In this document: piece by piece, positions 1 to 32,000 of the stretch
Position numbering within the stretch: position 1 is the first letter of the stretch
Layout of the letters: the number at the start of each line of letters is the position of its first letter
Source: Candidatus Saccharimonadota bacterium
GTDB lineage: Bacteria > Patescibacteriota > Microgenomatia > UBA1406 > GWC2-37-13
Direction: 5' to 3'
Assembly: GCA_016700135.1 (NCBI GenBank)
Contig: CP065004.1
Coordinates: 1,380,001-1,412,000 of the forward strand
DNA: 32,000 nucleotides
The notes under the pieces: model-generated
Databases searched by the model: none
What the model was told of the DNA's origin: nothing
What the model saw: only the letters and a program-made list of their open reading frames with translations
Made by a program: the position numbers and the translations under genes

Positions 1-70
1 CTGCCGATCCGAAGACAAAAACCACTATAGCTAGAGCAATAACATACTGAAATTTTCTTGCGATACCCAA
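1..70 (-). CDS. Possible 5' end of a membrane or secreted protein gene that continues past the window start (TTG start; MGIARKFQYVIALAIVVFVFGSA...)
   Basis: On the minus strand a TTG at 70..68 opens a frame with basic residues followed by a hydrophobic helix, running off the window edge. There is no SD and no ATG. Only 23 codons are visible. Confidence 0.2.
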   Translation of the reverse strand, partial: MGIARKFQYVIALAIVVFVFGSA

Positions 71-270
71 TGAGGAAAGATATGAAGTTACTGAATTAAA
101 AAAAGTAAAAATATTCTTCGATGTAGCTTTAGGTGATCGGAATAGGTCAAAAGAGGCTCCTTTTTGCAGGTTTTTTTTGCAGTTTTCTGCAAATGTTTTA
201 GATATATCCCAGAGCCTCAATCCCATTATTTCAGTATAGCCAATTTCCGCTTTCAGATCAAGGGTATTTC

Positions 271-885
271 TTACTGTTTTCTCACATTGGCAAACACTCG
301 GGATCGGCCCTTTTCGTACTCAATTATCTCTGTCAAACTGCTTGTCAGGTATCCTACATCATCGAAACCGTTTATAAGACACATTTTTTTGTAGGGAGAG
401 ATGTCGAAAAATTCCTTTTCCCCGCTCTTTATTAGTTCGATAGTTTGTTCGGGAAGATTCACAACGATTGTTGTTTTCACGTCCTGTTCAATAGCTGCAA
501 AGAGCTTCCGCAAAAAATTTTCAGAAACCTGTACAGGAAGAAGATAGTTATTGAGTGCATTGCTTTTGAAAATATCTGCAAAAAAACTGGAAATAACGAC
601 ACGGAAACCATAATCAGAGAGCGCCCAGGCAGCATGCTCGCGACTTGAGCCGCATCCGAAGTTTCGGCCGGCTACCAATATCTCGCCAGTATACGTTGGG
701 TTATTCAACACAAAATCTGCTTTAGGTTTTCCGTCAGTATAATACCGCCAATCACGGAACAGATTTTCTCCGAAACCTTCTCGGGTTGTTGCCTTCAAAA
801 AACGTGCCGGGATAATCTGATCCGTATCGATATTCTCGATAGGTAAAGGCACCGCCGTTGATGTCAGTATTTCAAATTTTTTCAT
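271..885 (-). CDS. leuD: 3-isopropylmalate dehydratase small subunit
   Basis: 204 aa with the LeuD/aconitase swivel-domain motif [17 protein letters not shown]. Its start overlaps the leuC stop (ATGA). Confidence 0.93.
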
Positions 886-2294
886 AAGGCTAATAACTCA
901 CGGGGATCAGTGACTACACCGGCAATAGCAGTTGCCGCTGCAGTCAAAGGAGATACGAGCATAGTGCGAGCACCCGGTCCCTGCCTTCCCTCAAAATTTC
1001 TATTACTTGTCGAGACGCAATATTTTCCCGGCGGAATTTTGTCTTCATTCATCCCGAGACAGGCCGAACAACCCGCACCACGAAGCTCAAATCCTGCATC
1101 AGTAAATATTTTATCGAGACCTTCTTTTCTCGCCTGTTCCAGTACCTGTGTCGATCCCGGTACAAGAATCGCCTTTATATGATCTGCTTTTTTTCTGCCT
1201 TTAAGAATTTGTGCAGCAAGACGGAAGTCCTCTATACGTGAATTTGTGCAGCTGCCGAAAAATACATAATCGACTTTCTGGCCGATCATCGGTTGCCCTT
1301 CCTGCAAACCCATGTACTGCAGTGATCTCACTAATTGTTTACGGTCCGATTCTGTATTGAATTCATTTGATTGCGGCACGTGCGCCGTGACTCCTACACC
1401 CATTCCCGGATTGGTACCGTATGTAATCATCGGTTCGATATCTTCTGCATTAAAAACTTCAACGCGGTCATAGACGGCACCTTCATCCGACGGGAGCGTT
1501 TTCCAATATTCAATTGCTTCATCCCAGGCTTTTCCATTCAGCATATATTTCCGTCCTTTCATATATGCAAAGGTCTTTTCATCAGGTGCAATCATTCCGC
1601 CCCGTGCTCCCATCTCGATACTCATATTGCAGATTGTCATCCTGGCTTCCATCGAAAGATCACGGATTGCCGATCCCGTATACTCGACAAAGTATCCGGT
1701 TCCTCCTGACGCACTCAGCTTGGAAATGATATAAAGAATTATATCTTTCGCGACCACTCCTTTTCTCAGTTTTCCGTTAACTTCAATATTCATAGTCTTA
1801 GGTTTATATTGAAGGATTGCCTGTGACGCAAGTACCTGCTCTACTTCACTGGTCCCGATACCGAATGCGATTGATCCGAATGCTCCGTGAGTTGATGTAT
1901 GACTGTCACCGCAAACGATTGTCATCCCGGGTTTAGTAACACCAAGCTCGGGTCCTATGACATGAACAATACCCTGCCAGGGATGACCAAGTCCGAAAAG
2001 TTCGACACCGAATTCGCGACAGTTCTTTTCAAGCATCTGTACCTGTTTCCGTGAAAGCAATTCTTTAATCGGAAGATGCTGATCTTTTGTCGGTACATTG
2101 TGATCTGCTGTCGCCCATGTGCGGTCGACTCTCGATACAGGGATACCTCTTTTCCTCAGTCCGTCAAAAGCCTGAGGGGAAGTAACCTCATGAATAAAGT
2201 GAGCATCGATATACAGAACGGAAGGAAATCCCTCCTCCTGCTTGACTACATGTGCATCCCAGATTTTGTCGAATAATGTTTTCGGTTTCTTCAT
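882..2294 (-). CDS. leuC: 3-isopropylmalate dehydratase large subunit
   Basis: Aconitase-family motifs [26 protein letters not shown] and GCSACLGMN. The track ORF extends to 2552, but that part overlaps ilvC. The real start is taken as [15 protein letters not shown] at 2294, one nt after the ilvC stop. Confidence 0.93.
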
Positions 2295-2295
2295 A

Positions 2296-3348
2296 TTATT
2301 TTTTCTGATTTTCAGGTCGGAGTTCCCGAACTTTTGCCCCGGCCTGCCACATTTCCATATTTCTGAGTTCTTCCAGTTCCTTTTCCAGTTCTTCACGATA
2401 ATTCGGATCACTGTTCTTCTCAAGAGTTCGGCGAGCTTCTTCTCCAGATTCGACACTCTTATAAAGCTCTTCAAAAACAGGTGCTGTCGCATCACGGAAT
2501 TTGTCTTTCCAGTCAAGAGCTCCCCTCTGTGCTGTAGTTGAGATATTGGCAAGCATCCAGTCCATCCCTTTTTCGCCGACCAGGCGGATAAGGCTTTGCG
2601 TCAGTTCTTCAACTGTTTCGTTGAATGCTTCACTCGGTGTGTTACCGTGTTTTCTCAGTTCATTATATTGTGCTTCAAAAAGTCCCTCAAGAGCACCGAC
2701 CAGAATACCGCGTTCACCTGTCAGATCACTAAACACTTCCTTTTCGAAAGTGGTCTCAAACAGATATCCTGAACCGACCGCAATCCCGAGAGCCTTGGCT
2801 TTTTCTTCTGCTTTCCCTGATACATCCTGATGCACGGCATATGAACTATTGATACCGCTGCCGTCTAGGAAATTCCGACGGACCGTAAGTCCTGAACCTT
2901 TCGGTGCAACCAATACAACGTCAATATCTTCCGGAGGAACGACCCCCGTCTGATTACTGTAAATTACTGCAAATCCGTGGGAAAAATATAATGTTTTCCC
3001 TTTCGTCAAATGCGGTTTCAGTTTGGGCCAAAATGCCTTTTGTCCGGCATCAGACAACAGATACATAATAATTGTTCCTCTTTCTGCCGCCGCTTCTATC
3101 TCGAAAAGAGTTTTCCCTTCAACCCAGCCGTCTTTGACTGCCTTATCCCACGACTGAGAACCTTTTCTTTGACCGACAATGACATTGATTCCATTGTCCT
3201 TCATGTTCAAAGCCTGTCCAGGGCCCTGCACACCATACCCGAGAACAGCCACAGTTTCATCTTTTAATACTTCGCGAGCTTTCTCCAAAGGAAATTCCTC
3301 ACGGGTTACGACGTTTTCCTCAACGCCACCGAAATTCATTTTTGCCAT
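2296..3348 (-). CDS. ilvC: Ketol-acid reductoisomerase (class I)
   Basis: 350 aa with the N-terminal Rossmann motif [18 protein letters not shown] and KARI core similarity throughout. Confidence 0.95.
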
Positions 3349-3373
3349 AATAAAAACATAAATTAATAATCAA

Positions 3374-3745
3374 TTATTTTGCCGCAATCATTTCAATCTC
3401 TACTAAAGCTCCCAACGGCAGTGCCGCAATCTGGACCGTTGAGCGTGCAGGCTTATGTTCGGGAAAATATGATCCGTAAATCTCATTTACCATTTTGTAG
3501 TCTCCCATATCAGCAAGAAATATCGTTGTTTTCACAACATGATCAAGATCCGTTCCGGCTGCCGACAAGACATTGCTAATGTTCGACATTACCTGCTTCA
3601 TTTGATTTTCAATACCGTCAACCAAAGATCCCGTTTCCGGGTCAATACCAACTTGACCTGAACAGAAAATAAATTGTTCAGTTTCAATCGCCTGTGAGTA
3701 CGGTCCGACTGCTTTTGGAGCGTTATTTGTTTGAATAGTTTTCAT
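3374..3745 (-). CDS. ridA: RidA/YjgF-family reactive enamine/imine deaminase
   Basis: 123 aa with the typical RidA pattern APKAVGPYSQA...GQVGIDPETG...ARSTVQIAALPLGALVEIE. Confidence 0.88.
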   Translation of the reverse strand: MKTIQTNNAPKAVGPYSQAIETEQFIFCSGQVGIDPETGSLVDGIENQMKQVMSNISNVLSAAGTDLDHVVKTTIFLADMGDYKMVNEIYGSYFPEHKPARSTVQIAALPLGALVEIEMIAAK

Positions 3746-3782
3746 AGGTAATTGGTAAATAATTAATGCACAAAAGATGAAA

Positions 3783-3875
3783 AATGCGGATTTTGAAACT
3801 TTTTCACGCTGCCGCCAGTTTCATACGTGGTGAACGAAATCTAACTCGGCTTGAAAAAGTTCAACAATTCGCATT
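3783..3875. other. 93-nt long imperfect hairpin (element F) between ilvD and ridA
   Basis: The arms AATGCGGATTTTGAAACTTTTTCA (3783-3806) and TGAAAAAGTTCAACAATTCGCATT (3852-3875) are complementary at 20 of 24 positions. The core contains a second small stem. On the minus strand the hairpin is followed by a U-rich run (TTTTTCATCTTTT). Confidence 0.5.
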
Positions 3876-3910
3876 CGAATCTTTTGAAAAATAAAATATT
3901 GAACAAAATC

Positions 3911-5665
3911 TCAACTGGTAACTGCGCCTTTTGACGCACTGGAAACTAATTTTGCATACTTTGCCAATATTCCTCTCTTATATCTGGGTTCAGGTTTTTT
4001 CCAATTTTCCTTCCTCTTTTGCATCTCTTTTGCATCAACGAGAATATTAATCTGGCGTTTATCAACATCTATATCGATAATATCTCCTTCCATTACCATT
4101 GCAATCGGCCCCCCGTCAGCCGCTTCAGGCGCTATATGACCTACCATAATACCGTGCGTCCCTCCCGAGAACCGTCCGTCAGTAATCAATGCCACATCCT
4201 TTCCCATGCCCGCACCCATAAGGGCTGCTGACGGTGAGAGCATTTCTCTCATTCCCGGGCCGCCTTTCGGACCTTCATAACGAATGATAATCACATCTCC
4301 GTGTTTGATTTTTCCGTCAAGAATGGCATTCATAGCATCATCTTCACATTCAAAAACCCTGGCCGGTCCCTTGTGCTGCTTTATCATTTTCCCTGACAAT
4401 TTCATAACTGCCCCCTCTTCAGACATATTCCCTTTCATGATCGCCAGATGATGGCCCGGAGGTGCGAATGGCTTTTCAAGAGATGAAATAATATCCTGAT
4501 TTCGGGGACGTTCAGAGGCATTCTTCAGATTTTCCGCTACGGTTTTACCGGTAACTGTCAGACAATCTCCATGCAACAAACCTGCATCAAGAAGCATTTT
4601 CATCACCATCGGTATGCCCCCGATTTCATTAAGATGCTCCATCATATAATCACCGGACGGACTGAAGTTACCGATTAAGGGCACCTTTTTACCGATTTTT
4701 TCAAAATCATCAATCGAAAGCTCGACATCAGCTTCGTGTGCGAGAGCCAACAGATGAAGAACGGCGTTTGTAGATCCTCCCAATGCCTGTACTACCACAA
4801 TCGCATTCTCAAAAGCCTTTCGCGTCATAATATCACGTGCTCTAATACTTTTTTTCATCAGGTTGAATAATGCTTCCACTGTTTTTGCCACATCTTCCGC
4901 TTTCTTTTCAGATATACGTCCCATCCTGTTCATTGCCGGATGAGAAGCACTTCCCGGAACCGACATCCCCATTGCTTCAATGGCGCTGGCCATAGTATTT
5001 GCGGTATACATACCGCCACAAGCACCGGCACACGGACAGGATCTGGTCTCAATTTCATGAAACTCCTGTTCATTCATCTTTCCCGCAGAATATGCTCCGA
5101 CTGCCTCAAAAACACTGACAATATTTAAATCACGATCTATATATGTGCCCGGGAGAATTGTCCCTCCATACAACGTGATTCCGATAGAGTTATTGCGAGC
5201 CAATGGCATCAATGATGCCGGAATTGTTTTATCACAGCCGGAAAAAGCAATCGTACCGTCTGCAAAATATGCTTCTGACATCATCTCAATCGAATCCGCA
5301 ATCCATTCACGAGAGACAAGAGAATACTTCATACCCTCAGTCCCCATCGTCTCTCCGTCTGTGACAACAGGCGTTCCGAACATATACGGCTTACCGTCAC
5401 ATTTTGCAACTTCATCTTCAGCAATACGGGCAAGCTCGTCAATATGAGCATTACACGGACCCACATCCGTATACGGAGCGGCAATACAAATCAGCGGTTT
5501 TTCAAAATCATCAGTATCGTATCCGACGGCACGCATCATAGCACGAGCAGGAGCTCTCTTCACCCACGATTCTTCTCCCGGACGGCTCGTCAACTCCTCA
5601 CTTCTTCCTTTTAGTTCAGGTTGTTCATCGTGACAGCAGCAGCCGTCTCCACATGTTTTTGACAT
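3911..5665 (-). CDS. ilvD: Dihydroxy-acid dehydratase
   Basis: 584 aa with IlvD/Edd motifs [12 protein letters not shown] and [14 protein letters not shown]. The N-terminus carries an unusual Cys-rich ~20-aa extension. An alternative TTG start at 5593 is possible. Confidence 0.94.
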
Positions 5666-5692
5666 TTATTGTTTTAAAATTCTAATTAGCAA

Positions 5693-5784
5693 GAGCGCAG
5701 TAACCAAAATTTGCGCTGAGGTGGATGTTCGATCCGCCAGCTGGCGGAGAGTTCACCTCTAGCAAATTTTCGGTTACAAGCGAA
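5693..5784. repeat. Intercistronic nested-palindrome element, copy A (92 nt)
   Basis: GAGCGCAGTAACCAAAATTTGCGCTGAGGTGGATGTTCGATCCGCCAGCTGGCGGAGAGTTCACCTCTAGCAAATTTTCGGTTACAAGCGAA. It differs from copy B at 4 positions and lies between the ilvA stop and the ilvD start. Confidence 0.9.
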
Positions 5785-5797
5785 ACTTTATTAAAAA

Positions 5798-7042
5798 CTA
5801 TACAAGATACTCATACAGCATATCCTGTTCAGTCAGCTTCCGGTACTTCAATTCGATCGCATCCATCCGTTCCATCAATGGTTTCAAATCAGATTTATCT
5901 TTTAATTCAATCCCGACAAGTGCCGGAGCCTTTTCCTTATTCGTCTTCTTGATATACTCGAATCGGACAATATCGTCATTGGGACCGAGTGACTCATCAA
6001 GCATCCGTTTCAGCTGACCCGGCTTCTGAGCAAACTCGACAATAAAATAATGCTTTCTTCCCTGATACACCAGACTTTTTTCCATAATTTCCGGATAGCG
6101 CAAAATGTCGTTATTTCCTCCGCTCAACACACACACAACCGTTTTCCCTGCGATCTTTTCCGCAAGATAATCAAGTGCAGAGATTGAAAGCGCTCCTGCC
6201 GGCTCCGAGACAATCCCTTCATTCTGATACAGCTCAATCATTGTCGTACAGTCCTTTCCTTCGGGAACAAGCACGATATCATCAACATATTTTTTTGCGA
6301 TTTCAAAAGTAAGATTTCCGACCGTCCTCACAGCCGCTCCGTCTACAAACGTATCGATCGTATCAAGGGTCACAATCGTATTCTGCTTCATGGATTCAAA
6401 CATCCCGGGTGCACCTTCAGGTTCGACACCGACAATCCGGATATGTTGATTTTTCCCTTTCAAAAACGTCGAAACACCTGATATGAGTCCGCCGCCCCCG
6501 ATAGCGCAAAGCACGAAATCCACTTTTCCTTTGAGTTCTTCAAACAATTCTTTTCCCACCGTACCCTGACCTGCAATTGTCATCGGGTCGTTGAAAGGAT
6601 GGACATATGCAGCATTATTCTCTTTGGCAAATACCTGAGACGCAATACTTGCATCATCAAAAGTGGTCCCGACCAATTTGATATCGACATACCCGTCCCC
6701 GAATTGCTGGACTTTCTCAATTTTCTGATTCGGTGTGACGATCGGCATAAAAATGGTACCGTGCACCTTCAACGCATTACAACTATAAGCAACGCCCTGT
6801 GCATGATTTCCGGCACTGGCACAGACTACACCGTTTTCACGCTGTTTTGCAGTCATCGAAGCCATTTTATTATAAGCCCCCCGTATCTTAAAAGACCGAA
6901 CCTCCTGCAAATCTTCCCGCTTTATGTAGACGTTAGCTTTGTACTTCTTTGATAAGCGGGCTGAGTACTGCAAAGGCGTTTTCTGAGCAATCCCTTTCAG
7001 CCTCTTTGCCGCTTCTTCAATTTCTTTTATCGTGATTTTCAT
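5798..7042 (-). CDS. ilvA: Threonine ammonia-lyase (biosynthetic threonine dehydratase, short form)
   Basis: PLP-lysine motif SFKIRGAY, glycine loop GGGGLISG, and a C-terminal ACT-like regulatory domain. Start chosen at MKITIKEIEEA (7042), because the longer track ORF runs into repeat copy B. Confidence 0.92.
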   Translation of the reverse strand: MKITIKEIEEAAKRLKGIAQKTPLQYSARLSKKYKANVYIKREDLQEVRSFKIRGAYNKMASMTAKQRENGVVCASAGNHAQGVAYSCNALKVHGTIFMPIVTPNQKIEKVQQFGDGYVDIKLVGTTFDDASIASQVFAKENNAAYVHPFNDPMTIAGQGTVGKELFEELKGKVDFVLCAIGGGGLISGVSTFLKGKNQHIRIVGVEPEGAPGMFESMKQNTIVTLDTIDTFVDGAAVRTVGNLTFEIAKKYVDDIVLVPEGKDCTTMIELYQNEGIVSEPAGALSISALDYLAEKIAGKTVVCVLSGGNNDILRYPEIMEKSLVYQGRKHYFIVEFAQKPGQLKRMLDESLGPNDDIVRFEYIKKTNKEKAPALVGIELKDKSDLKPLMERMDAIELKYRKLTEQDMLYEYLV

Positions 7043-7060
7043 AATACTTTTTGGTGCAAT

Positions 7061-7152
7061 GAGCGCAGTAATCAAAATTTGTGCAGAGGTGGATGTTCGA
7101 TCCGCCAGCTGGCGGAGAGTTCACCTCTAACAAATTTTCGGTTACAAGCGAA
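7061..7152. repeat. Intercistronic nested-palindrome element, copy B (92 nt)
   Basis: GAGCGCAGTAATCAAAATTTGTGCAGAGGTGGATGTTCGATCCGCCAGCTGGCGGAGAGTTCACCTCTAACAAATTTTCGGTTACAAGCGAA, between the leuA stop and the ilvA start. Confidence 0.9.
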
Positions 7153-7171
7153 TCATAACCCACAAACAACT

Positions 7172-8683
7172 TTAAATTAATTTATTTAACCCATCAACAT
7201 ACGCCTGTACAGCAGCAACAACAATATCTGTATCAGAGCCGAACCCGTAATGCATCTTCTTCCCGTATTCAAGCTGTACGTTCACACGGCTAATATCATC
7301 CGACCCTTTTGTTACAGCCTGAATCAAAAATTCTTTCAAAACCGGAATTTTTTTCATTAGATCAGAATCTTTTATAATCTGATTGACGCAGTTGTATGAC
7401 GCATCCACCGGACCGTTCCCTGTCTTAGAGGCAATAAATTCATTGCCATTGATTTTCAATTTGACCGATGCCATCGGTTTCAACGGATACCCGCATACCA
7501 CCTCAACAAGATCAATTTGTATTTTCCTCTGTACGTCCCCCGCCCGACCCATCAGCATCTGCAGGTCTTCATCATTGACCTCTTTCTTGCTGTCGGCAAG
7601 CTCCAGAAACTTCGGATACAATGCATCCAATTGCTCCTTATTCAACGTAAATCCCAGCTCCTGCAAACGATGATTCAATGCAGCCCGACCCGATCTTGCT
7701 CCCAAAACAATCTGAGTTTGCTCCAATCCGACATCAGTCGGCTGCATAATCTCAAATGCCTGTTTGTTTTTGAGCATCCCGTCCTGATGAATACCCGAAG
7801 CATGAGCAAATGCATTTGCACCGACAATAGCTTTGTTTGCTTGAACCGGCATCTTCATCAGTCTTGAAACCAAACGGCTTGTCGGATATATCTTTTTGGT
7901 ATTGATGCCCATATCAAAATCCAATCCGTGATTCGTTTTGATTGCCATAATGACCTCCTCGAGCGCAGTGTTCCCCGCCCGTTCTCCGACACCGTTTATA
8001 GTCCCTTCCACCTGTCGAGCACCGTTCACGACGCCTGCCAAAGCGTTCGCAGTCGCCAGACCCAGATCATTGTGACAGTGCACGGCAATCGTGACTTTAT
8101 CAATATTTTTCACATTATCAACCAGATATTTGATCTTCTCCCCGAACTCCCAGGGCATACAATAGCCTGTCGTATCTGGAATATTGATGACGGTCGCCCC
8201 GGCTTCAATAACCTTCTCAACAAAATGTGCCAAAAACTCATTTTCAGTACGTCCTGCATCCATCGGTGAAAACTGCACATCCTCAACATATTTTTTAGCG
8301 TGTTTCACGGCATCGATGGCACGCTGCAGGATTTCTTCCCTTGTCGATTTGAAAACGTATTTAATGTGAATGTCTGAGCTTGAAATAAACGTATGAATCC
8401 GTTTTCGTTTTGCATACTTCAGAGATTCTGCGGCGCAATCAATATCTCCCTTAATCGCACGCGCCAAAGGAGAAATGACCGGTTTAGAAATTGCTTTTGT
8501 GATCTCTACAACCGAATCAAAATCACCTTTTGATGAAATCGGAAAACCCGGTTCAACAACATCGACACCCAATGATTCAAGAGCTTTTGCAACCTCAATT
8601 TTCTCAACAGTGTTCAATTGACACCCCGGAGCCTGTTCACCGTCTCTCAGAGTAGTATCAAAGATATATACTTTGTTTTTCAT
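7172..8683 (-). CDS. leuA: 2-isopropylmalate synthase
   Basis: Motifs FDTTLRDGEQ and HCHNDLGLATANALAG, plus a C-terminal LeuA-type regulatory domain. Start taken at MKNKVYIFDTT (8683), because the track ORF extension translates repeat copy C. Confidence 0.9.
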   Translation of the reverse strand: MKNKVYIFDTTLRDGEQAPGCQLNTVEKIEVAKALESLGVDVVEPGFPISSKGDFDSVVEITKAISKPVISPLARAIKGDIDCAAESLKYAKRKRIHTFISSSDIHIKYVFKSTREEILQRAIDAVKHAKKYVEDVQFSPMDAGRTENEFLAHFVEKVIEAGATVINIPDTTGYCMPWEFGEKIKYLVDNVKNIDKVTIAVHCHNDLGLATANALAGVVNGARQVEGTINGVGERAGNTALEEVIMAIKTNHGLDFDMGINTKKIYPTSRLVSRLMKMPVQANKAIVGANAFAHASGIHQDGMLKNKQAFEIMQPTDVGLEQTQIVLGARSGRAALNHRLQELGFTLNKEQLDALYPKFLELADSKKEVNDEDLQMLMGRAGDVQRKIQIDLVEVVCGYPLKPMASVKLKINGNEFIASKTGNGPVDASYNCVNQIIKDSDLMKKIPVLKEFLIQAVTKGSDDISRVNVQLEYGKKMHYGFGSDTDIVVAAVQAYVDGLNKLI

Positions 8684-8706
8684 ATGTAATGTATGTAATT
8701 TAAATT

Positions 8707-8798
8707 GAGCGCAGTAATCAAAATTTGTGCAGAGGTGGATGTTCGATCCGCCAGCTGGCGGAGAGTTCACCTCTAACAAATTTTCGGTTACTAGCGAA
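8707..8798. repeat. Intercistronic nested-palindrome element, copy C (92 nt)
   Basis: Identical to copy B except for one base (TACTAG versus TACAAG). It lies between ilvN and leuA. Confidence 0.9.
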
Positions 8799-8818
8799 AT
8801 ATTTATAATAAATCTTGG

Positions 8819-8857
8819 ATCCCGGATCGGGGTCCGGGATGACAGCATTCGGCTGTC
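8819..8857 (-). other. Two tandem stem-loops immediately after or overlapping the ilvN stop codon
   Basis: ATCCCGGA-tcgggg-TCCGGGAT (8-bp stem, 8819-8840), then GACAGC-attcg-GCTGTC (6-bp stem, 8841-8857). There is no clear U-tract on the minus strand. Confidence 0.5.
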
Positions 8858-9335
8858 ACTTAAATACTGCAATCCTTCCCGACCTCACAATCTCCTTAAT
8901 GCCAAACGGTTGCAGCAACTCGTCCAGTTTATCGATTTCCTTCTCGTCACCCGTAATCTCAGCTACTAAATAATTCTTATCAATGTGAATTATTCTTCCT
9001 TTTGACAATCGTACCAGTTGTTCGATTTCTTCACGCTTTTCTTTTGTCTTTGCCGTCACCTTGATAAGGGCAATTTCACGCGGCACCAGCTCATCGTCAG
9101 TACTCTCAATGACTTTTGTCATCTCAATGATCCGATACAATTGCTTTCCGATCTTTTCAACAAGATCACGTTCCGCATCGACCACAATCGTAAATCGGGA
9201 CATTCCTTTATGTTCAATCTCCGAAACCGTCAGACTCTCAATATTTATTTTGCGGCGAAGCAGCAAATCAGCAATCCGATACAGGACGCCCGGTTTGTTT
9301 TCTGCTATTGCCGTTATGGTATACCGTTGTTTCAT
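8856..9335 (-). CDS. ilvN: Acetolactate synthase small (regulatory) subunit
   Basis: 159 aa with an N-terminal ACT domain (ENKPGVLYRIADLLLRRKINIESLTV). It sits 9 nt downstream of ilvB. Confidence 0.9.
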   Translation of the reverse strand: MKQRYTITAIAENKPGVLYRIADLLLRRKINIESLTVSEIEHKGMSRFTIVVDAERDLVEKIGKQLYRIIEMTKVIESTDDELVPREIALIKVTAKTKEKREEIEQLVRLSKGRIIHIDKNYLVAEITGDEKEIDKLDELLQPFGIKEIVRSGRIAVFK

Positions 9336-9344
9336 ATGATGTAA

Positions 9345-11036
9345 TTATGCGAGACGTACCTCGTCAACTGATGAACCGGTCGGGATCATGGGAAATACAT
9401 TTTCTTCCTGCTCGACTTTTATCTCAAGTACATACGGACCATTGTGATCAAGCATCTTTTGCAATGCCTTTTTCAGATCAATTCTTGCCACAACACGGTC
9501 TGCTTCCAAACCGCACCCTTTTGCTACTGTCACAAAATCAGGACTCTGAATATTCACCATCGAATACCGCTTTTCAAAGAAAAGCTGCTGCCATTGTCGT
9601 ACCATTCCCAGAAAGCCGTTATTAAGAATAATCACTTTCACTGGAAGCTGCTCCTGAGCCAGAGTAGTAAACTCCTGTATATTCATCTGGATACCCCCGT
9701 CACCTGAAATTGAAATAACTTCCTGATCGGGACGGGCAAATTTTGCACCCATTGCAGCAGGAAGGCCGAATCCCATTGTTCCCATCCCGCCTGAGGAAAT
9801 CCAGCTATTCGGACGGGAAAACCGGTAATATCTTGCCGTAACCATCTGATGTTGTCCGACATCAGACACGACAACGGCTTCTCCTTTTGTCAGTTCAGAC
9901 AGCAGCGTCACTGCTTCTGCCATTGTTATTTCCCCGGTTTTCGGATGTGTGACTCCGTCAATTACTTGTTTCTTTTCTACTTCATAGAGTTTCTTAAATT
10001 CACGTATCCAATTTGTATGAGTGTTTTTACGGATTGCTTTTGTCAGTGATTGCAAAGCAATTTTGGCGTCAGCCACAATCGGCACATCAGCAGGTACATT
10101 TTTATTGAGCTCCGCCGGATCAATATCAATATGAATGACGGTTGCATCATTCAAATAATCGGAAAGCCTGCCTGTCACCCGGTCGTCAAACCGCATTCCG
10201 ATTGCCAAAACAGCATCGGCTTTGTTTGAGAGCATATTCGGAGCATAGTTGCCGTGCATCCCCAAGAAACCGACATGAAGAGGATGTCCTGAATGAAGTG
10301 CGGAAAGACCGTGCAGCGTGAAAGCTGCCGGAAAATCTCCTTTTTCCAGAAACGCTTGAAGTTCTTTTTGAGCTTTGGCAATCTGTACGCCTTGACCTAC
10401 TAATATCAAAGGACGTTCTGCATTGTTTAAATAACGTGCTGCTATCTCTATCTGTCTCTGATGAGGTTCGGTTGTCGGCTGATAACTCTGTAACGAAATG
10501 TCTTCGGGATACGAAAAATCCATCATCTCAAATTGCGCATCTTTGGTGATGTCAATAAGTACCGGTCCGGGTCTGCCGGTACGGGCAATATGAAAAGCCT
10601 TTGCCATCACTTCCGGTATTTCACTTGCTTTTGTGATCTGATAGTTCCATTTGGTGACCGGTGCAGTTATGCCTATCACATCCGCTTCCTGAAATGCATC
10701 GGTACCGATCACTCCGCTGTGTACCTGTCCGGAAATACATACCATCGGGACACTGTCCATCATCGCATCAGCAATAGCCGTCACTAAATTGGTCGCTCCC
10801 GGTCCTGATGTCACGAGACAAACACCCGGATTACCTGTCATCCGGCCGTAGCCTTCGGCAGCATGTCCCGCTCCCTGTTCATGACGGACAAGCACATGCT
10901 TGATCCTTCCGTCATTTGTATAATCATACAGAGCATCGTAAACAGGCATGATAGCCCCTCCGGGATATCCGAATATTACTTCCACATTTTCTTGGAGTAA
11001 CGATTCAAGAACTGCTTGTGAACCTGATATTTTCAT
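9345..11036 (-). CDS. ilvB: Acetolactate synthase large subunit
   Basis: ThDP-enzyme motifs GGMGTMGFGLPAAMGA and GDGGIQMNIQE. Start taken at MKISGSQAVLESL (11036), 2 nt after the ilvE stop. The track start at 11063 would overlap ilvE. Confidence 0.92.
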   Translation of the reverse strand: MKISGSQAVLESLLQENVEVIFGYPGGAIMPVYDALYDYTNDGRIKHVLVRHEQGAGHAAEGYGRMTGNPGVCLVTSGPGATNLVTAIADAMMDSVPMVCISGQVHSGVIGTDAFQEADVIGITAPVTKWNYQITKASEIPEVMAKAFHIARTGRPGPVLIDITKDAQFEMMDFSYPEDISLQSYQPTTEPHQRQIEIAARYLNNAERPLILVGQGVQIAKAQKELQAFLEKGDFPAAFTLHGLSALHSGHPLHVGFLGMHGNYAPNMLSNKADAVLAIGMRFDDRVTGRLSDYLNDATVIHIDIDPAELNKNVPADVPIVADAKIALQSLTKAIRKNTHTNWIREFKKLYEVEKKQVIDGVTHPKTGEITMAEAVTLLSELTKGEAVVVSDVGQHQMVTARYYRFSRPNSWISSGGMGTMGFGLPAAMGAKFARPDQEVISISGDGGIQMNIQEFTTLAQEQLPVKVIILNNGFLGMVRQWQQLFFEKRYSMVNIQSPDFVTVAKGCGLEADRVVARIDLKKALQKMLDHNGPYVLEIKVEQEENVFPMIPTGSSVDEVRLA

Positions 11037-11038
11037 AA

Positions 11039-11977
11039 TTACACTTTGATTTTGGTACACCAACTTTCATATTTTTTCTCGTTGCCGCGTACGACTCTGA
11101 AAAAGAGGTCTTGGAGCGTCCCGGAAACCGTTCCTCTTTTTCCGTTGCCGATCCGTCTTTTATCGATATGCGAAATCCATGCTATTTGAGCGCCCGTCCC
11201 ACAGAAGAATGCTTCATCCGCAACATACAGTTCACTGCGGTCAATCGTACGTTCTTCCACCGGGATACCCTGATCTTTCGCAAGCTGAAGCACTGATCTT
11301 CTCGTGATTCCCTCTAAAATATCATCACTTTTCGGCGGAGTGATCAGTACTCCGTCACGCACCATGCAGAAATTCATGGCTGATCCTTCTGCGACATGCC
11401 CCGATTCATTCAGAAATATCGCTTCGTCATAACCGTTCAAGGTTGCTTCATGTTTTGCCATTGCTGAGTTGATGTATCCGCCGGCTATTTTGGCTCGTGA
11501 AGGGATGGCATTGTCAGAAATCCGTCTCCAGGAAGATACACAAACGCTGATTCCTTTATCAGTCGGCAAATAATCACCCAACGGAATCATATACAAAGCA
11601 AAACTGAACTCATGATCACGATCGAGATTGGGTGATAAATTCGTGCTTCCGGCATAGGCAAATGGGCGGAAGTAGGTATCGGACTGCGGATTATTTTTTT
11701 CGGTAAGATCGGTCGTAATCTTCACAAGTTCCTCTCTGTTGTACTGAAGATCGACTCCGATGATTTTGAGAGAATTAAGAAATCGCTTGTAGTGATCGTC
11801 AATTCTGAAAAGAGAAATAAATCCTTTTTCCTTGTTGTAATAACCCCGTATTCCACCGAAAACAGCTGTCCCGTACTGCAGAGCATTCGTCATAACTGAT
11901 ACTTTTGCATCTTCCGTTTTGACGACTTTGCCCTCAAAAAATGCATAAGGATGTGAGGTAGTTTGAAGATGGGACAT
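11039..11977 (-). CDS. ilvE: Branched-chain amino acid aminotransferase (fold type IV)
   Basis: BCAT-like N-terminus (FFEGKVV...YGTAVFGGIRGY) and GITR motif. Start at MSHLQTT (11977), because the longer track ORF runs through the attenuator terminator. Confidence 0.9.
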   Translation of the reverse strand: MSHLQTTSHPYAFFEGKVVKTEDAKVSVMTNALQYGTAVFGGIRGYYNKEKGFISLFRIDDHYKRFLNSLKIIGVDLQYNREELVKITTDLTEKNNPQSDTYFRPFAYAGSTNLSPNLDRDHEFSFALYMIPLGDYLPTDKGISVCVSSWRRISDNAIPSRAKIAGGYINSAMAKHEATLNGYDEAIFLNESGHVAEGSAMNFCMVRDGVLITPPKSDDILEGITRRSVLQLAKDQGIPVEERTIDRSELYVADEAFFCGTGAQIAWISHIDKRRIGNGKRGTVSGTLQDLFFRVVRGNEKKYESWCTKIKV

Positions 11978-12041
11978 ATATTTGGAAAAAAAATAATAAT
12001 TTCCTTTGGGCTCATTTTTACTTACATAAGCTTTCAAGGCT

Positions 12042-12068
12042 AAAAAAAAACCCGCCTGTCTGGCGGGT
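12042..12068 (-). terminator. Intrinsic terminator of the ilv leader (attenuator)
   Basis: Minus strand: ACCCGCC-agaca-GGCGGGT followed by a run of T residues. It lies about 65 nt upstream of the ilvE ATG and 30 nt downstream of the leader-peptide stop. Confidence 0.8.
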
Positions 12069-12097
12069 GCAAATGTCATTCGAATGCCCTCCCGCCG

Positions 12098-12148
12098 TTA
12101 GCGGTTAATAAGGAGGACAATAAGTGCAAATGACATCGGATTTTTCAT
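12098..12148 (-). CDS. ilv operon leader peptide, 16 aa: MKNPMSFALIVLLINR
   Basis: ATG AAA AAT CCG ATG TCA TTT GCA CTT ATT GTC CTC CTT ATT AAC CGC TAA. Six of seven consecutive codons are Leu/Ile/Val. It sits between the predicted promoter and the terminator, and alternative pairings are available. Confidence 0.7.
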   Translation of the reverse strand: MKNPMSFALIVLLINR

Positions 12149-12160
12149 ACGATAAAAAGT

Positions 12161-12189
12161 ATTATAGAAAACAAATCTTCATAATGCAA
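12161..12189 (-). promoter_or_regulatory. Sigma70-like promoter of the ilv/leu operon
   Basis: Minus strand: TTGCAT (12189-12184), 17-nt spacer, TATAAT (12166-12161). The -35 box begins 9 nt after the aroC stop codon. Confidence 0.6.
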
Positions 12190-12198
12190 ACACAAGCA

Positions 12199-13308
12199 TC
12201 ACACTTCTCCGAATCGTTCCAGAATATTTTGTGCGAGGACATACGCAAGCATCGCTTCAGAAACAACTCCAGCACGTGGTACCACACAGATATCAGACCG
12301 TTCGACGGTCGCTTTTACCTGTTCTTTTGTCGAGATATCGACGGTATTCATCGGCTTGTAAAGTGTTGATATCGGTTTATGATAGACGCGGGCGACAACG
12401 GGCATCCCGTTCGTGACTCCGCCTTCAACGCCTCCCGCACGATTTGTTTTTCGGTAATAACCTTCCTCTTTATTGTGAAAGATCTCATCATGTACATCTG
12501 ATCCAAATGATCCCGAAGCAGAGATACCTGATCCTATCTCAACCGCTTTTACTGACTGAATACTCATCAGTGCCTGAGCAATCTGTCCGTCAATTTTTCT
12601 GTCCCAATGCACATAACTTCCAAGACCCGGAGGAATATTGTTTGCCCATACCTCAACGACACCTCCAAGAGTATTCATTTCCTTGCGTGCTTTTTCAATC
12701 AGTTTTTTCATTCGTTGGGATGTTTTCGGGTCAACACACCGTATCTCGGGATCCTTTTCATACGTTTTTTGAATATCTTCAAAAGTGTATTCTGTGTCAA
12801 TGGAAATATCGCCGATCTGGACGGTATGGCTTGCAATCTCTATTCCGTCTCTCATAAGCAGTTGTTTAAAAACGGCACCGGCAGCAACCCTTGCCGTCGT
12901 CTCGCGGGCAGATGCCCTTTCTAAAACATTTCTGACATCATCAAATCCGTATTTCTGGACGCCCGGAAGGTCGACATGCCCGGGACGCGGCTCAGTCACT
13001 CGGGCCGATGCAACAACTTCTTCAGGCTGCTCTTTGATACTCATCTTGTCACCCCAGTTTTTGAAATCTTTATTCCATATAATCATGGAAATCGGGCTGG
13101 CAATCGTCTTGCCGAAACGAATACCCGACAAGATCTCAACCTCATCTTTTTCAATCAGCATCCGTCCTCCTGATCCTGCTCCTTTCTGCCTTTTTGCAAG
13201 TTCCTGGTTGATGTAGTCAACCGAAATCGGAACACCGGCAGGCATCCCTTCAATAATAACCGTTAATCCTTTGCCGTGCGACTCGCCGGCTGTTAAAAAT
13301 CTAAGCAT
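12199..13308 (-). CDS. aroC: Chorismate synthase
   Basis: 369 aa with the N-terminal signature MLRFLTAGESHG and chorismate synthase similarity throughout. Confidence 0.95.
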   Translation of the reverse strand: MLRFLTAGESHGKGLTVIIEGMPAGVPISVDYINQELAKRQKGAGSGGRMLIEKDEVEILSGIRFGKTIASPISMIIWNKDFKNWGDKMSIKEQPEEVVASARVTEPRPGHVDLPGVQKYGFDDVRNVLERASARETTARVAAGAVFKQLLMRDGIEIASHTVQIGDISIDTEYTFEDIQKTYEKDPEIRCVDPKTSQRMKKLIEKARKEMNTLGGVVEVWANNIPPGLGSYVHWDRKIDGQIAQALMSIQSVKAVEIGSGISASGSFGSDVHDEIFHNKEEGYYRKTNRAGGVEGGVTNGMPVVARVYHKPISTLYKPMNTVDISTKEQVKATVERSDICVVPRAGVVSEAMLAYVLAQNILERFGEV

Positions 13309-13318
13309 TTTATATTAC

Positions 13319-13412
13319 TGAACGAAGTAACCAAAATTTGTGAATGAAGTGGATGTTTGAGCGGACAAGCTTAGGGCGAGTTCACTTCTGAACAAATTTT
13401 CGGTTACGAGTG
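13319..13412. repeat. Intercistronic nested-palindrome element, diverged copy D (~94 nt)
   Basis: GAACGAAGTAACCAAAATTTGTGAATGAAGTGGATGTTTGAGCGGACAAGCTTAGGGCGAGTTCACTTCTGAACAAATTTTCGGTTACGAGTGA. The arms are conserved and the inner stem is changed compensatorily (GAAGTG/CACTTC versus GAGGTG/CACCTC). Confidence 0.8.
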
Positions 13413-13433
13413 ATTTAAAAAATAGTAATAAAT

Positions 13434-14102
13434 TTATATCAACAAACTTTTATACACCTTCTTCATCTCCCCAATCTCTATCTGCCCCGGCGCACTCTCA
13501 CACCACGGAGTAGATGCAAATGTCAGAAAACCCCCGAGAAGCGGAGCAAGAATCCGGGTGATACGTCCCTTCTCTCCCATCCCTATCACAATTCTGTTTT
13601 CCGTATGCGGTTTATTCGTAAGCAACCGATACAACTTTGTGACTTCATACTCTTTCTGTACCATAGTGGCTATTTTCAGGACATCCGGTTTGAACTTACT
13701 CATCTCAAAAATCACCTTTTGCATATCCCAATAACTTGGCGTTTCAACAAAATTGTGATATGACAAAATAACTTTAGTACCGTCTTCGCAGCTGAAATCA
13801 TGTTTTTTGACCGTCGATAATTCAATATCAACATATTCAAAAAGTCCGATCCCGCGCTGAAGAATTTTGACCCGTTGATTTTCCGGATCCTCGAAACTTC
13901 CGCCTTCCTCTTTTGATCTGCAGGTAAAAATCGCTTCTTTCTTCGTCTGATCTTTGATAGTTCGGATATGATCCATAGACAACCCTCGGATCGAATCAAC
14001 ACGAAGTTCAATACAGTCAGAAATGTCCTGTGTTTTTGCAAGATTACTCAAAAATTCATCTATGGTGCCTCCTGTGACCGGAGTGCAGATTTTGATATCC
14101 AT
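13434..14102 (-). CDS. aroD: 3-dehydroquinate dehydratase, type I
   Basis: 222 aa with type I DHQase features (ELRVD, SYHNF, and the Schiff-base lysine context KIATM). Confidence 0.88.
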   Translation of the reverse strand: MDIKICTPVTGGTIDEFLSNLAKTQDISDCIELRVDSIRGLSMDHIRTIKDQTKKEAIFTCRSKEEGGSFEDPENQRVKILQRGIGLFEYVDIELSTVKKHDFSCEDGTKVILSYHNFVETPSYWDMQKVIFEMSKFKPDVLKIATMVQKEYEVTKLYRLLTNKPHTENRIVIGMGEKGRITRILAPLLGGFLTFASTPWCESAPGQIEIGEMKKVYKSLLI

Positions 14103-14105
14103 ACC

Positions 14106-14933
14106 TTATTGTAAAACCTTTCTCATAACTTCAATCGGTGCTTTTCTCCCCGTGTACAACTCAAACTGAGCAGTGCCCTGATGAAGGAGCATTTCAACTC
14201 CCTGTACCGTAACCGCACCCTGCTCTTTTGCCTCCTTCAACAATCTCGTTTCCCGAGGCTTGTATACTGCATCGAAGACAATGTGACCTTTTCTCAAATA
14301 TTCTTTCTGCAAGGGTGTTTGATCAATCTGTTCACCCATCCCGAGACTTGTTGCATTGAGAATAATCTCATGTTTCGGTATTTCACGCGACATATCATCA
14401 TATGTAAAAACGGATACATCAGAATCGAGCTCCTTTGCAAGTATCTGAGCTTTTTTTTGGTTTCTGTTAAAAACTGAAAGTTTCGCCCCTTTCTCAAGAA
14501 CTCCGTACGCCATAGCCCGGGCCGCACCTCCCGCCCCTACTAATGCAACGGATGTGCCACGAAGATCTCCGGCATGATTCTCAAGCGGTATGACCGTACC
14601 GAGCCAGTCGGTATTGTATCCTTTCAGTACTCCTTTATCGTTTACAACCGTATTCACGGCTCCGATTTTTTCAGCAATCGGATCAATTTCATCAAGATAC
14701 TTCATCACTTCCATTTTGTGAGGGATCGTACAAGTCAATACCCGGATATTCATGACACGAACTGCCTGCACGACATCCTTCACGTCTTCAAGATTCACAC
14801 GGGCAGCGACAAACACAAATTCATCGTCAATACCGAGCGCTTCATATGCTGCATTGTGCATTGCAGGCGATAAGGAATGCTCGACAGGATCGCCGATAAT
14901 GACACATATTTTTGTTTTTCCTGATATGTTCAT
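14106..14933 (-). CDS. aroE: Shikimate 5-dehydrogenase
   Basis: Motifs GDPVEHSLSPAMHN and GAGGAARA. Its start overlaps the upstream DUF1653 gene stop (ATGA). Confidence 0.93.
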   Translation of the reverse strand: MNISGKTKICVIIGDPVEHSLSPAMHNAAYEALGIDDEFVFVAARVNLEDVKDVVQAVRVMNIRVLTCTIPHKMEVMKYLDEIDPIAEKIGAVNTVVNDKGVLKGYNTDWLGTVIPLENHAGDLRGTSVALVGAGGAARAMAYGVLEKGAKLSVFNRNQKKAQILAKELDSDVSVFTYDDMSREIPKHEIILNATSLGMGEQIDQTPLQKEYLRKGHIVFDAVYKPRETRLLKEAKEQGAVTVQGVEMLLHQGTAQFELYTGRKAPIEVMRKVLQ

Positions 14934-15145
14934 TCTTCTCTTATAAACTCAAAACGAGGGGCCTTTTTCCCGTTGATTGAAACCGTTTCCGTAAACATTG
15001 AAAGCGGTCTGATCCAAAATGCCGAGTCGGATTTATATAATGGTTCATATATGACATAGTCTTCCAGAGTTTCTGAGTGGCGGGCAACTCCGTGTACACG
15101 ATACTCCTTCCCTTTGTAATGCCGATAAATTCCTTTTTTTATCAT
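14930..15145 (-). CDS. Small DUF1653-like protein (71 aa) embedded in the shikimate operon
   Basis: GIYRHYKGKEYRVHGVARHSETLEDYVIYEPLY...WIRPLSMFTE...RFEFI matches my recollection of the DUF1653 pattern. It starts 1 nt after the aroK stop and overlaps the aroE start. Confidence 0.65.
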   Translation of the reverse strand: MIKKGIYRHYKGKEYRVHGVARHSETLEDYVIYEPLYKSDSAFWIRPLSMFTETVSINGKKAPRFEFIREE

Positions 15146-15146
15146 A

Positions 15147-15725
15147 TTATAATGCCCGAATGTTCATAATCTGTTCTACAACCTCTTTCAGCAGACTCTT
15201 ATCCTTCAGATCGGCCGGCTCATTTTTATACAGTTTTAAGACAATCTCCTTTGCGATTTTCACCGCATCTTTACCTTTTGTACGAATGGTCATATCCGCG
15301 TATTTTTTGTAAAGCGGTAATCGAAAATGATACAACCGATATGCATCCCTCACATTCCCAAACAAAGGCCGCGGCGTTTTGTCTTTGATAACACGCTGTT
15401 CCAGTGTCTGAAACGACGCATGCAAAAATATTACATGACCGTTATTCTTTTTTAAATATTCCGGAATAATGTTGTTCATAACTACACCGCCACCTGTTGA
15501 TATGACAGTTTTTTCTTTCTCCTGCCATTCTTTTGCAAGTGCAATTTCCCATTCTCTGAGATATATTTCTCCGTTCTTTGAAAACAGCTCCTGCATGTCC
15601 CTAAAATTCGTTTTTTCTAAAACTACTTTGTCCATCTCAACAAATTCGAATCCGAGCATGTTTGCCAATGCTTCTCCAACGGTGGTTTTCCCCGATCCCA
15701 TAAATCCGATCAGTGCTATTTTCAT
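15147..15725 (-). CDS. aroK: Shikimate kinase
   Basis: P-loop GFMGSGKTTVG and shikimate-binding region ISTGGGVV. 192 aa. Confidence 0.9.
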   Translation of the reverse strand: MKIALIGFMGSGKTTVGEALANMLGFEFVEMDKVVLEKTNFRDMQELFSKNGEIYLREWEIALAKEWQEKEKTVISTGGGVVMNNIIPEYLKKNNGHVIFLHASFQTLEQRVIKDKTPRPLFGNVRDAYRLYHFRLPLYKKYADMTIRTKGKDAVKIAKEIVLKLYKNEPADLKDKSLLKEVVEQIMNIRAL

Positions 15726-15746
15726 AGGTTTTGATTAATTACTAAT

Positions 15747-15835
15747 GACCGCAAAATAATCAAAATTTGTCTTATCATAACTGCCATCCATTATAGATCT
15801 GGCTTTATGAAAAGCAAATTTTCGGTTACAAGCGC
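15747..15835. repeat. Intercistronic element, copy E (arms conserved, different core)
   Basis: GACCGCAAAATAATCAAAATTTG ... CAAATTTTCGGTTACAAGCGC. The core is replaced by CTTATCATAA...TTATGAAAAG and GCCA...TGGC stems. The 3' arm overlaps the last codons and the stop of aroA. Confidence 0.65.
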
Positions 15836-17109
15836 TTTTGATATTCCAATCCAATTGCTCTCAATTTCTCCCAATACTCAGGAAACGTTTTTTTCACAAC
15901 TTCAGGATCGTTAATCTTCATCCCTTCAATTTTTGCTCCCGCCATCGCAAAACTCATCGCCATACGGTGATCGTGATAGGTGTCAATAACCGCCGCATGA
16001 GGTTTTCCTCCGAACACGTGCAAAGAATCTTCATCAGGTGACTCCGTGCGTATACCCATTTTAGCAAGTTCCTGTTGTACCGCCTTAACCCGTTCCGTTT
16101 CCTTCACCCTGAGGGAACGTACTCCCGTCATTTTTGTCACTCCTTCAGCAAACGCCGCAAGAACCGCAAGAGTCTGCGCCTGATCGGGACAGCTTTCCAT
16201 ATCAACTTCGAGTGCCCGGACACCGGTCCCTTTTATCGTTATCCTATCCTCGTCGTACACAACTTCATTTCCCATTTTTTGAATAATTTCCAGAAATTTT
16301 TTATCACCCTGTGTAGAATCCTGACGTAGATTCTTCAATGTGATTGTCATGCCCGTAAGAGCCGCAATACCCGCAAAATAACCCGCCGCAGAGTAATCTC
16401 CTTCAACGATATATTCACTCATTCTGTACGATCCGGCAGGAACTTCATACCATTTATAATCATTGTTCTGAACGGAAACTCCCCATTCCCGCATCATCTC
16501 GAGTGTGATATCTATATATGATTTTGAGATCTGGTTTCCCTCAACTTCGATTGTCATACCGCCGATTACGGGAGCTATCAAAAGTAACGCTGTAAAATAT
16601 TGACTGCTCACATCCCCATGCATTCGAACGAATCTTTTAGTGACCGTTGACTGATGAACGGCAATAGGAGGAAACCCATCCTGATTTTCGTATACTATCT
16701 CGATCCCCATCTGACGCAATCCGTCAACCAGATCTTTTATCGGGCGCTCATTCAGACGACCGATTCCGAAAATCTTTTTTACACCCGGGACAATCGCTGC
16801 CAGTGCGGTTATAAATCTTATAGTTGTTCCTGACAATCTCGCATTCAGTTCATATCCGCTTTTCTTTACATCAGCAATACTTCCGCGGACAATGACCTCA
16901 TGATCACGCTTTTCTATCTTGATGCCAAGCGTTTGCAGACACTCAATCATTGCTTCAGTATCATCACTCCACAACGGATATTTGATCGTCACCGCGCCCC
17001 GCGTCAATGCCGCCATAACGAGTGCCCGATTGGTCACACTTTTTGATCCCGGTATGACAACGGTTGCCTCCACCGGTTTTTGAATTGGTTTTAATTGTAT
17101 TTGTTTCAT
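15826..17109 (-). CDS. aroA: 3-phosphoshikimate 1-carboxyvinyltransferase (EPSP synthase)
   Basis: 427 aa with the N-terminal motif PGSKSVTNRAL and EPSPS similarity throughout. Confidence 0.95.
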   Translation of the reverse strand: MKQIQLKPIQKPVEATVVIPGSKSVTNRALVMAALTRGAVTIKYPLWSDDTEAMIECLQTLGIKIEKRDHEVIVRGSIADVKKSGYELNARLSGTTIRFITALAAIVPGVKKIFGIGRLNERPIKDLVDGLRQMGIEIVYENQDGFPPIAVHQSTVTKRFVRMHGDVSSQYFTALLLIAPVIGGMTIEVEGNQISKSYIDITLEMMREWGVSVQNNDYKWYEVPAGSYRMSEYIVEGDYSAAGYFAGIAALTGMTITLKNLRQDSTQGDKKFLEIIQKMGNEVVYDEDRITIKGTGVRALEVDMESCPDQAQTLAVLAAFAEGVTKMTGVRSLRVKETERVKAVQQELAKMGIRTESPDEDSLHVFGGKPHAAVIDTYHDHRMAMSFAMAGAKIEGMKINDPEVVKKTFPEYWEKLRAIGLEYQKRL

Positions 17110-17132
17110 ATGGAAATGAATAACAGTATGAA

Positions 17133-17219
17133 AATTTTTGAGAGTTATCTTTGAGCCGATCAGATCGAGATCTTGTTGATATATGCCTACTCCATAGGCG
17201 AACTAGCTCGCAAAAAATT
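17133..17219. other. ~87-nt structured intercistronic element (G) between aroB and aroA
   Basis: The outer arms AATTTTTGAGAG and CTCGCAAAAAATT can pair. They enclose two hairpins: ATCAGATC-GA-GATCTTGTTGAT and GCCTA-ctcca-TAGGC. The arms weakly resemble those of copies A-E. Confidence 0.35.
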
Positions 17220-17247
17220 ACATAGTATTCGACAAATATCAAATAAT

Positions 17248-18336
17248 CTAACCCACAATATACTCAATTGCCTTTTTCACAAACTTATCATCAACACTCA
17301 CATTAAATTCGCCCTGCCCGATCCCGCTGAGGAGCGTCCACTTGATATGCCCCTTTTCAACTTTTTTGTCCGTTAACATTGCTCTCAACACATCATCTAC
17401 GACCAGACCTTCATATCTTACCGGCAACCCTACGCGCTTTATCCCGCTTTCAATTTTGTTAAACTCTTTTTCTGTAATCATCCCGATAAGCTGGCAAATG
17501 TAACTCTCAGCTATCATGCCAATTGAAACAGCCTCACCATGAAATAACGGATTTTGTGACTTCATACTATGTGACTCAATGACATGCCCGACCGTATGGC
17601 CGAAGTTCAGCAGTTTTCGTAATCTGTGCTCTGTCTCATCCTGACGGACTATCTCTGACTTAATATGGACAGACTCTGCAACAATATCTATTAATTCCTT
17701 ATCAGTCATCTCAAGAGGACTTTTCTTAACCGCTTCTTCAAAGTAGTTACTATCCTCGATAAGTCCATGCTTAATTACTTCTGCATACCCCTGAATCAAC
17801 ACGCGGTGAGGCAGTGTTTTTAACGTTTCAACGTCACAGACAACAAGTTCAGGCTGCGTGAATGAACCAATGTAATTTTTTAACGTACCAAGATTCACAC
17901 CTGTTTTTCCGCCGACACTGGCATCAACCATTCCTTCCAAAGTCGTTGAAATATTTATAAACGATACGCCGCGCAAATAACCTGAAGCTGCATAGCCTCC
18001 CAGATCAGTAACCACACCACCGCCAAGATTGACAATCAATGCTTTCCTGTCAATCATATTCTTTGCCATATCTTTCCATATTTCAACTACCGTCCCGATT
18101 TGCTTGCTGGATTCTCCGGCTGGAAACACAAATGAATACATATTTGCAATCCGTTGAGAAAAGATTTTAATAACAGGCTTCAGATAATGTCTTGAAACAT
18201 TTGAGTCAGTAATAATATATATTGATGAATACCCTGCTAGATCAATCAAATCGGGGATCAGTTCAATAATATTCTCACCGACACATACTTGATATTTCCG
18301 TGCTTGTTTTTGTATACCAACTTCAATTGTTTTCAT
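17248..18336 (-). CDS. aroB: 3-dehydroquinate synthase
   Basis: 362 aa with GGGVVTDLGGYAA and metal-binding LNFGHTVGHVIE motifs. Confidence 0.95.
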   Translation of the reverse strand: MKTIEVGIQKQARKYQVCVGENIIELIPDLIDLAGYSSIYIITDSNVSRHYLKPVIKIFSQRIANMYSFVFPAGESSKQIGTVVEIWKDMAKNMIDRKALIVNLGGGVVTDLGGYAASGYLRGVSFINISTTLEGMVDASVGGKTGVNLGTLKNYIGSFTQPELVVCDVETLKTLPHRVLIQGYAEVIKHGLIEDSNYFEEAVKKSPLEMTDKELIDIVAESVHIKSEIVRQDETEHRLRKLLNFGHTVGHVIESHSMKSQNPLFHGEAVSIGMIAESYICQLIGMITEKEFNKIESGIKRVGLPVRYEGLVVDDVLRAMLTDKKVEKGHIKWTLLSGIGQGEFNVSVDDKFVKKAIEYIVG

Positions 18337-18365
18337 GGTTTGTATTCAACTATTAATCTTAGTAT

Positions 18366-19184
18366 TTATTCCGAATATGTCTGACCTTTTTCATATATCC
18401 CGACCATTCTGTATGAAAGCGTTTCCTTTTCCAATAACACTTTGAACGTTTCTGCTGATCCCTCAGGGATCTCCACATCAATCCAAAAAAGATATTCCCA
18501 GTTCGAACCGGGAACGGGACGGGATTCGATTTTGGACATATTACCTTTGGCATCTGCTATCGCCTGCAGTACCTTGACCAGGCTTCCCGGTTCATGCTTT
18601 ACCTTGAAAATAACCGTAATTTTATTCTGTATCTTACCGAGGCTAAAAAGGCTATTTGATACAAATACCCATCGGGTCATATTGTGTGAGGTATTTCCAA
18701 TATTTTCCTTAATAATTCGGAGATTTGTATCGGCAAGTGAGCCTCGACCTGCTATTGCGGCTTTTGTATTATCCTGCAGTGTATCCACTTCCCGTACTGC
18801 AGATGCGGTACTCGGTGTCTCATGGGTTATAAGACCGTGTTTTTCGATAAATGAAGAACATTGTACAATCGCCTGAGGATAAGAAAATATCTCTCTGACA
18901 TCTGTAATATCCGAATCGCTGGTCCCAATGAGATGGAGCTGGATATCCATACATGCTTCACCGACAATGTAAAGATCAGTATGAAAGACGAGATCTATAT
19001 TCTCATGAACGGAACTGCTTATGGAATTTTCTATACCCAGAAGTCCCATACTCTTTTTGTCGTTCATAACAGCATCAGAAATGTGGACAAAGGTGGGCAT
19101 CGGTATCAGCTCATCATCGGGACAGACTTTTTGCAAAAGCGCATAACTGTATGATCCTTTCGGACCTAAATAATATATTTTCAT
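18366..19184 (-). CDS. pheA: Prephenate dehydratase (PDT plus ACT domain)
   Basis: 272 aa with a PDT domain and a C-terminal ACT domain carrying the ESRP motif (SKIESRPVPG). Its start overlaps the tyrA stop. Confidence 0.9.
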   Translation of the reverse strand: MKIYYLGPKGSYSYALLQKVCPDDELIPMPTFVHISDAVMNDKKSMGLLGIENSISSSVHENIDLVFHTDLYIVGEACMDIQLHLIGTSDSDITDVREIFSYPQAIVQCSSFIEKHGLITHETPSTASAVREVDTLQDNTKAAIAGRGSLADTNLRIIKENIGNTSHNMTRWVFVSNSLFSLGKIQNKITVIFKVKHEPGSLVKVLQAIADAKGNMSKIESRPVPGSNWEYLFWIDVEIPEGSAETFKVLLEKETLSYRMVGIYEKGQTYSE

Positions 19185-19894
19185 GACTGTTGTAATAATA
19201 AACTAATTGACTGATATGCTGAATTAATTTTTTCAAACTGCTTTTTGCAAAAAGGATTAAAGGTATACATTTCCTTTAATAGTTTTGTATCGTCGGTCTG
19301 TACCATTTCGACAAAATCAAAGAGTGATTCGACTGATCGTGTGTCAATCGGGCTTCTTGATAGTTTGATTTCTTTAACTAAAGCCGCAATGACATGTGCG
19401 GTAAAATGAAATTCTGCTGCATACCCGTCATGTTCTTCGGCAGACATTTCGATAATATCAAGACCTGTCTTTCGGAAAGAGTCATAAACTTCAGAGTAAA
19501 TATGACCTTTCACTCGAACCTTTTCCATCACGATCCGTAATCCGTTTAGATTGTTCCCGAGTTTTGCAACTGTACCCGGACCGAACATCGGATGTGAAGC
19601 AACAATTTGAATATGAGGCGGCAATTCACTCTTCATGATTGAAACCGGATAAGATTTAACGGAACAAACATCCATTACAGTCGCCCCTTCCTTCAGCAAC
19701 GGTGCAATAGTCCCGATAACTTCCGCAAAATGATTTATTGGAACTGCAGGAATAACCAAATCACATTGATGAACATCGGATATAGTATCTCTTGCAATAG
19801 AAATTATCTCAGCTTGCGGAAACACAGAAGGGAGTATCTCCAGAAGGAGAGTCCCGAATTTTCCTTGACCGATGATACCGACGTTTCGAATCAT
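19181..19894 (-). CDS. tyrA: Prephenate/arogenate dehydrogenase (short form)
   Basis: N-terminal dinucleotide fold IIGQGKFG and catalytic-region motif SHPMFGPG. Only 237 aa. Confidence 0.85.
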   Translation of the reverse strand: MIRNVGIIGQGKFGTLLLEILPSVFPQAEIISIARDTISDVHQCDLVIPAVPINHFAEVIGTIAPLLKEGATVMDVCSVKSYPVSIMKSELPPHIQIVASHPMFGPGTVAKLGNNLNGLRIVMEKVRVKGHIYSEVYDSFRKTGLDIIEMSAEEHDGYAAEFHFTAHVIAALVKEIKLSRSPIDTRSVESLFDFVEMVQTDDTKLLKEMYTFNPFCKKQFEKINSAYQSISLLLQQS

Positions 19895-20157
19895 TATTTC
19901 GATCGTTCAACTTCCAATGCCCAATTATGAAGGACGTCCCATATGGATAAGACTACGGACTCCGGGATAAATAGTTCCACCGCTATCTCTTTTCTCTTTT
20001 CAATCATCTCCCCGAAACGGGTTTCATCTTTGATGGGAAGACTACTGACCTTTTTACGTTCACCAATTGCTTCCACAACATCCCGTCTCTTTGAGAGCAG
20101 GATCAGGATGTCATGATCAATCTCATCGATTTTTTTCCGTAAATCATTAATTTCCAT
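19894..20157 (-). CDS. aroQ: Chorismate mutase, AroQ class (monofunctional, 87 aa)
   Basis: LRKKIDEIDHDILILLSKRRDVV is a typical AroQ helix-1 pattern. TAATG overlap with tyrA. Confidence 0.85.
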   Translation of the reverse strand: MEINDLRKKIDEIDHDILILLSKRRDVVEAIGERKKVSSLPIKDETRFGEMIEKRKEIAVELFIPESVVLSIWDVLHNWALEVERSK

Positions 20158-20161
20158 TTGA

Positions 20162-21199
20162 TTAGTGTGACGAATACTTATAATTGGGCTTCTCTTTCAT
20201 TTTTGTCCTCTTTTTTGATTTTTGCTTTCCTTCCTCAGGCGCGACAAGATCTCTGAATGATGACAGAACAGATACCAATTCCCGCAACTCCTGAATGGTG
20301 ATGTGCTGTTCGGTATCAGTTGTAGATGTTCCCGTCTCGATCAATGCTCCGTCATACAGAAACTCATCCTGGGCTGTTTTCATGCGCATCGCTTCAACAA
20401 CTGCTCCAACAATATGTGAGCGGAGTTTCGGGCCGTATGAATGACTGGGATCAAAGTACAATTTTGCTCCCGTTTCTTTTTTGACGCGTCGGGCAATATT
20501 GTGGACTACCGCACTGCGGAAATCACCTTTCCCCGGCACATCAACTCCCCGGTGGATAAGAATAATGTCCCCGTCGAGATCCTGGATATATCGCGTCAAT
20601 CCAGACCATGTCTTTTCCATAGTGGTTTTCCCTGTGTAATTTTCATCGTCTGCCGAATGAAGATGATCTCCGATCCACTTACCGTTTTTCAGTCCGATAT
20701 GCCAGCCGTTTCGTTTTGCAAACAATGCCGTTTGCTCGATATGCCAACCCAGCTGATTGACTGCAGGATTCCAGGGAATAAATTTCCCTTTACCGACTTT
20801 CCCTTCAAAAGACGGAAGCTGAATGATCGGATTCATTACCTCGGTCGCTATTATCATTCCTGTCTCATTCACAATTTCTTCAGCGATGTAGGCACTGGGC
20901 AAAATTTCAAGATCTTTAATTCCGCCTCCGTTCATAATAATCTCAACGTTTTTTCTGTACGCGTCATAATCCATACCCATACCGTTTCCGGATGAATCCA
21001 GCTCGGTCCGTGATTTCAAACCTACAATTCGTGTCCCTCCGATTGCACGATGTTTCTTACCTTCGCGATTTGTAATTTCAATTTCTGAGATCTCCCTGAT
21101 CTCCTTAATATTATTGTCATCAACAGAACAGGGTCCTGCGATGATTATTGCTGATCGGTTTTTCATATTTTTTTTAAATGATAATGAGTTTTGGACCAT
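20162..21199 (-). CDS. Divergent DAHP synthase-like protein (type I-beta DAHPS/KDO8PS fold), putative 3-deoxy-7-phosphoheptulonate synthase
   Basis: IIAGPCSVDD, VGLKSRTE, ATEVMNP, HRGVD and FDPSHSYG echo the I-beta DAHPS core motifs (GPCS[VI]E, KPRTS, xTEV, ERG, DPSH), but with long insertions and a Lys-rich tail. It is the first gene of the aro operon. An alternative start at 21166 (MKNRSAIIIAGPC) is plausible. Confidence 0.6.
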   Translation of the reverse strand: MVQNSLSFKKNMKNRSAIIIAGPCSVDDNNIKEIREISEIEITNREGKKHRAIGGTRIVGLKSRTELDSSGNGMGMDYDAYRKNVEIIMNGGGIKDLEILPSAYIAEEIVNETGMIIATEVMNPIIQLPSFEGKVGKGKFIPWNPAVNQLGWHIEQTALFAKRNGWHIGLKNGKWIGDHLHSADDENYTGKTTMEKTWSGLTRYIQDLDGDIILIHRGVDVPGKGDFRSAVVHNIARRVKKETGAKLYFDPSHSYGPKLRSHIVGAVVEAMRMKTAQDEFLYDGALIETGTSTTDTEQHITIQELRELVSVLSSFRDLVAPEEGKQKSKKRTKMKEKPNYKYSSH

Positions 21200-21200
21200 T

Positions 21201-21225
21201 AAAAAACCCCGCCTTGCGGGCGGGG
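21201..21225 (-). terminator. Intrinsic terminator of the aro leader (attenuator)
   Basis: Minus strand: CCCCGCC-cgcaa-GGCGGGG followed by TTTTTT. The T-run ends 1 nt before the ATG at 21199. Confidence 0.8.
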
Positions 21226-21241
21226 TGGTGATTGTTATGTT

Positions 21242-21322
21242 TTAAGCACAACTTCCCACGCCGCCCGAGGCGGTAAAGTAAAAGTAAAAATAAAAGCTGT
21301 TGTGGGAAGCTTTTTGTATCAT
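21242..21322 (-). CDS. aro operon leader peptide, 26 aa: MIQKASHNSFYFYFYFTASGGVGSCA
   Basis: ATG ATA CAA AAA GCT TCC CAC AAC AGC TTT TAT TTT TAC TTT TAC TTT ACC GCC TCG GGC GGC GTG GGA AGT TGT GCT TAA. Seven consecutive alternating Phe/Tyr codons lie just upstream of the 1:2 / 2:3 / 3:4 pairing segments. Confidence 0.75.
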   Translation of the reverse strand: MIQKASHNSFYFYFYFTASGGVGSCA

Positions 21323-21329
21323 AAATTCA

Positions 21330-21357
21330 ATTGTAACAGAGAAACCGGCGCTGTCAA
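21330..21357 (-). promoter_or_regulatory. Sigma70-like promoter of the aro operon (extended -10)
   Basis: Minus strand: TTGACA (21357-21352), 16-nt spacer ending in TGT, TACAAT (21335-21330). The -35 box starts 1 nt after the upstream gene's stop. The leader ATG is 7 nt downstream of the -10. Confidence 0.7.
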
Positions 21358-21358
21358 C

Positions 21359-22717
21359 TTACAAAAGCAGCATCACGCCGATCCCGAATGCGATCATTCC
21401 GACTCCGGCCATCATCATGGGAATAATACTCATACCCGAAACAGGCGGTGTCGGAACCCCTGTCAGCGTACCGCTTATAATCGGTGTCGGAGAAGCCAGT
21501 ATTCCGGACGGTGTTGGAGATCTCACTGTCGTCGGAGTGGGAGTGGCAGTTGAGACAATAACTGTCGGTGCTGTGGAGGGAGTGATCGATCCTGACGGGG
21601 TTGCCTCATCTGATTCGCCCAATACCCGCTCACCGCTTTTTATCAACGTAAACTCACGTTCTAGCTGTACGATATCCCCTTTTGCGTCTTCCGTTTGAAC
21701 GGTCAATGTGTACTTTCCGGGTTTAATACTCGTTTTTACCGGCACATTCCATTCACCTTTTTCATCCACGATAACTCTTGATGAAAATTCCGGTTTTGAA
21801 TCTATCGTCACCTCAGCTGCCTTACCGGGAATACCGTATCCTTTGATAAGAGGCGCTACACCGGGAATGACGGCTCCCTGTTTCGGAAAACGAATGTCTA
21901 CGATATCACGCCTGACAGGGACTTCCGATTTCTTATTCGTATTCTGTACGGCCAGCACATCGGTTTCTGCGATAAAAGAGTAATTATTTCCCAAAGTGAT
22001 CGGCTGGGGAATGGGTCTGCTCCGATTAATAGTGCTTCGTACCATGGATCTGTTCTCATCATCAAACAACTGAATAGTAATCAATGCATCGTCAGTAACC
22101 GGTACGGAGCTACGGGTTTGTTTATTGGCCAAATACTGCAAGGGAATAAGCCATTCCCCGGTATTCCCGGTCATGGTCATCAGAGGATATGCATTACCGA
22201 CAATAAGCATTGCATAAGCCGATTTTGCAGGCTGACCGTTTGTTTGGATAACTTTGCCGTAAATCGGGGACAGGGAGGTCATCGCTGCGGATTCTTCCAA
22301 CGTCATTGATTCAAATGCACCACCGTCTTCATGCGAAATGAGTTCATTATTGCTCACGATTTTATAGTAGTATACTTTGTCCGGCTGCAGATTCTTAAGG
22401 AGCGCATAGTGATATTTTCTCTTTGTTTTCTCACTTTTGATATCTCTCTCGTCAAGCGCAATAAGATCAAGAGAAGAATCGTTCTCGCCGTACATGATCC
22501 ATCCTTCATCGGGTTCATCAGTCTCCCAGAAAACTCCTATTTGACGGGGAGAAACATTTACGACCTCATGTTCCTTAAGCGTTCTTTTTGATGCTCGGGT
22601 CGGTGAAGAATCCTGCGAAAGCAAAAAAATAACCGTGGAGACAACCACAAAAAGCGCCGCAAAAGCGAGATATTTTGTAAATCTGAAATGGGACTGAGTA
22701 TATAATTCTGAATACAT
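21359..22717 (-). CDS. Membrane-anchored surface protein with an FN3-like N-terminal domain, a Pro/Thr/Ser-rich linker and a C-terminal TM helix
   Basis: N-terminal TM (YLAFAALFVVVSTVIFLL). FN3 / purple-acid-phosphatase-N-like segment (VSPRQIGVFWETDEPDEGWIMYG...YYYKI). PTS-rich tract (TPSTAPTVIVSTATPTPTTVRSPTPSG...). C-terminal hydrophobic anchor (IIPMMMAGVGMIAFGIGVMLLL). Confidence 0.6.
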   Translation of the reverse strand: MYSELYTQSHFRFTKYLAFAALFVVVSTVIFLLSQDSSPTRASKRTLKEHEVVNVSPRQIGVFWETDEPDEGWIMYGENDSSLDLIALDERDIKSEKTKRKYHYALLKNLQPDKVYYYKIVSNNELISHEDGGAFESMTLEESAAMTSLSPIYGKVIQTNGQPAKSAYAMLIVGNAYPLMTMTGNTGEWLIPLQYLANKQTRSSVPVTDDALITIQLFDDENRSMVRSTINRSRPIPQPITLGNNYSFIAETDVLAVQNTNKKSEVPVRRDIVDIRFPKQGAVIPGVAPLIKGYGIPGKAAEVTIDSKPEFSSRVIVDEKGEWNVPVKTSIKPGKYTLTVQTEDAKGDIVQLEREFTLIKSGERVLGESDEATPSGSITPSTAPTVIVSTATPTPTTVRSPTPSGILASPTPIISGTLTGVPTPPVSGMSIIPMMMAGVGMIAFGIGVMLLL

Positions 22718-22719
22718 AG

Positions 22720-22902
22720 TTAAGGCGTTTTCTTTTCCAGTACATCAAGGATGTCCGTATTAATAGTATACTCTACCGTTGCTGACTGAATTTCTTCATT
22801 TGTAGGAGTATCCTGACTAATAGCACGGACTTCCACAATAACCCATGCAATGATAGTCAAAAATATGATTACCGCTATGACTAATAAATCACGTTGACTC
22901 AT
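22720..22902 (-). CDS. Small single-pass membrane protein (60 aa)
   Basis: TM helix LLVIAVIIFLTIIAWVIV. ATGA overlap with the upstream PilO-like gene, and 2 nt from the downstream gene. Confidence 0.5.
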   Translation of the reverse strand: MSQRDLLVIAVIIFLTIIAWVIVEVRAISQDTPTNEEIQSATVEYTINTDILDVLEKKTP

Positions 22903-23462
22903 AAGAAATACGTTTTTATTGTTAATGTAATCTTGGTCGAGCCTTCCGATTCGCTTGATATTTCGACTGATTCAAACATCTTCAGCCTGCGTTGTTTCAG
23001 TATCGCCGTTATAAAAGTGTTCAGATCTGCAGTCGATCCCTGCGAACTCAGAAGTATCTGAAACGTCTGCAACTCACCGGTTCCTCTATCATCAGAAAAC
23101 TCAACGCTCTCAACAGTCATTTCAGAAACAAGGAGTCCGGAAGCCGATGCTGTCCCTCTCACATCTTCTATCGCCTTCGCAAGCCCCGGAGAAGAAGGGA
23201 TCGCTTCATCCAACAATGTCAGTTTATCCCGATAATTCTCCATGACTGACTGATAGTTTACAATCTGCAAAATTACATTCTCCGCTTCTTTATTTTTCAA
23301 ATCAAGGTCCTTTAGTTCTTTTTGCAAATTAAATGCTGTCAGGATATTCGGTCTGATTGCAAAAATTAAAAAGATAGAAAAAACCAAAAAAAAGAATATC
23401 GTAAAGCTATAATCCTGAATCTTTTTTTCATGCATTAATGCAACAAGTTTTTTGCGATCCAT
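22899..23462 (-). CDS. PilO-like type IV pilus assembly protein
   Basis: 187 aa with an N-terminal TM, a coiled-coil segment (LQKELKDLDLKNKEAENV), then an alpha/beta domain. It follows a PilN-like gene. The assignment rests on architecture and weak motif recall only. Confidence 0.5.
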   Translation of the reverse strand: MDRKKLVALMHEKKIQDYSFTIFFFLVFSIFLIFAIRPNILTAFNLQKELKDLDLKNKEAENVILQIVNYQSVMENYRDKLTLLDEAIPSSPGLAKAIEDVRGTASASGLLVSEMTVESVEFSDDRGTGELQTFQILLSSQGSTADLNTFITAILKQRRLKMFESVEISSESEGSTKITLTIKTYFL

Positions 23463-23464
23463 GG

Positions 23465-23989
23465 TTAGGGTATAAACTCAGCTAAATGCAAACTGAAACT
23501 AAATCTTTCTTCACCTTTTTCGATTGTTGATAAATCAATTACTTTGTATCTTTGATCTGCCTGAAGTGCATCGTACATAGCTTTTATCGGCTCAACCGTT
23601 GCGGATGATCCGTCAATATCCACAGCATCGGCTCCCATAACAAAATTTTCGATACGGATTTCTGAGGAGATTTTTGACAATGTATAGGAGTATTTTGCCT
23701 GAAATACCTCCTGTTCATCAAGAACAGTCTGTACCTGCTTCATTTTGGTATCAATTTCCTGGATCCGACTGACAAGTTCACTTGTTGCCGAAACGATGGA
23801 TTGCTTTTGGTTGAGTTTATCTTTGAGATCTACAATTTCCTGATCAACTTTGAACCTAAAGAAGAACACGCAGATCGCTACGAACTGCGTTATGACTAAA
23901 ATATAGCGAAGATAGTGAAAGGCAAAGTAGATGATTTTTTCTGATACATTCTTCTCTTTTTCCGGAAACAGGTTAATGAGGTATTTCAT
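23465..23989 (-). CDS. PilN-like type IV pilus assembly protein
   Basis: N-terminal INLFPEK (compare the PilN INLLP motif), one TM, then a coiled coil. Its start overlaps the rpsT stop (ATGA). Confidence 0.55.
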   Translation of the reverse strand: MKYLINLFPEKEKNVSEKIIYFAFHYLRYILVITQFVAICVFFFRFKVDQEIVDLKDKLNQKQSIVSATSELVSRIQEIDTKMKQVQTVLDEQEVFQAKYSYTLSKISSEIRIENFVMGADAVDIDGSSATVEPIKAMYDALQADQRYKVIDLSTIEKGEERFSFSLHLAEFIP

Positions 23990-24237
23990 GACGCCTTAGA
24001 AACCAATCTACTAACGCGCTTTTTTAATCTTCCTGCTGTATTTTTGTGTATGATGTTCTTTTTTGCCGCTTTATCAATCGAAGCATATGCTTCATTCACA
24101 AACTCTTTCTTTTTTGTCTTTACACCGCTTGTTGCTTTTCTCAAGATGCCTTCAATTTTACCGCTGTAAGCAGCATTTCTCTCTGTTCTTGCAACATCCT
24201 GTTTCATTTTCTTTTTTGCTGATTTAATGTTTGGCAT
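23986..24237 (-). CDS. rpsT: 30S ribosomal protein S20
   Basis: 83 aa, MPNIKSAKKKMKQDVARTERN...IHKNTAGRLKKRVSRL, the typical bS20 pattern. Confidence 0.92.
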   Translation of the reverse strand: MPNIKSAKKKMKQDVARTERNAAYSGKIEGILRKATSGVKTKKKEFVNEAYASIDKAAKKNIIHKNTAGRLKKRVSRLVSKAS

Positions 24238-24245
24238 AGTTTATA

Positions 24246-24254
24246 TCACCTCCT
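24246..24254 (-). promoter_or_regulatory. Canonical Shine-Dalgarno site of rpsT
   Basis: Minus strand: AGGAGGTGA followed by an 8-nt spacer (tataaact) and the ATG. It is the only strong SD I could find upstream of any gene in the window. Confidence 0.75.
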
Positions 24255-24321
24255 TTCATTGTACATGAAACTTATAATCAATTTCTTGACAATCTCGGCT
24301 ACTCATGAAGAGAAAAACGGG

Positions 24322-24783
24322 TTATTCCAGAGTAAACTCCTGTTCAAGCATACGTTTACCGTATGAACCTTCAAAAACGAAGTTTCCGCTTACCGGCCCG
24401 TCAATTTCATGATATCGGCATACTCCTGATGAACAGGTACCGAATGTCACTTCTTCCTCAGCTTCAGAGCCTTCAACTTGTATAAGTCCGATTGCTCCTT
24501 CCATACTTCCGCTTTTTGTGTTGTATGAAAGCTCATATTCGATTGTTTCCGTCCCGTCCGGGATTCCTTCAATCGTGACAACGGCATCAGTTGTTCCTTT
24601 GATGGAAACCTTAACTGAAGCGTCTACTGTCGGTATCACTTCTTCCGGTTCTTCAAAAACCGATTCCTTTTCCTCTGCTTTTTGCGGAGAATTATTTCTA
24701 TTCATTAAAAATATTCCTCCTGCCACTATAAGTACGAGAACGACAGCACCGATTATATAATATTTTTTCGAAATAGTATCCAT
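24322..24783 (-). CDS. Hypothetical membrane-anchored protein (153 aa)
   Basis: N-terminal TM (YYIIGAVVLVLIVAGGIFL), an acidic linker, then a beta-rich domain with a CSSGVC pair. No family recognised. Confidence 0.65.
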   Translation of the reverse strand: MDTISKKYYIIGAVVLVLIVAGGIFLMNRNNSPQKAEEKESVFEEPEEVIPTVDASVKVSIKGTTDAVVTIEGIPDGTETIEYELSYNTKSGSMEGAIGLIQVEGSEAEEEVTFGTCSSGVCRYHEIDGPVSGNFVFEGSYGKRMLEQEFTLE

Positions 24784-24816
24784 GATTTACAAAAAAATTT
24801 ATAATGATGCAGTGGG

Positions 24817-26226
24817 CTATAAGCCCATCGGCCTTTGGCCGAATAGATGATCTCTCAGATAAGCAAGAAGAGAGTCTGTCGGAACCCGCTCCTGCTGCAT
24901 TGTATCTCTATTGCGAATAGTAACAGTATGGTCTGTCAGAGAATCATAGTCAACCGTAACACAGTAAGGTGTTCCGATCTCATCCTGGTATCGATATCTC
25001 TTTCCGATGTTCCCCCGATCATCCCAGTAGGTCGGGTATTCCGCTGAAAGTAATGCAAATACTTCATCGGCTTTCGAAACCAGATCTTCTTTGTTGGCAA
25101 CAAGCGGGAACACAGCAACCGTAAACGGAGCAAGTTCAGGTTTCAGTCTCAGAACCGTTCTGTTTTCTTCTTCAGTATAGGCATCTGAAAGAACCATAAA
25201 CAGCGCCCTGTTGAGGCCGATCGCCGGCTCGATCACATGAGGAATATATTTTTCCTGGGTATGAGGATCGGTATATCTGAGATCCTGACCCGAGAATTCC
25301 ATGTGCTGCTTCAGATCATAATCAGTACGATAAGCCACTCCCCACAGTTCCTTCCATCCGAACGGAAACTGATAGTCCAGATCGTAGGTATCACGGCTAT
25401 AATGGCTTCGTTCTTTATCGGTATGCTGTCTCCAGCGGAGGTTTTCTTTTCGGATACCCAGATCTTCCGTGATAAATGACCACATGTCATTTTTCCAGTT
25501 TTCCATCAGTTGGTGCCAATCCTGCTTTTCAGGATTAAAAAAATATTCGATTTCGGCCTGCTCGAATTCAAATGTCCGGAAAATATACTGTCCTAATGTA
25601 ATCTCATTGCGAAAACTTTTCCCGATCTGACCGATCCCGAACGGAATTTTTACCCGTGTAGTATCCAGTATGTTTTTAAAATTACTGAAAATTCCCTGTG
25701 CGGTTTCCCCCCGTAGGTATGCCGTATCCTTCTGTCCGACAAGCGTCCCCAAATGGGTCTCCATCAGAAGATTGAATTTTTTCGGGGCAGTTAGAGGATT
25801 CCCTTCCGGACTTTTGACGTCCTGTTTTTTGATAAACTCCGCCATTTCGTCTACAGTCATATCTTCGACAACAAGGTTTCCGTACTCCGCTTTTCCCCGT
25901 ATCCAATCTTCAATGAGGTGATCCGCCCGATATCTTTTTTGAGTGACGGTGTCCTCAACTACGGCATCACTGAAACTCCCGACGTGCCCTGATGCTTCCC
26001 AGGTGCGCGGATGCAGAATGATCTGTGAATCTATTCCGATCATATCCCGCCGTTTGTGAATAAATTTTTTCCACCAGACATTACGGATATTCCGGAGAAG
26101 TTCTACTCCGAGAGGACCGTAATCATACGCATTCGCAAGCCCGCCGTAGATCTCAGATGAGGGATATATAAAACCGCGTCGCTTGGTAAGCGATACTATT
26201 TTGTCGAGAGAAACAGATGTATTCAT
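24817..26226 (-). CDS. glyQS: Glycine--tRNA ligase (homodimeric class II form)
   Basis: 469 aa with the N-terminus KRRGFIYPSSEIYGGLANAYDYGPLGVELLRNI and class II aaRS motifs. Confidence 0.95.
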   Translation of the reverse strand: MNTSVSLDKIVSLTKRRGFIYPSSEIYGGLANAYDYGPLGVELLRNIRNVWWKKFIHKRRDMIGIDSQIILHPRTWEASGHVGSFSDAVVEDTVTQKRYRADHLIEDWIRGKAEYGNLVVEDMTVDEMAEFIKKQDVKSPEGNPLTAPKKFNLLMETHLGTLVGQKDTAYLRGETAQGIFSNFKNILDTTRVKIPFGIGQIGKSFRNEITLGQYIFRTFEFEQAEIEYFFNPEKQDWHQLMENWKNDMWSFITEDLGIRKENLRWRQHTDKERSHYSRDTYDLDYQFPFGWKELWGVAYRTDYDLKQHMEFSGQDLRYTDPHTQEKYIPHVIEPAIGLNRALFMVLSDAYTEEENRTVLRLKPELAPFTVAVFPLVANKEDLVSKADEVFALLSAEYPTYWDDRGNIGKRYRYQDEIGTPYCVTVDYDSLTDHTVTIRNRDTMQQERVPTDSLLAYLRDHLFGQRPMGL

Positions 26227-26277
26227 ATATTCAATAATAATGTTGCGGGTAAACGAAATCGCTTCCCAATACTATAT

Positions 26278-26805
26278 TCAGCTTATTATAACATGCCTTG
26301 GCAACTTATATCCAATAGTCTCTTCAGCAATTGAAATAAGCTCCGGAAGGGACATTTTGTCATGCACGTACCCGAGAAGTGCGAGGGTTTCCTGGAGAGA
26401 GACATGAAGCACGCTCTGAGGATTATTTCCTTTTGACAATTTGACAAAAAATCGTTTCAGAATGGTATAAATCTCGACTTCCTGTTCTCCTTCAGGAAGA
26501 AGGGCGTCAATAACGGCAAGAAACATATAGATATGATCGATATATTTTTCTGTTCTCAGCTGCAGAAAACCGGATATCAGATCCGTAGATTGCAGATACA
26601 TACGGTCATTTGAGACGCTTACCTGAGCGGTAATGAGGTTTCCTGATTGCAAGTGAGCTGCACGTCTGGAAGTGAACTTACGCGCTCCTTTCGCAAAAAG
26701 TGCCAGCTTCCCTTCTTCTTTCGTGAAGATGGTAATAAACAAATCTTTATCCAAAAGGATTTTCCGTTTCAGAACAAAGCCTTCCAGTTTTTTAAGTGTC
26801 GGCAT
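26278..26805 (-). CDS. recO: DNA repair protein RecO (short form)
   Basis: 175 aa with an N-terminal OB-fold pattern (LEGFVLKRKILLDKDLFITIFTKEEGKLALFAKGARK). Confidence 0.75.
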   Translation of the reverse strand: MPTLKKLEGFVLKRKILLDKDLFITIFTKEEGKLALFAKGARKFTSRRAAHLQSGNLITAQVSVSNDRMYLQSTDLISGFLQLRTEKYIDHIYMFLAVIDALLPEGEQEVEIYTILKRFFVKLSKGNNPQSVLHVSLQETLALLGYVHDKMSLPELISIAEETIGYKLPRHVIIS

Positions 26806-26823
26806 ACAGTTTCTGGCTCACAT

Positions 26824-28719
26824 TCAATTCTTGACTTCGGTATCAACCTTGAAAGGACCGTTAAACAGTTCTTTACCTTCGACTTCTACTGAAAGTTCCT
26901 GATTTTCAACCCCTGCCTGCTTTTGTACATACAGGTGATAATTGTCTTTCGTGATAGAAGACGGTAAGGTATATTCTACGGTTACTTCTGCAACGCCCTT
27001 CGGATCGACGGTCATAAAGCCCTCATAAACTGTTTTACCGAGTTCATCATATGTCAGCGTTTTTGTCTTTGATCCCTTGAATGAAACAAGTTTTGATCCT
27101 TCAGGCACGTAGAAACGTATCCAGTTTCTTAGAGTTGCATTCAGACAAAGACCTCCCCGTTCCAGATTACAGTCTGAGTGCGGATGAGGATTCTTGAATT
27201 TGATGGTAACAGTTCTCTTTACGGTATCACCCTCAAAAATTGTTTCAGACGTGACTTCCTCGTCAATAAACATGTTGGATTTTGCACCGGCAAAATTCAC
27301 GTTGTTGATATGGAGATAATCGCCTTCCGTCTCCTTGATTCTCCCTGCATAATTCATTTTTTCGACTGCTGCCTGTGTGTCAGGATCCGTGAAGTATAAA
27401 AGGATGTGCTTTTCATCCAAATCCTGGAACATTGCCTGTGCCATCTGACCCCAGTATTTTGAAGGGGAGAAGCCGATCGCCTTGTAAAAAAGTTCCAGCA
27501 TCAGATTTCCCAGAATTCGTTTTCTGTCAACCTTGACATAATTTACCGGCCGGTCGACGATATCAAAAAGTGAATAAATCACCTGCGGACAATCACATCT
27601 CGGATCGGTTTTGGCTGAAAAATTGATGCCGTTTACCTGGGTATCGCCGAAAATCTCAAGCATATCCACCAGTACCTTTGAATCCATAGCAATAATTCCG
27701 TCATACTCAACTTTTCTCCCGGACTTCTGATACAGCGAGTCAAACAGCTTGATGGACTCTGCAAAATCAGGAGACAGATTGCTGTCACGAAGATAAAATT
27801 TGGTTACGTCTTTGTGATATGTCCGGATTTTTTCAGGAGCTGCGGGATGATTGGCAATACTGTTGTCCAGATCATAAATATCACTTGAATCTTTAATTGA
27901 AAGTTTTCCTTTATTGATATTAAATACGGCAAAGAAGGTATAAAACCCTCCTGTAGCACGCCGTTCAGCAGTATTCTGAAAGAGGATCAGATAGTTTTTC
28001 TCTTCTTCTGCTCCTAAAATCGAAGGAAGCTGCTTCAGGAGAGGCTGAGCATCTACAAATAGTGTCGCCATACCCTGGAATTGTCCTTTCATTTCAGTAA
28101 TATTCGATCTGACCTCATATTTTCCGAGCTTTTCAGGGTATCTGTTCGGGTCAATCATCTCAATCCGTTTTTCCGCTTCCTCAATATTTTTTGCTACAAC
28201 ATCAATACGGGCAAGCATCTTATCAAGGGTGACAACAGCGGTTTGCAGTCTTTCTTCCGCACTCTTTTCATAAAAATTCTGTTCCCCCTGCTTGAAGCCG
28301 ATCAGATCCGCATACGGATAGATTGCCTCGACTGATTCTTTTCCTGCTTCAAGGGTATACCTCCCCGCTTCGATCCCGTGTTTATAATCACTGACATACG
28401 GCACAAACGATGCCCAATAAATCTGTTTAGATTCCTGTTCAAGACCGGCATACTTATCCGAAAGTGAGTTCATGCGGTTTTTTATGAGATCAATATCGTT
28501 TGATTTAACATCACTTTTCAGAAGTTCCGCTTCGGCCATTACTTCCATTCCCTTTGCCTTAATCTTCATGGCAGGAGTATAGACAAATATGTATCCGAGG
28601 ATTCCCAAAAGGACAAAGACTCCGAGAACACCCAGCAGTGCAGAAATAATGATTTTTTTCTTTTTTCTTGAAGGCCCTTTTGCCGTATTTGGTTTATTAG
28701 GACGCAATAAATTTTTCAT
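26824..28719 (-). CDS. DUF4012 domain-containing membrane protein
   Basis: 631 aa with an N-terminal TM and the core LILFQNTAERRATGGFYTFFAVFNINKGKLSIKDSSDIYDLD, which matches my recollection of the DUF4012 signature (FQNxAExRxTGGF). Confidence 0.75.
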   Translation of the reverse strand: MKNLLRPNKPNTAKGPSRKKKKIIISALLGVLGVFVLLGILGYIFVYTPAMKIKAKGMEVMAEAELLKSDVKSNDIDLIKNRMNSLSDKYAGLEQESKQIYWASFVPYVSDYKHGIEAGRYTLEAGKESVEAIYPYADLIGFKQGEQNFYEKSAEERLQTAVVTLDKMLARIDVVAKNIEEAEKRIEMIDPNRYPEKLGKYEVRSNITEMKGQFQGMATLFVDAQPLLKQLPSILGAEEEKNYLILFQNTAERRATGGFYTFFAVFNINKGKLSIKDSSDIYDLDNSIANHPAAPEKIRTYHKDVTKFYLRDSNLSPDFAESIKLFDSLYQKSGRKVEYDGIIAMDSKVLVDMLEIFGDTQVNGINFSAKTDPRCDCPQVIYSLFDIVDRPVNYVKVDRKRILGNLMLELFYKAIGFSPSKYWGQMAQAMFQDLDEKHILLYFTDPDTQAAVEKMNYAGRIKETEGDYLHINNVNFAGAKSNMFIDEEVTSETIFEGDTVKRTVTIKFKNPHPHSDCNLERGGLCLNATLRNWIRFYVPEGSKLVSFKGSKTKTLTYDELGKTVYEGFMTVDPKGVAEVTVEYTLPSSITKDNYHLYVQKQAGVENQELSVEVEGKELFNGPFKVDTEVKN

Positions 28720-28728
28720 AAGATATAA

Positions 28729-28758
28729 AGTATAACAAAAAAAGATACTACCTGTCTA
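28729..28758 (-). promoter_or_regulatory. Candidate promoter of the DUF4012 gene (extended -10), close to the start codon
   Basis: Minus strand: TAGACA (28758-28753), 18-nt spacer ending in TGT, TATACT (28734-28729). Only 9 nt lie between the -10 and the ATG at 28719. Confidence 0.45.
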
Positions 28759-28777
28759 AGGCAGCATAATAATTGTA

Positions 28778-29449
28778 TCATACGGCTCCTTTGCCCGTCA
28801 GCATGACATACGGAGTCTTGAGGATGATGATGATATCATTTTTCAGAGAAATCTGATCGACATACTTTGCATCAATGATAATGCGCTCATCGAAGTTGAT
28901 TTCAGAGCGCCCTGATACCTGCCATAATCCGGTAATTCCGGGTTTTGCCAGCAGTACTTTGCTTACAAGCTTGCGTGCGTGTGGATACTCCTGCTGCTGA
29001 TTTTCCAGCTCGTCCGGATAATATGCCCGGGGACCAACCAGACTCATATCGCCTTTCAGGACATTCAGTACCTGCGGCAGTTCATCGAGTGAATGCTTTC
29101 TGATAAACTTTCCGACTTTTGTAATGCGGGGATCATTCAGCAGTTTATAACTGCCTTTTTTATACTCTTCATACAGTTCCTTAAACTCAGGATCATTCCG
29201 GAGCATCTGATGTGCATTCTGGATCATCGAGCGGAATTTGTACATCTTGAAGGTCCTCCCCGACTGTCCGATGCGTTCGGGGACATCGGCGAATATCGGA
29301 CCGGGAGAGGTAATTTTGATCAAAACAGCCACAATTACGGACGGAATAAAAAATATCACACACAAGATCAATGATAAGACGATATCCATGAGCCGTTTCG
29401 TATACCGTTGGTACATTGTTCCTGCGATCAGTGAGGTTCGTTCTGCCAT
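28778..29449 (-). CDS. Polyprenyl-phosphate sugar phosphotransferase (bacterial sugar transferase family)
   Basis: N-terminal TM and the hallmark [21 protein letters not shown] ... [12 protein letters not shown]. Confidence 0.88.
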
Positions 29450-29454
29450 GGAGT

Positions 29455-30540
29455 TTAGGTAAGTTTCTCGTTTTCAGTACCCTGAAAACTTTCCACTAAC
29501 TTTTTAATTTCTTTGACTGCTTTCTTGTCTGCCACCAGCAGTACATCATCAGTATTCACGACGAGAAGTTCTTTGACATTGACGCCGACAATAAGCTTTT
29601 TATCTTCATAATTGTACACCAGGCTGTCCTGTGACTCCTCAAGCAGAACCCGGCCTTTGATAATATTGTCTTCCCGATGCTGCTCTAATGCTTCTTTCAG
29701 CGCTTCCCACGCTCCGACATCACTCCAACCGATGTCTTCCACCACAACATAGGCACAATCTTTTTCAATTTTCTCAAGAACGGCGTTATCAAAACTGATC
29801 TCAGGCATTTCCTGATAATGCTTCATCAGTTTTTCAGAAAATTTCTCGTAATCCTCTGCCTCAACGATTTTTTCAGTAACGTCATAAATCTCTTTTGCAT
29901 GCTGGCGGAAAAGAGAATACATGAATTTCGGTGTAGTGACAAAATATCCCAAATTCCAGCAATAGTGCTTGTTATCAAAATATTTTTGAGCAGTCTCACT
30001 GTCCGGTCGATACTTAAATTCTTCAAACTGTTTAAATTCTATATCGTCAATGTCCATTATCTTTTTACCCGTTTGTATCCAACCGAGATTGTCCGAAGCA
30101 AAGCGCGGCTTCTGACCGATAAAAACAATGCAGTTTTTCTTTTCAGCCACAAACTTCCCTGATTTCAGAACAATATCTTTGAATAAATTGATTTTGTTTA
30201 CTAAATGATCGCTCCAGAGTATTACTACCGGTTCATCGGGAAATTTTTTTGCAAGGTAACCCATAACAAGAGCAACAGCCGGCCCTACATCCCGTTTAGC
30301 CGGTTCGGCAATAATGTTTTCAACAGGCACAAAAGGAAGTTGCTCCTGAACCATTTTGATATAGTCTTTTCCGGTCGAAATAAAAATATCCTCGGCTGCA
30401 AACTCAGGAAGAAGACGTTCCGCAGCTAGCTGGAGAGTTGATTTGTCGCCAACAACTTTTTCGAACTGTTTCGGTGACTTCTTACGGGAGAGGGGCCAAA
30501 GGCGTGTTCCTACACCGCCTGCGAAGATAACTGCTTTCAT
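29455..30540 (-). CDS. Mannose-1-phosphate guanylyltransferase-like nucleotidyltransferase
   Basis: N-terminal FAGGVGTRLWPLSRKKSPKQF signature of the ManC/CpsB family. 361 aa. Confidence 0.82.
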   Translation of the reverse strand: MKAVIFAGGVGTRLWPLSRKKSPKQFEKVVGDKSTLQLAAERLLPEFAAEDIFISTGKDYIKMVQEQLPFVPVENIIAEPAKRDVGPAVALVMGYLAKKFPDEPVVILWSDHLVNKINLFKDIVLKSGKFVAEKKNCIVFIGQKPRFASDNLGWIQTGKKIMDIDDIEFKQFEEFKYRPDSETAQKYFDNKHYCWNLGYFVTTPKFMYSLFRQHAKEIYDVTEKIVEAEDYEKFSEKLMKHYQEMPEISFDNAVLEKIEKDCAYVVVEDIGWSDVGAWEALKEALEQHREDNIIKGRVLLEESQDSLVYNYEDKKLIVGVNVKELLVVNTDDVLLVADKKAVKEIKKLVESFQGTENEKLT

Positions 30541-30563
30541 AGGGTACTTTAATAATGTATAAC

Positions 30564-31643
30564 TTACTTTTTGGAAATGATCTCATGAAGTTTGTAAATA
30601 AAGGTTTCTTTCGCAAACTTCCTGGCGATACCTTTCGTGTCAACTAAATTGTACGTGTCGCGCTTGAAATCTGCAACCGCTTCTCTTACGGATGAGACAT
30701 TCTGGGAATCGAAAAGACACCCTGTTTTACCGTCTTCTATCAGTTCCGCTACTCCTCCCGTCCGATAAGAGATGACGGGACAGCCGAAATACTGTGCTTC
30801 CACCGAGACATATCCGAAATCCTCTTCCTGAGGCATGATAAGAGCTTCGGCATTACGATATAACGACCTGAGTTTTATATCGGAAACATTCTCAAGGAAC
30901 GTCGTATTTTTTGAAGCTATATGCTGCAATGACTTTTTTTGTGATCCTCTCCCGACTACCACCAGATCGTAGTTCTGTAACTGCGTAAATGCCTTTACGA
31001 CAAGATCTACCTTCTTATACGATTCAAGGCGCGATACCGTCAAAAAATAAGGCCTCTCGGGCCTTTCAACCGTTTCTTCAATAGCGTCCCAGTGCTCAGT
31101 ATCAAAGGGCGGATACACCACATCGCTGTCTCTTTTGTAATACGTACGACATCGTTCGGCAACATGCTGAGAAATGGATATGATCCGGTCAGGTCTTTGG
31201 GCTGCTACGAAATCCCATTTGCGCAGTTTTGAGAGGAATGGTACTGCCCAGCTTGAAGATACATACTGTTCGGTCATCCCCCACAGCCACCTGGTCGGTG
31301 TAAGAAGAATACAGATATGCTTTGTCTCGGGTCGTGTAATGACTCCTTTGGCAAAAGAAGATGTAACGGAAATTACCAGATCATACTTAGATAAGTCGAA
31401 GCTTTCGAATGCATACGGAAGTAAAAAAAGAGAAAATATGCGGCTTCTCCGTAAAAAATCCGGAAACTTCTGCAGGAAAGAAGGATAGACTTCCCCGCTT
31501 AGGTATTTTGTCCAGGAAGCATTCTCACGATCAATATATGAGGTATACCAATCAGCATCGGGAAACTCTTCATTCAGGGTCAAAAGAAGGCGTTCCACCC
31601 CGCCCCATTTATCCATCCAGTCATATATGATTGCTGTTTTCAT
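30564..31643 (-). CDS. Glycosyltransferase (GT-B fold, GT4/Glycos_transf_1 type)
   Basis: C-terminal EDFGYVSVEAQYFGCPVISYRTGGVAELIEDGKTG, a typical GT1-domain E-x7-E region. Confidence 0.85.
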   Translation of the reverse strand: MKTAIIYDWMDKWGGVERLLLTLNEEFPDADWYTSYIDRENASWTKYLSGEVYPSFLQKFPDFLRRSRIFSLFLLPYAFESFDLSKYDLVISVTSSFAKGVITRPETKHICILLTPTRWLWGMTEQYVSSSWAVPFLSKLRKWDFVAAQRPDRIISISQHVAERCRTYYKRDSDVVYPPFDTEHWDAIEETVERPERPYFLTVSRLESYKKVDLVVKAFTQLQNYDLVVVGRGSQKKSLQHIASKNTTFLENVSDIKLRSLYRNAEALIMPQEEDFGYVSVEAQYFGCPVISYRTGGVAELIEDGKTGCLFDSQNVSSVREAVADFKRDTYNLVDTKGIARKFAKETFIYKLHEIISKK

Positions 31644-32000
31644 TTTGTCAATAATTCTGAGTATACCTCTACTGTCCTTTTTGCCATCTGCTTAAAAGAA
31701 AAGTCATTAGGTAATGCTGCACTCTTGTACGTTTTGAGTTTCAGTTTAGAAGCAATATCATTCACATCATAGGGATTGAAGGCTGTGTAGTTCTCACCTA
31801 GTAATTCTTTGAACACCGGAATATCTGACGCAATCACCGGACAACCGAAATACGTTGCCTCAACAAGCGGCAGACCGAACCCTTCAGACAGTGACGGGTT
31901 TATAAGAGCTTTCGCATGCTTGTACAAATAGACAAGATCACCGTTTGATGTATCATGGATAAATCGAATGGAATTCATTCCCTCCAGCTCAATAATACCC
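31640..32000 (-). CDS. Glycosyltransferase, C-terminal part (gene continues beyond the window end)
   Basis: SLSEGFGLPLVEATYFGCPVIASDIPVFKELLGE is the GT1-domain motif. The frame stays open upstream of the track's first Met through position 32000. ATGA overlap with the next gene. Confidence 0.8.
   Translation of the reverse strand, partial: GIIELEGMNSIRFIHDTSNGDLVYLYKHAKALINPSLSEGFGLPLVEATYFGCPVIASDIPVFKELLGENYTAFNPYDVNDIASKLKLKTYKSAALPNDFSFKQMAKRTVEVYSELLTK

Follow-up and report, generated by a model that had tools for sequence, protein, structure and literature searches.

Palindromic repeats of REPIN-like architecture in the ilv-leu and aro operons of a Roizmanbacteria-like CPR bacterium

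Five copies of one element between genes of two operons

The window, i.e., the whole stretch of 32 kb that was analysed, carries an ilv-leu and an aro operon, whose genes all lie on the minus strand, and five copies of a palindromic element (A to E), all in one orientation (+) and antisense to both operons. Copy A (type 1; 5693..5784, +; CM score 94.4 bits) occupies the ilvA/ilvD gap, with the ilvA stop codon 13 nt away on one side and the ilvD start 27 nt away on the other. Copy B (type 1; 7061..7152, +; 94.3 bits) lies in the leuA/ilvA gap, 18 nt from the next start; its basal arms span 7068-7082 (left) and 7130-7145 (right), and at its apex, at 7102-7115, it holds the genome-specific palindrome CCGCCAGCTGGCGG. 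Copy C (type 1; 8707..8798, +), in the ilvN/leuA gap and 23 nt from the next start, is identical to B at 91 of 92 positions and is probably the product of a recent overwrite by it. An earlier note on this DNA had reported these three 92-nt copies, all in the same orientation; its coordinates proved exact, as did its gene assignments and its statement that the elements are intergenic and lie inside polycistronic units, and our alignment reproduced its counts of one base between B and C and four between A and B.

That count of three was incomplete, as two more copies had been overlooked. Copy D, a diverged type-1 element (13320..13414, +; 98.2 bits), lies in the aroD/aroC gap, 11 nt from the aroC start, and its best match (92.7%) is an unrelated locus of a relative (L004). 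Copy E, of type 2 (15749..15836, +; 39 bits), lies in the aroA/aroK gap, 23 nt from the next start; it has the same ends as the other copies around an unrelated core, and the aroA stop codon (15826-15828) falls within one of these conserved ends. The repetition of the 92-nt sequence is far above chance, and the 14-mer AAATTTTCGGTTAC occurs five times in the window against 0.39 expected. The ridA/ilvD gap is filled by a long hairpin unrelated to the element (3783..3875, listed without a strand), with 27-nt arms that are 81% complementary; in relatives, this gap holds a type-2 element alone (L015) or a type-2 together with a type-1 element (L023).

Regulation of the ilv-leu genes resides elsewhere. 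At 12041..12190, on the minus strand, lies a regulatory leader composed of a promoter-like site (12190-12161), a leader peptide, MKNPMSFALIVLLINR (12148-12098), and a terminator (12068-12050) followed by U9. Compared visually, it hardly differs from the leader of the related locus L022, against ~10% nucleotide divergence in the neighbouring genes. Judged from this sequence, the ilv operon is regulated by a separate leader-peptide attenuator and not by the repeats, and annotation should assign ilv-leu control to this classical device.

The terminator at 12068-12050 is one example of the canonical U-tract terminators that the genome employs. In agreement with the earlier note, which had denied that the elements are terminators, no U-tract follows the hairpin on either strand and no terminator-like site occurs at any element; a scan for promoters and terminators likewise found none at the elements, with counts equal to those of shuffles. 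Some copies have TTGACA, which resembles a -35 box, in their variable apex; it was dismissed, as it comes without a -10 and is missing from the window's copies. The note was also correct that the elements contain no reading frame and match no known riboswitch or ribozyme family: searching the window against Rfam at gathering thresholds returned no match, and permissive thresholds at 5500-9000 returned chance-level matches only (E >= 0.33), among them mir-2807 (24.8 bits, where the threshold is 54), which we set aside as a chance long hairpin. ARAGORN found no tRNA gene in the window, and neither a plasmid BLAST nor a scan of viral contigs gave matches.

Architecture, fold and strand of the element

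The element is ~88-95 bp long: its inverted conserved ends, GTAAYCAAAATTTG ... CAAATTTTCGGTTAC, enclose a core of 45-52 nt, which is exchangeable and belongs to type 1 or type 2. Both core types carry the same ends, and the pattern of invariant ends and variable core holds in 17 type-1 and at least seven type-2 copies. The left basal module reads 5'-GC-GmA-GTAAY-C-AAAATTTG and the right one CAAATTTT-C(bulge)G-GTTAC-rA-GC-3', the two being inverted relative to each other with a fixed asymmetry. GTAA(C/T) is the motif of the element, while GTAG, the hallmark of REPs, occurs in two copies only; REP-like self-palindromy of the single arms (CCGAA..TTCGG) was considered and dropped, as it is not kept across copies. 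Kinship between the two cores is likewise unproven: the type-2 core and the reverse complement of the type-1 core have only the 9-mer AACTCGCCA in common and score at about the 95th percentile of shuffles.

Covariation supports a fold of the element into one long imperfect hairpin, with 92.5% of cells paired, double-sided changes at nine pairs, and none of 500 shuffles reaching the observed score. The arms are continuously paired save for one bulged C, and the ends include compensatory variants, namely AAAATGTA/TACATTTT (TGTA/TACA) and GAAATC/GATTTC. The outer stem and the AGAGGTG/CACCTCT stem described in the earlier note are thus real and covary across the family, whereas its three-way-junction shape gives way to a family consensus in which internal loops interrupt one long hairpin. 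This genome's copies do contain the small GAT-GTTCG-ATC hairpin and the palindrome CCGCCAGCTGGCGG, but their orthologues in the closest relative lack both.

Beyond pairing alone, the sequence of the basal arms is strictly conserved across genera, and the elements contain AAAATTT/AAATTTT tracts. Both features, together with the BIME-like mosaic clusters described below, would suit a host function at the DNA level, in which a nucleoid protein, gyrase or the like uses the palindromes as binding or structural sites and the A4T4-type tracts act as bends; binding of this kind has been reported for some E. coli BIMEs. The compensatory arm changes, however, favour a folded single strand over recognition of a duplex, and we know of no protein partner, so that we consider this function very improbable.

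The two strands do not fold equally well. Each outfolds its shuffles (z from -3.4 to -5.9), but in 21 of 22 copies the fold of the + strand is the better one, by a mean of -8.5 kcal/mol, and alifold assigns it -26 kcal/mol versus -12 kcal/mol for the other strand. The count of wobbles is 55 versus 7 by cells and 8 versus 5 by columns, and most of the asymmetry signal comes from a small number of inherited wobble columns. The better-folding strand is the one antisense to the operon mRNA: all copies inside operons are antisense, and the one clear sense copy sits after a canonical terminator. GC skew on the + strand is consistently negative, a measure confounded with coding-strand bias.

This asymmetry could point to an independent structured RNA, produced from the + strand in antisense to the operon, in which tandem G.A/A.G pairs at the apical hairpin form a k-turn-like protein-binding motif. 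The GA...GA around that hairpin is indeed (near-)invariant, its sole change in the alignment being a G to A at a position that is variable in known k-turns, and the window's re-modelled apex retains it as GA-UCCGCCAGCUGGCGGA-GA. Even so, k-turns do not typically have a 4-nt bulge closed by a U.G pair, the GA motif is missing from type-2 copies, Rfam gives no match, and no conserved promoter or terminator accompanies the elements, whose flanks are themselves not conserved. We therefore regard such an RNA as highly improbable.

Dispersal, turnover and conservation among relatives

When GTDB genomes and JGI metagenomes were scanned for the exact pattern, the element turned up in a few related MAGs only; the nearest named homologues of IlvA belong to Candidatus Roizmanbacteria. 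Copy numbers are modest, with seven exact pattern matches in the best-sampled MAG and ~30 CM matches in the E orientation across the 222 kb searched, mutually overlapping loci included. Copies adjoin unrelated genes (6PGD, RNR, CoaBC, TIM/UvrD, KamA-like, LexA-like, MsrA/ClpB, DHODH and ferredoxin/POR) in at least four MAGs or metagenomes, L024 holding three in 21 kb, and they are also found downstream of terminators and in gaps whose flanking genes converge or diverge. Since the same element stands beside RNR, uvrD, tpiA, clpB, DHODH and other unrelated genes in related MAGs, it is not pathway-specific, and the elements are not an ilv/leu-specific regulator, contrary to the earlier picture of a feature special to that operon.

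Gene order is conserved in all relatives; the hairpins vary while the genes do not. In L003/L022 and in L018, a type-2 element occupies the slot of copy C, and in L022 one also occupies that of copy D, with the compensatory ends GAAATC/GATTTC. In the relatives at L019-L021, whose IlvA is 87% identical, the slot of copy B is empty (an 8-nt gap), and in L019/L021 so is that of copy E (16 nt). Across relatives, slots thus differ by presence or absence, by a swap of core and by a flip of orientation. Local homogenisation accompanies this turnover, C resembling a duplicate of B and copies A, B and C having a new apex in common, and elements form mosaic clusters with other hairpin families, including Y+E composites. 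In the window, L022 and L018, nearly every gap of these operons holds a long hairpin, though the families differ. The flanks are too diverged for a comparison of occupied with empty slots to give exact insertion boundaries.

Variable hairpins between constant genes bear on whether the elements are attC-like sites of an integron or CALIN, with the ilv, leu and aro genes as cassettes. Several traits do recall attC: the element is an imperfect palindrome of 75-95 nt whose centre varies, AAC...GTT lies near its ends, one base is bulged, and the strand that folds better is antisense to the ORFs. Yet the core triplet is AAT, not AAC, in 12 of 17 copies, the only extrahelical feature is a single bulged C, there is neither an unpaired central spacer nor an R/L box layout, and the window contains no integrase; moreover, the supposed cassettes are core-metabolism genes in conserved synteny, and elements also occur where the flanking genes are convergent or divergent. 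On structure and context, we reject this reading.

A classical MITE, derived by deletion from a DDE insertion sequence and mobilised by cut-and-paste via its terminal inverted repeats, would explain small intergenic elements with inverted ends of ~20 nt, their differing presence and orientation among relatives, and the copy that provides the aroA stop codon, as MITEs often do. This origin nevertheless appears improbable. No target-site duplication or other direct repeat was found at the flanks; the flanking AGCG, a candidate duplication, covaries as complementary base pairs (columns 3-93 and 4-92) and was discarded. In 284 kb of related sequence there was no longer element with the same ends, no parent IS and no solo end. 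The supposed terminal repeats contain compensatory changes, and a conserved bulge with wobble asymmetry is unexpected if the repeats are recognised as double strands. We also found no transposase or recombinase in the window or beside elements at other loci (a PHROGs scan of 60 further neighbouring ORFs was uninformative), and no cognate enzyme for the repeats among the ORFs of the window and of the element-adjacent loci.

Retained copies are conserved to an unusual degree. Between the window and its closest relative, 32% of 4-fold sites differ (234/724), and copies A and B show no change from their L022 orthologues at 75 and 75 non-apical positions, while the flanking spacers cannot be aligned. 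Copy E is ~93% identical to its L022 orthologue (83/89 aligned columns), where the stop codon is TAG. Copy-specific variants that remain unchanged across such synonymous divergence would fit purifying selection at the level of the host, and with it a genuine function in the cell, at least as well as selection at the level of the element.

This conservation is an argument for host-selected RNA punctuation between cistrons, in which the hairpins serve as RNase III/E sites, barriers to 3'-exonucleases or modulators of termination and re-initiation that set the relative expression of operon segments, dispersal being secondary. The presence of a long hairpin in almost every gap, folding well above shuffles on both strands, and the placement of elements 13-19 nt from stop codons agree with it; E. 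coli REPs near stop codons have been reported to affect translation. On the other hand, the 8- and 16-nt gaps without elements in the same operons of the more distant relatives indicate that the hairpins are dispensable, the family also occurs after terminators and where neighbouring genes converge or diverge, the mRNA bears the less well-folding strand, spacing to the start codon is unfixed (11 to 37 nt), and a simple stability hairpin would allow compensatory change rather than require an invariant sequence. We consider selected punctuation unlikely as the primary explanation.

Taken together, these results lead us to favour, with some reserve, the reading that the elements are a lineage-specific, REP/REPIN/BIME-like family of intergenic palindromic repeats in Roizmanbacteria-like CPR, copied or converted between slots and passively co-transcribed. 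The fold under selection would be that of the + strand, antisense to the genes, and by analogy with REPINs the folded single strand may be recognised by a trans-acting enzyme that copies or replaces elements between slots, the remaining exchange possibly arising by short-tract gene conversion via the identical ends. Because they lie inside the ilv-leu and aro operons, these copies would be co-transcribed, in the weaker-folding orientation, giving predicted mRNA hairpins of -17 to -39 kcal/mol, 13-19 nt past one stop codon and 11-27 nt ahead of the next start. Such hairpins probably act just as passive punctuation of the mRNA (an exonuclease barrier, an RNase III substrate or a modest influence on translation termination), an RNA-level effect on processing or stability being possible, and they are probably not amino-acid-responsive switches. 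Among the roles first proposed (RNA processing or stability punctuation, a co-transcribed MITE, or a protein-binding module), the evidence thus favours a co-transcribed MITE-like repeat, dispersed and gained, lost, swapped or inverted at orthologous slots.

A more speculative and decidedly unlikely idea is that of an undescribed CPR system of strand-specific folded DNA/RNA modules, in which an undescribed enzyme reads the asymmetric base, cores are exchanged like cassettes and the host keeps copies to punctuate its operons. This idea would accommodate the absence of substitutions at 150 positions against 32% synonymous divergence, the antisense orientation of every copy inside an operon, and the k-turn-like GA/GA of the antisense strand. 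If true, retained copies would be under strict purifying selection, as the host, from a phylum whose regulatory machinery is minimal, would rely on them as punctuation of its long biosynthetic operons.

Significance and comparison with known systems

REP/REPIN-type repeats are well studied in Proteobacteria, where REPINs and REP-BIMEs of Pseudomonas and Enterobacteria are mobilised by RAYT Y1 transposases, and CPR genomes, at ~1 Mb, are thought to be poor in repetitive DNA. As far as we found, such repeats are undescribed in the Candidate Phyla Radiation, a literature search on CPR palindromic repeats and on PF05635 having returned nothing relevant. Under the favoured reading, several families of hairpin repeats are rivals for the same gaps in operons of amino-acid biosynthesis, with retained copies far more conserved than synonymous sites. 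Should a cognate enzyme exist, REPIN-like replicators with vertical inheritance would be known from CPR as well; should the host need the hairpins, the operons would offer a simple, testable model of punctuation.

Several known systems resemble the elements in part. In L019-L021, the same slots hold small PF05635 (23S rRNA IVP) ORFs within long inverted repeats, reminiscent of rRNA-type intervening sequences; these too are stem-loop insertions co-transcribed within an operon, but the window's elements have no ORF and their arm sequences are unrelated, so that any link is positional only. With integron attC sites, the elements share a structure-defined imperfect palindrome, a variable centre, one or more extrahelical bases and a strand-specific fold antisense to adjacent ORFs; they differ in having no R/L boxes, unpaired central spacer or integrase, and in that the intervening genes are syntenic core genes. 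The ERIC repeats of Enterobacteria and Yersinia and the Correia/NEMIS repeats of Neisseria are likewise imperfect palindromes (~100-150 bp) between operon genes that form mRNA hairpins, with orientation-dependent effects and presence or absence at orthologous sites, and Correia hairpins are substrates of RNase III. They have no sequence relationship to our elements, though, and carry TA target duplications and, in Correia, IHF sites and promoters, whereas no target duplication, IHF-like site or promoter was found here.

The closest parallel is with REPINs and REP-BIMEs. The elements have no sequence similarity to these, reside in a CPR bacterium and not a proteobacterium, carry GTAA(Y) in place of GTAG on single arms that are not convincingly self-palindromic, were seen in tens of copies (in partial genome sequence) and not hundreds, and have no RAYT beside them. 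The likeness lies in the architecture, which the earlier note had been unable to place near REP/BIME: two inverted conserved modules, a less conserved spacer, a hairpin and compensatory changes, in extragenic, dispersed repeats that often lie within operons, form mosaic clusters with other palindromic units and persist as long-lasting sequence populations. This fits the published definition of a REPIN, with invariant inverted ends, a less conserved spacer, a predicted ssDNA or mRNA hairpin and common compensatory changes (PMC3116915).

Repeat copies in the ilv-leu and aro gene gaps

The earlier note, made from the sequence alone, described three 92-nt repeats lying in one orientation, and we recovered them exactly as reported at 5693-5784 (copy A), 7061-7152 (copy B) and 8707-8798 (copy C), with the alignment reproducing the mismatches it gave (one base between B and C, four between A and B). 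The feature was real and correctly seen, yet its copies were under-counted, being five rather than three. The right-end 14-mer occurs five times in the window, as compared to 0.39 expected, and because this count showed five sites, two further copies were found, both on the + strand (the strand written in the note): copy D (13320-13414), diverged and of the same type as A, B and C (type 1), and copy E (15749-15836), which carries the 14-15-nt ends of the others around an unrelated core (type 2). Searches with nhmmer profiles and a covariance model returned these five copies, and no more, in the window.

The genes of the window all lie on the minus strand, in the order leuD-leuC-ilvC-ridA-ilvD-ilvA-leuA-ilvN-ilvB-ilvE, then aroC-aroD-aroE-aroK-aroA-aroB-pheA-tyrA and further genes. 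Copies A to E occupy the gaps ilvA/ilvD, leuA/ilvA, ilvN/leuA, aroD/aroC and aroA/aroK, respectively, and in each the + strand runs antisense to the mRNA. The repeats in the window all fall between the aroA/aroK and ilvA/ilvD gaps, these two included; positions 16000-32000 (pheA/tyrA, S20, glyS, recO and cell-envelope genes) held zero copies of any of them. The leuA and ilvA starts lie at 8683 (503 aa) and 7042 (414 aa), upstream TTG codons not being the starts. Of note, the aroA stop (15826-15828) is the TAA of GTAACC in the conserved end of copy E; in the closest relative (locus L022, ~1220) a variant end, GTAGCC, supplies the stop TAG, and the AroA C-termini differ between the two. The insertion therefore remodelled the aroA 3′ end. 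Directly past the ilvN stop (8799-8856) are two small GC-rich hairpins, reading GTGACAGC..GCTGTCAT and CCCGGA..TCCGGG on the mRNA strand, which are not present in the relatives L022 and L018.

Upstream of ilvE, the aroC/ilvE spacer (12041-12190, minus strand) is a classical leader-peptide transcription attenuator. It contains a promoter-like TTTGCA-18-TATAAT, a leader ORF (MKNPMSFALIVLLINR, 12148-12098) of 16 codons rich in Ile, Leu and Val, then overlapping alternative hairpins and a terminator (12068-12050, ACCCGCC-AGACA-GGCGGGT followed by U9). By eye, this leader region is nearly identical in the closest relative; Rfam did not detect the attenuator. Such an attenuator accounts for amino-acid control of the operon without the repeats. 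The mechanically called ilvE ORF (11039-12079) starts at 12079, upstream of the terminator; since ilvE homologues are 312 aa long, the real start lies near 11977.

As to the host, the nearest named homologues of IlvA belong to Candidatus Roizmanbacteria (72-77% identity) and the GlyRS is of the dimeric type, so the host is a CPR bacterium. The related MAGs of loci L003, L004, L005, L007-L010 and L012 are titled 'uncultured Gammaproteobacteria' in GTDB records. They have ~90% nucleotide identity to the window or possess its repeat family, and their NCBI labels are, judging from these sequences, probably wrong.

One long hairpin

The ends are conserved in all copies, reading GC-GmA-GTAAY-C-AAAATTTG on the left and CAAATTTT-C-G-GTTAC-rA-GC on the right. 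Between these ends, the type-1 core reads ..GAAGTGGATGTTCGAGC-n12-GGCGAGTTCACTTC.. and the type-2 core ..TTTTCATAACTCGCCATCC..GGCTTTATGAAAA... Across 17 type-1 copies, one long hairpin accounts for 92.5% of pair cells, with double-sided changes at nine pairs; none of 500 column shuffles matched the observed pairing score, and slid controls gave 30-46% pairing. Compensatory variants were found even in the 'invariant' ends (AAAATGTA/TACATTTT and GAAATC/GATTTC). The three-way junction proposed previously found no support in this family-wide pairing, which gives the single long hairpin instead; the small GAT-GTTCG-ATC hairpin and 14-nt palindrome occur in this genome's copies only.

The element hairpins are stable in both orientations. 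The alifold energy was -26 kcal/mol for the + strand versus -12 kcal/mol for the complement, and the + strand was the more stable in 21 of 22 copies (mean difference -8.5 kcal/mol). G.T wobble cells stood at 55 versus 7, yet columns at only 8 versus 5. The better folding of the + strand is suggestive, short of conclusive. By analogy with REPINs, a trans-acting enzyme would recognise the folded + strand. The rival reading of protein binding at the DNA level is unlikely. Operon-internal copies are all antisense, while the clear sense copy sits past a terminator, pointing to selection against the more stable fold within mRNAs or to biased insertion.

On the type-1 + strand (e.g., 7094-7122) we also observed an apical hairpin with an invariant 5′ GA and, after a 4-nt bulge (GUUC), a 3′ GA (AA in two copies). 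This GA/GA layout is k-turn-like, is kept in the window's remodelled apex, and is missing from type 2.

Neither promoter nor terminator was found at the elements, and canonical U-tract terminators are used elsewhere in the genome, in agreement with the earlier view that these are not terminators. Operon-internal elements must be co-transcribed, and a stand-alone antisense RNA built on the k-turn-like motif is unlikely.

Dispersal and turnover of the family

We scanned 185,579 GTDB species genomes and JGI metagenomes for the exact two-end pattern. The former yielded three related MAGs only, plus two chance matches, and the latter four contigs. There, the elements adjoin genes for 6-phosphogluconate dehydrogenase, ribonucleotide reductase, GDP-mannose dehydratase, CoaBC, TIM/UvrD, a KamA-like radical-SAM enzyme, a LexA-like peptidase, MsrA/ClpB, DHODH and ferredoxin/POR, with co-directional, convergent and divergent gene pairs all represented. 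The element is a dispersed family, which rules against a device specific to ilv/leu. The Rfam search suggested in the earlier note matched no known family, and ARAGORN, PLSDB plasmids and IMG/VR gave no match to the element either.

The closest relative, MAG GCA_964504235.1 (loci L003, L022 and L023), has diverged from the window at 32% (234/724) of its 4-fold degenerate sites. Nonetheless, copies A and B each had 0 changes from their orthologues at 75 non-apical positions, and copy E was ~93% identical to its own (83/89 aligned columns), with the adjoining spacers unalignable. The ~18-nt apex of A and B was replaced in the window lineage by one GC-rich palindrome, also present in C. Other slots (orthologous gaps) differ outright: at ilvN/leuA the window has a type-1 element, a 91/92 copy of B, where both L022 and L018 have type 2; at aroD/aroC the window again has type 1 and L022 type 2; and at ridA/ilvD the window carries an unrelated hairpin (3783-3875), L023 a tandem of type 2 plus type 1, and L015 type 2 alone. 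L018 has other hairpin sequences in three slots, two being copies of a further family, type X, and two slots, of 8 and 16 nt, are empty in relatives whose IlvA is 87% identical. A second locus has three type-1 copies, each with a ~90-nt type Y hairpin ahead of it, forming composite units; the 80%-identity relative at this locus has type 1 in one shared slot, inverted and with another offset, and different hairpin families in the remaining two. Taken together, these comparisons demonstrate dispersal, turnover, local homogenisation and constraint of the family, a copy being either kept unchanged or replaced wholesale, with no slow decay.

The striking invariance of retained copies favours the main rival, a host-selected punctuation role at the RNA level; we consider it rather improbable, given that slots are empty in relatives, that non-operonic copies exist and that the mRNA strand is the weaker folder.

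The same gaps contain other insertions. The 3783-3875 hairpin has 27-nt arms and is single-copy in the sequences compared, except for contig L017, which matches the window's RidA and a 111-nt hairpin stretch exactly. At least three more hairpin-repeat families (X, Y and Z) occupy intergenic slots in L018 (575-700, 3024-3148, 11250-11420), L024 (2742-2830, 7447-7536, 11203-11282, 13402-13479), L025 (11046-11124, 11270-11348) and L005 (1832-1906). Several have related termini (CTCG-ATACC/GGTATC, GTTACC/GGTAAC), and type Y forms fixed composites with type 1. At L025 13328-13437 lies a divergent family relative (covariance model score 23 bits, E ~0.02), with the outermost module GAGCGCAGTAAT...ATTACAAGCGAA in common and different inner arms (ATACATTTG/CAAATGCTA). 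The more distant relatives L019, L020 and L021, which are without hairpin repeats, carry small PF05635 (23S rRNA intervening-sequence protein) ORFs in the same operon gaps (11296-11658 in all three; L020 8205-8444; L019 ilvN/leuA gap, 8056-8480). The two examined in L019 (ilvA/ilvD and ilvN/leuA) have ~30-nt inverted repeats on both sides, like ORF-bearing stem-loop insertions.

Likeness to REP-type repeats

Neither the window nor the surroundings of other copies yielded a transposase or recombinase. There is no target-site duplication either, since the AGCG flanks, which resemble each other, covary as pairs. A classical DDE MITE is unlikely, as are attC sites. Strong conservation and a CPR host make the family moderately interesting, and we read it as a REP/REPIN/BIME-like family of repeats in a CPR lineage, new as a family although its kind of element is known. 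This reading follows from its REPIN-type architecture and BIME-like clustering. REPINs are defined by invariant inverted ends and a spacer of lower conservation, in which length and hairpin potential are what matter, with frequent compensatory changes (PMC3116915); the architecture of our elements fits this definition, and their mosaic clustering is like that of BIMEs.

Follow-up and report, generated by a model that had tools for sequence, protein, structure and literature searches.

A probable ribosome-mediated transcription attenuator in front of the ilv-leu operon of a Microgenomates bacterium

The window, i.e. the whole stretch of 32,000 nucleotides that was analysed, is derived from a bacterium of the Microgenomates, which belong to the Candidate Phyla Radiation (CPR). 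Its minus strand carries a 10-gene operon for branched-chain amino acids (BCAA) with the order ilvE, ilvB, ilvN, leuA, ilvA, ilvD, ridA, ilvC, leuC and leuD, which extends downstream of ilvE to position 271. NCBIfam equivalogs bear out the gene content ilvEBN, leuA, ilvAD, ilvC and leuCD that had been read from this DNA in an earlier note, and ridA is also part of the operon. The leader element described here directly precedes the operon (Table 1). Its U-run is separated by 64 nt from the ilvE start, which lies outside the predicted leader structures and is not sequestered by them. The ilvE orthologues mostly encode proteins of about 312 amino acids. In some records, ilvE has been called with 332 to 334 instead of 312 amino acids, the gene callers having run into the putative attenuator. 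Recognition of the leader corrects such over-long ilvE annotations.

Table 1 Features of the leader region and the first gene of the operon (positions in the window)
Feature	Position	Strand	Remarks
-35 hexamer TTGCAT	12184..12189	minus	From sequence; begins 9 nt past the aroC stop codon TGA (12201..12199)
-10 hexamer TATAAT	12161..12166	minus	17-nt spacer; ends 12 nt upstream of the leader ATG
Putative leader ORF MKNPMSFALIVLLINR, 16 codons + TAA	12098..12148	minus	ATG 12148, stop codon TAA 12100..12098
Candidate regulatory codons 9-14, CUU AUU GUC CUC CUU AUU (Leu-Ile-Val-Leu-Leu-Ile)	12107..12124	minus	From sequence
Segment 1 outer arm GAUGUCAUUUG, codons 4-8	12127..12137	minus	Pairs with 12072..12082; MFE and centroid structures
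Segment 1 inner arm UGUCCUCCU, codons 10-13	12111..12119	minus	Pairs with GGGAGGGCA at 12085..12093
Small hairpin CCGC-uaacg-GCGG	12092..12104	minus	Leader stop codon in loop
Segment 2 GGCGGGAGGGCA	12085..12096	minus	Begins 1 nt past the stop codon; constrained folds
Antiterminator 5' arm GGCGGG	12091..12096	minus	Within segment 2; complementary to CCCGCC
3' arm of inner 1:2 helix GGGAGGGCA	12085..12093	minus	Within segment 2
3' arm of outer 1:2 helix CGAAUGACAUU	12072..12082	minus	MFE and centroid structures
Segment 3 ACCCGCC	12062..12068	minus	Terminator 5' arm or antiterminator 3' arm; terminator scan, constrained folds
Segment 4 GGCGGGU	12050..12056	minus	Terminator 3' arm; terminator scan
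U-run, 9 U	12042..12050	minus	Terminator scan
ilvE, first structural gene	11039..11977	minus	312 aa, true start ATG 11977; NCBIfam equivalog

The promoter TTGCAT-17 nt-TATAAT proposed in the earlier note is present in the sequence of the minus strand (12189..12161), and a promoter scan independently returned the equivalent TTTGCA-18-TATAAT. The 16-codon ORF with the run Leu-Ile-Val-Leu-Leu-Ile at codons 9 to 14 could likewise be located. Leu, Ile and Val together make up 22.6% of the codons in the genes of the window, as compared to six consecutive codons in the leader. Leader-like ORFs were defined as frames of 10 to 20 codons in which at least five of six consecutive codons specify Leu, Ile or Val and in which all three amino acids occur. 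A search of 160 kb of these genomes for such ORFs starting with ATG gave a density of 0.01 per 100 nt, true leaders counted. No Shine-Dalgarno (SD) sequence is present upstream of the leader ORF. SD sequences are also missing from most genes of the window. The -10 box ends 5 to 13 nt ahead of the leader ATG in all 12 versions of the element that are described below. Because the -10 box is so near to the ATG, translation of the leader peptide probably takes place on an RNA that is leaderless or near-leaderless. Since the distance varies, some of the leaders may have a 5' untranslated region of a few nucleotides and would then not be strictly leaderless.

Downstream of the ORF, a terminator scan independently identified the same hairpin with a T-run (12068..12042) that had been noticed before. 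The terminator ACCCGCC-agaca-GGCGGGU (12068..12050) has a 7-bp stem with 6 GC pairs and is followed by nine U. The stop codon of the leader is indeed placed in the loop of the small hairpin CCGC-uaacg-GCGG (12104..12092), and the segment GGCGGG (12096..12091) is complementary to the CCCGCC of the terminator 5' half. The predicted antiterminator GGCGGG:CCCGCC of the window is thus short (6 bp) and mutually exclusive with the terminator. A long-range pairing of 8 bp between AUGUCAUU and AAUGACAU, which had been suggested as well, is present and extends to 11 bp (GAUGUCAUUUG/CGAAUGACAUU). However, the suggestion overlooked an inner helix of 9 bp, in which the Val-Leu-Leu codons (UGUCCUCCU) pair with the post-stop segment (GGGAGGGCA) according to MFE folding. 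This predicted helix of the Val-Leu-Leu codons with GGGAGGGCA is the chief anti-antiterminator contact in the model. The MFE of the leader is -39.0 kcal/mol compared to -23.9 +/- 3.6 kcal/mol for dinucleotide shuffles, of which 1 out of 200 was equally stable, and the z-score of the fold in the window is -4.2 to -4.4. The whole unit comprises about 107 nt and is A+T-rich.

A comparison with orthologous loci revealed that the architecture recurs in 11 further sequence-distinct loci, yielding together with the window 12 sequence-distinct versions upstream of ilvE-ilvB-ilvN. The relatives carrying the element are labelled Woesebacteria, Roizmanbacteria, Levybacteria or Patescibacteria. A leader was found neither where ilvE is internal (L006) nor where ilvB is not the next gene (L002, L003, L164, L168); L001 and L162, in which the contig ends less than 160 nt upstream of ilvE, were left out of this presence/absence comparison. 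The -35 box at the equivalent place is TTGCAA, TTGCAT or TTGACA in the orthologues. Their leader ORFs have 13 to 18 codons and each of them contains Leu, Ile and Val. The leader peptides listed for the 12 versions are MKTFLSAEIIVLLINR, MINNISLILVLLINPA, MKNNSSLIYVLLINHA, MIKSLSLILVVLIILA, MKNLMSFVLIVLLINRA and MKRFFSLIVVFLIILA as well as MVCSTVINVVLSP, MTQNSFTIVLFYTR, MLNTASLIFVLIYPV, MNTNLLVLLVNVINQI and MNKNSLLLVVDLLILVEK. In all 12 variants, segment 2 starts 1 to 8 nt past the end of the stop codon (1 to 2 nt in 10 of them), and the U-runs of the terminators consist of 7 to 9 U.

The genomic context of these loci bears on the view that the hairpin and the U-run serve merely as an intrinsic terminator for the aro operon upstream of them and that the short ORF is a chance frame. 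In the window, no other terminator is located between aroC, which ends at position 12199, and the hairpin, and the -35 box begins only 9 nt past the aroC stop codon; for this reason, the hairpin very probably also ends the aro transcripts. Moreover, in T-rich DNA it is not unusual to meet frames rich in Leu, Ile and Val, and other frames of L005 reach five of six such codons. However, ORFs that satisfy the strict definition given above are scarce, and the gene upstream of the element differs by locus. Besides aroC, the unit of promoter, ORF and terminator is found behind trpA (L166), a divergent aro operon (L009) and unrelated genes (L004, L007, L165). In every case, a near-consensus promoter precedes the ORF, and segment 2 always follows directly after the stop codon. 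It is therefore very improbable that the hairpin serves the aro operon alone.

Evidence for conservation of the RNA structure was obtained from an alignment of 13 leaders using MAFFT and RNAalifold, which recovers only the terminator helix because the 1:2 and 2:3 helices occur in differing registers and are split by indels; the alignment-based claim of covariation is confined to the terminator helix. Within that helix, 87.9% of the cells are paired, five of the seven pairs show compensatory changes, and the covariation score was reached by none of 500 shuffles. Segments 2 and 3 change together as GGCGGG:CCCGCC in the window, GGAGAUCU:GGAUCUCC in L081 and GGAGA:UCUCC in L170. Furthermore, wherever L005 or L167 departs from the window, the change either falls on an unpaired position or preserves a pair (A-U to G-U). 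MFE folding predicts one hairpin of the ORF with the post-stop region plus the terminator in 11 of the 12 variants, with z-scores of -2.3 to -5.7 relative to shuffles, and for 10 of the 12 a pairing of the Leu/Ile/Val codons with the post-stop segment is predicted.

The conservation of the peptide could also be taken to mean that the product of the ORF is a functional small hydrophobic (membrane) peptide and that the hairpin merely ends the small transcript of this peptide. Indeed, the peptide has a hydrophobic character, and conservation of the C-terminal motif S-L-I-x-V-L-L-I-N is seen among the closer relatives. However, the conserved codons are precisely those that pair with segment 2, and their conservation is hence explained by the RNA structure, while the distant variants MVCSTVINVVLSP and MTQNSFTIVLFYTR retain only the content of Leu, Ile and Val. 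With 13 to 18 residues, the peptides are too short to span a membrane. Moreover, the element is tied to ilvE-ilvB-ilvN operons and the aro operon has an analogous peptide that is rich in Phe and Tyr, which makes a membrane peptide extremely improbable.

The predicted influence of a translating ribosome was assessed by masked folding. For the full-length leader, equilibrium folding with ribosome masks favoured the terminator in every state and is uninformative because the terminator always wins. It follows that antitermination must be kinetic, which is normal among attenuators. The masks were thus applied to nascent RNA truncated before segment 4. With a ribosome stalled on the Leu/Ile/Val codons, at least 5 nt of segment 3 are predicted to pair with the post-stop segment in all 12 variants (-10.9 to -17.2 kcal/mol). 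With a ribosome at the stop codon, for which 13 nt counted from the first base of the stop codon were masked, the antiterminator pairing was lost and the terminator arm was largely free. For nascent RNA free of ribosomes, the 1:2 hairpin is predicted in 10 of the 12 variants; the exceptions are L072 and L081, which are predicted to form the antiterminator instead of the 1:2 hairpin. When the region from the stop codon to segment 3 was shuffled, the energy difference between the stalled and the stop-codon state was equalled by 0 to 2.7% of the shuffles in 11 of the 12 variants and by 8% for L007. The antiterminator of each variant is modestly above the shuffles, 0 to 8% of which match it (25% for L007). 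Taken together, the reading as an attenuator put forward in the earlier note is supported by the model, which reproduces the three expected states, as well as by the conserved architecture and the covariation in the terminator.

These predictions also bear on the possibility that the leader ORF and the structures are real and exert a non-classical control, either by tuning translation or mRNA stability or by responding to a single amino acid. The ilvB leader of Streptomyces coelicolor has a similar look, and according to the account in PMC1262725 its regulation was unchanged by mutating the candidate regulatory codons, which is not the behaviour of a classical attenuator; the S. coelicolor ilvB and leuA leaders have been reported as not being controlled by classical attenuation. 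Thus, resemblance is no proof of function. The kinetics of transcription and translation in CPR bacteria might likewise leave room for other control. However, the canonical GC-rich hairpin with 7 to 9 U differs from many actinobacterial cases, the predicted availability of the antiterminator follows the position of the ribosome in all 12 variants, and ilvE, located 64 nt past the U-run, is not sequestered by the structures. Overall, a non-classical mode of control appears unlikely.

Neither the window nor 13 orthologous loci gave an Rfam match at gathering thresholds. At E<=10, Phe_leader (RF01859) was the only leader family found, with 22.7 bits versus a threshold of 55, and Leu_leader, His_leader, Thr_leader and Trp_leader were not detected. 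The E<=10 matches (GcvB, Phe_leader and assorted sRNAs) were rejected as sub-threshold and driven by the terminator. These searches are relevant to a further explanation, according to which the element is a switch that senses a ligand, uncharged tRNA or a protein independently of translation, such as a riboswitch, a T-box or a TRAP-like system, and the ORF is incidental. T-boxes or ppGpp riboswitches serve BCAA operons in other phyla, as described in PMC10272879, and the conserved GCGGGAGG right after the stop codon would be a conceivable binding site. However, no T-box or riboswitch model gave a match covering the element even at E<=10, and the approximately 107-nt element has almost no conserved unpaired nucleotides and is too small for a T-box leader, which has a specifier loop, a conserved T-box sequence and a length of about 200 to 300 nt. 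In addition, the conserved ATG next to the -10 box, the frame of 13 to 18 codons, the presence of Leu, Ile and Val and the fixed position of the stop codon would have no role in such a switch, which we therefore regard as unlikely.

The features of the attenuator class that were found in silico are a promoter-proximal ORF, a cluster of Leu/Ile/Val codons, a terminator, the 2:3 and 1:2 pairings and the placement of the stop codon. We consider it likely that the element is a ribosome-mediated leader-peptide transcription attenuator of the ilvE-ilvBN-leuA-ilvAD-ridA-ilvC-leuCD operon, and we infer the transcription start, the translation of the ORF, the stalling and the regulatory outcome from the sequence. 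Transcription would start at the leader AUG or a few nucleotides before it, and a ribosome would load on the leaderless or near-leaderless RNA and translate MKNPMSFALIVLLINR as RNA polymerase moves on through roughly the next 60 nt. If charged Leu, Ile and Val tRNAs are ample, the ribosome would get to the UAA codon and mask segment 2 (GGCGGGAGGGCA), and once it is released, the long 1:2 hairpin would form again between the ORF and segment 2. In both situations, segment 3 (ACCCGCC) would remain free for pairing with segment 4 (GGCGGGU), and the resulting terminator would stop transcription at the U-run, giving rise to a leader RNA of about 105 nt. If charging is poor for any one of these tRNAs, the ribosome would stall at codons 9 to 13, masking both 5' arms of the 1:2 hairpin and leaving segment 2 exposed. 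GGCGGG and CCCGCC could then pair ahead of the synthesis of segment 4, the terminator would not form and the polymerase would enter ilvE. The presence of Leu, Ile and Val codons in all orthologous leaders suggests that the element responds to each of the three amino acids.

A second putative attenuator of like design is located ahead of the aro operon, with the leader peptide MIQKASHNSFYFYFYFTASGGVGSCA in the window and MTSQKFYFYFYFTASSGGMSLG in L009. Leader-peptide attenuation itself is textbook knowledge, and the element would extend this kind of mechanism to the CPR/Patescibacteria. Full-text literature searches on CPR, Patescibacteria or Microgenomates retrieved no report on attenuation. 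The chances are about even that these are the first ribosome-mediated attenuators described in the CPR, forming a compact (approximately 107 nt), leaderless and SD-independent family with ilv-leu and aro members. If so, at least some Microgenomates synthesise branched-chain and aromatic amino acids themselves, sense tRNA charging and couple transcription and translation tightly. The group is usually seen as auxotrophic and symbiotic. By contrast, operons for a complete BCAA pathway and a seemingly complete aromatic pathway that are tightly regulated would argue for prototrophy for these amino acids, and these Microgenomates would face BCAA and aromatic amino acid starvation, contrary to the usual view of CPR metabolism. 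Attenuation of this kind needs the first ribosome to be close behind RNA polymerase; thus, the conserved candidate attenuators would provide evidence at the sequence level for coupled transcription and translation. They would also provide such evidence, in uncultivable organisms, that initiation is leaderless or independent of an SD sequence.

The ilv and leu leaders of E. coli have 28 to 32 codons, SD sites and longer 5' untranslated regions. The element described here shares with the E. coli ilvGMEDA (ilvL), ilvBN (ivbL) and leu (leuL) systems (PMC10272879, refs 15 and 17) the putative ribosome-mediated choice between terminator and antiterminator, and with ilvGMEDA also the mixture of Leu, Ile and Val codons in the leader. 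The distance of about 65 nt between the regulatory codons and segment 4 is close to that in the trp and ilv paradigms. However, the leader of the window has only 16 codons and no SD sequence, and the unit of about 107 nt is not recognised by the Rfam leader models.

Short BCAA-rich ORFs with a terminator before an ilv-leu operon have also been described for Staphylococcus aureus, which has a leucine-rich attenuator peptide (PMC5794164), and for the ilv leader of Listeria monocytogenes (PMC5864092). The two leaders differ from the element in that they act together with CodY and are embedded in longer leaders. Moreover, the ilvB-II, ilvB-OMG and ilvB (Leptospira) motifs were found computationally upstream of ilvB and contain BCAA-rich upstream ORFs, for which attenuation has been suggested (Narunsky et al. 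2023, PMC10272879). The element is located upstream of ilvE instead, comprises about 107 nt, is A+T-rich and has no Rfam match. According to the same source, ilvB-II is specific for Corynebacterium, while two published ilvB-OMG sequences measure about 210 nt, are rich in GC and, compared by description, bear no obvious similarity to the element. The name ilvB-OMG motif was set aside on the basis of length, composition and the lack of an Rfam match.

The closest studied analogue is the ilvBNC attenuator of Corynebacterium glutamicum as described in PMC11857589 and PMC10272879. This attenuator has a leader peptide of 15 amino acids (MTIIRLVVVTARRLP), its transcription begins 1 nt ahead of the start codon, and mutational analysis has validated it (PMC11857589, with reference to Morbach 2000). 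In these descriptions, the C. glutamicum leader and that of the window appear similarly short (15 versus 16 codons), contain Ile, Val and Leu codons and are devoid of a ribosome-binding site; the C. glutamicum transcript begins at the start codon or right beside it, as would be the case in the window. Both systems also follow a three-hairpin logic of anti-antiterminator, antiterminator and terminator ahead of acetolactate synthase genes. They differ in that they have no sequence similarity, and in that the leader region of C. glutamicum comprises 292 nt, compared to about 170 nt from the promoter to ilvE in the window. Furthermore, ilvE is the first gene of the operon described here, which additionally includes leu genes, ilvA and ilvD, and the host is a CPR bacterium rather than an actinobacterium.

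The DNA between aroC and ilvE in the window probably carries a real and conserved leader-peptide transcription attenuator. The promoter, the short ORF with its Leu, Ile and Val codons and the terminator with its U-run, all proposed from sequence reading in the earlier note, are present, and a promoter scan and a terminator scan independently recovered the two outer elements (see the table). All genes in the window lie on the minus strand, and the leader ORF reads ATG AAA AAT CCG ATG TCA TTT GCA CTT ATT GTC CTC CTT ATT AAC CGC TAA. The regulatory codons are ordinary rather than rare, as CUU, AUU and GUC account for 28% of the Leu, 48% of the Ile and 26% of the Val codons of the window genes, respectively. 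The sensitivity of the leader would come from the codon run and not from codon rarity. Moreover, the gap between aroC and the ilv promoter contains no terminator in the window, and therefore the leader hairpin probably has a second role in ending the aro transcripts.

Features of the ilv and aro leaders (window positions, except for the last row)
Feature	Position	Strand	Remark
aroC stop TGA	12201..12199	minus	from sequence
ilv -35 TTGCAT	12189..12184	minus	starts 9 nt past aroC stop; from sequence
ilv -10 TATAAT	12166..12161	minus	17-nt spacer from -35; from sequence
ilv leader ORF	12148..12098	minus	encodes MKNPMSFALIVLLINR; 12 nt past -10
ilv terminator ACCCGCC-agaca-GGCGGGU	12068..12050	minus	nine-U run, ending at 12042
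ilvE start ATG	11977	minus	from sequence
aro leader	21207..21357	minus	the leader alluded to in the earlier note
aro -35 TTGACA	21357..21352	minus	
aro -10 TACAAT	21335..21330	minus	
aro leader ATG	21322	minus	only 7 nt past -10
aro leader ORF, stop codon	21244..21242	minus	ORF MIQKASHNSFYFYFYFTASGGVGSCA
aro terminator CCCCGCC-cgcaa-GGCGGGG	21225..21207	minus	with U6
aro leader orthologue, locus L009	2796..2728	minus	before divergent aro operon; MTSQKFYFYFYFTASSGGMSLG

The proposed pairings also exist in the sequence. These are the small hairpin CCGC-uaacg-GCGG with the stop codon in its loop, the complementarity of GGCGGG to the CCCGCC of the terminator, and the long-range pairing of AUGUCAUU with AAUGACAU, which with 11 bp is longer than had been claimed. 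The predicted fold contains an additional helix that had been overlooked, formed by UGUCCUCCU and GGGAGGGCA. The former covers codons 10-13 (the final Ile base, the whole Val and Leu codons and the initial two bases of the Leu codon after them), and the latter lies immediately 3' of the stop codon. The minimum free energy of the leader is -39.0 kcal/mol vs -23.9 +/- 3.6 kcal/mol for dinucleotide shuffles (z = -4.2).

The comparison with orthologous loci was based on regions around ilvE relatives from genomes, metagenomes, and contigs encoding ten homologues. Given enough upstream DNA, the promoter-ORF-terminator unit is present wherever ilvE heads an ilvE-ilvB-ilvN(-leuA) operon, and it recurs in 12 sequence-distinct versions including that of the window (L005 differs little from the window; L082 and L169 are the same as L004 and L072, respectively). 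Each of the 11 other leader peptides contains Leu, Ile and Val codons (L161, MKTFLSAEIIVLLINR; L163, MINNISLILVLLINPA; L165, MKNNSSLIYVLLINHA; L166, MIKSLSLILVVLIILA; L167, MKNLMSFVLIVLLINRA; L004, MKRFFSLIVVFLIILA; L007, MVCSTVINVVLSP; L009, MTQNSFTIVLFYTR; L072, MLNTASLIFVLIYPV; L081, MNTNLLVLLVNVINQI; L170, MNKNSLLLVVDLLILVEK). As background, both strands of 160 kb of these genomes contain 17 leader-like ORFs, defined by an ATG start, a length of 10-20 codons and at least 5/6 Leu/Ile/Val codons with all three represented; the real leaders are part of this count. The leader was not found in L006, where ilvE is internal (after ilvA-ilvD-ridA), nor in L002, L003, L164 and L168, where no ilvB follows ilvE; L001 and L162 were left out of this comparison, since their contigs stop within 160 nt on the upstream side of ilvE. 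The upstream neighbour is aroC in the window, L005, L163 and L167, trpA in L166, a divergent aro operon in L009 and unrelated genes in the remaining loci. Since the upstream gene varies, the unit is part of the ilv operon and not of the preceding gene.

Eleven of the 12 leaders share a two-hairpin shape: in the long first hairpin, the ORF supplies the 5' arm and the post-stop region the 3' arm, with the stop codon close to the apex, and the second hairpin is the terminator. The folds have z-scores between -2.3 and -5.7, and that of L072 is -1.85. The arm sequences are wholly different between distant variants, as illustrated by the outer helices of L004 (GUUUUUUUUCAUUGA/UCAGUGAAAAAAAAC) and L170 (CUCUCUUCUU/GGAGAAGAGA), and every substitution between the window, L005 and L167 affects an unpaired position or changes A-U to G-U. 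In the MAFFT alignment, 87.9% of the cells of the terminator helix are paired and compensatory changes occur at 5/7 pairs; none of 500 column shuffles reached the observed covariation score, and pairing falls to 32-62% once the partner columns are slid by 1-3 positions. Because the registers of the other helices differ between variants, these were folded sequence by sequence. The two sides of the antiterminator, the post-stop segment 2 and the 5' half of the terminator (segment 3), change in concert between variants (GGCGGG:CCCGCC, GGAGAUCU:GGAUCUCC, GGAGA:UCUCC and CGGGACGG:CCGCCCCG).

For masked folding, the nascent RNA was truncated before segment 4, the 3' half of the terminator, and folded under three ribosome conditions. 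For a stall, the mask reached up to 13 nt past a Leu/Ile/Val codon occupying the A site; in all 12 variants, the post-stop segment then pairs with 5 nt or more of segment 3 (-10.9 to -17.2 kcal/mol). Placing the ribosome on the stop codon masks the post-stop segment and the antiterminator is lost, while without a ribosome the 1:2 hairpin is favoured in 10/12 variants, leaving segment 3 free. When the region from the stop codon to segment 3 was shuffled with preserved dinucleotide content, the energy difference between stall and stop was equalled by 0-2.7% of the shuffles in 11 variants and by 8% in L007. Thus, anatomy, conservation, covariation and masked folds support the attenuator reading in silico.

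A sigma-70-like promoter precedes the leader in 11/12 versions, with -35 variants TTGCAA, TTGCAT, TTGACA, TTGTAT and TTGGCA, a spacer of 16-18 nt and -10 variants TATAAT, TATGAT and TATGGT; in the twelfth, L170, the contig ends just upstream of TATAAT. In all 12 versions, only 5-13 nt separate the -10 box from the leader ATG. Because transcription usually starts about 7 nt past the -10 box, the leader RNA would be leaderless or nearly so, with between 0 and about 6 nt of 5' UTR, too few for a Shine-Dalgarno (SD) sequence. SD-like motifs at -15..-5 are absent from almost all window genes, whose upstream regions are A+T-rich; rpsT (about 24237), with AAAGGAGGTGAT, is the only clear exception. 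This suggests that initiation in this organism is mostly SD-independent, and the lack of an SD does not speak against the leader being translated.

The attenuator is compact and probably leaderless, and its design fits a response to Leu, Ile and Val. A ribosome would load at the 5'-terminal AUG and, where charged tRNA is abundant, reach the UAA and cover GGCGGGAGGGCA; upon release, the ORF would re-pair with GGCGGGAGGGCA, segments 3 and 4 would pair and the polymerase would terminate at the U-run. When charging of tRNA-Leu, tRNA-Ile or tRNA-Val is low, the ribosome would stall at codons 9-13 and hold both 5' arms of the 1:2 hairpin, so that the free GGCGGG could capture CCCGCC before segment 4 emerges and allow read-through into ilvE. 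About 65 nt lie between the regulatory codons and segment 4, a distance similar to that in the E. coli trp paradigm.

The aro leaders of the window and L009 would represent a second leaderless attenuator family in this clade. In L009, TATAAT lies 6 nt before the ATG and the terminator is ACCCCGCC-gaaa-GGCGGGGU. The ATG of the first aro gene in the window, which is DAHP-synthase-like, is located at 21199 (minus strand), 1 nt past the U-run, and therefore the terminator hairpin would abut the translation start in read-through transcripts.

According to NCBIfam equivalog models, the ilv leader is followed by ilvE, ilvB, ilvN, leuA, ilvA, ilvD, ridA, ilvC, leuC and leuD. The upstream aro operon consists of the DAHP-synthase-like gene, chorismate mutase, tyrA, pheA, aroB, aroA, aroK, aroE, aroD and aroC. 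In window 271..21199, two adjacent operons hold a complete branched-chain amino acid (BCAA) pathway of 10 genes and an apparently complete aromatic pathway. The closest ilvE proteins with a submitter's organism name all belong to the Microgenomates superphylum (CPR/Patescibacteria): Woesebacteria (86%, 77% identity), Roizmanbacteria (76, 72, 70%) and Levybacteria (71%), besides the label 'Patescibacteria group'. The names on these records are the basis for tentatively assigning the organism to Microgenomates. TPA assemblies labelled 'uncultured Gammaproteobacteria' fall within the same ilvE cluster, and we take these labels to be unreliable placeholders. Some of the named ilvE relatives are located on contigs of 0.35-0.56 Mb, and the homologous operons on contigs of at most 0.56 Mb. 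Microgenomates are generally described as lacking amino-acid biosynthesis. The interest of the attenuator lies in its host clade and the implications for CPR physiology, not in the mechanism.

Several observations concern the surroundings of the leader. The longest ilvE ORF (extension 11978..12079, minus strand) starts at an ATG at 12079 inside the attenuator, crosses the terminator and encodes 346 aa vs 312 aa of the true protein. In public ilvE records, gene callers over-extended the N terminus in a similar way (332 and 334 aa), probably in error because the leader went unrecognised. A conserved two-hairpin element, GGAGnCUUGCUUUUGCnAAGCAAnAGCUUAGnCGACAUUAU..., about 100 nt long, separates the ilv terminator from ilvE in L167 (1383..1500) and occurs upstream of ilvE in L001 (45..156); L161, L162 and L072 carry different hairpin-rich inserts at the corresponding site, and the window has no such insert. 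Neither the element nor the inserts matched Rfam. L001 resembles the window in a mosaic fashion (identities of 74% for ilvE, 88% for ilvB, 96% for ilvN and 97% for leuA), which suggests recombination or a replaced operon 5' end. Elsewhere in the window, a gene for a 631-aa DUF4012-domain protein (26824..28719, minus strand) adjoins sugar-transferase, nucleotidyl-transferase and glycosyltransferase genes, with which it may form a cell-envelope cluster; genes past it encode a PilO-like protein and a protein of 452 aa that combines purple-acid-phosphatase-N and Ig-like domains.

No Rfam family matched the ilv leader at threshold; at E<=10, no T-box or riboswitch was found and the only leader-type match was Phe_leader (22.7 bits vs a threshold of 55). 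A literature search with incomplete coverage yielded nothing relevant on leader peptides, attenuation or BCAA biosynthesis in Patescibacteria/CPR/Microgenomates, which is weak evidence for novelty. The E. coli ilvGMEDA, ilvBN and leu leaders follow the same working principle; however, they are twice as long and SD-dependent. Other uORF-type ilv leaders are the ilvB-II, ilvB-OMG and ilvB motifs of the Breaker laboratory, and the inspected ilvB-OMG sequences are about 210 nt long, GC-rich and unlike the ilv leader of the window (PMC10272879). The S. coelicolor ilvB leader is a cautionary case, as it looks similar, yet mutation of its regulatory codons had no effect (PMC1262725). Among studied systems, the C. 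glutamicum ilvBNC attenuator is the nearest analogue. Its leader has 15 aa, MTIIRLVVVTARRLP, transcription starts 1 nt before the start codon, a ribosome-binding site is lacking, and mutations validated its three-hairpin model (PMC11857589; PMC10272879, ref. 16).

Follow-up and report, generated by a model that had tools for sequence, protein, structure and literature searches.

Proteobacteria and Firmicutes are well known to carry intergenic palindromic repeats (REP/REPIN, MITEs), and the bacterial MITEs include Correia/NEMIS in Neisseria and ERIC/IRU in Enterobacteriaceae. In rRNA, the intervening sequences (IVS) without an ORF are extended hairpins of ~90-150 nt that are removed by RNase III, while the ORF-bearing IVS carry PF05635 genes. 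No intergenic palindromic repeat of CPR/Patescibacteria is described in the literature searched. As CPR genomes are tiny and tightly packed, insertions of ~100 nt that split 8-16-bp junctions in essential biosynthetic operons are notable there. The hairpin repeat of Roizmanbacteria intergenic gaps presented here, family X, is previously undescribed.

REPINs are REP doublets forming hairpins, found in Pseudomonas fluorescens SBW25 (PMC3116915). Like REPINs, which are 70-110 nt long, family X is extragenic and multi-copy, with two conserved inverted ends around a looser spacer; in both, one long hairpin is predicted in single-stranded DNA or mRNA, selection rather than drift is indicated, and copies are sometimes clustered (PMC3116915). 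In contrast to REPINs, the arms of family X are A/T-rich and carry no self-folding GC-rich REP: GAGCGNAGTAAYCAAAATTTG and CAAATTTTCGGTTACRAGCG hold only the A/T quasi-palindrome CAAAATTTG, and a REP-type stem-loop within the arms is absent from every fold computed. Furthermore, no RAYT gene is linked to family X in the fetched loci, its cores fall into discrete unrelated types, and its host is a CPR bacterium and not a proteobacterium. REPINs are thus the closest described analogue; membership in that class is not established.

The family also resembles the MITEs. It is small, non-coding and multi-copy, with terminal inverted repeats; it lies between genes, also within operons where the hairpins are co-transcribed, and it shows presence/absence polymorphism and sub-families. 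Unlike in MITEs, neither a target-site duplication nor a parent insertion sequence was identified for it. To our knowledge, Correia/NEMIS and ERIC/IRU are not typically described as having a strong strand asymmetry (G.U, tandem G.A) or a conserved single-base bulge. The rRNA IVS are likewise rod-like hairpins with paired ends, of a size similar to that of family X, but all the family X copies found lie between protein-coding genes and none in rRNA.

The window (the whole stretch of 32,000 nucleotides that was analysed) appears from its sequence to belong to Candidatus Roizmanbacteria, a CPR bacterium. Its aroC product is 100% identical to "chorismate synthase [Candidatus Roizmanbacteria bacterium]" in a homology search, and the remainder is CPR-like (DUF4012, PilO, a short RecO, all genes on one strand). 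Pfam matches delineate two operons on the minus strand, namely ilvE-ilvB-ilvN-leuA-ilvA-ilvD-ridA-ilvC-leuCD and a second one with a DAHP synthase-like gene, chorismate mutase, tyrA, pheA, aroB, aroA, aroK, aroE, aroD and aroC. In this Roizmanbacteria genome, the pathways for branched-chain and aromatic amino acids are apparently complete and lie in two long operons. Such completeness is unusual, the CPR group being described as limited in biosynthetic capabilities.

Repeat and pattern searches returned the five copies of the preliminary description, A to E (Table 1), in gaps of ~125-130 bp. The arm motif has 13 matches in the window, above every one of 100 shuffles (mean 6.1). As the five copies are on the plus strand and the operons on the minus strand, all five are antisense to the operon transcripts. 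Copy D, between aroC (12199-13308) and aroD (13434-14102), both on the minus strand, reads as first described over 13319-13412, with arms GTAACCAAAATTTGT and ACAAATTTTCGGTTAC, inner stem GAAGTG/CACTTC and apex GCGGACAAGCTTAGGGCG. Its position was correctly placed; its end was set too short, the element reaching ~13417 and including a basal helix.

Table 1. Copies of family X, helices of copy D, core types and PF05635 cassettes. Positions refer to the window unless a locus is named.
Feature	Positions	Strand	Location or pairing	Sequence and remarks
Copy A	5692-5787	+	ilvD-ilvA gap	type-1 core; derived CCGCCAGCTGGCGG apex
Copy B	7060-7155	+	ilvA-leuA gap	type-1 core; apex as in A
Copy C	8706-8801	+	leuA-ilvN gap	equals B from TGAGCGCAG to GGTTAC
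Copy D	13319-13417	+	aroC-aroD gap	complete type-1 element; model R1 105.5 bits, E = 5.6e-20
Copy E	15748-15839	+	aroK-aroA gap	arms as A-D; type-2 core TCATAACTGCCATCCATT...CTGGCTTTATGA
D basal helix P1	13322-13323 (AC)	+	13410-13411 (GT)	hand-derived structure
D outer helix P2, 5' arm	13327-13341	+		GTAACCAAAATTTGT
D outer helix P2, 3' arm	13392-13407	+		ACAAATTTTCGGTTAC; bulged C at 13401
D inner helix P3	13346-13353 (GAAGTGGA)	+	13381-13388 (TTCACTTC)	includes G.U wobble
D bulge	13354-13357	+		4 nt; precedes P4
D helix P4	13358-13362 (TGAGC)	+	13376-13380 (GCGAG)	tandem sheared G.A/A.G
D apical loop	13363-13375	+		GGACAAGCTTAGG; variable part of the family, ~13 nt
Core type 1			A-D	GARGTGGATGTTYGAGC-loop-GGCGAGTTCACYTC
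Core type 2			E	TTCATAACTSGCCATCCATT...CTGGCTTTATGAA
Core type 3			L036	
Core type 4			L039, L045, L053, L076	113 nt
PF05635 cassette	L016 17758-18120			bounded by ~25-nt inverted repeats (GTAG/GTAA motifs)
PF05635 cassette	L016 14518-14942			bounded by ~25-nt inverted repeats (GTAG/GTAA motifs)
PF05635 cassette	L017 17423-17785			bounded by ~25-nt inverted repeats (GTAG/GTAA motifs)

The element, ~90-115 nt long, folds into a nearly continuous rod-like hairpin. The predicted energy of copy D is -33.8 kcal/mol (z = -6.3; 0/200 shuffles as good), and copies A and B reach -45.8 and -42.7 kcal/mol (z = -6.8 and -6.5), a value not equalled by any shuffle. The RNAalifold consensus mis-paired the core, and a hand-derived structure, checked against slid controls, was used instead. 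From the base upwards, it reads U-A, G.A, A.G, G-C, C-G, followed by a small internal loop. Most copies have a tandem G.A next to P1 (UGAGC/GCGAA); these two columns, outside P1, read G.A/A.G, or A-U/A-U in some copies, and P1 itself covaries from G-C to A-U in D and L004 and from C-G to U-A in L001. P2 comprises 15 bp, of which the fifth is a U.G wobble in 26/33 copies, and the bulged C of its 3' arm is present in 33/33. The P2/P3 junction reads U-A, G.A, A.G again in most type-1 copies. P3 has 8 bp with a G.U at its end, and its third pair shows A-U/G-C covariation. Above the 4-nt bulge, P4 is ordered C-G, G.A, A.G, G-C, C-G; its tandem G.A/A.G is flanked by Watson-Crick or wobble pairs, the columns being G.A in 16 copies and A.G in 16. 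The succession of P3, a 4-nt bulge and C-G, G.A, A.G is conserved in type-1 copies and may resemble a K-turn. In a canonical K-turn, however, a 3-nt bulge is followed directly by the tandem G.A, while the element has a 4-nt bulge or an intervening C-G pair.

Both compensatory changes pointed out earlier are present: A has TTTGC/GCAAA where B, C and D have TTTGT/ACAAA, and A-C have GAGGTG/CACCTC where D has GAAGTG/CACTTC. Pairing is also maintained in larger alignments, where changes on both sides of a pair exceed those of shuffles. In a structure-blind MAFFT alignment of 15 type-1 copies, 97.6% of the cells are paired (slid controls 29-48%) and five pairs changed on both sides, which 3/500 shuffles reach; the counts of this and the following alignment are of cells, not of independent events, and are inflated by shared ancestry. 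An alignment of 33 copies (A6) has 93.1% of its cells paired (slid controls 31-45%) and 15/30 pairs changed on both sides, with 0/500 shuffles reaching any measure, although A6 is model-fitted and leans towards the model, which raises its counts. The arms show AAAATTTGT/ACAAATTTT against AAAATGTAC/GTACATTTT and AAAATTTAC/GTAAATTTT; AAAATTTGC/GCAAATTTT is a further clear case, and the two UBA1450 copies have GTGAGTA/TACTCAC in place of GAAGTG/CACTTC. The clearest of these columns are anchored by invariant sequence and thus cannot be produced by the alignment.

The suggestion that pairing rather than sequence is selected holds in its first half only. Pairing is kept by compensatory change, but the arm sequence is almost invariant as well, partly because both collection patterns demanded exact matches in parts of the arms. 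The outer helices are indeed the most conserved feature; at least four unrelated cores are found between the same arms. That covariation proves a host RNA function is not supported, since a mobile palindromic repeat fits the pattern equally well.

The fold depends on the strand: only the plus strand has the G.U wobbles and the three tandem G.A motifs. The stems on this strand hold 56 G.T cells against 7 A.C cells, and the plus strand is more stable than the minus strand, by a mean of 9.7 kcal/mol, in 19/19 copies binned as type 1 (17 type-1 copies and two type-3 copies of L036). An attempt to read the replication strand from GC skew was dropped: the sense strand is rich in both G and A, a coding effect, so that the window gives no replication direction.

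In total, 33 distinct copies were assembled; their sources are four metagenome samples, UBA1450, two related MAGs and the orthologous locus. When one genome per species was scanned for an exact two-arm pattern, true relatives turned up in UBA1450 and the two MAGs only. A covariance model (R1) built on 15 copies then added further ones from these loci, from metagenome contigs and from a syntenic relative, and removed as chance matches 5/15 genome matches and most of 80 metagenome loci. UBA1450 is labelled Roizmanbacteria and the two MAGs Gammaproteobacteria. The latter, CAZDDM01 and CAYMVU01 (L003-L005, L008-L010, L012, L014), are titled "uncultured Gammaproteobacteria", a label that is probably wrong given the 90% DNA identity of L003 to the window and the common repeat family.

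The arm consensus, GAGCGNAGTAAYCAAAATTTG ... CAAATTTT-C-GGTTACRAGCG, is near-invariant over ~25 nt, and the ends common to all copies read GAGCGNAG-TAAYCAAAATTTG ... CAAATTTT-C-GGTTAC-RAGCG. The sub-family of copy D, GAATGAAGTGG...CACTTCTGAAC, also occurs at the non-orthologous loci L004, L005 and L012. Elsewhere, copies are flanked by unrelated housekeeping genes (6PGD, ribonucleotide reductase (RNR), TIM, ClpB, LexA, CoaBC, PyrD, MsrA), and they lie between convergent, divergent and co-directional genes. Between co-directional genes, the structured strand is antisense at ~11/13 sites and sense at 2/13, based on approximate ORF calls. Two adjacent copies are found in L003 (7806-7952). In L002 of UBA1450, a copy of family X (1489-1583, plus strand) stands back to back with one of another hairpin family, Y (1596-1693, minus strand), between convergent genes, an arrangement that resembles clustered REP-type repeats.

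No Rfam 15 family matches the element at gathering thresholds; at E <= 10 the sole overlap is a chance-level miRNA model with 24.8 bits against a gathering score of 54. BLAST gave no match in plasmids. In viral sequences, 74/74 pattern matches have no recognisable 5' arm, and the four that passed a relaxed arm filter are unlike the element.

Copy D had been regarded as a diverged copy that lost the inner palindrome, and the family comparison reverses this picture. Against the family model, D scores 105.5 bits and A-C ~98. In L003, the locus orthologous to window 3903-11682 (90% DNA identity), the orthologues of A and B retain the A- and B-specific arm variants and carry a D-like GAGC-loop-GGCGAG apex. 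The CCGCCAGCTGGCGG palindrome is thus a lineage-specific gain in A, B and C. The paired halves of the orthologous stems differ at 3/154 positions while the flanking 4.8 kb diverged by 9.4%, and the orthologous apices differ at 19/30 positions (8-11 of 15 columns per copy). By this comparison, CCGCCAGCTGGCGG is a recent apex replacement common to the three neighbouring copies. Copy C as a whole is a copy of B; the leuA-ilvN gap is occupied by type 1 (copy C) in the window and by type 2 in L003 and L018. Such a swap of apices between neighbouring copies would most simply be explained by short-patch exchange, with the identical stems serving as homology.

The syntenic operons of relatives show a family that spreads into gaps between genes and is turned over at these sites. 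In L016 and L017 (aroC 88% identical), the leuA-ilvA, aroA-aroK and aroD-aroC gaps measure 8, 16 and 69 bp, and there is no copy of family X anywhere in the fetched loci. L018 (85%) has copies at ilvN-leuA and leuA-ilvA only, its aroD-aroC, aroA-aroK, ilvA-ilvD and ilvD-ridA gaps being occupied by other hairpin families. L019 (80%) has no family X copy and other hairpin families in five gaps. The occupant of the aroD-aroC gap is thus family X in the window and another hairpin family in both L018 and L019, and insertion polymorphism between related genomes, as known from MITEs, is found.

The gaps of these relatives also harbour other insertions. In L016, the ilvA-ilvD and ilvN-leuA gaps contain small PF05635 genes (23S_rRNA_IVP/four-helix-bundle family). 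The same operon gaps that receive family X in the window thus hold, in L016/L017, PF05635 genes bounded by inverted repeats, a parallel to the IVS; the ends of these IVP cassettes are unrelated to the family X arm sequences. The ilvN-leuA insertion is missing from L017, which makes it a polymorphism between the near-identical contigs L016 and L017. An ORF-less 86-nt miniature of the PF05635-cassette repeat lies in the ilvD-ridA gap of this close relative.

The element behaves as a small selfish or mobile palindrome and not as a regulator of aromatic amino-acid genes. Family X is probably a REPIN/MITE-like non-autonomous palindromic element whose single-stranded plus-strand hairpin is recognised and preserved. 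This hairpin would be the substrate recognised by whatever propagates the element; we infer the enzyme, the single-strandedness and the DNA or RNA nature of the substrate alike. Recognition of the hairpin would explain the kept pairing, the G.U pairs, the bulged C, the tandem G.A and the free apex. Any effect on the surrounding operon mRNA would probably be a by-product.

In ~190 kb of element-bearing loci, the copies have no recognised transposase, RAYT or integrase nearby, and 0/26 flanking ORFs matched a transposase in Pfam or NCBIfam (loci up to ~21 kb). The same ~190 kb contain no long element with the same arms, which occur only as short pairs. Long-range arm pairs in L064 and L072, considered as an autonomous parent element, were rejected as chance matches. 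The boundaries show no recurrent direct repeat indicative of a target-site duplication, the comparison of filled and empty sites being blurred by divergence. Two further findings speak against a mobile element. The near-identity of the stems over ~10% genome divergence exceeds what is expected of a decaying selfish repeat, and points to purifying selection or continuing homogenisation. The antisense bias (~11/13) could point to an interaction with transcription. Strong stem conservation and orientation bias are only partly explained by a mobile palindrome.

Several sequence-unrelated hairpin families of Roizmanbacteria, X, Y, Z, V and W, occupy the same operon gaps of relatives. Family Y reads GAGCGCAG-ATATCC-TTTTTCTGCTAC ... 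GTAGCCAAGAAA-C-AAGGGTATC-AAGCGA. It has GAGCGCAG/AAGCGA flanks, a basal U.G wobble and a bulged C as in X, while the helix sequence differs. X and Y follow the same structural plan, consisting of GAGCG.AG/RAGCG flanks with tandem G.A, a 5-6-bp basal stem with U.G, a single bulged base in the 3' arm and then an A/T-rich helix; Z is looser. It is conceivable, though doubtful, that this common plan marks a dedicated, unrecognised structure-specific one-strand system in CPR bacteria. Candidates would be a novel single-strand DNA transposition/recombination machinery, or an IVS-like selfish RNA hairpin excised from transcripts. In such a system, the conserved scaffold could serve as the handle and the hypervariable apex or core as the exchangeable part.

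Another hairpin of this region, long and imperfect (~-40 kcal/mol), lies at window 3775-3885 downstream of ilvD. It belongs to another family and is related to the element of the orthologous ilvD-ridA gap in L018; L003 has in its place a type-2 copy and a partial type-1 copy of family X. Two short GC-rich hairpins, GGATCCCGGATCGGGGTCCGGGATG and TGACAGCATTCGGCTGTCA, are located between copy C and the ilvN stop codon (8812-8858) and are absent from the orthologous L003 gap.

The element might instead serve the host within the polycistronic mRNA, where the rod would determine processing or stability, for instance as a cleavage site for RNase III or as a barrier to 3'-exonucleases, and would uncouple the fates of neighbouring cistrons. 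All five window copies lie between cistrons of two attenuator-controlled operons, the orthologous stems are almost unchanged over ~10% divergence of coding DNA, the fold is backed by covariation, and the orientation relative to genes is biased (~11:2). However, at most sites the mRNA does not contain the strand that bears the G.U and G.A features, and the fold in mRNA sense is weaker by ~10 kcal/mol. Copies also lie between convergent and divergent genes, the L016/L017 operon works element-free with gaps of 8-16 bp, and one gap can hold differing cores and even differing families. Since the structured strand is usually untranscribed and relatives do without the element, we consider a role in the operon mRNA unlikely.

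The plus-strand features could also belong to an independently transcribed small antisense or structured RNA, in which a conserved scaffold of helices, tandem G.A and possibly a K-turn-like motif would present a variable apical "specificity" loop. The wobbles, the three tandem G.A motifs and the single-base bulges are on the plus strand only, the apex is hypervariable on a conserved scaffold, and most copies are antisense to the adjoining genes. Against this, the plus strand has no recurrent promoter-like site upstream or terminator downstream, their counts equalling the shuffled expectation. Four unrelated cores share the same arms, the element is sense-oriented at two sites, and Rfam gives no match. 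Such an RNA is thus quite improbable.

Integron attC sites show the same combination of conserved ends, a variable centre and a strand-specific single-strand fold with an extrahelical base that outweighs sequence. The length (~60-140 nt), the ends containing AAY...GTT and the extrahelical base in the 3' arm would suit an attC or another single-strand recombination site, and ilvA and leuA, each singly bracketed by two copies, would be cassette-like. The core sites RYYYAAC ... GTTRRRY are nevertheless not those of family X, which has TAAT at the 5' side in 26/33 copies instead of AAC (U.G in 26 copies, C-G in 6) and GTTACRA at the 3' side. There is only one extrahelical base. The orientations are mixed, and copies also stand between convergent or divergent housekeeping genes. 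Rather than a co-oriented cassette array beside an integrase, the genes between the copies form a conserved core operon, with the same gene order in element-free relatives, and the scanned neighbours include no integrase. A recombination site of this kind is very improbable.

A pathway-specific riboswitch- or leader-like cis-regulator of amino-acid biosynthesis, suggested by the position of 5/5 window copies in such operons, is scarcely credible and was rejected because copies elsewhere flank unrelated genes; the element is also dispensable in relatives, and both operons have their own leader-peptide attenuators. An intrinsic terminator was rejected as well, as no T run follows the hairpin and no element is among the terminator-like sites of either strand.

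Family X provides a clean collection of natural substitutions that preserve a fold, a marker to track Roizmanbacteria lineages and a handle towards the enzyme moving such hairpins in CPR bacteria. In annotation, the aro and ilv operons should not be credited with a riboswitch or leader on account of this element, as they have leader-peptide attenuators of their own.

The first of these attenuators, of the classical kind, is located upstream of ilvE on the minus strand (window 12041-12198), with a promoter-like TTTGCA-18-TATAAT. Its leader ORF MKNPMSFALIVLLINR* (16 codons, 12148-12098) is rich in Leu/Ile/Val; alternative pairings are present, and T9 follows the terminator ACCCGCCAGACAGGCGGGT. 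The listed start of the ilvE ORF (12079) is consequently too far upstream. L016, L018 and L019 have kept the leader peptide, and the leader-like Rfam matches are weak. The second attenuator, also on the minus strand (21200-21358), precedes the first gene of the aro operon, which is DAHP-synthase-like, with TTGACA-17-TACAAT. Its leader ORF MIQKASHNSFYFYFYFTASGGVGSCA* (21322-21242) contains seven alternating Phe/Tyr codons, and T6 follows its terminator CCCCGCCCGCAAGGCGGGG. L018 has this attenuator as well, in conserved form. Attenuation by the ribosome in a CPR bacterium may merit attention in its own right.

Follow-up and report, generated by a model that had tools for sequence, protein, structure and literature searches.

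Does a member of the Patescibacteria (CPR), commonly regarded as reduced, auxotrophic symbionts that have only a limited capacity for regulation, control the synthesis of its aromatic amino acids through attenuation by a leader peptide? The question arises from the window analyzed in the present study, a 32,000-nt stretch of a patescibacterial genome in which operons for aromatic and for branched-chain amino acids, both apparently complete, each follow a predicted leader-peptide attenuator of the classical type. We consider it likely from the sequence data that the leader preceding the aromatic operon is a ribosome-mediated attenuator of the trp/phe type, which couples a 10-gene operon to the charging of both tRNA-Phe and tRNA-Tyr. 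A Phe/Tyr leader-peptide attenuator of a shikimate/Phe/Tyr operon had been proposed for this site in the original prediction, and comparison among genomes supports that proposal because the architecture recurs (56 of 80 species-level loci), the base pairs co-vary, the antiterminator is conserved, and the spacing of the elements fits the ribosome footprint.

The promoter, the 26-codon ORF with its FY run, the pairing segments, and the terminator followed by six T residues, all of which had been described beforehand, are present when the minus strand is read (Table 1). The promoter (21357-21330) matches the consensus at 11 of 12 positions in addition to the TG of the extended -10 element and is the top promoter-like (sigma-70-like) site in the 17 kb scanned (7000-24000), and most homologous leaders keep a TTGAC(A/T) hexamer with identical spacing. 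The terminator (21226-21201) is one of just two strong ones found on the minus strand in the 17-kb scan, and it is placed after the leader ORF and ahead of the first structural gene, as in an attenuator. Across its six frames, the window contains a single run of at least seven F/Y codons, and one of 200 shuffled windows has such a run. The 131-nt leader folds with z = -4.55, none of 200 shuffles being as stable. Elsewhere in the window, a YFYFF stretch (at about 113, minus strand) was considered as a second F/Y leader and rejected because it lacks an in-frame ATG and a terminator.

Table 1. Elements of the Phe/Tyr leader and genes of the downstream aromatic operon, with positions in the window.
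Feature	Position	Strand	Evidence or remarks
-35 hexamer TTGACA	21352..21357	minus	direct reading and promoter scan
Extended -10 element TGT-TACAAT	21330..21338	minus	TACAAT at 21335-21330; 16-nt spacer to -35
Leader ORF MIQKASHNSFYFYFYFTASGGVGSCA	21242..21322	minus	26 codons + TAA (21244-21242); ATG 21322
Segment A AGCUUCCCAC	21302..21311	minus	5' half of anti-antiterminator; partner A'
Regulatory run UUU UAU UUU UAC UUU UAC UUU	21275..21295	minus	seven alternating Phe/Tyr codons
Segment B CCGCC	21269..21273	minus	starts 2 nt past last Phe codon; partner B'
Antiterminator 5' arm GGGCGGCGUGG	21256..21266	minus	B' and start of A'
Segment B' GGCGG	21261..21265	minus	starts 12 nt from first base of last regulatory codon
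Segment A' GUGGGAAGUU	21250..21259	minus	partner A; alternatively, 5' part pairs with CCAC directly upstream of terminator
Antiterminator 3' arm CCACCCCGCCC	21218..21228	minus	overlaps 5' arm of terminator
Pairing segment 3 CCACCCCGCC	21219..21228	minus	direct reading
Terminator hairpin ACCCCGCC-CGCAA-GGCGGGGU	21206..21226	minus	-16.6 kcal/mol
U6 tract of terminator	21201..21206	minus	predicted 3' end of ~120-nt attenuated transcript
First gene, divergent DAHP-synthase-like, 334 aa	20162..21166	minus	PF00793, 20 bits; NCBIfam, 24.5 bits
Chorismate mutase (CM_2)	19894..20157	minus	Pfam
Prephenate dehydrogenase, tyrA-like	19181..19894	minus	Pfam; NCBIfam
Prephenate dehydratase with ACT domain, pheA-like	18366..19184	minus	Pfam
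3-Dehydroquinate synthase	17248..18336	minus	Pfam
EPSP synthase	15826..17109	minus	Pfam
Shikimate kinase	15147..15725	minus	Pfam
Shikimate dehydrogenase	14106..14933	minus	Pfam
Type I 3-dehydroquinase	13434..14102	minus	Pfam
Chorismate synthase, last gene of the operon	12199..13308	minus	Pfam

The operon that follows consists of 10 Pfam-supported genes on the minus strand (21166 to 12199), not of 11 as had been counted. It includes both tyrA and pheA, the leader has no Trp codon, and no trp genes were found in the window, in agreement with the earlier description; between the chorismate synthase gene and the next leader, no strong terminator was found in the scan of 7000-24000. Homologues of the first gene are about 334 aa in length, so the true start of this gene is most likely ATG 21166 rather than the mechanically assigned ATG 21199, which overlaps the U-run. 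A PDB sequence search with its product gave no match, and it is fold comparison alone that ties the protein to the DAH7PS/KDO8PS group, with DAH7PS from P. furiosus as the top match of the predicted fold. The modeled structure suggests that the product is a DAHP synthase, a remote relative within the DAH7PS/KDO8PS fold. Named relatives of the gene are found in Roizmanbacteria, Woesebacteria, and Dojkabacteria. The glycyl-tRNA synthetase encoded in the window is 100% identical to a protein that carries the annotation Candidatus Roizmanbacteria bacterium and lies on a 1.45-Mb contig, so that the window belongs to a genome of this uncultured lineage, within the Microgenomates group of Patescibacteria.

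The search for this DAHPS-like protein, with one genome taken per species, yielded 80 species-level loci. A small F/Y/W-rich ORF lies within 450 nt upstream of the homologous gene in 40 of them, and a hairpin with a run of at least five T residues follows in 37 of these first 40 leaders. ORFs with at least seven F/Y/W codons in a stretch of eight were found at 21 of 78 loci vs 5 of 2352 control windows (0.2%). With a covariance model built from 14 leaders, leaders were detected at 56 of the 80 loci, 61 of them distinct, and the comparative check for the same leader upstream of homologous operons, which the original prediction had recommended, thus came out in its favor. Some of the leaders lie 1-2 kb upstream, another gene (often that of a PfkB-family kinase) being the first in the operon, and two F/Y leaders stand in tandem at five loci. 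Both Phe and Tyr codons are present in the run of all 61 leaders, whose 7-codon windows comprise 232 F, 124 Y, and 13 W codons out of 427, and the peptide sequences outside the run are little alike. No such leader was found at the loci of Cytophagales/Bacteroidota that carry the homologous gene. A scan of the related loci for runs of codons for two amino acids upstream of terminators returned only F/Y runs and one I/T case, and no His or Trp leaders. Neither the window nor 16 related loci contained a match to any Rfam family at its gathering threshold, the matches obtained under permissive conditions being sub-threshold and driven by the terminator, and no account of leader-peptide attenuation in Patescibacteria, CPR, or Roizmanbacteria turned up in the literature searched. 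The leader represents an uncatalogued RNA family that occurs across Patescibacteria (CPR).

The structure that accompanies termination, referred to here as the OFF state, is more elaborate than had been drawn. The pairing CCGCC/GGCGG between segments 1 and 2, which corresponds to B:B', is present as described, but it is not the sole pairing between them: a 10-bp long-range helix, A:A', which had been missed, encloses the FY run, and segment 1 is therefore bipartite, with A before the run and B after it. The run itself is located in the internal loop between the two helices, whose joint energy is -20.3 kcal/mol. When the OFF-state structure composed of A:A', B:B', and the terminator was tested on a covariance-model alignment of 50 sequences, 85.6% pairing was obtained vs 45-51% with slid partners, with a covariation score of 0.322 vs 0.05-0.075 and double-sided changes in 20 of the 23 pairs, including all ten of A:A', although an alignment of this kind is fitted to the structure of the model and therefore favors it. 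The terminator helix was paired in 91.9% of cells across the same 50 sequences. A MAFFT alignment of 14 sequences, which is not fitted to the structure, gave 86.6% pairing vs 43-49%. For the distant leaders, in which MAFFT misaligned segment A, it was replaced by the covariance-model alignment and by alignment-free duplex tests; A:A' complementarity is higher within a leader than between leaders, and none of 10,000 permutations was as good.

The alternative to the OFF state is an antiterminator that is mutually exclusive with the terminator, as indicated by both the pairing in the window and the tests across leaders. The pairing of segments 2 and 3 had been said to match at 9 of 10 positions, which we confirmed; lengthened by one G-C pair, it joins GGGCGGCGUGG (21266-21256) to CCACCCCGCCC (21228-21218) at 10 of 11 positions, with an energy of -19.3 kcal/mol, or -21.1 kcal/mol with an extra hairpin. 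In effect, the sequence directly before the terminator is a copy of A and B joined without the codon run. In folds extending from B' to the 5' arm of the terminator, at least four of the eight terminator-arm bases were sequestered in 47 of 48 leaders, and the antiterminators of these 48 had a mean energy of -18.2 kcal/mol vs about -9 kcal/mol for shuffles (mean z -3.9), while the terminators average -13.5 kcal/mol across leaders. The complementarity between A' and the pre-terminator sequence also beats that of non-cognate pairs across clades, with none of 10,000 permutations as good. No compensatory changes were found in the antiterminator pairs within the close group of 14 sequences, where the pairs are invariant because the sequence is conserved and covariation is uninformative, so the support for this helix comes entirely from the cross-clade tests. 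When the full-length leader is free, its minimum-energy fold is of the antiterminator type (-44.1 kcal/mol vs -36.9 kcal/mol for the OFF state), which means that termination would have to depend on the order of co-transcriptional folding and on the position of the ribosome.

The geometry of the leader appears suited to such a dependence on the ribosome. Among the homologous leaders, the median position at which B starts is 2 nt past the last F/Y/W codon (interquartile range 2-2); measured from the first base of this codon, B' starts at 12 nt, which is the edge of the ribosome footprint. In folds masked by a ribosome, the antiterminator formed when the A-site was at codons 10-14, and the terminator formed when the ribosome was at the stop codon. 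Together with the covariation and the spacing, these folds indicate an anti-antiterminator that a ribosome stalled on the regulatory codons can disrupt; a stall at the earliest FY codons would leave B beyond the normal footprint. As for initiation, the ATG of the leader ORF is situated 7 nt downstream of the -10 box, and this distance, measured in 39 leaders that have a good promoter, is most often 6-7 nt (19 leaders) and falls within 5-9 nt in 28 of them. An ATG this close to the -10 box implies that the transcript is a leaderless mRNA. No Shine-Dalgarno sequence precedes the leader ORF, which carries no weight because a Shine-Dalgarno core was found in just one of the 30 genes of the window. 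The attenuator leader peptide ilvL of Corynebacterium glutamicum ilvBNC is likewise translated without a ribosome-binding site, its transcription starting 1 nt from the start codon (PMC11857589).

On the basis of the spacing and of these pairings, with the conservation and covariation that they show, we infer the following course of transcription start, translation, termination, and response to amino acids. Transcription would start from the sigma-70-type promoter at the AUG or within 1-2 nt of it, giving a leaderless mRNA on whose 26-codon ORF a ribosome would begin translation. With an ample supply of Phe and Tyr, the ribosome would reach the UAA codon and cover B'/A', allowing the terminator to form and to end the transcript at about 120 nt. 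If the leader is not translated, A:A' and B:B' would lock B'/A', and the terminator would form as well. Under a shortage of charged tRNA-Phe or tRNA-Tyr, the ribosome would stall in the FY run and keep A and B single-stranded; B'/A' would then pair with the pre-terminator sequence (-19 to -21 kcal/mol) and sequester the 5' arm of the terminator, which would allow RNA polymerase to read into the operon. The mechanism itself is not new, being that of the known trp/phe type.

A variant of this scheme is that the attenuator is real yet senses Phe only, in which case the Tyr codons would be filler, tolerated because UAY is one base away from UUY, and the supply of Tyr would have no effect. A precedent exists in aroR of C. 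glutamicum, where Phe limitation reportedly raises aroF expression whereas Tyr availability has no effect (PMC11802643), and the runs of the present leaders hold about two Phe codons per Tyr codon (232 F, 124 Y). We nevertheless regard this variant as unlikely, given that Tyr is kept in the run of each of the 61 leaders, mostly as two to three codons alternating with Phe and never as fewer than one, that the operon contains tyrA as well as pheA, and that random drift of UUY would also have produced Leu, Ser, Cys, or Ile codons, which are rare in the runs. That the small hydrophobic peptide itself acts, either in trans or as a nascent-chain arrest peptide, beside or instead of the sensing of hungry codons, is very improbable: trans-acting leader peptides have been documented, such a role being proposed for peTrpL (PMC7298713), and the aromatic-rich peptide recurs as a conserved motif, but outside the F/Y run conservation is confined to places where RNA pairing constrains the sequence, and the two ends of the peptide, N- and C-terminal, vary freely from clade to clade.

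The ribosome might also be dispensable altogether, with a protein, a tRNA, or a metabolite working the switch and the small ORF being incidental. The strong conserved RNA structure, which is independent of coding, and the ORF lacking a Shine-Dalgarno sequence would agree with such a switch, but that lack is genome-wide (1 of 30 genes in the window), whereas conservation of the small ORF extends to its reading frame, the F/Y run, and the constant position of its ATG relative to the -10 box, even where the flanking peptide varies. Because B also follows the codon run at a constant interval on the scale of the footprint, no T-box or riboswitch model matches, and the Ile/Leu/Val or Thr/Ile runs of the sister leaders mentioned below fit their operons, there is little chance that this explanation is correct. 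Finally, the hairpin and U-run might simply terminate the upstream gene (21359-22717), leaving the promoter-like site and the FY ORF as products of chance in a T-rich spacer. The hairpin lies about 135 nt past the stop codon of that gene, which has no other terminator, and T-rich DNA easily encodes Phe and Tyr. The leader, however, accompanies the aromatic operon despite differences in the upstream and first genes (e.g., where a PfkB kinase gene comes first), ORFs of this kind are rare in control windows (0.2%), and the helices co-vary, all of which makes a chance origin extremely improbable. The reading that agrees best with these observations is an attenuator governed by a translating ribosome and responding to both Phe and Tyr.

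How the leader relates to known systems also bears on two remarks made in the original prediction, namely that a single leader for Phe and Tyr is unusual and that leader-peptide attenuation is mostly documented in Proteobacteria. The latter is too narrow, because attenuation of this kind has also been documented in Actinobacteria and Firmicutes (PMC2965389, PMC1262725, and PMC5794164). The former has a precedent in aroR of C. glutamicum, which is described as a leader peptide containing Phe-Tyr-Phe, located immediately ahead of a DAHP synthase gene and acting through ribosome stalling (PMC11802643 and PMC7356990, citing Neshat 2014); Phe limitation is reported to affect expression, and Tyr availability is not (PMC11802643). 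Compared by this description, aroR resembles the window leader in placing Phe and Tyr codons ahead of a DAHP synthase or DAHP-synthase-like gene. It differs in having three regulatory codons rather than seven, in controlling an aroF-containing operon rather than preceding the common pathway and both terminal branches, and in belonging to Actinobacteria rather than Patescibacteria. Actinobacteria therefore already provide known examples both of leaderless leader peptides and of a mixed Phe/Tyr leader before a DAHP synthase gene. The pheL (RF01859) and pheST leaders of Escherichia coli resemble the window leader in that a short ORF bearing a run of Phe codons is combined with alternative hairpins and an intrinsic terminator ahead of a Phe-pathway gene (PMC3082878), but they are dominated by Phe, are led by a Shine-Dalgarno sequence, and control one gene or a synthetase operon. 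The window scores 17.1 bits against the Phe_leader model RF01859, for which the gathering threshold is 55, and the leader is thus not a member of that family. The T-boxes of Firmicutes perform a comparable task, sensing uncharged tRNA and choosing between terminator and antiterminator upstream of aro, phe, and tyr genes (PMC1262725). Unlike the window leader, they work through direct binding of tRNA and independently of translation, and their conserved leader is far longer; in 20900-21700, Rfam gave no T-box match even at E-values up to 10.

A parallel arrangement of four segments is that of trpL of E. coli (RF00513), in which, as here, a 1:2 anti-antiterminator and pause structure, a 2:3 antiterminator, and a 3:4 terminator alternate, and in which termination occurs when the leader is untranslated, as our model would have it. 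Its codons are for Trp and its segment 1 is contiguous, whereas that of the window leader is split into A and B around the run, and the window, with a leader devoid of Trp codons, scores 20.4 bits against the Trp_leader model RF00513 (gathering threshold, 41). The mixing of codons for several end products is familiar from the enterobacterial thrL leader (Thr and Ile) and the ilvGMEDA and ilvBN leaders (Ile/Leu/Val), and it lets a shared pathway respond to several amino acids. These are mirrored by the Ile/Leu/Val and Thr/Ile leaders found in this study, while they concern amino acids other than those of the Phe/Tyr leader, come from other phyla, and show no detectable model similarity.

The significance of the leader is that of an RNA family widespread in a phylum where such regulation, and the biosynthesis it accompanies, were unexpected. 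Being present in more than 50 species-level genomes and absent from Rfam, it is ready for annotation as a new family, and it could mark the CPR lineages that really regulate, and so presumably use, amino acid synthesis. It would also provide a natural example of predicted leaderless, Shine-Dalgarno-independent attenuation outside Actinobacteria. We suggest, more tentatively, that leader-peptide attenuation might be general and modular among those CPR/Patescibacteria that synthesize amino acids, with one leaderless scaffold carrying exchangeable codon cassettes. In such a scaffold, the codon run would be followed by an ACC(C)GC...GGCGG hairpin and then by an ACCCGCC...GGCGGG-U7 terminator; as the second hairpin nearly repeats the first, the antiterminator pairing would come for free. 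The cassettes would be F/Y(/W) for aromatic, I/L/V for branched-chain, and T/I for threonine genes, sometimes in tandem. If this possibility proves true, attenuation would be the main amino-acid-responsive regulation in a lineage poor in transcription factors.

Beside the Phe/Tyr leader, the window carries a second leader on the minus strand (12190-12041), which comprises a promoter, the ORF MKNPMSFALIVLLINR with Ile/Leu/Val codons, and a terminator with U9, folds with z = -4.46, and precedes the genes ilvE-ilvBN-leuA-ilvA-ilvD-ilvC-leuCD. Homologues of this leader are present in the related loci L019, L022, and L026, and a Thr/Ile leader lies upstream of the threonine genes in L022.

A second leader-peptide attenuator is predicted from sequence in the window, and it lies after the aromatic operon, upstream of a set of branched-chain amino acid genes, namely ilvE, ilvB, ilvN, leuA, ilvA, ilvD, ridA, ilvC, and leuCD. 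Its folding energy of -39 kcal/mol (z = -4.46) accompanies a complete arrangement of promoter, short ORF, and terminator, and homologous leaders were found at three of the loci that carry a homologous DAHPS-like gene (table). When window positions 7000-24000 (17 kb) were scanned, the coding strand showed just two strong intrinsic terminators, those of the two attenuators, and none belonging to the aromatic operon itself was found before the Ile/Leu/Val leader. Because the aromatic operon thus has no terminator of its own, the Ile/Leu/Val attenuator may also end its transcripts. A YFYFF stretch in one frame of the minus strand (window 99-113) was rejected as a chance occurrence rather than a leader, with neither an in-frame ATG nor a terminator.

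Leader features and associated genes in the window and at related loci
Feature	Location	Strand	Detail
Ile/Leu/Val leader-peptide attenuator (predicted)	window 12041-12190	minus	second in window; promoter, ORF, and terminator
Its promoter	window 12190-12161	minus	TTTGCA-18-TATAAT
Its leader ORF	ATG at window 12147	minus	MKNPMSFALIVLLINR; carries Ile/Leu/Val run
Its terminator	window 12068-12041	minus	ACCCGCC-agaca-GGCGGGU + U9
Ile/Leu/Val leader homologue	L019:1308-1415	minus	
Ile/Leu/Val leader homologue	L022:1042-1155	minus	
Ile/Leu/Val leader homologue	L026:309-424	minus	
DAHPS-like first gene of aromatic operon	window 20162-21166	minus	very remote DAHP synthase relative
Genes for 452-aa protein and PilO-like protein	window 21359-23989	minus	upstream of Phe/Tyr leader
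Tandem Phe/Tyr leaders	L052:3723-3954		each with terminator, ahead of one operon
Tandem Phe/Tyr leaders	L055:2419-2654		as for L052
Tandem Phe/Tyr leaders	L059:3712-3944		as for L052
Tandem Phe/Tyr leaders	L067:3610-3970		as for L052
Tandem Phe/Tyr leaders	L073:3597-3910		as for L052
Thr/Ile-rich leader	L022:1571-1705	plus	…NIITTTIITAQ…; with terminator

The first gene of the aromatic operon, whose product is a very remote DAHP synthase relative with a putative role as such an enzyme, belongs to a family common across Patescibacteria and Cytophagales. Its product matched Pfam at 20 bits, which is under the cutoff, and NCBIfam at 24.5 bits versus 335, and a PDB sequence search with it returned no match. 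The top fold match of its AlphaFold model (pLDDT 82.6) was Pyrococcus furiosus DAH7PS (E = 2.5e-10), followed by KDO8P synthases. At about 12 loci, including L038 (3087-4004), L049 (3075-3989), and L036 (2235-4000), a PfkB-family (ribokinase-like) kinase gene stands between the Phe/Tyr leader and the DAHPS-like gene, and in L036 it is joined there by a class II fructose-bisphosphate aldolase gene. This gene order could reflect an unusual way of supplying the pathway with precursors.

Upstream of the Phe/Tyr leader, the 452-aa protein ends in a hydrophobic tail (…GVMLLL, then the stop codon) and also contains Ig-like and purple-acid-phosphatase-N domains. The stop codon of its gene and the -35 box of the promoter for the leader are 1 nt apart. 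The synteny of this gene and the PilO-like gene with the leader is conserved in the closest relatives (L001-L003, L006, L008, and L012).

The Phe/Tyr leaders themselves vary. The second leader of each tandem pair has neither its own promoter nor a Shine-Dalgarno sequence. Unlike the tandem loci, L057 has one F/Y/W leader serving the pheA/tyrA genes (1054-1190) and another serving the DAHPS-like gene (3820-3945). One Trp codon lies in or beside the run in a minority of leaders (L012, L013, L020, L024-L027, L036, L049, L054, L057, L065, L068, and L072), with 13 Trp codons among the 427 codons of the seven-codon windows of 61 distinct leaders, and the window's leader has none. In the otherwise typical leader at L007:3849-3975, the run is split by a 30-nt in-frame palindromic insertion (GUCCACAGGACGAUCGUCCUUUGGAC...), which forms its own hairpin and changes the peptide to …FFFSSTGRSSFGRYFYF….

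The Thr/Ile-rich leader of L022 precedes the genes for two proteins, one shikimate-kinase-like with a weak match (34 bits) to a "homoserine kinase" exception model, the other a PALP enzyme that is probably threonine synthase. Across all 30 gene starts of the window, a 4-nt Shine-Dalgarno core was found upstream of only one, and the source genome therefore appears to lack Shine-Dalgarno-led initiation. Many metagenome-assembled genome records with near-identical CPR sequence (L001, L002, L006, L008, and many more) are titled "uncultured Gammaproteobacteria" or "Pseudomonadales," at odds with their protein-level relatives, Roizmanbacteria and Woesebacteria, and these titles look like placeholder taxonomy.
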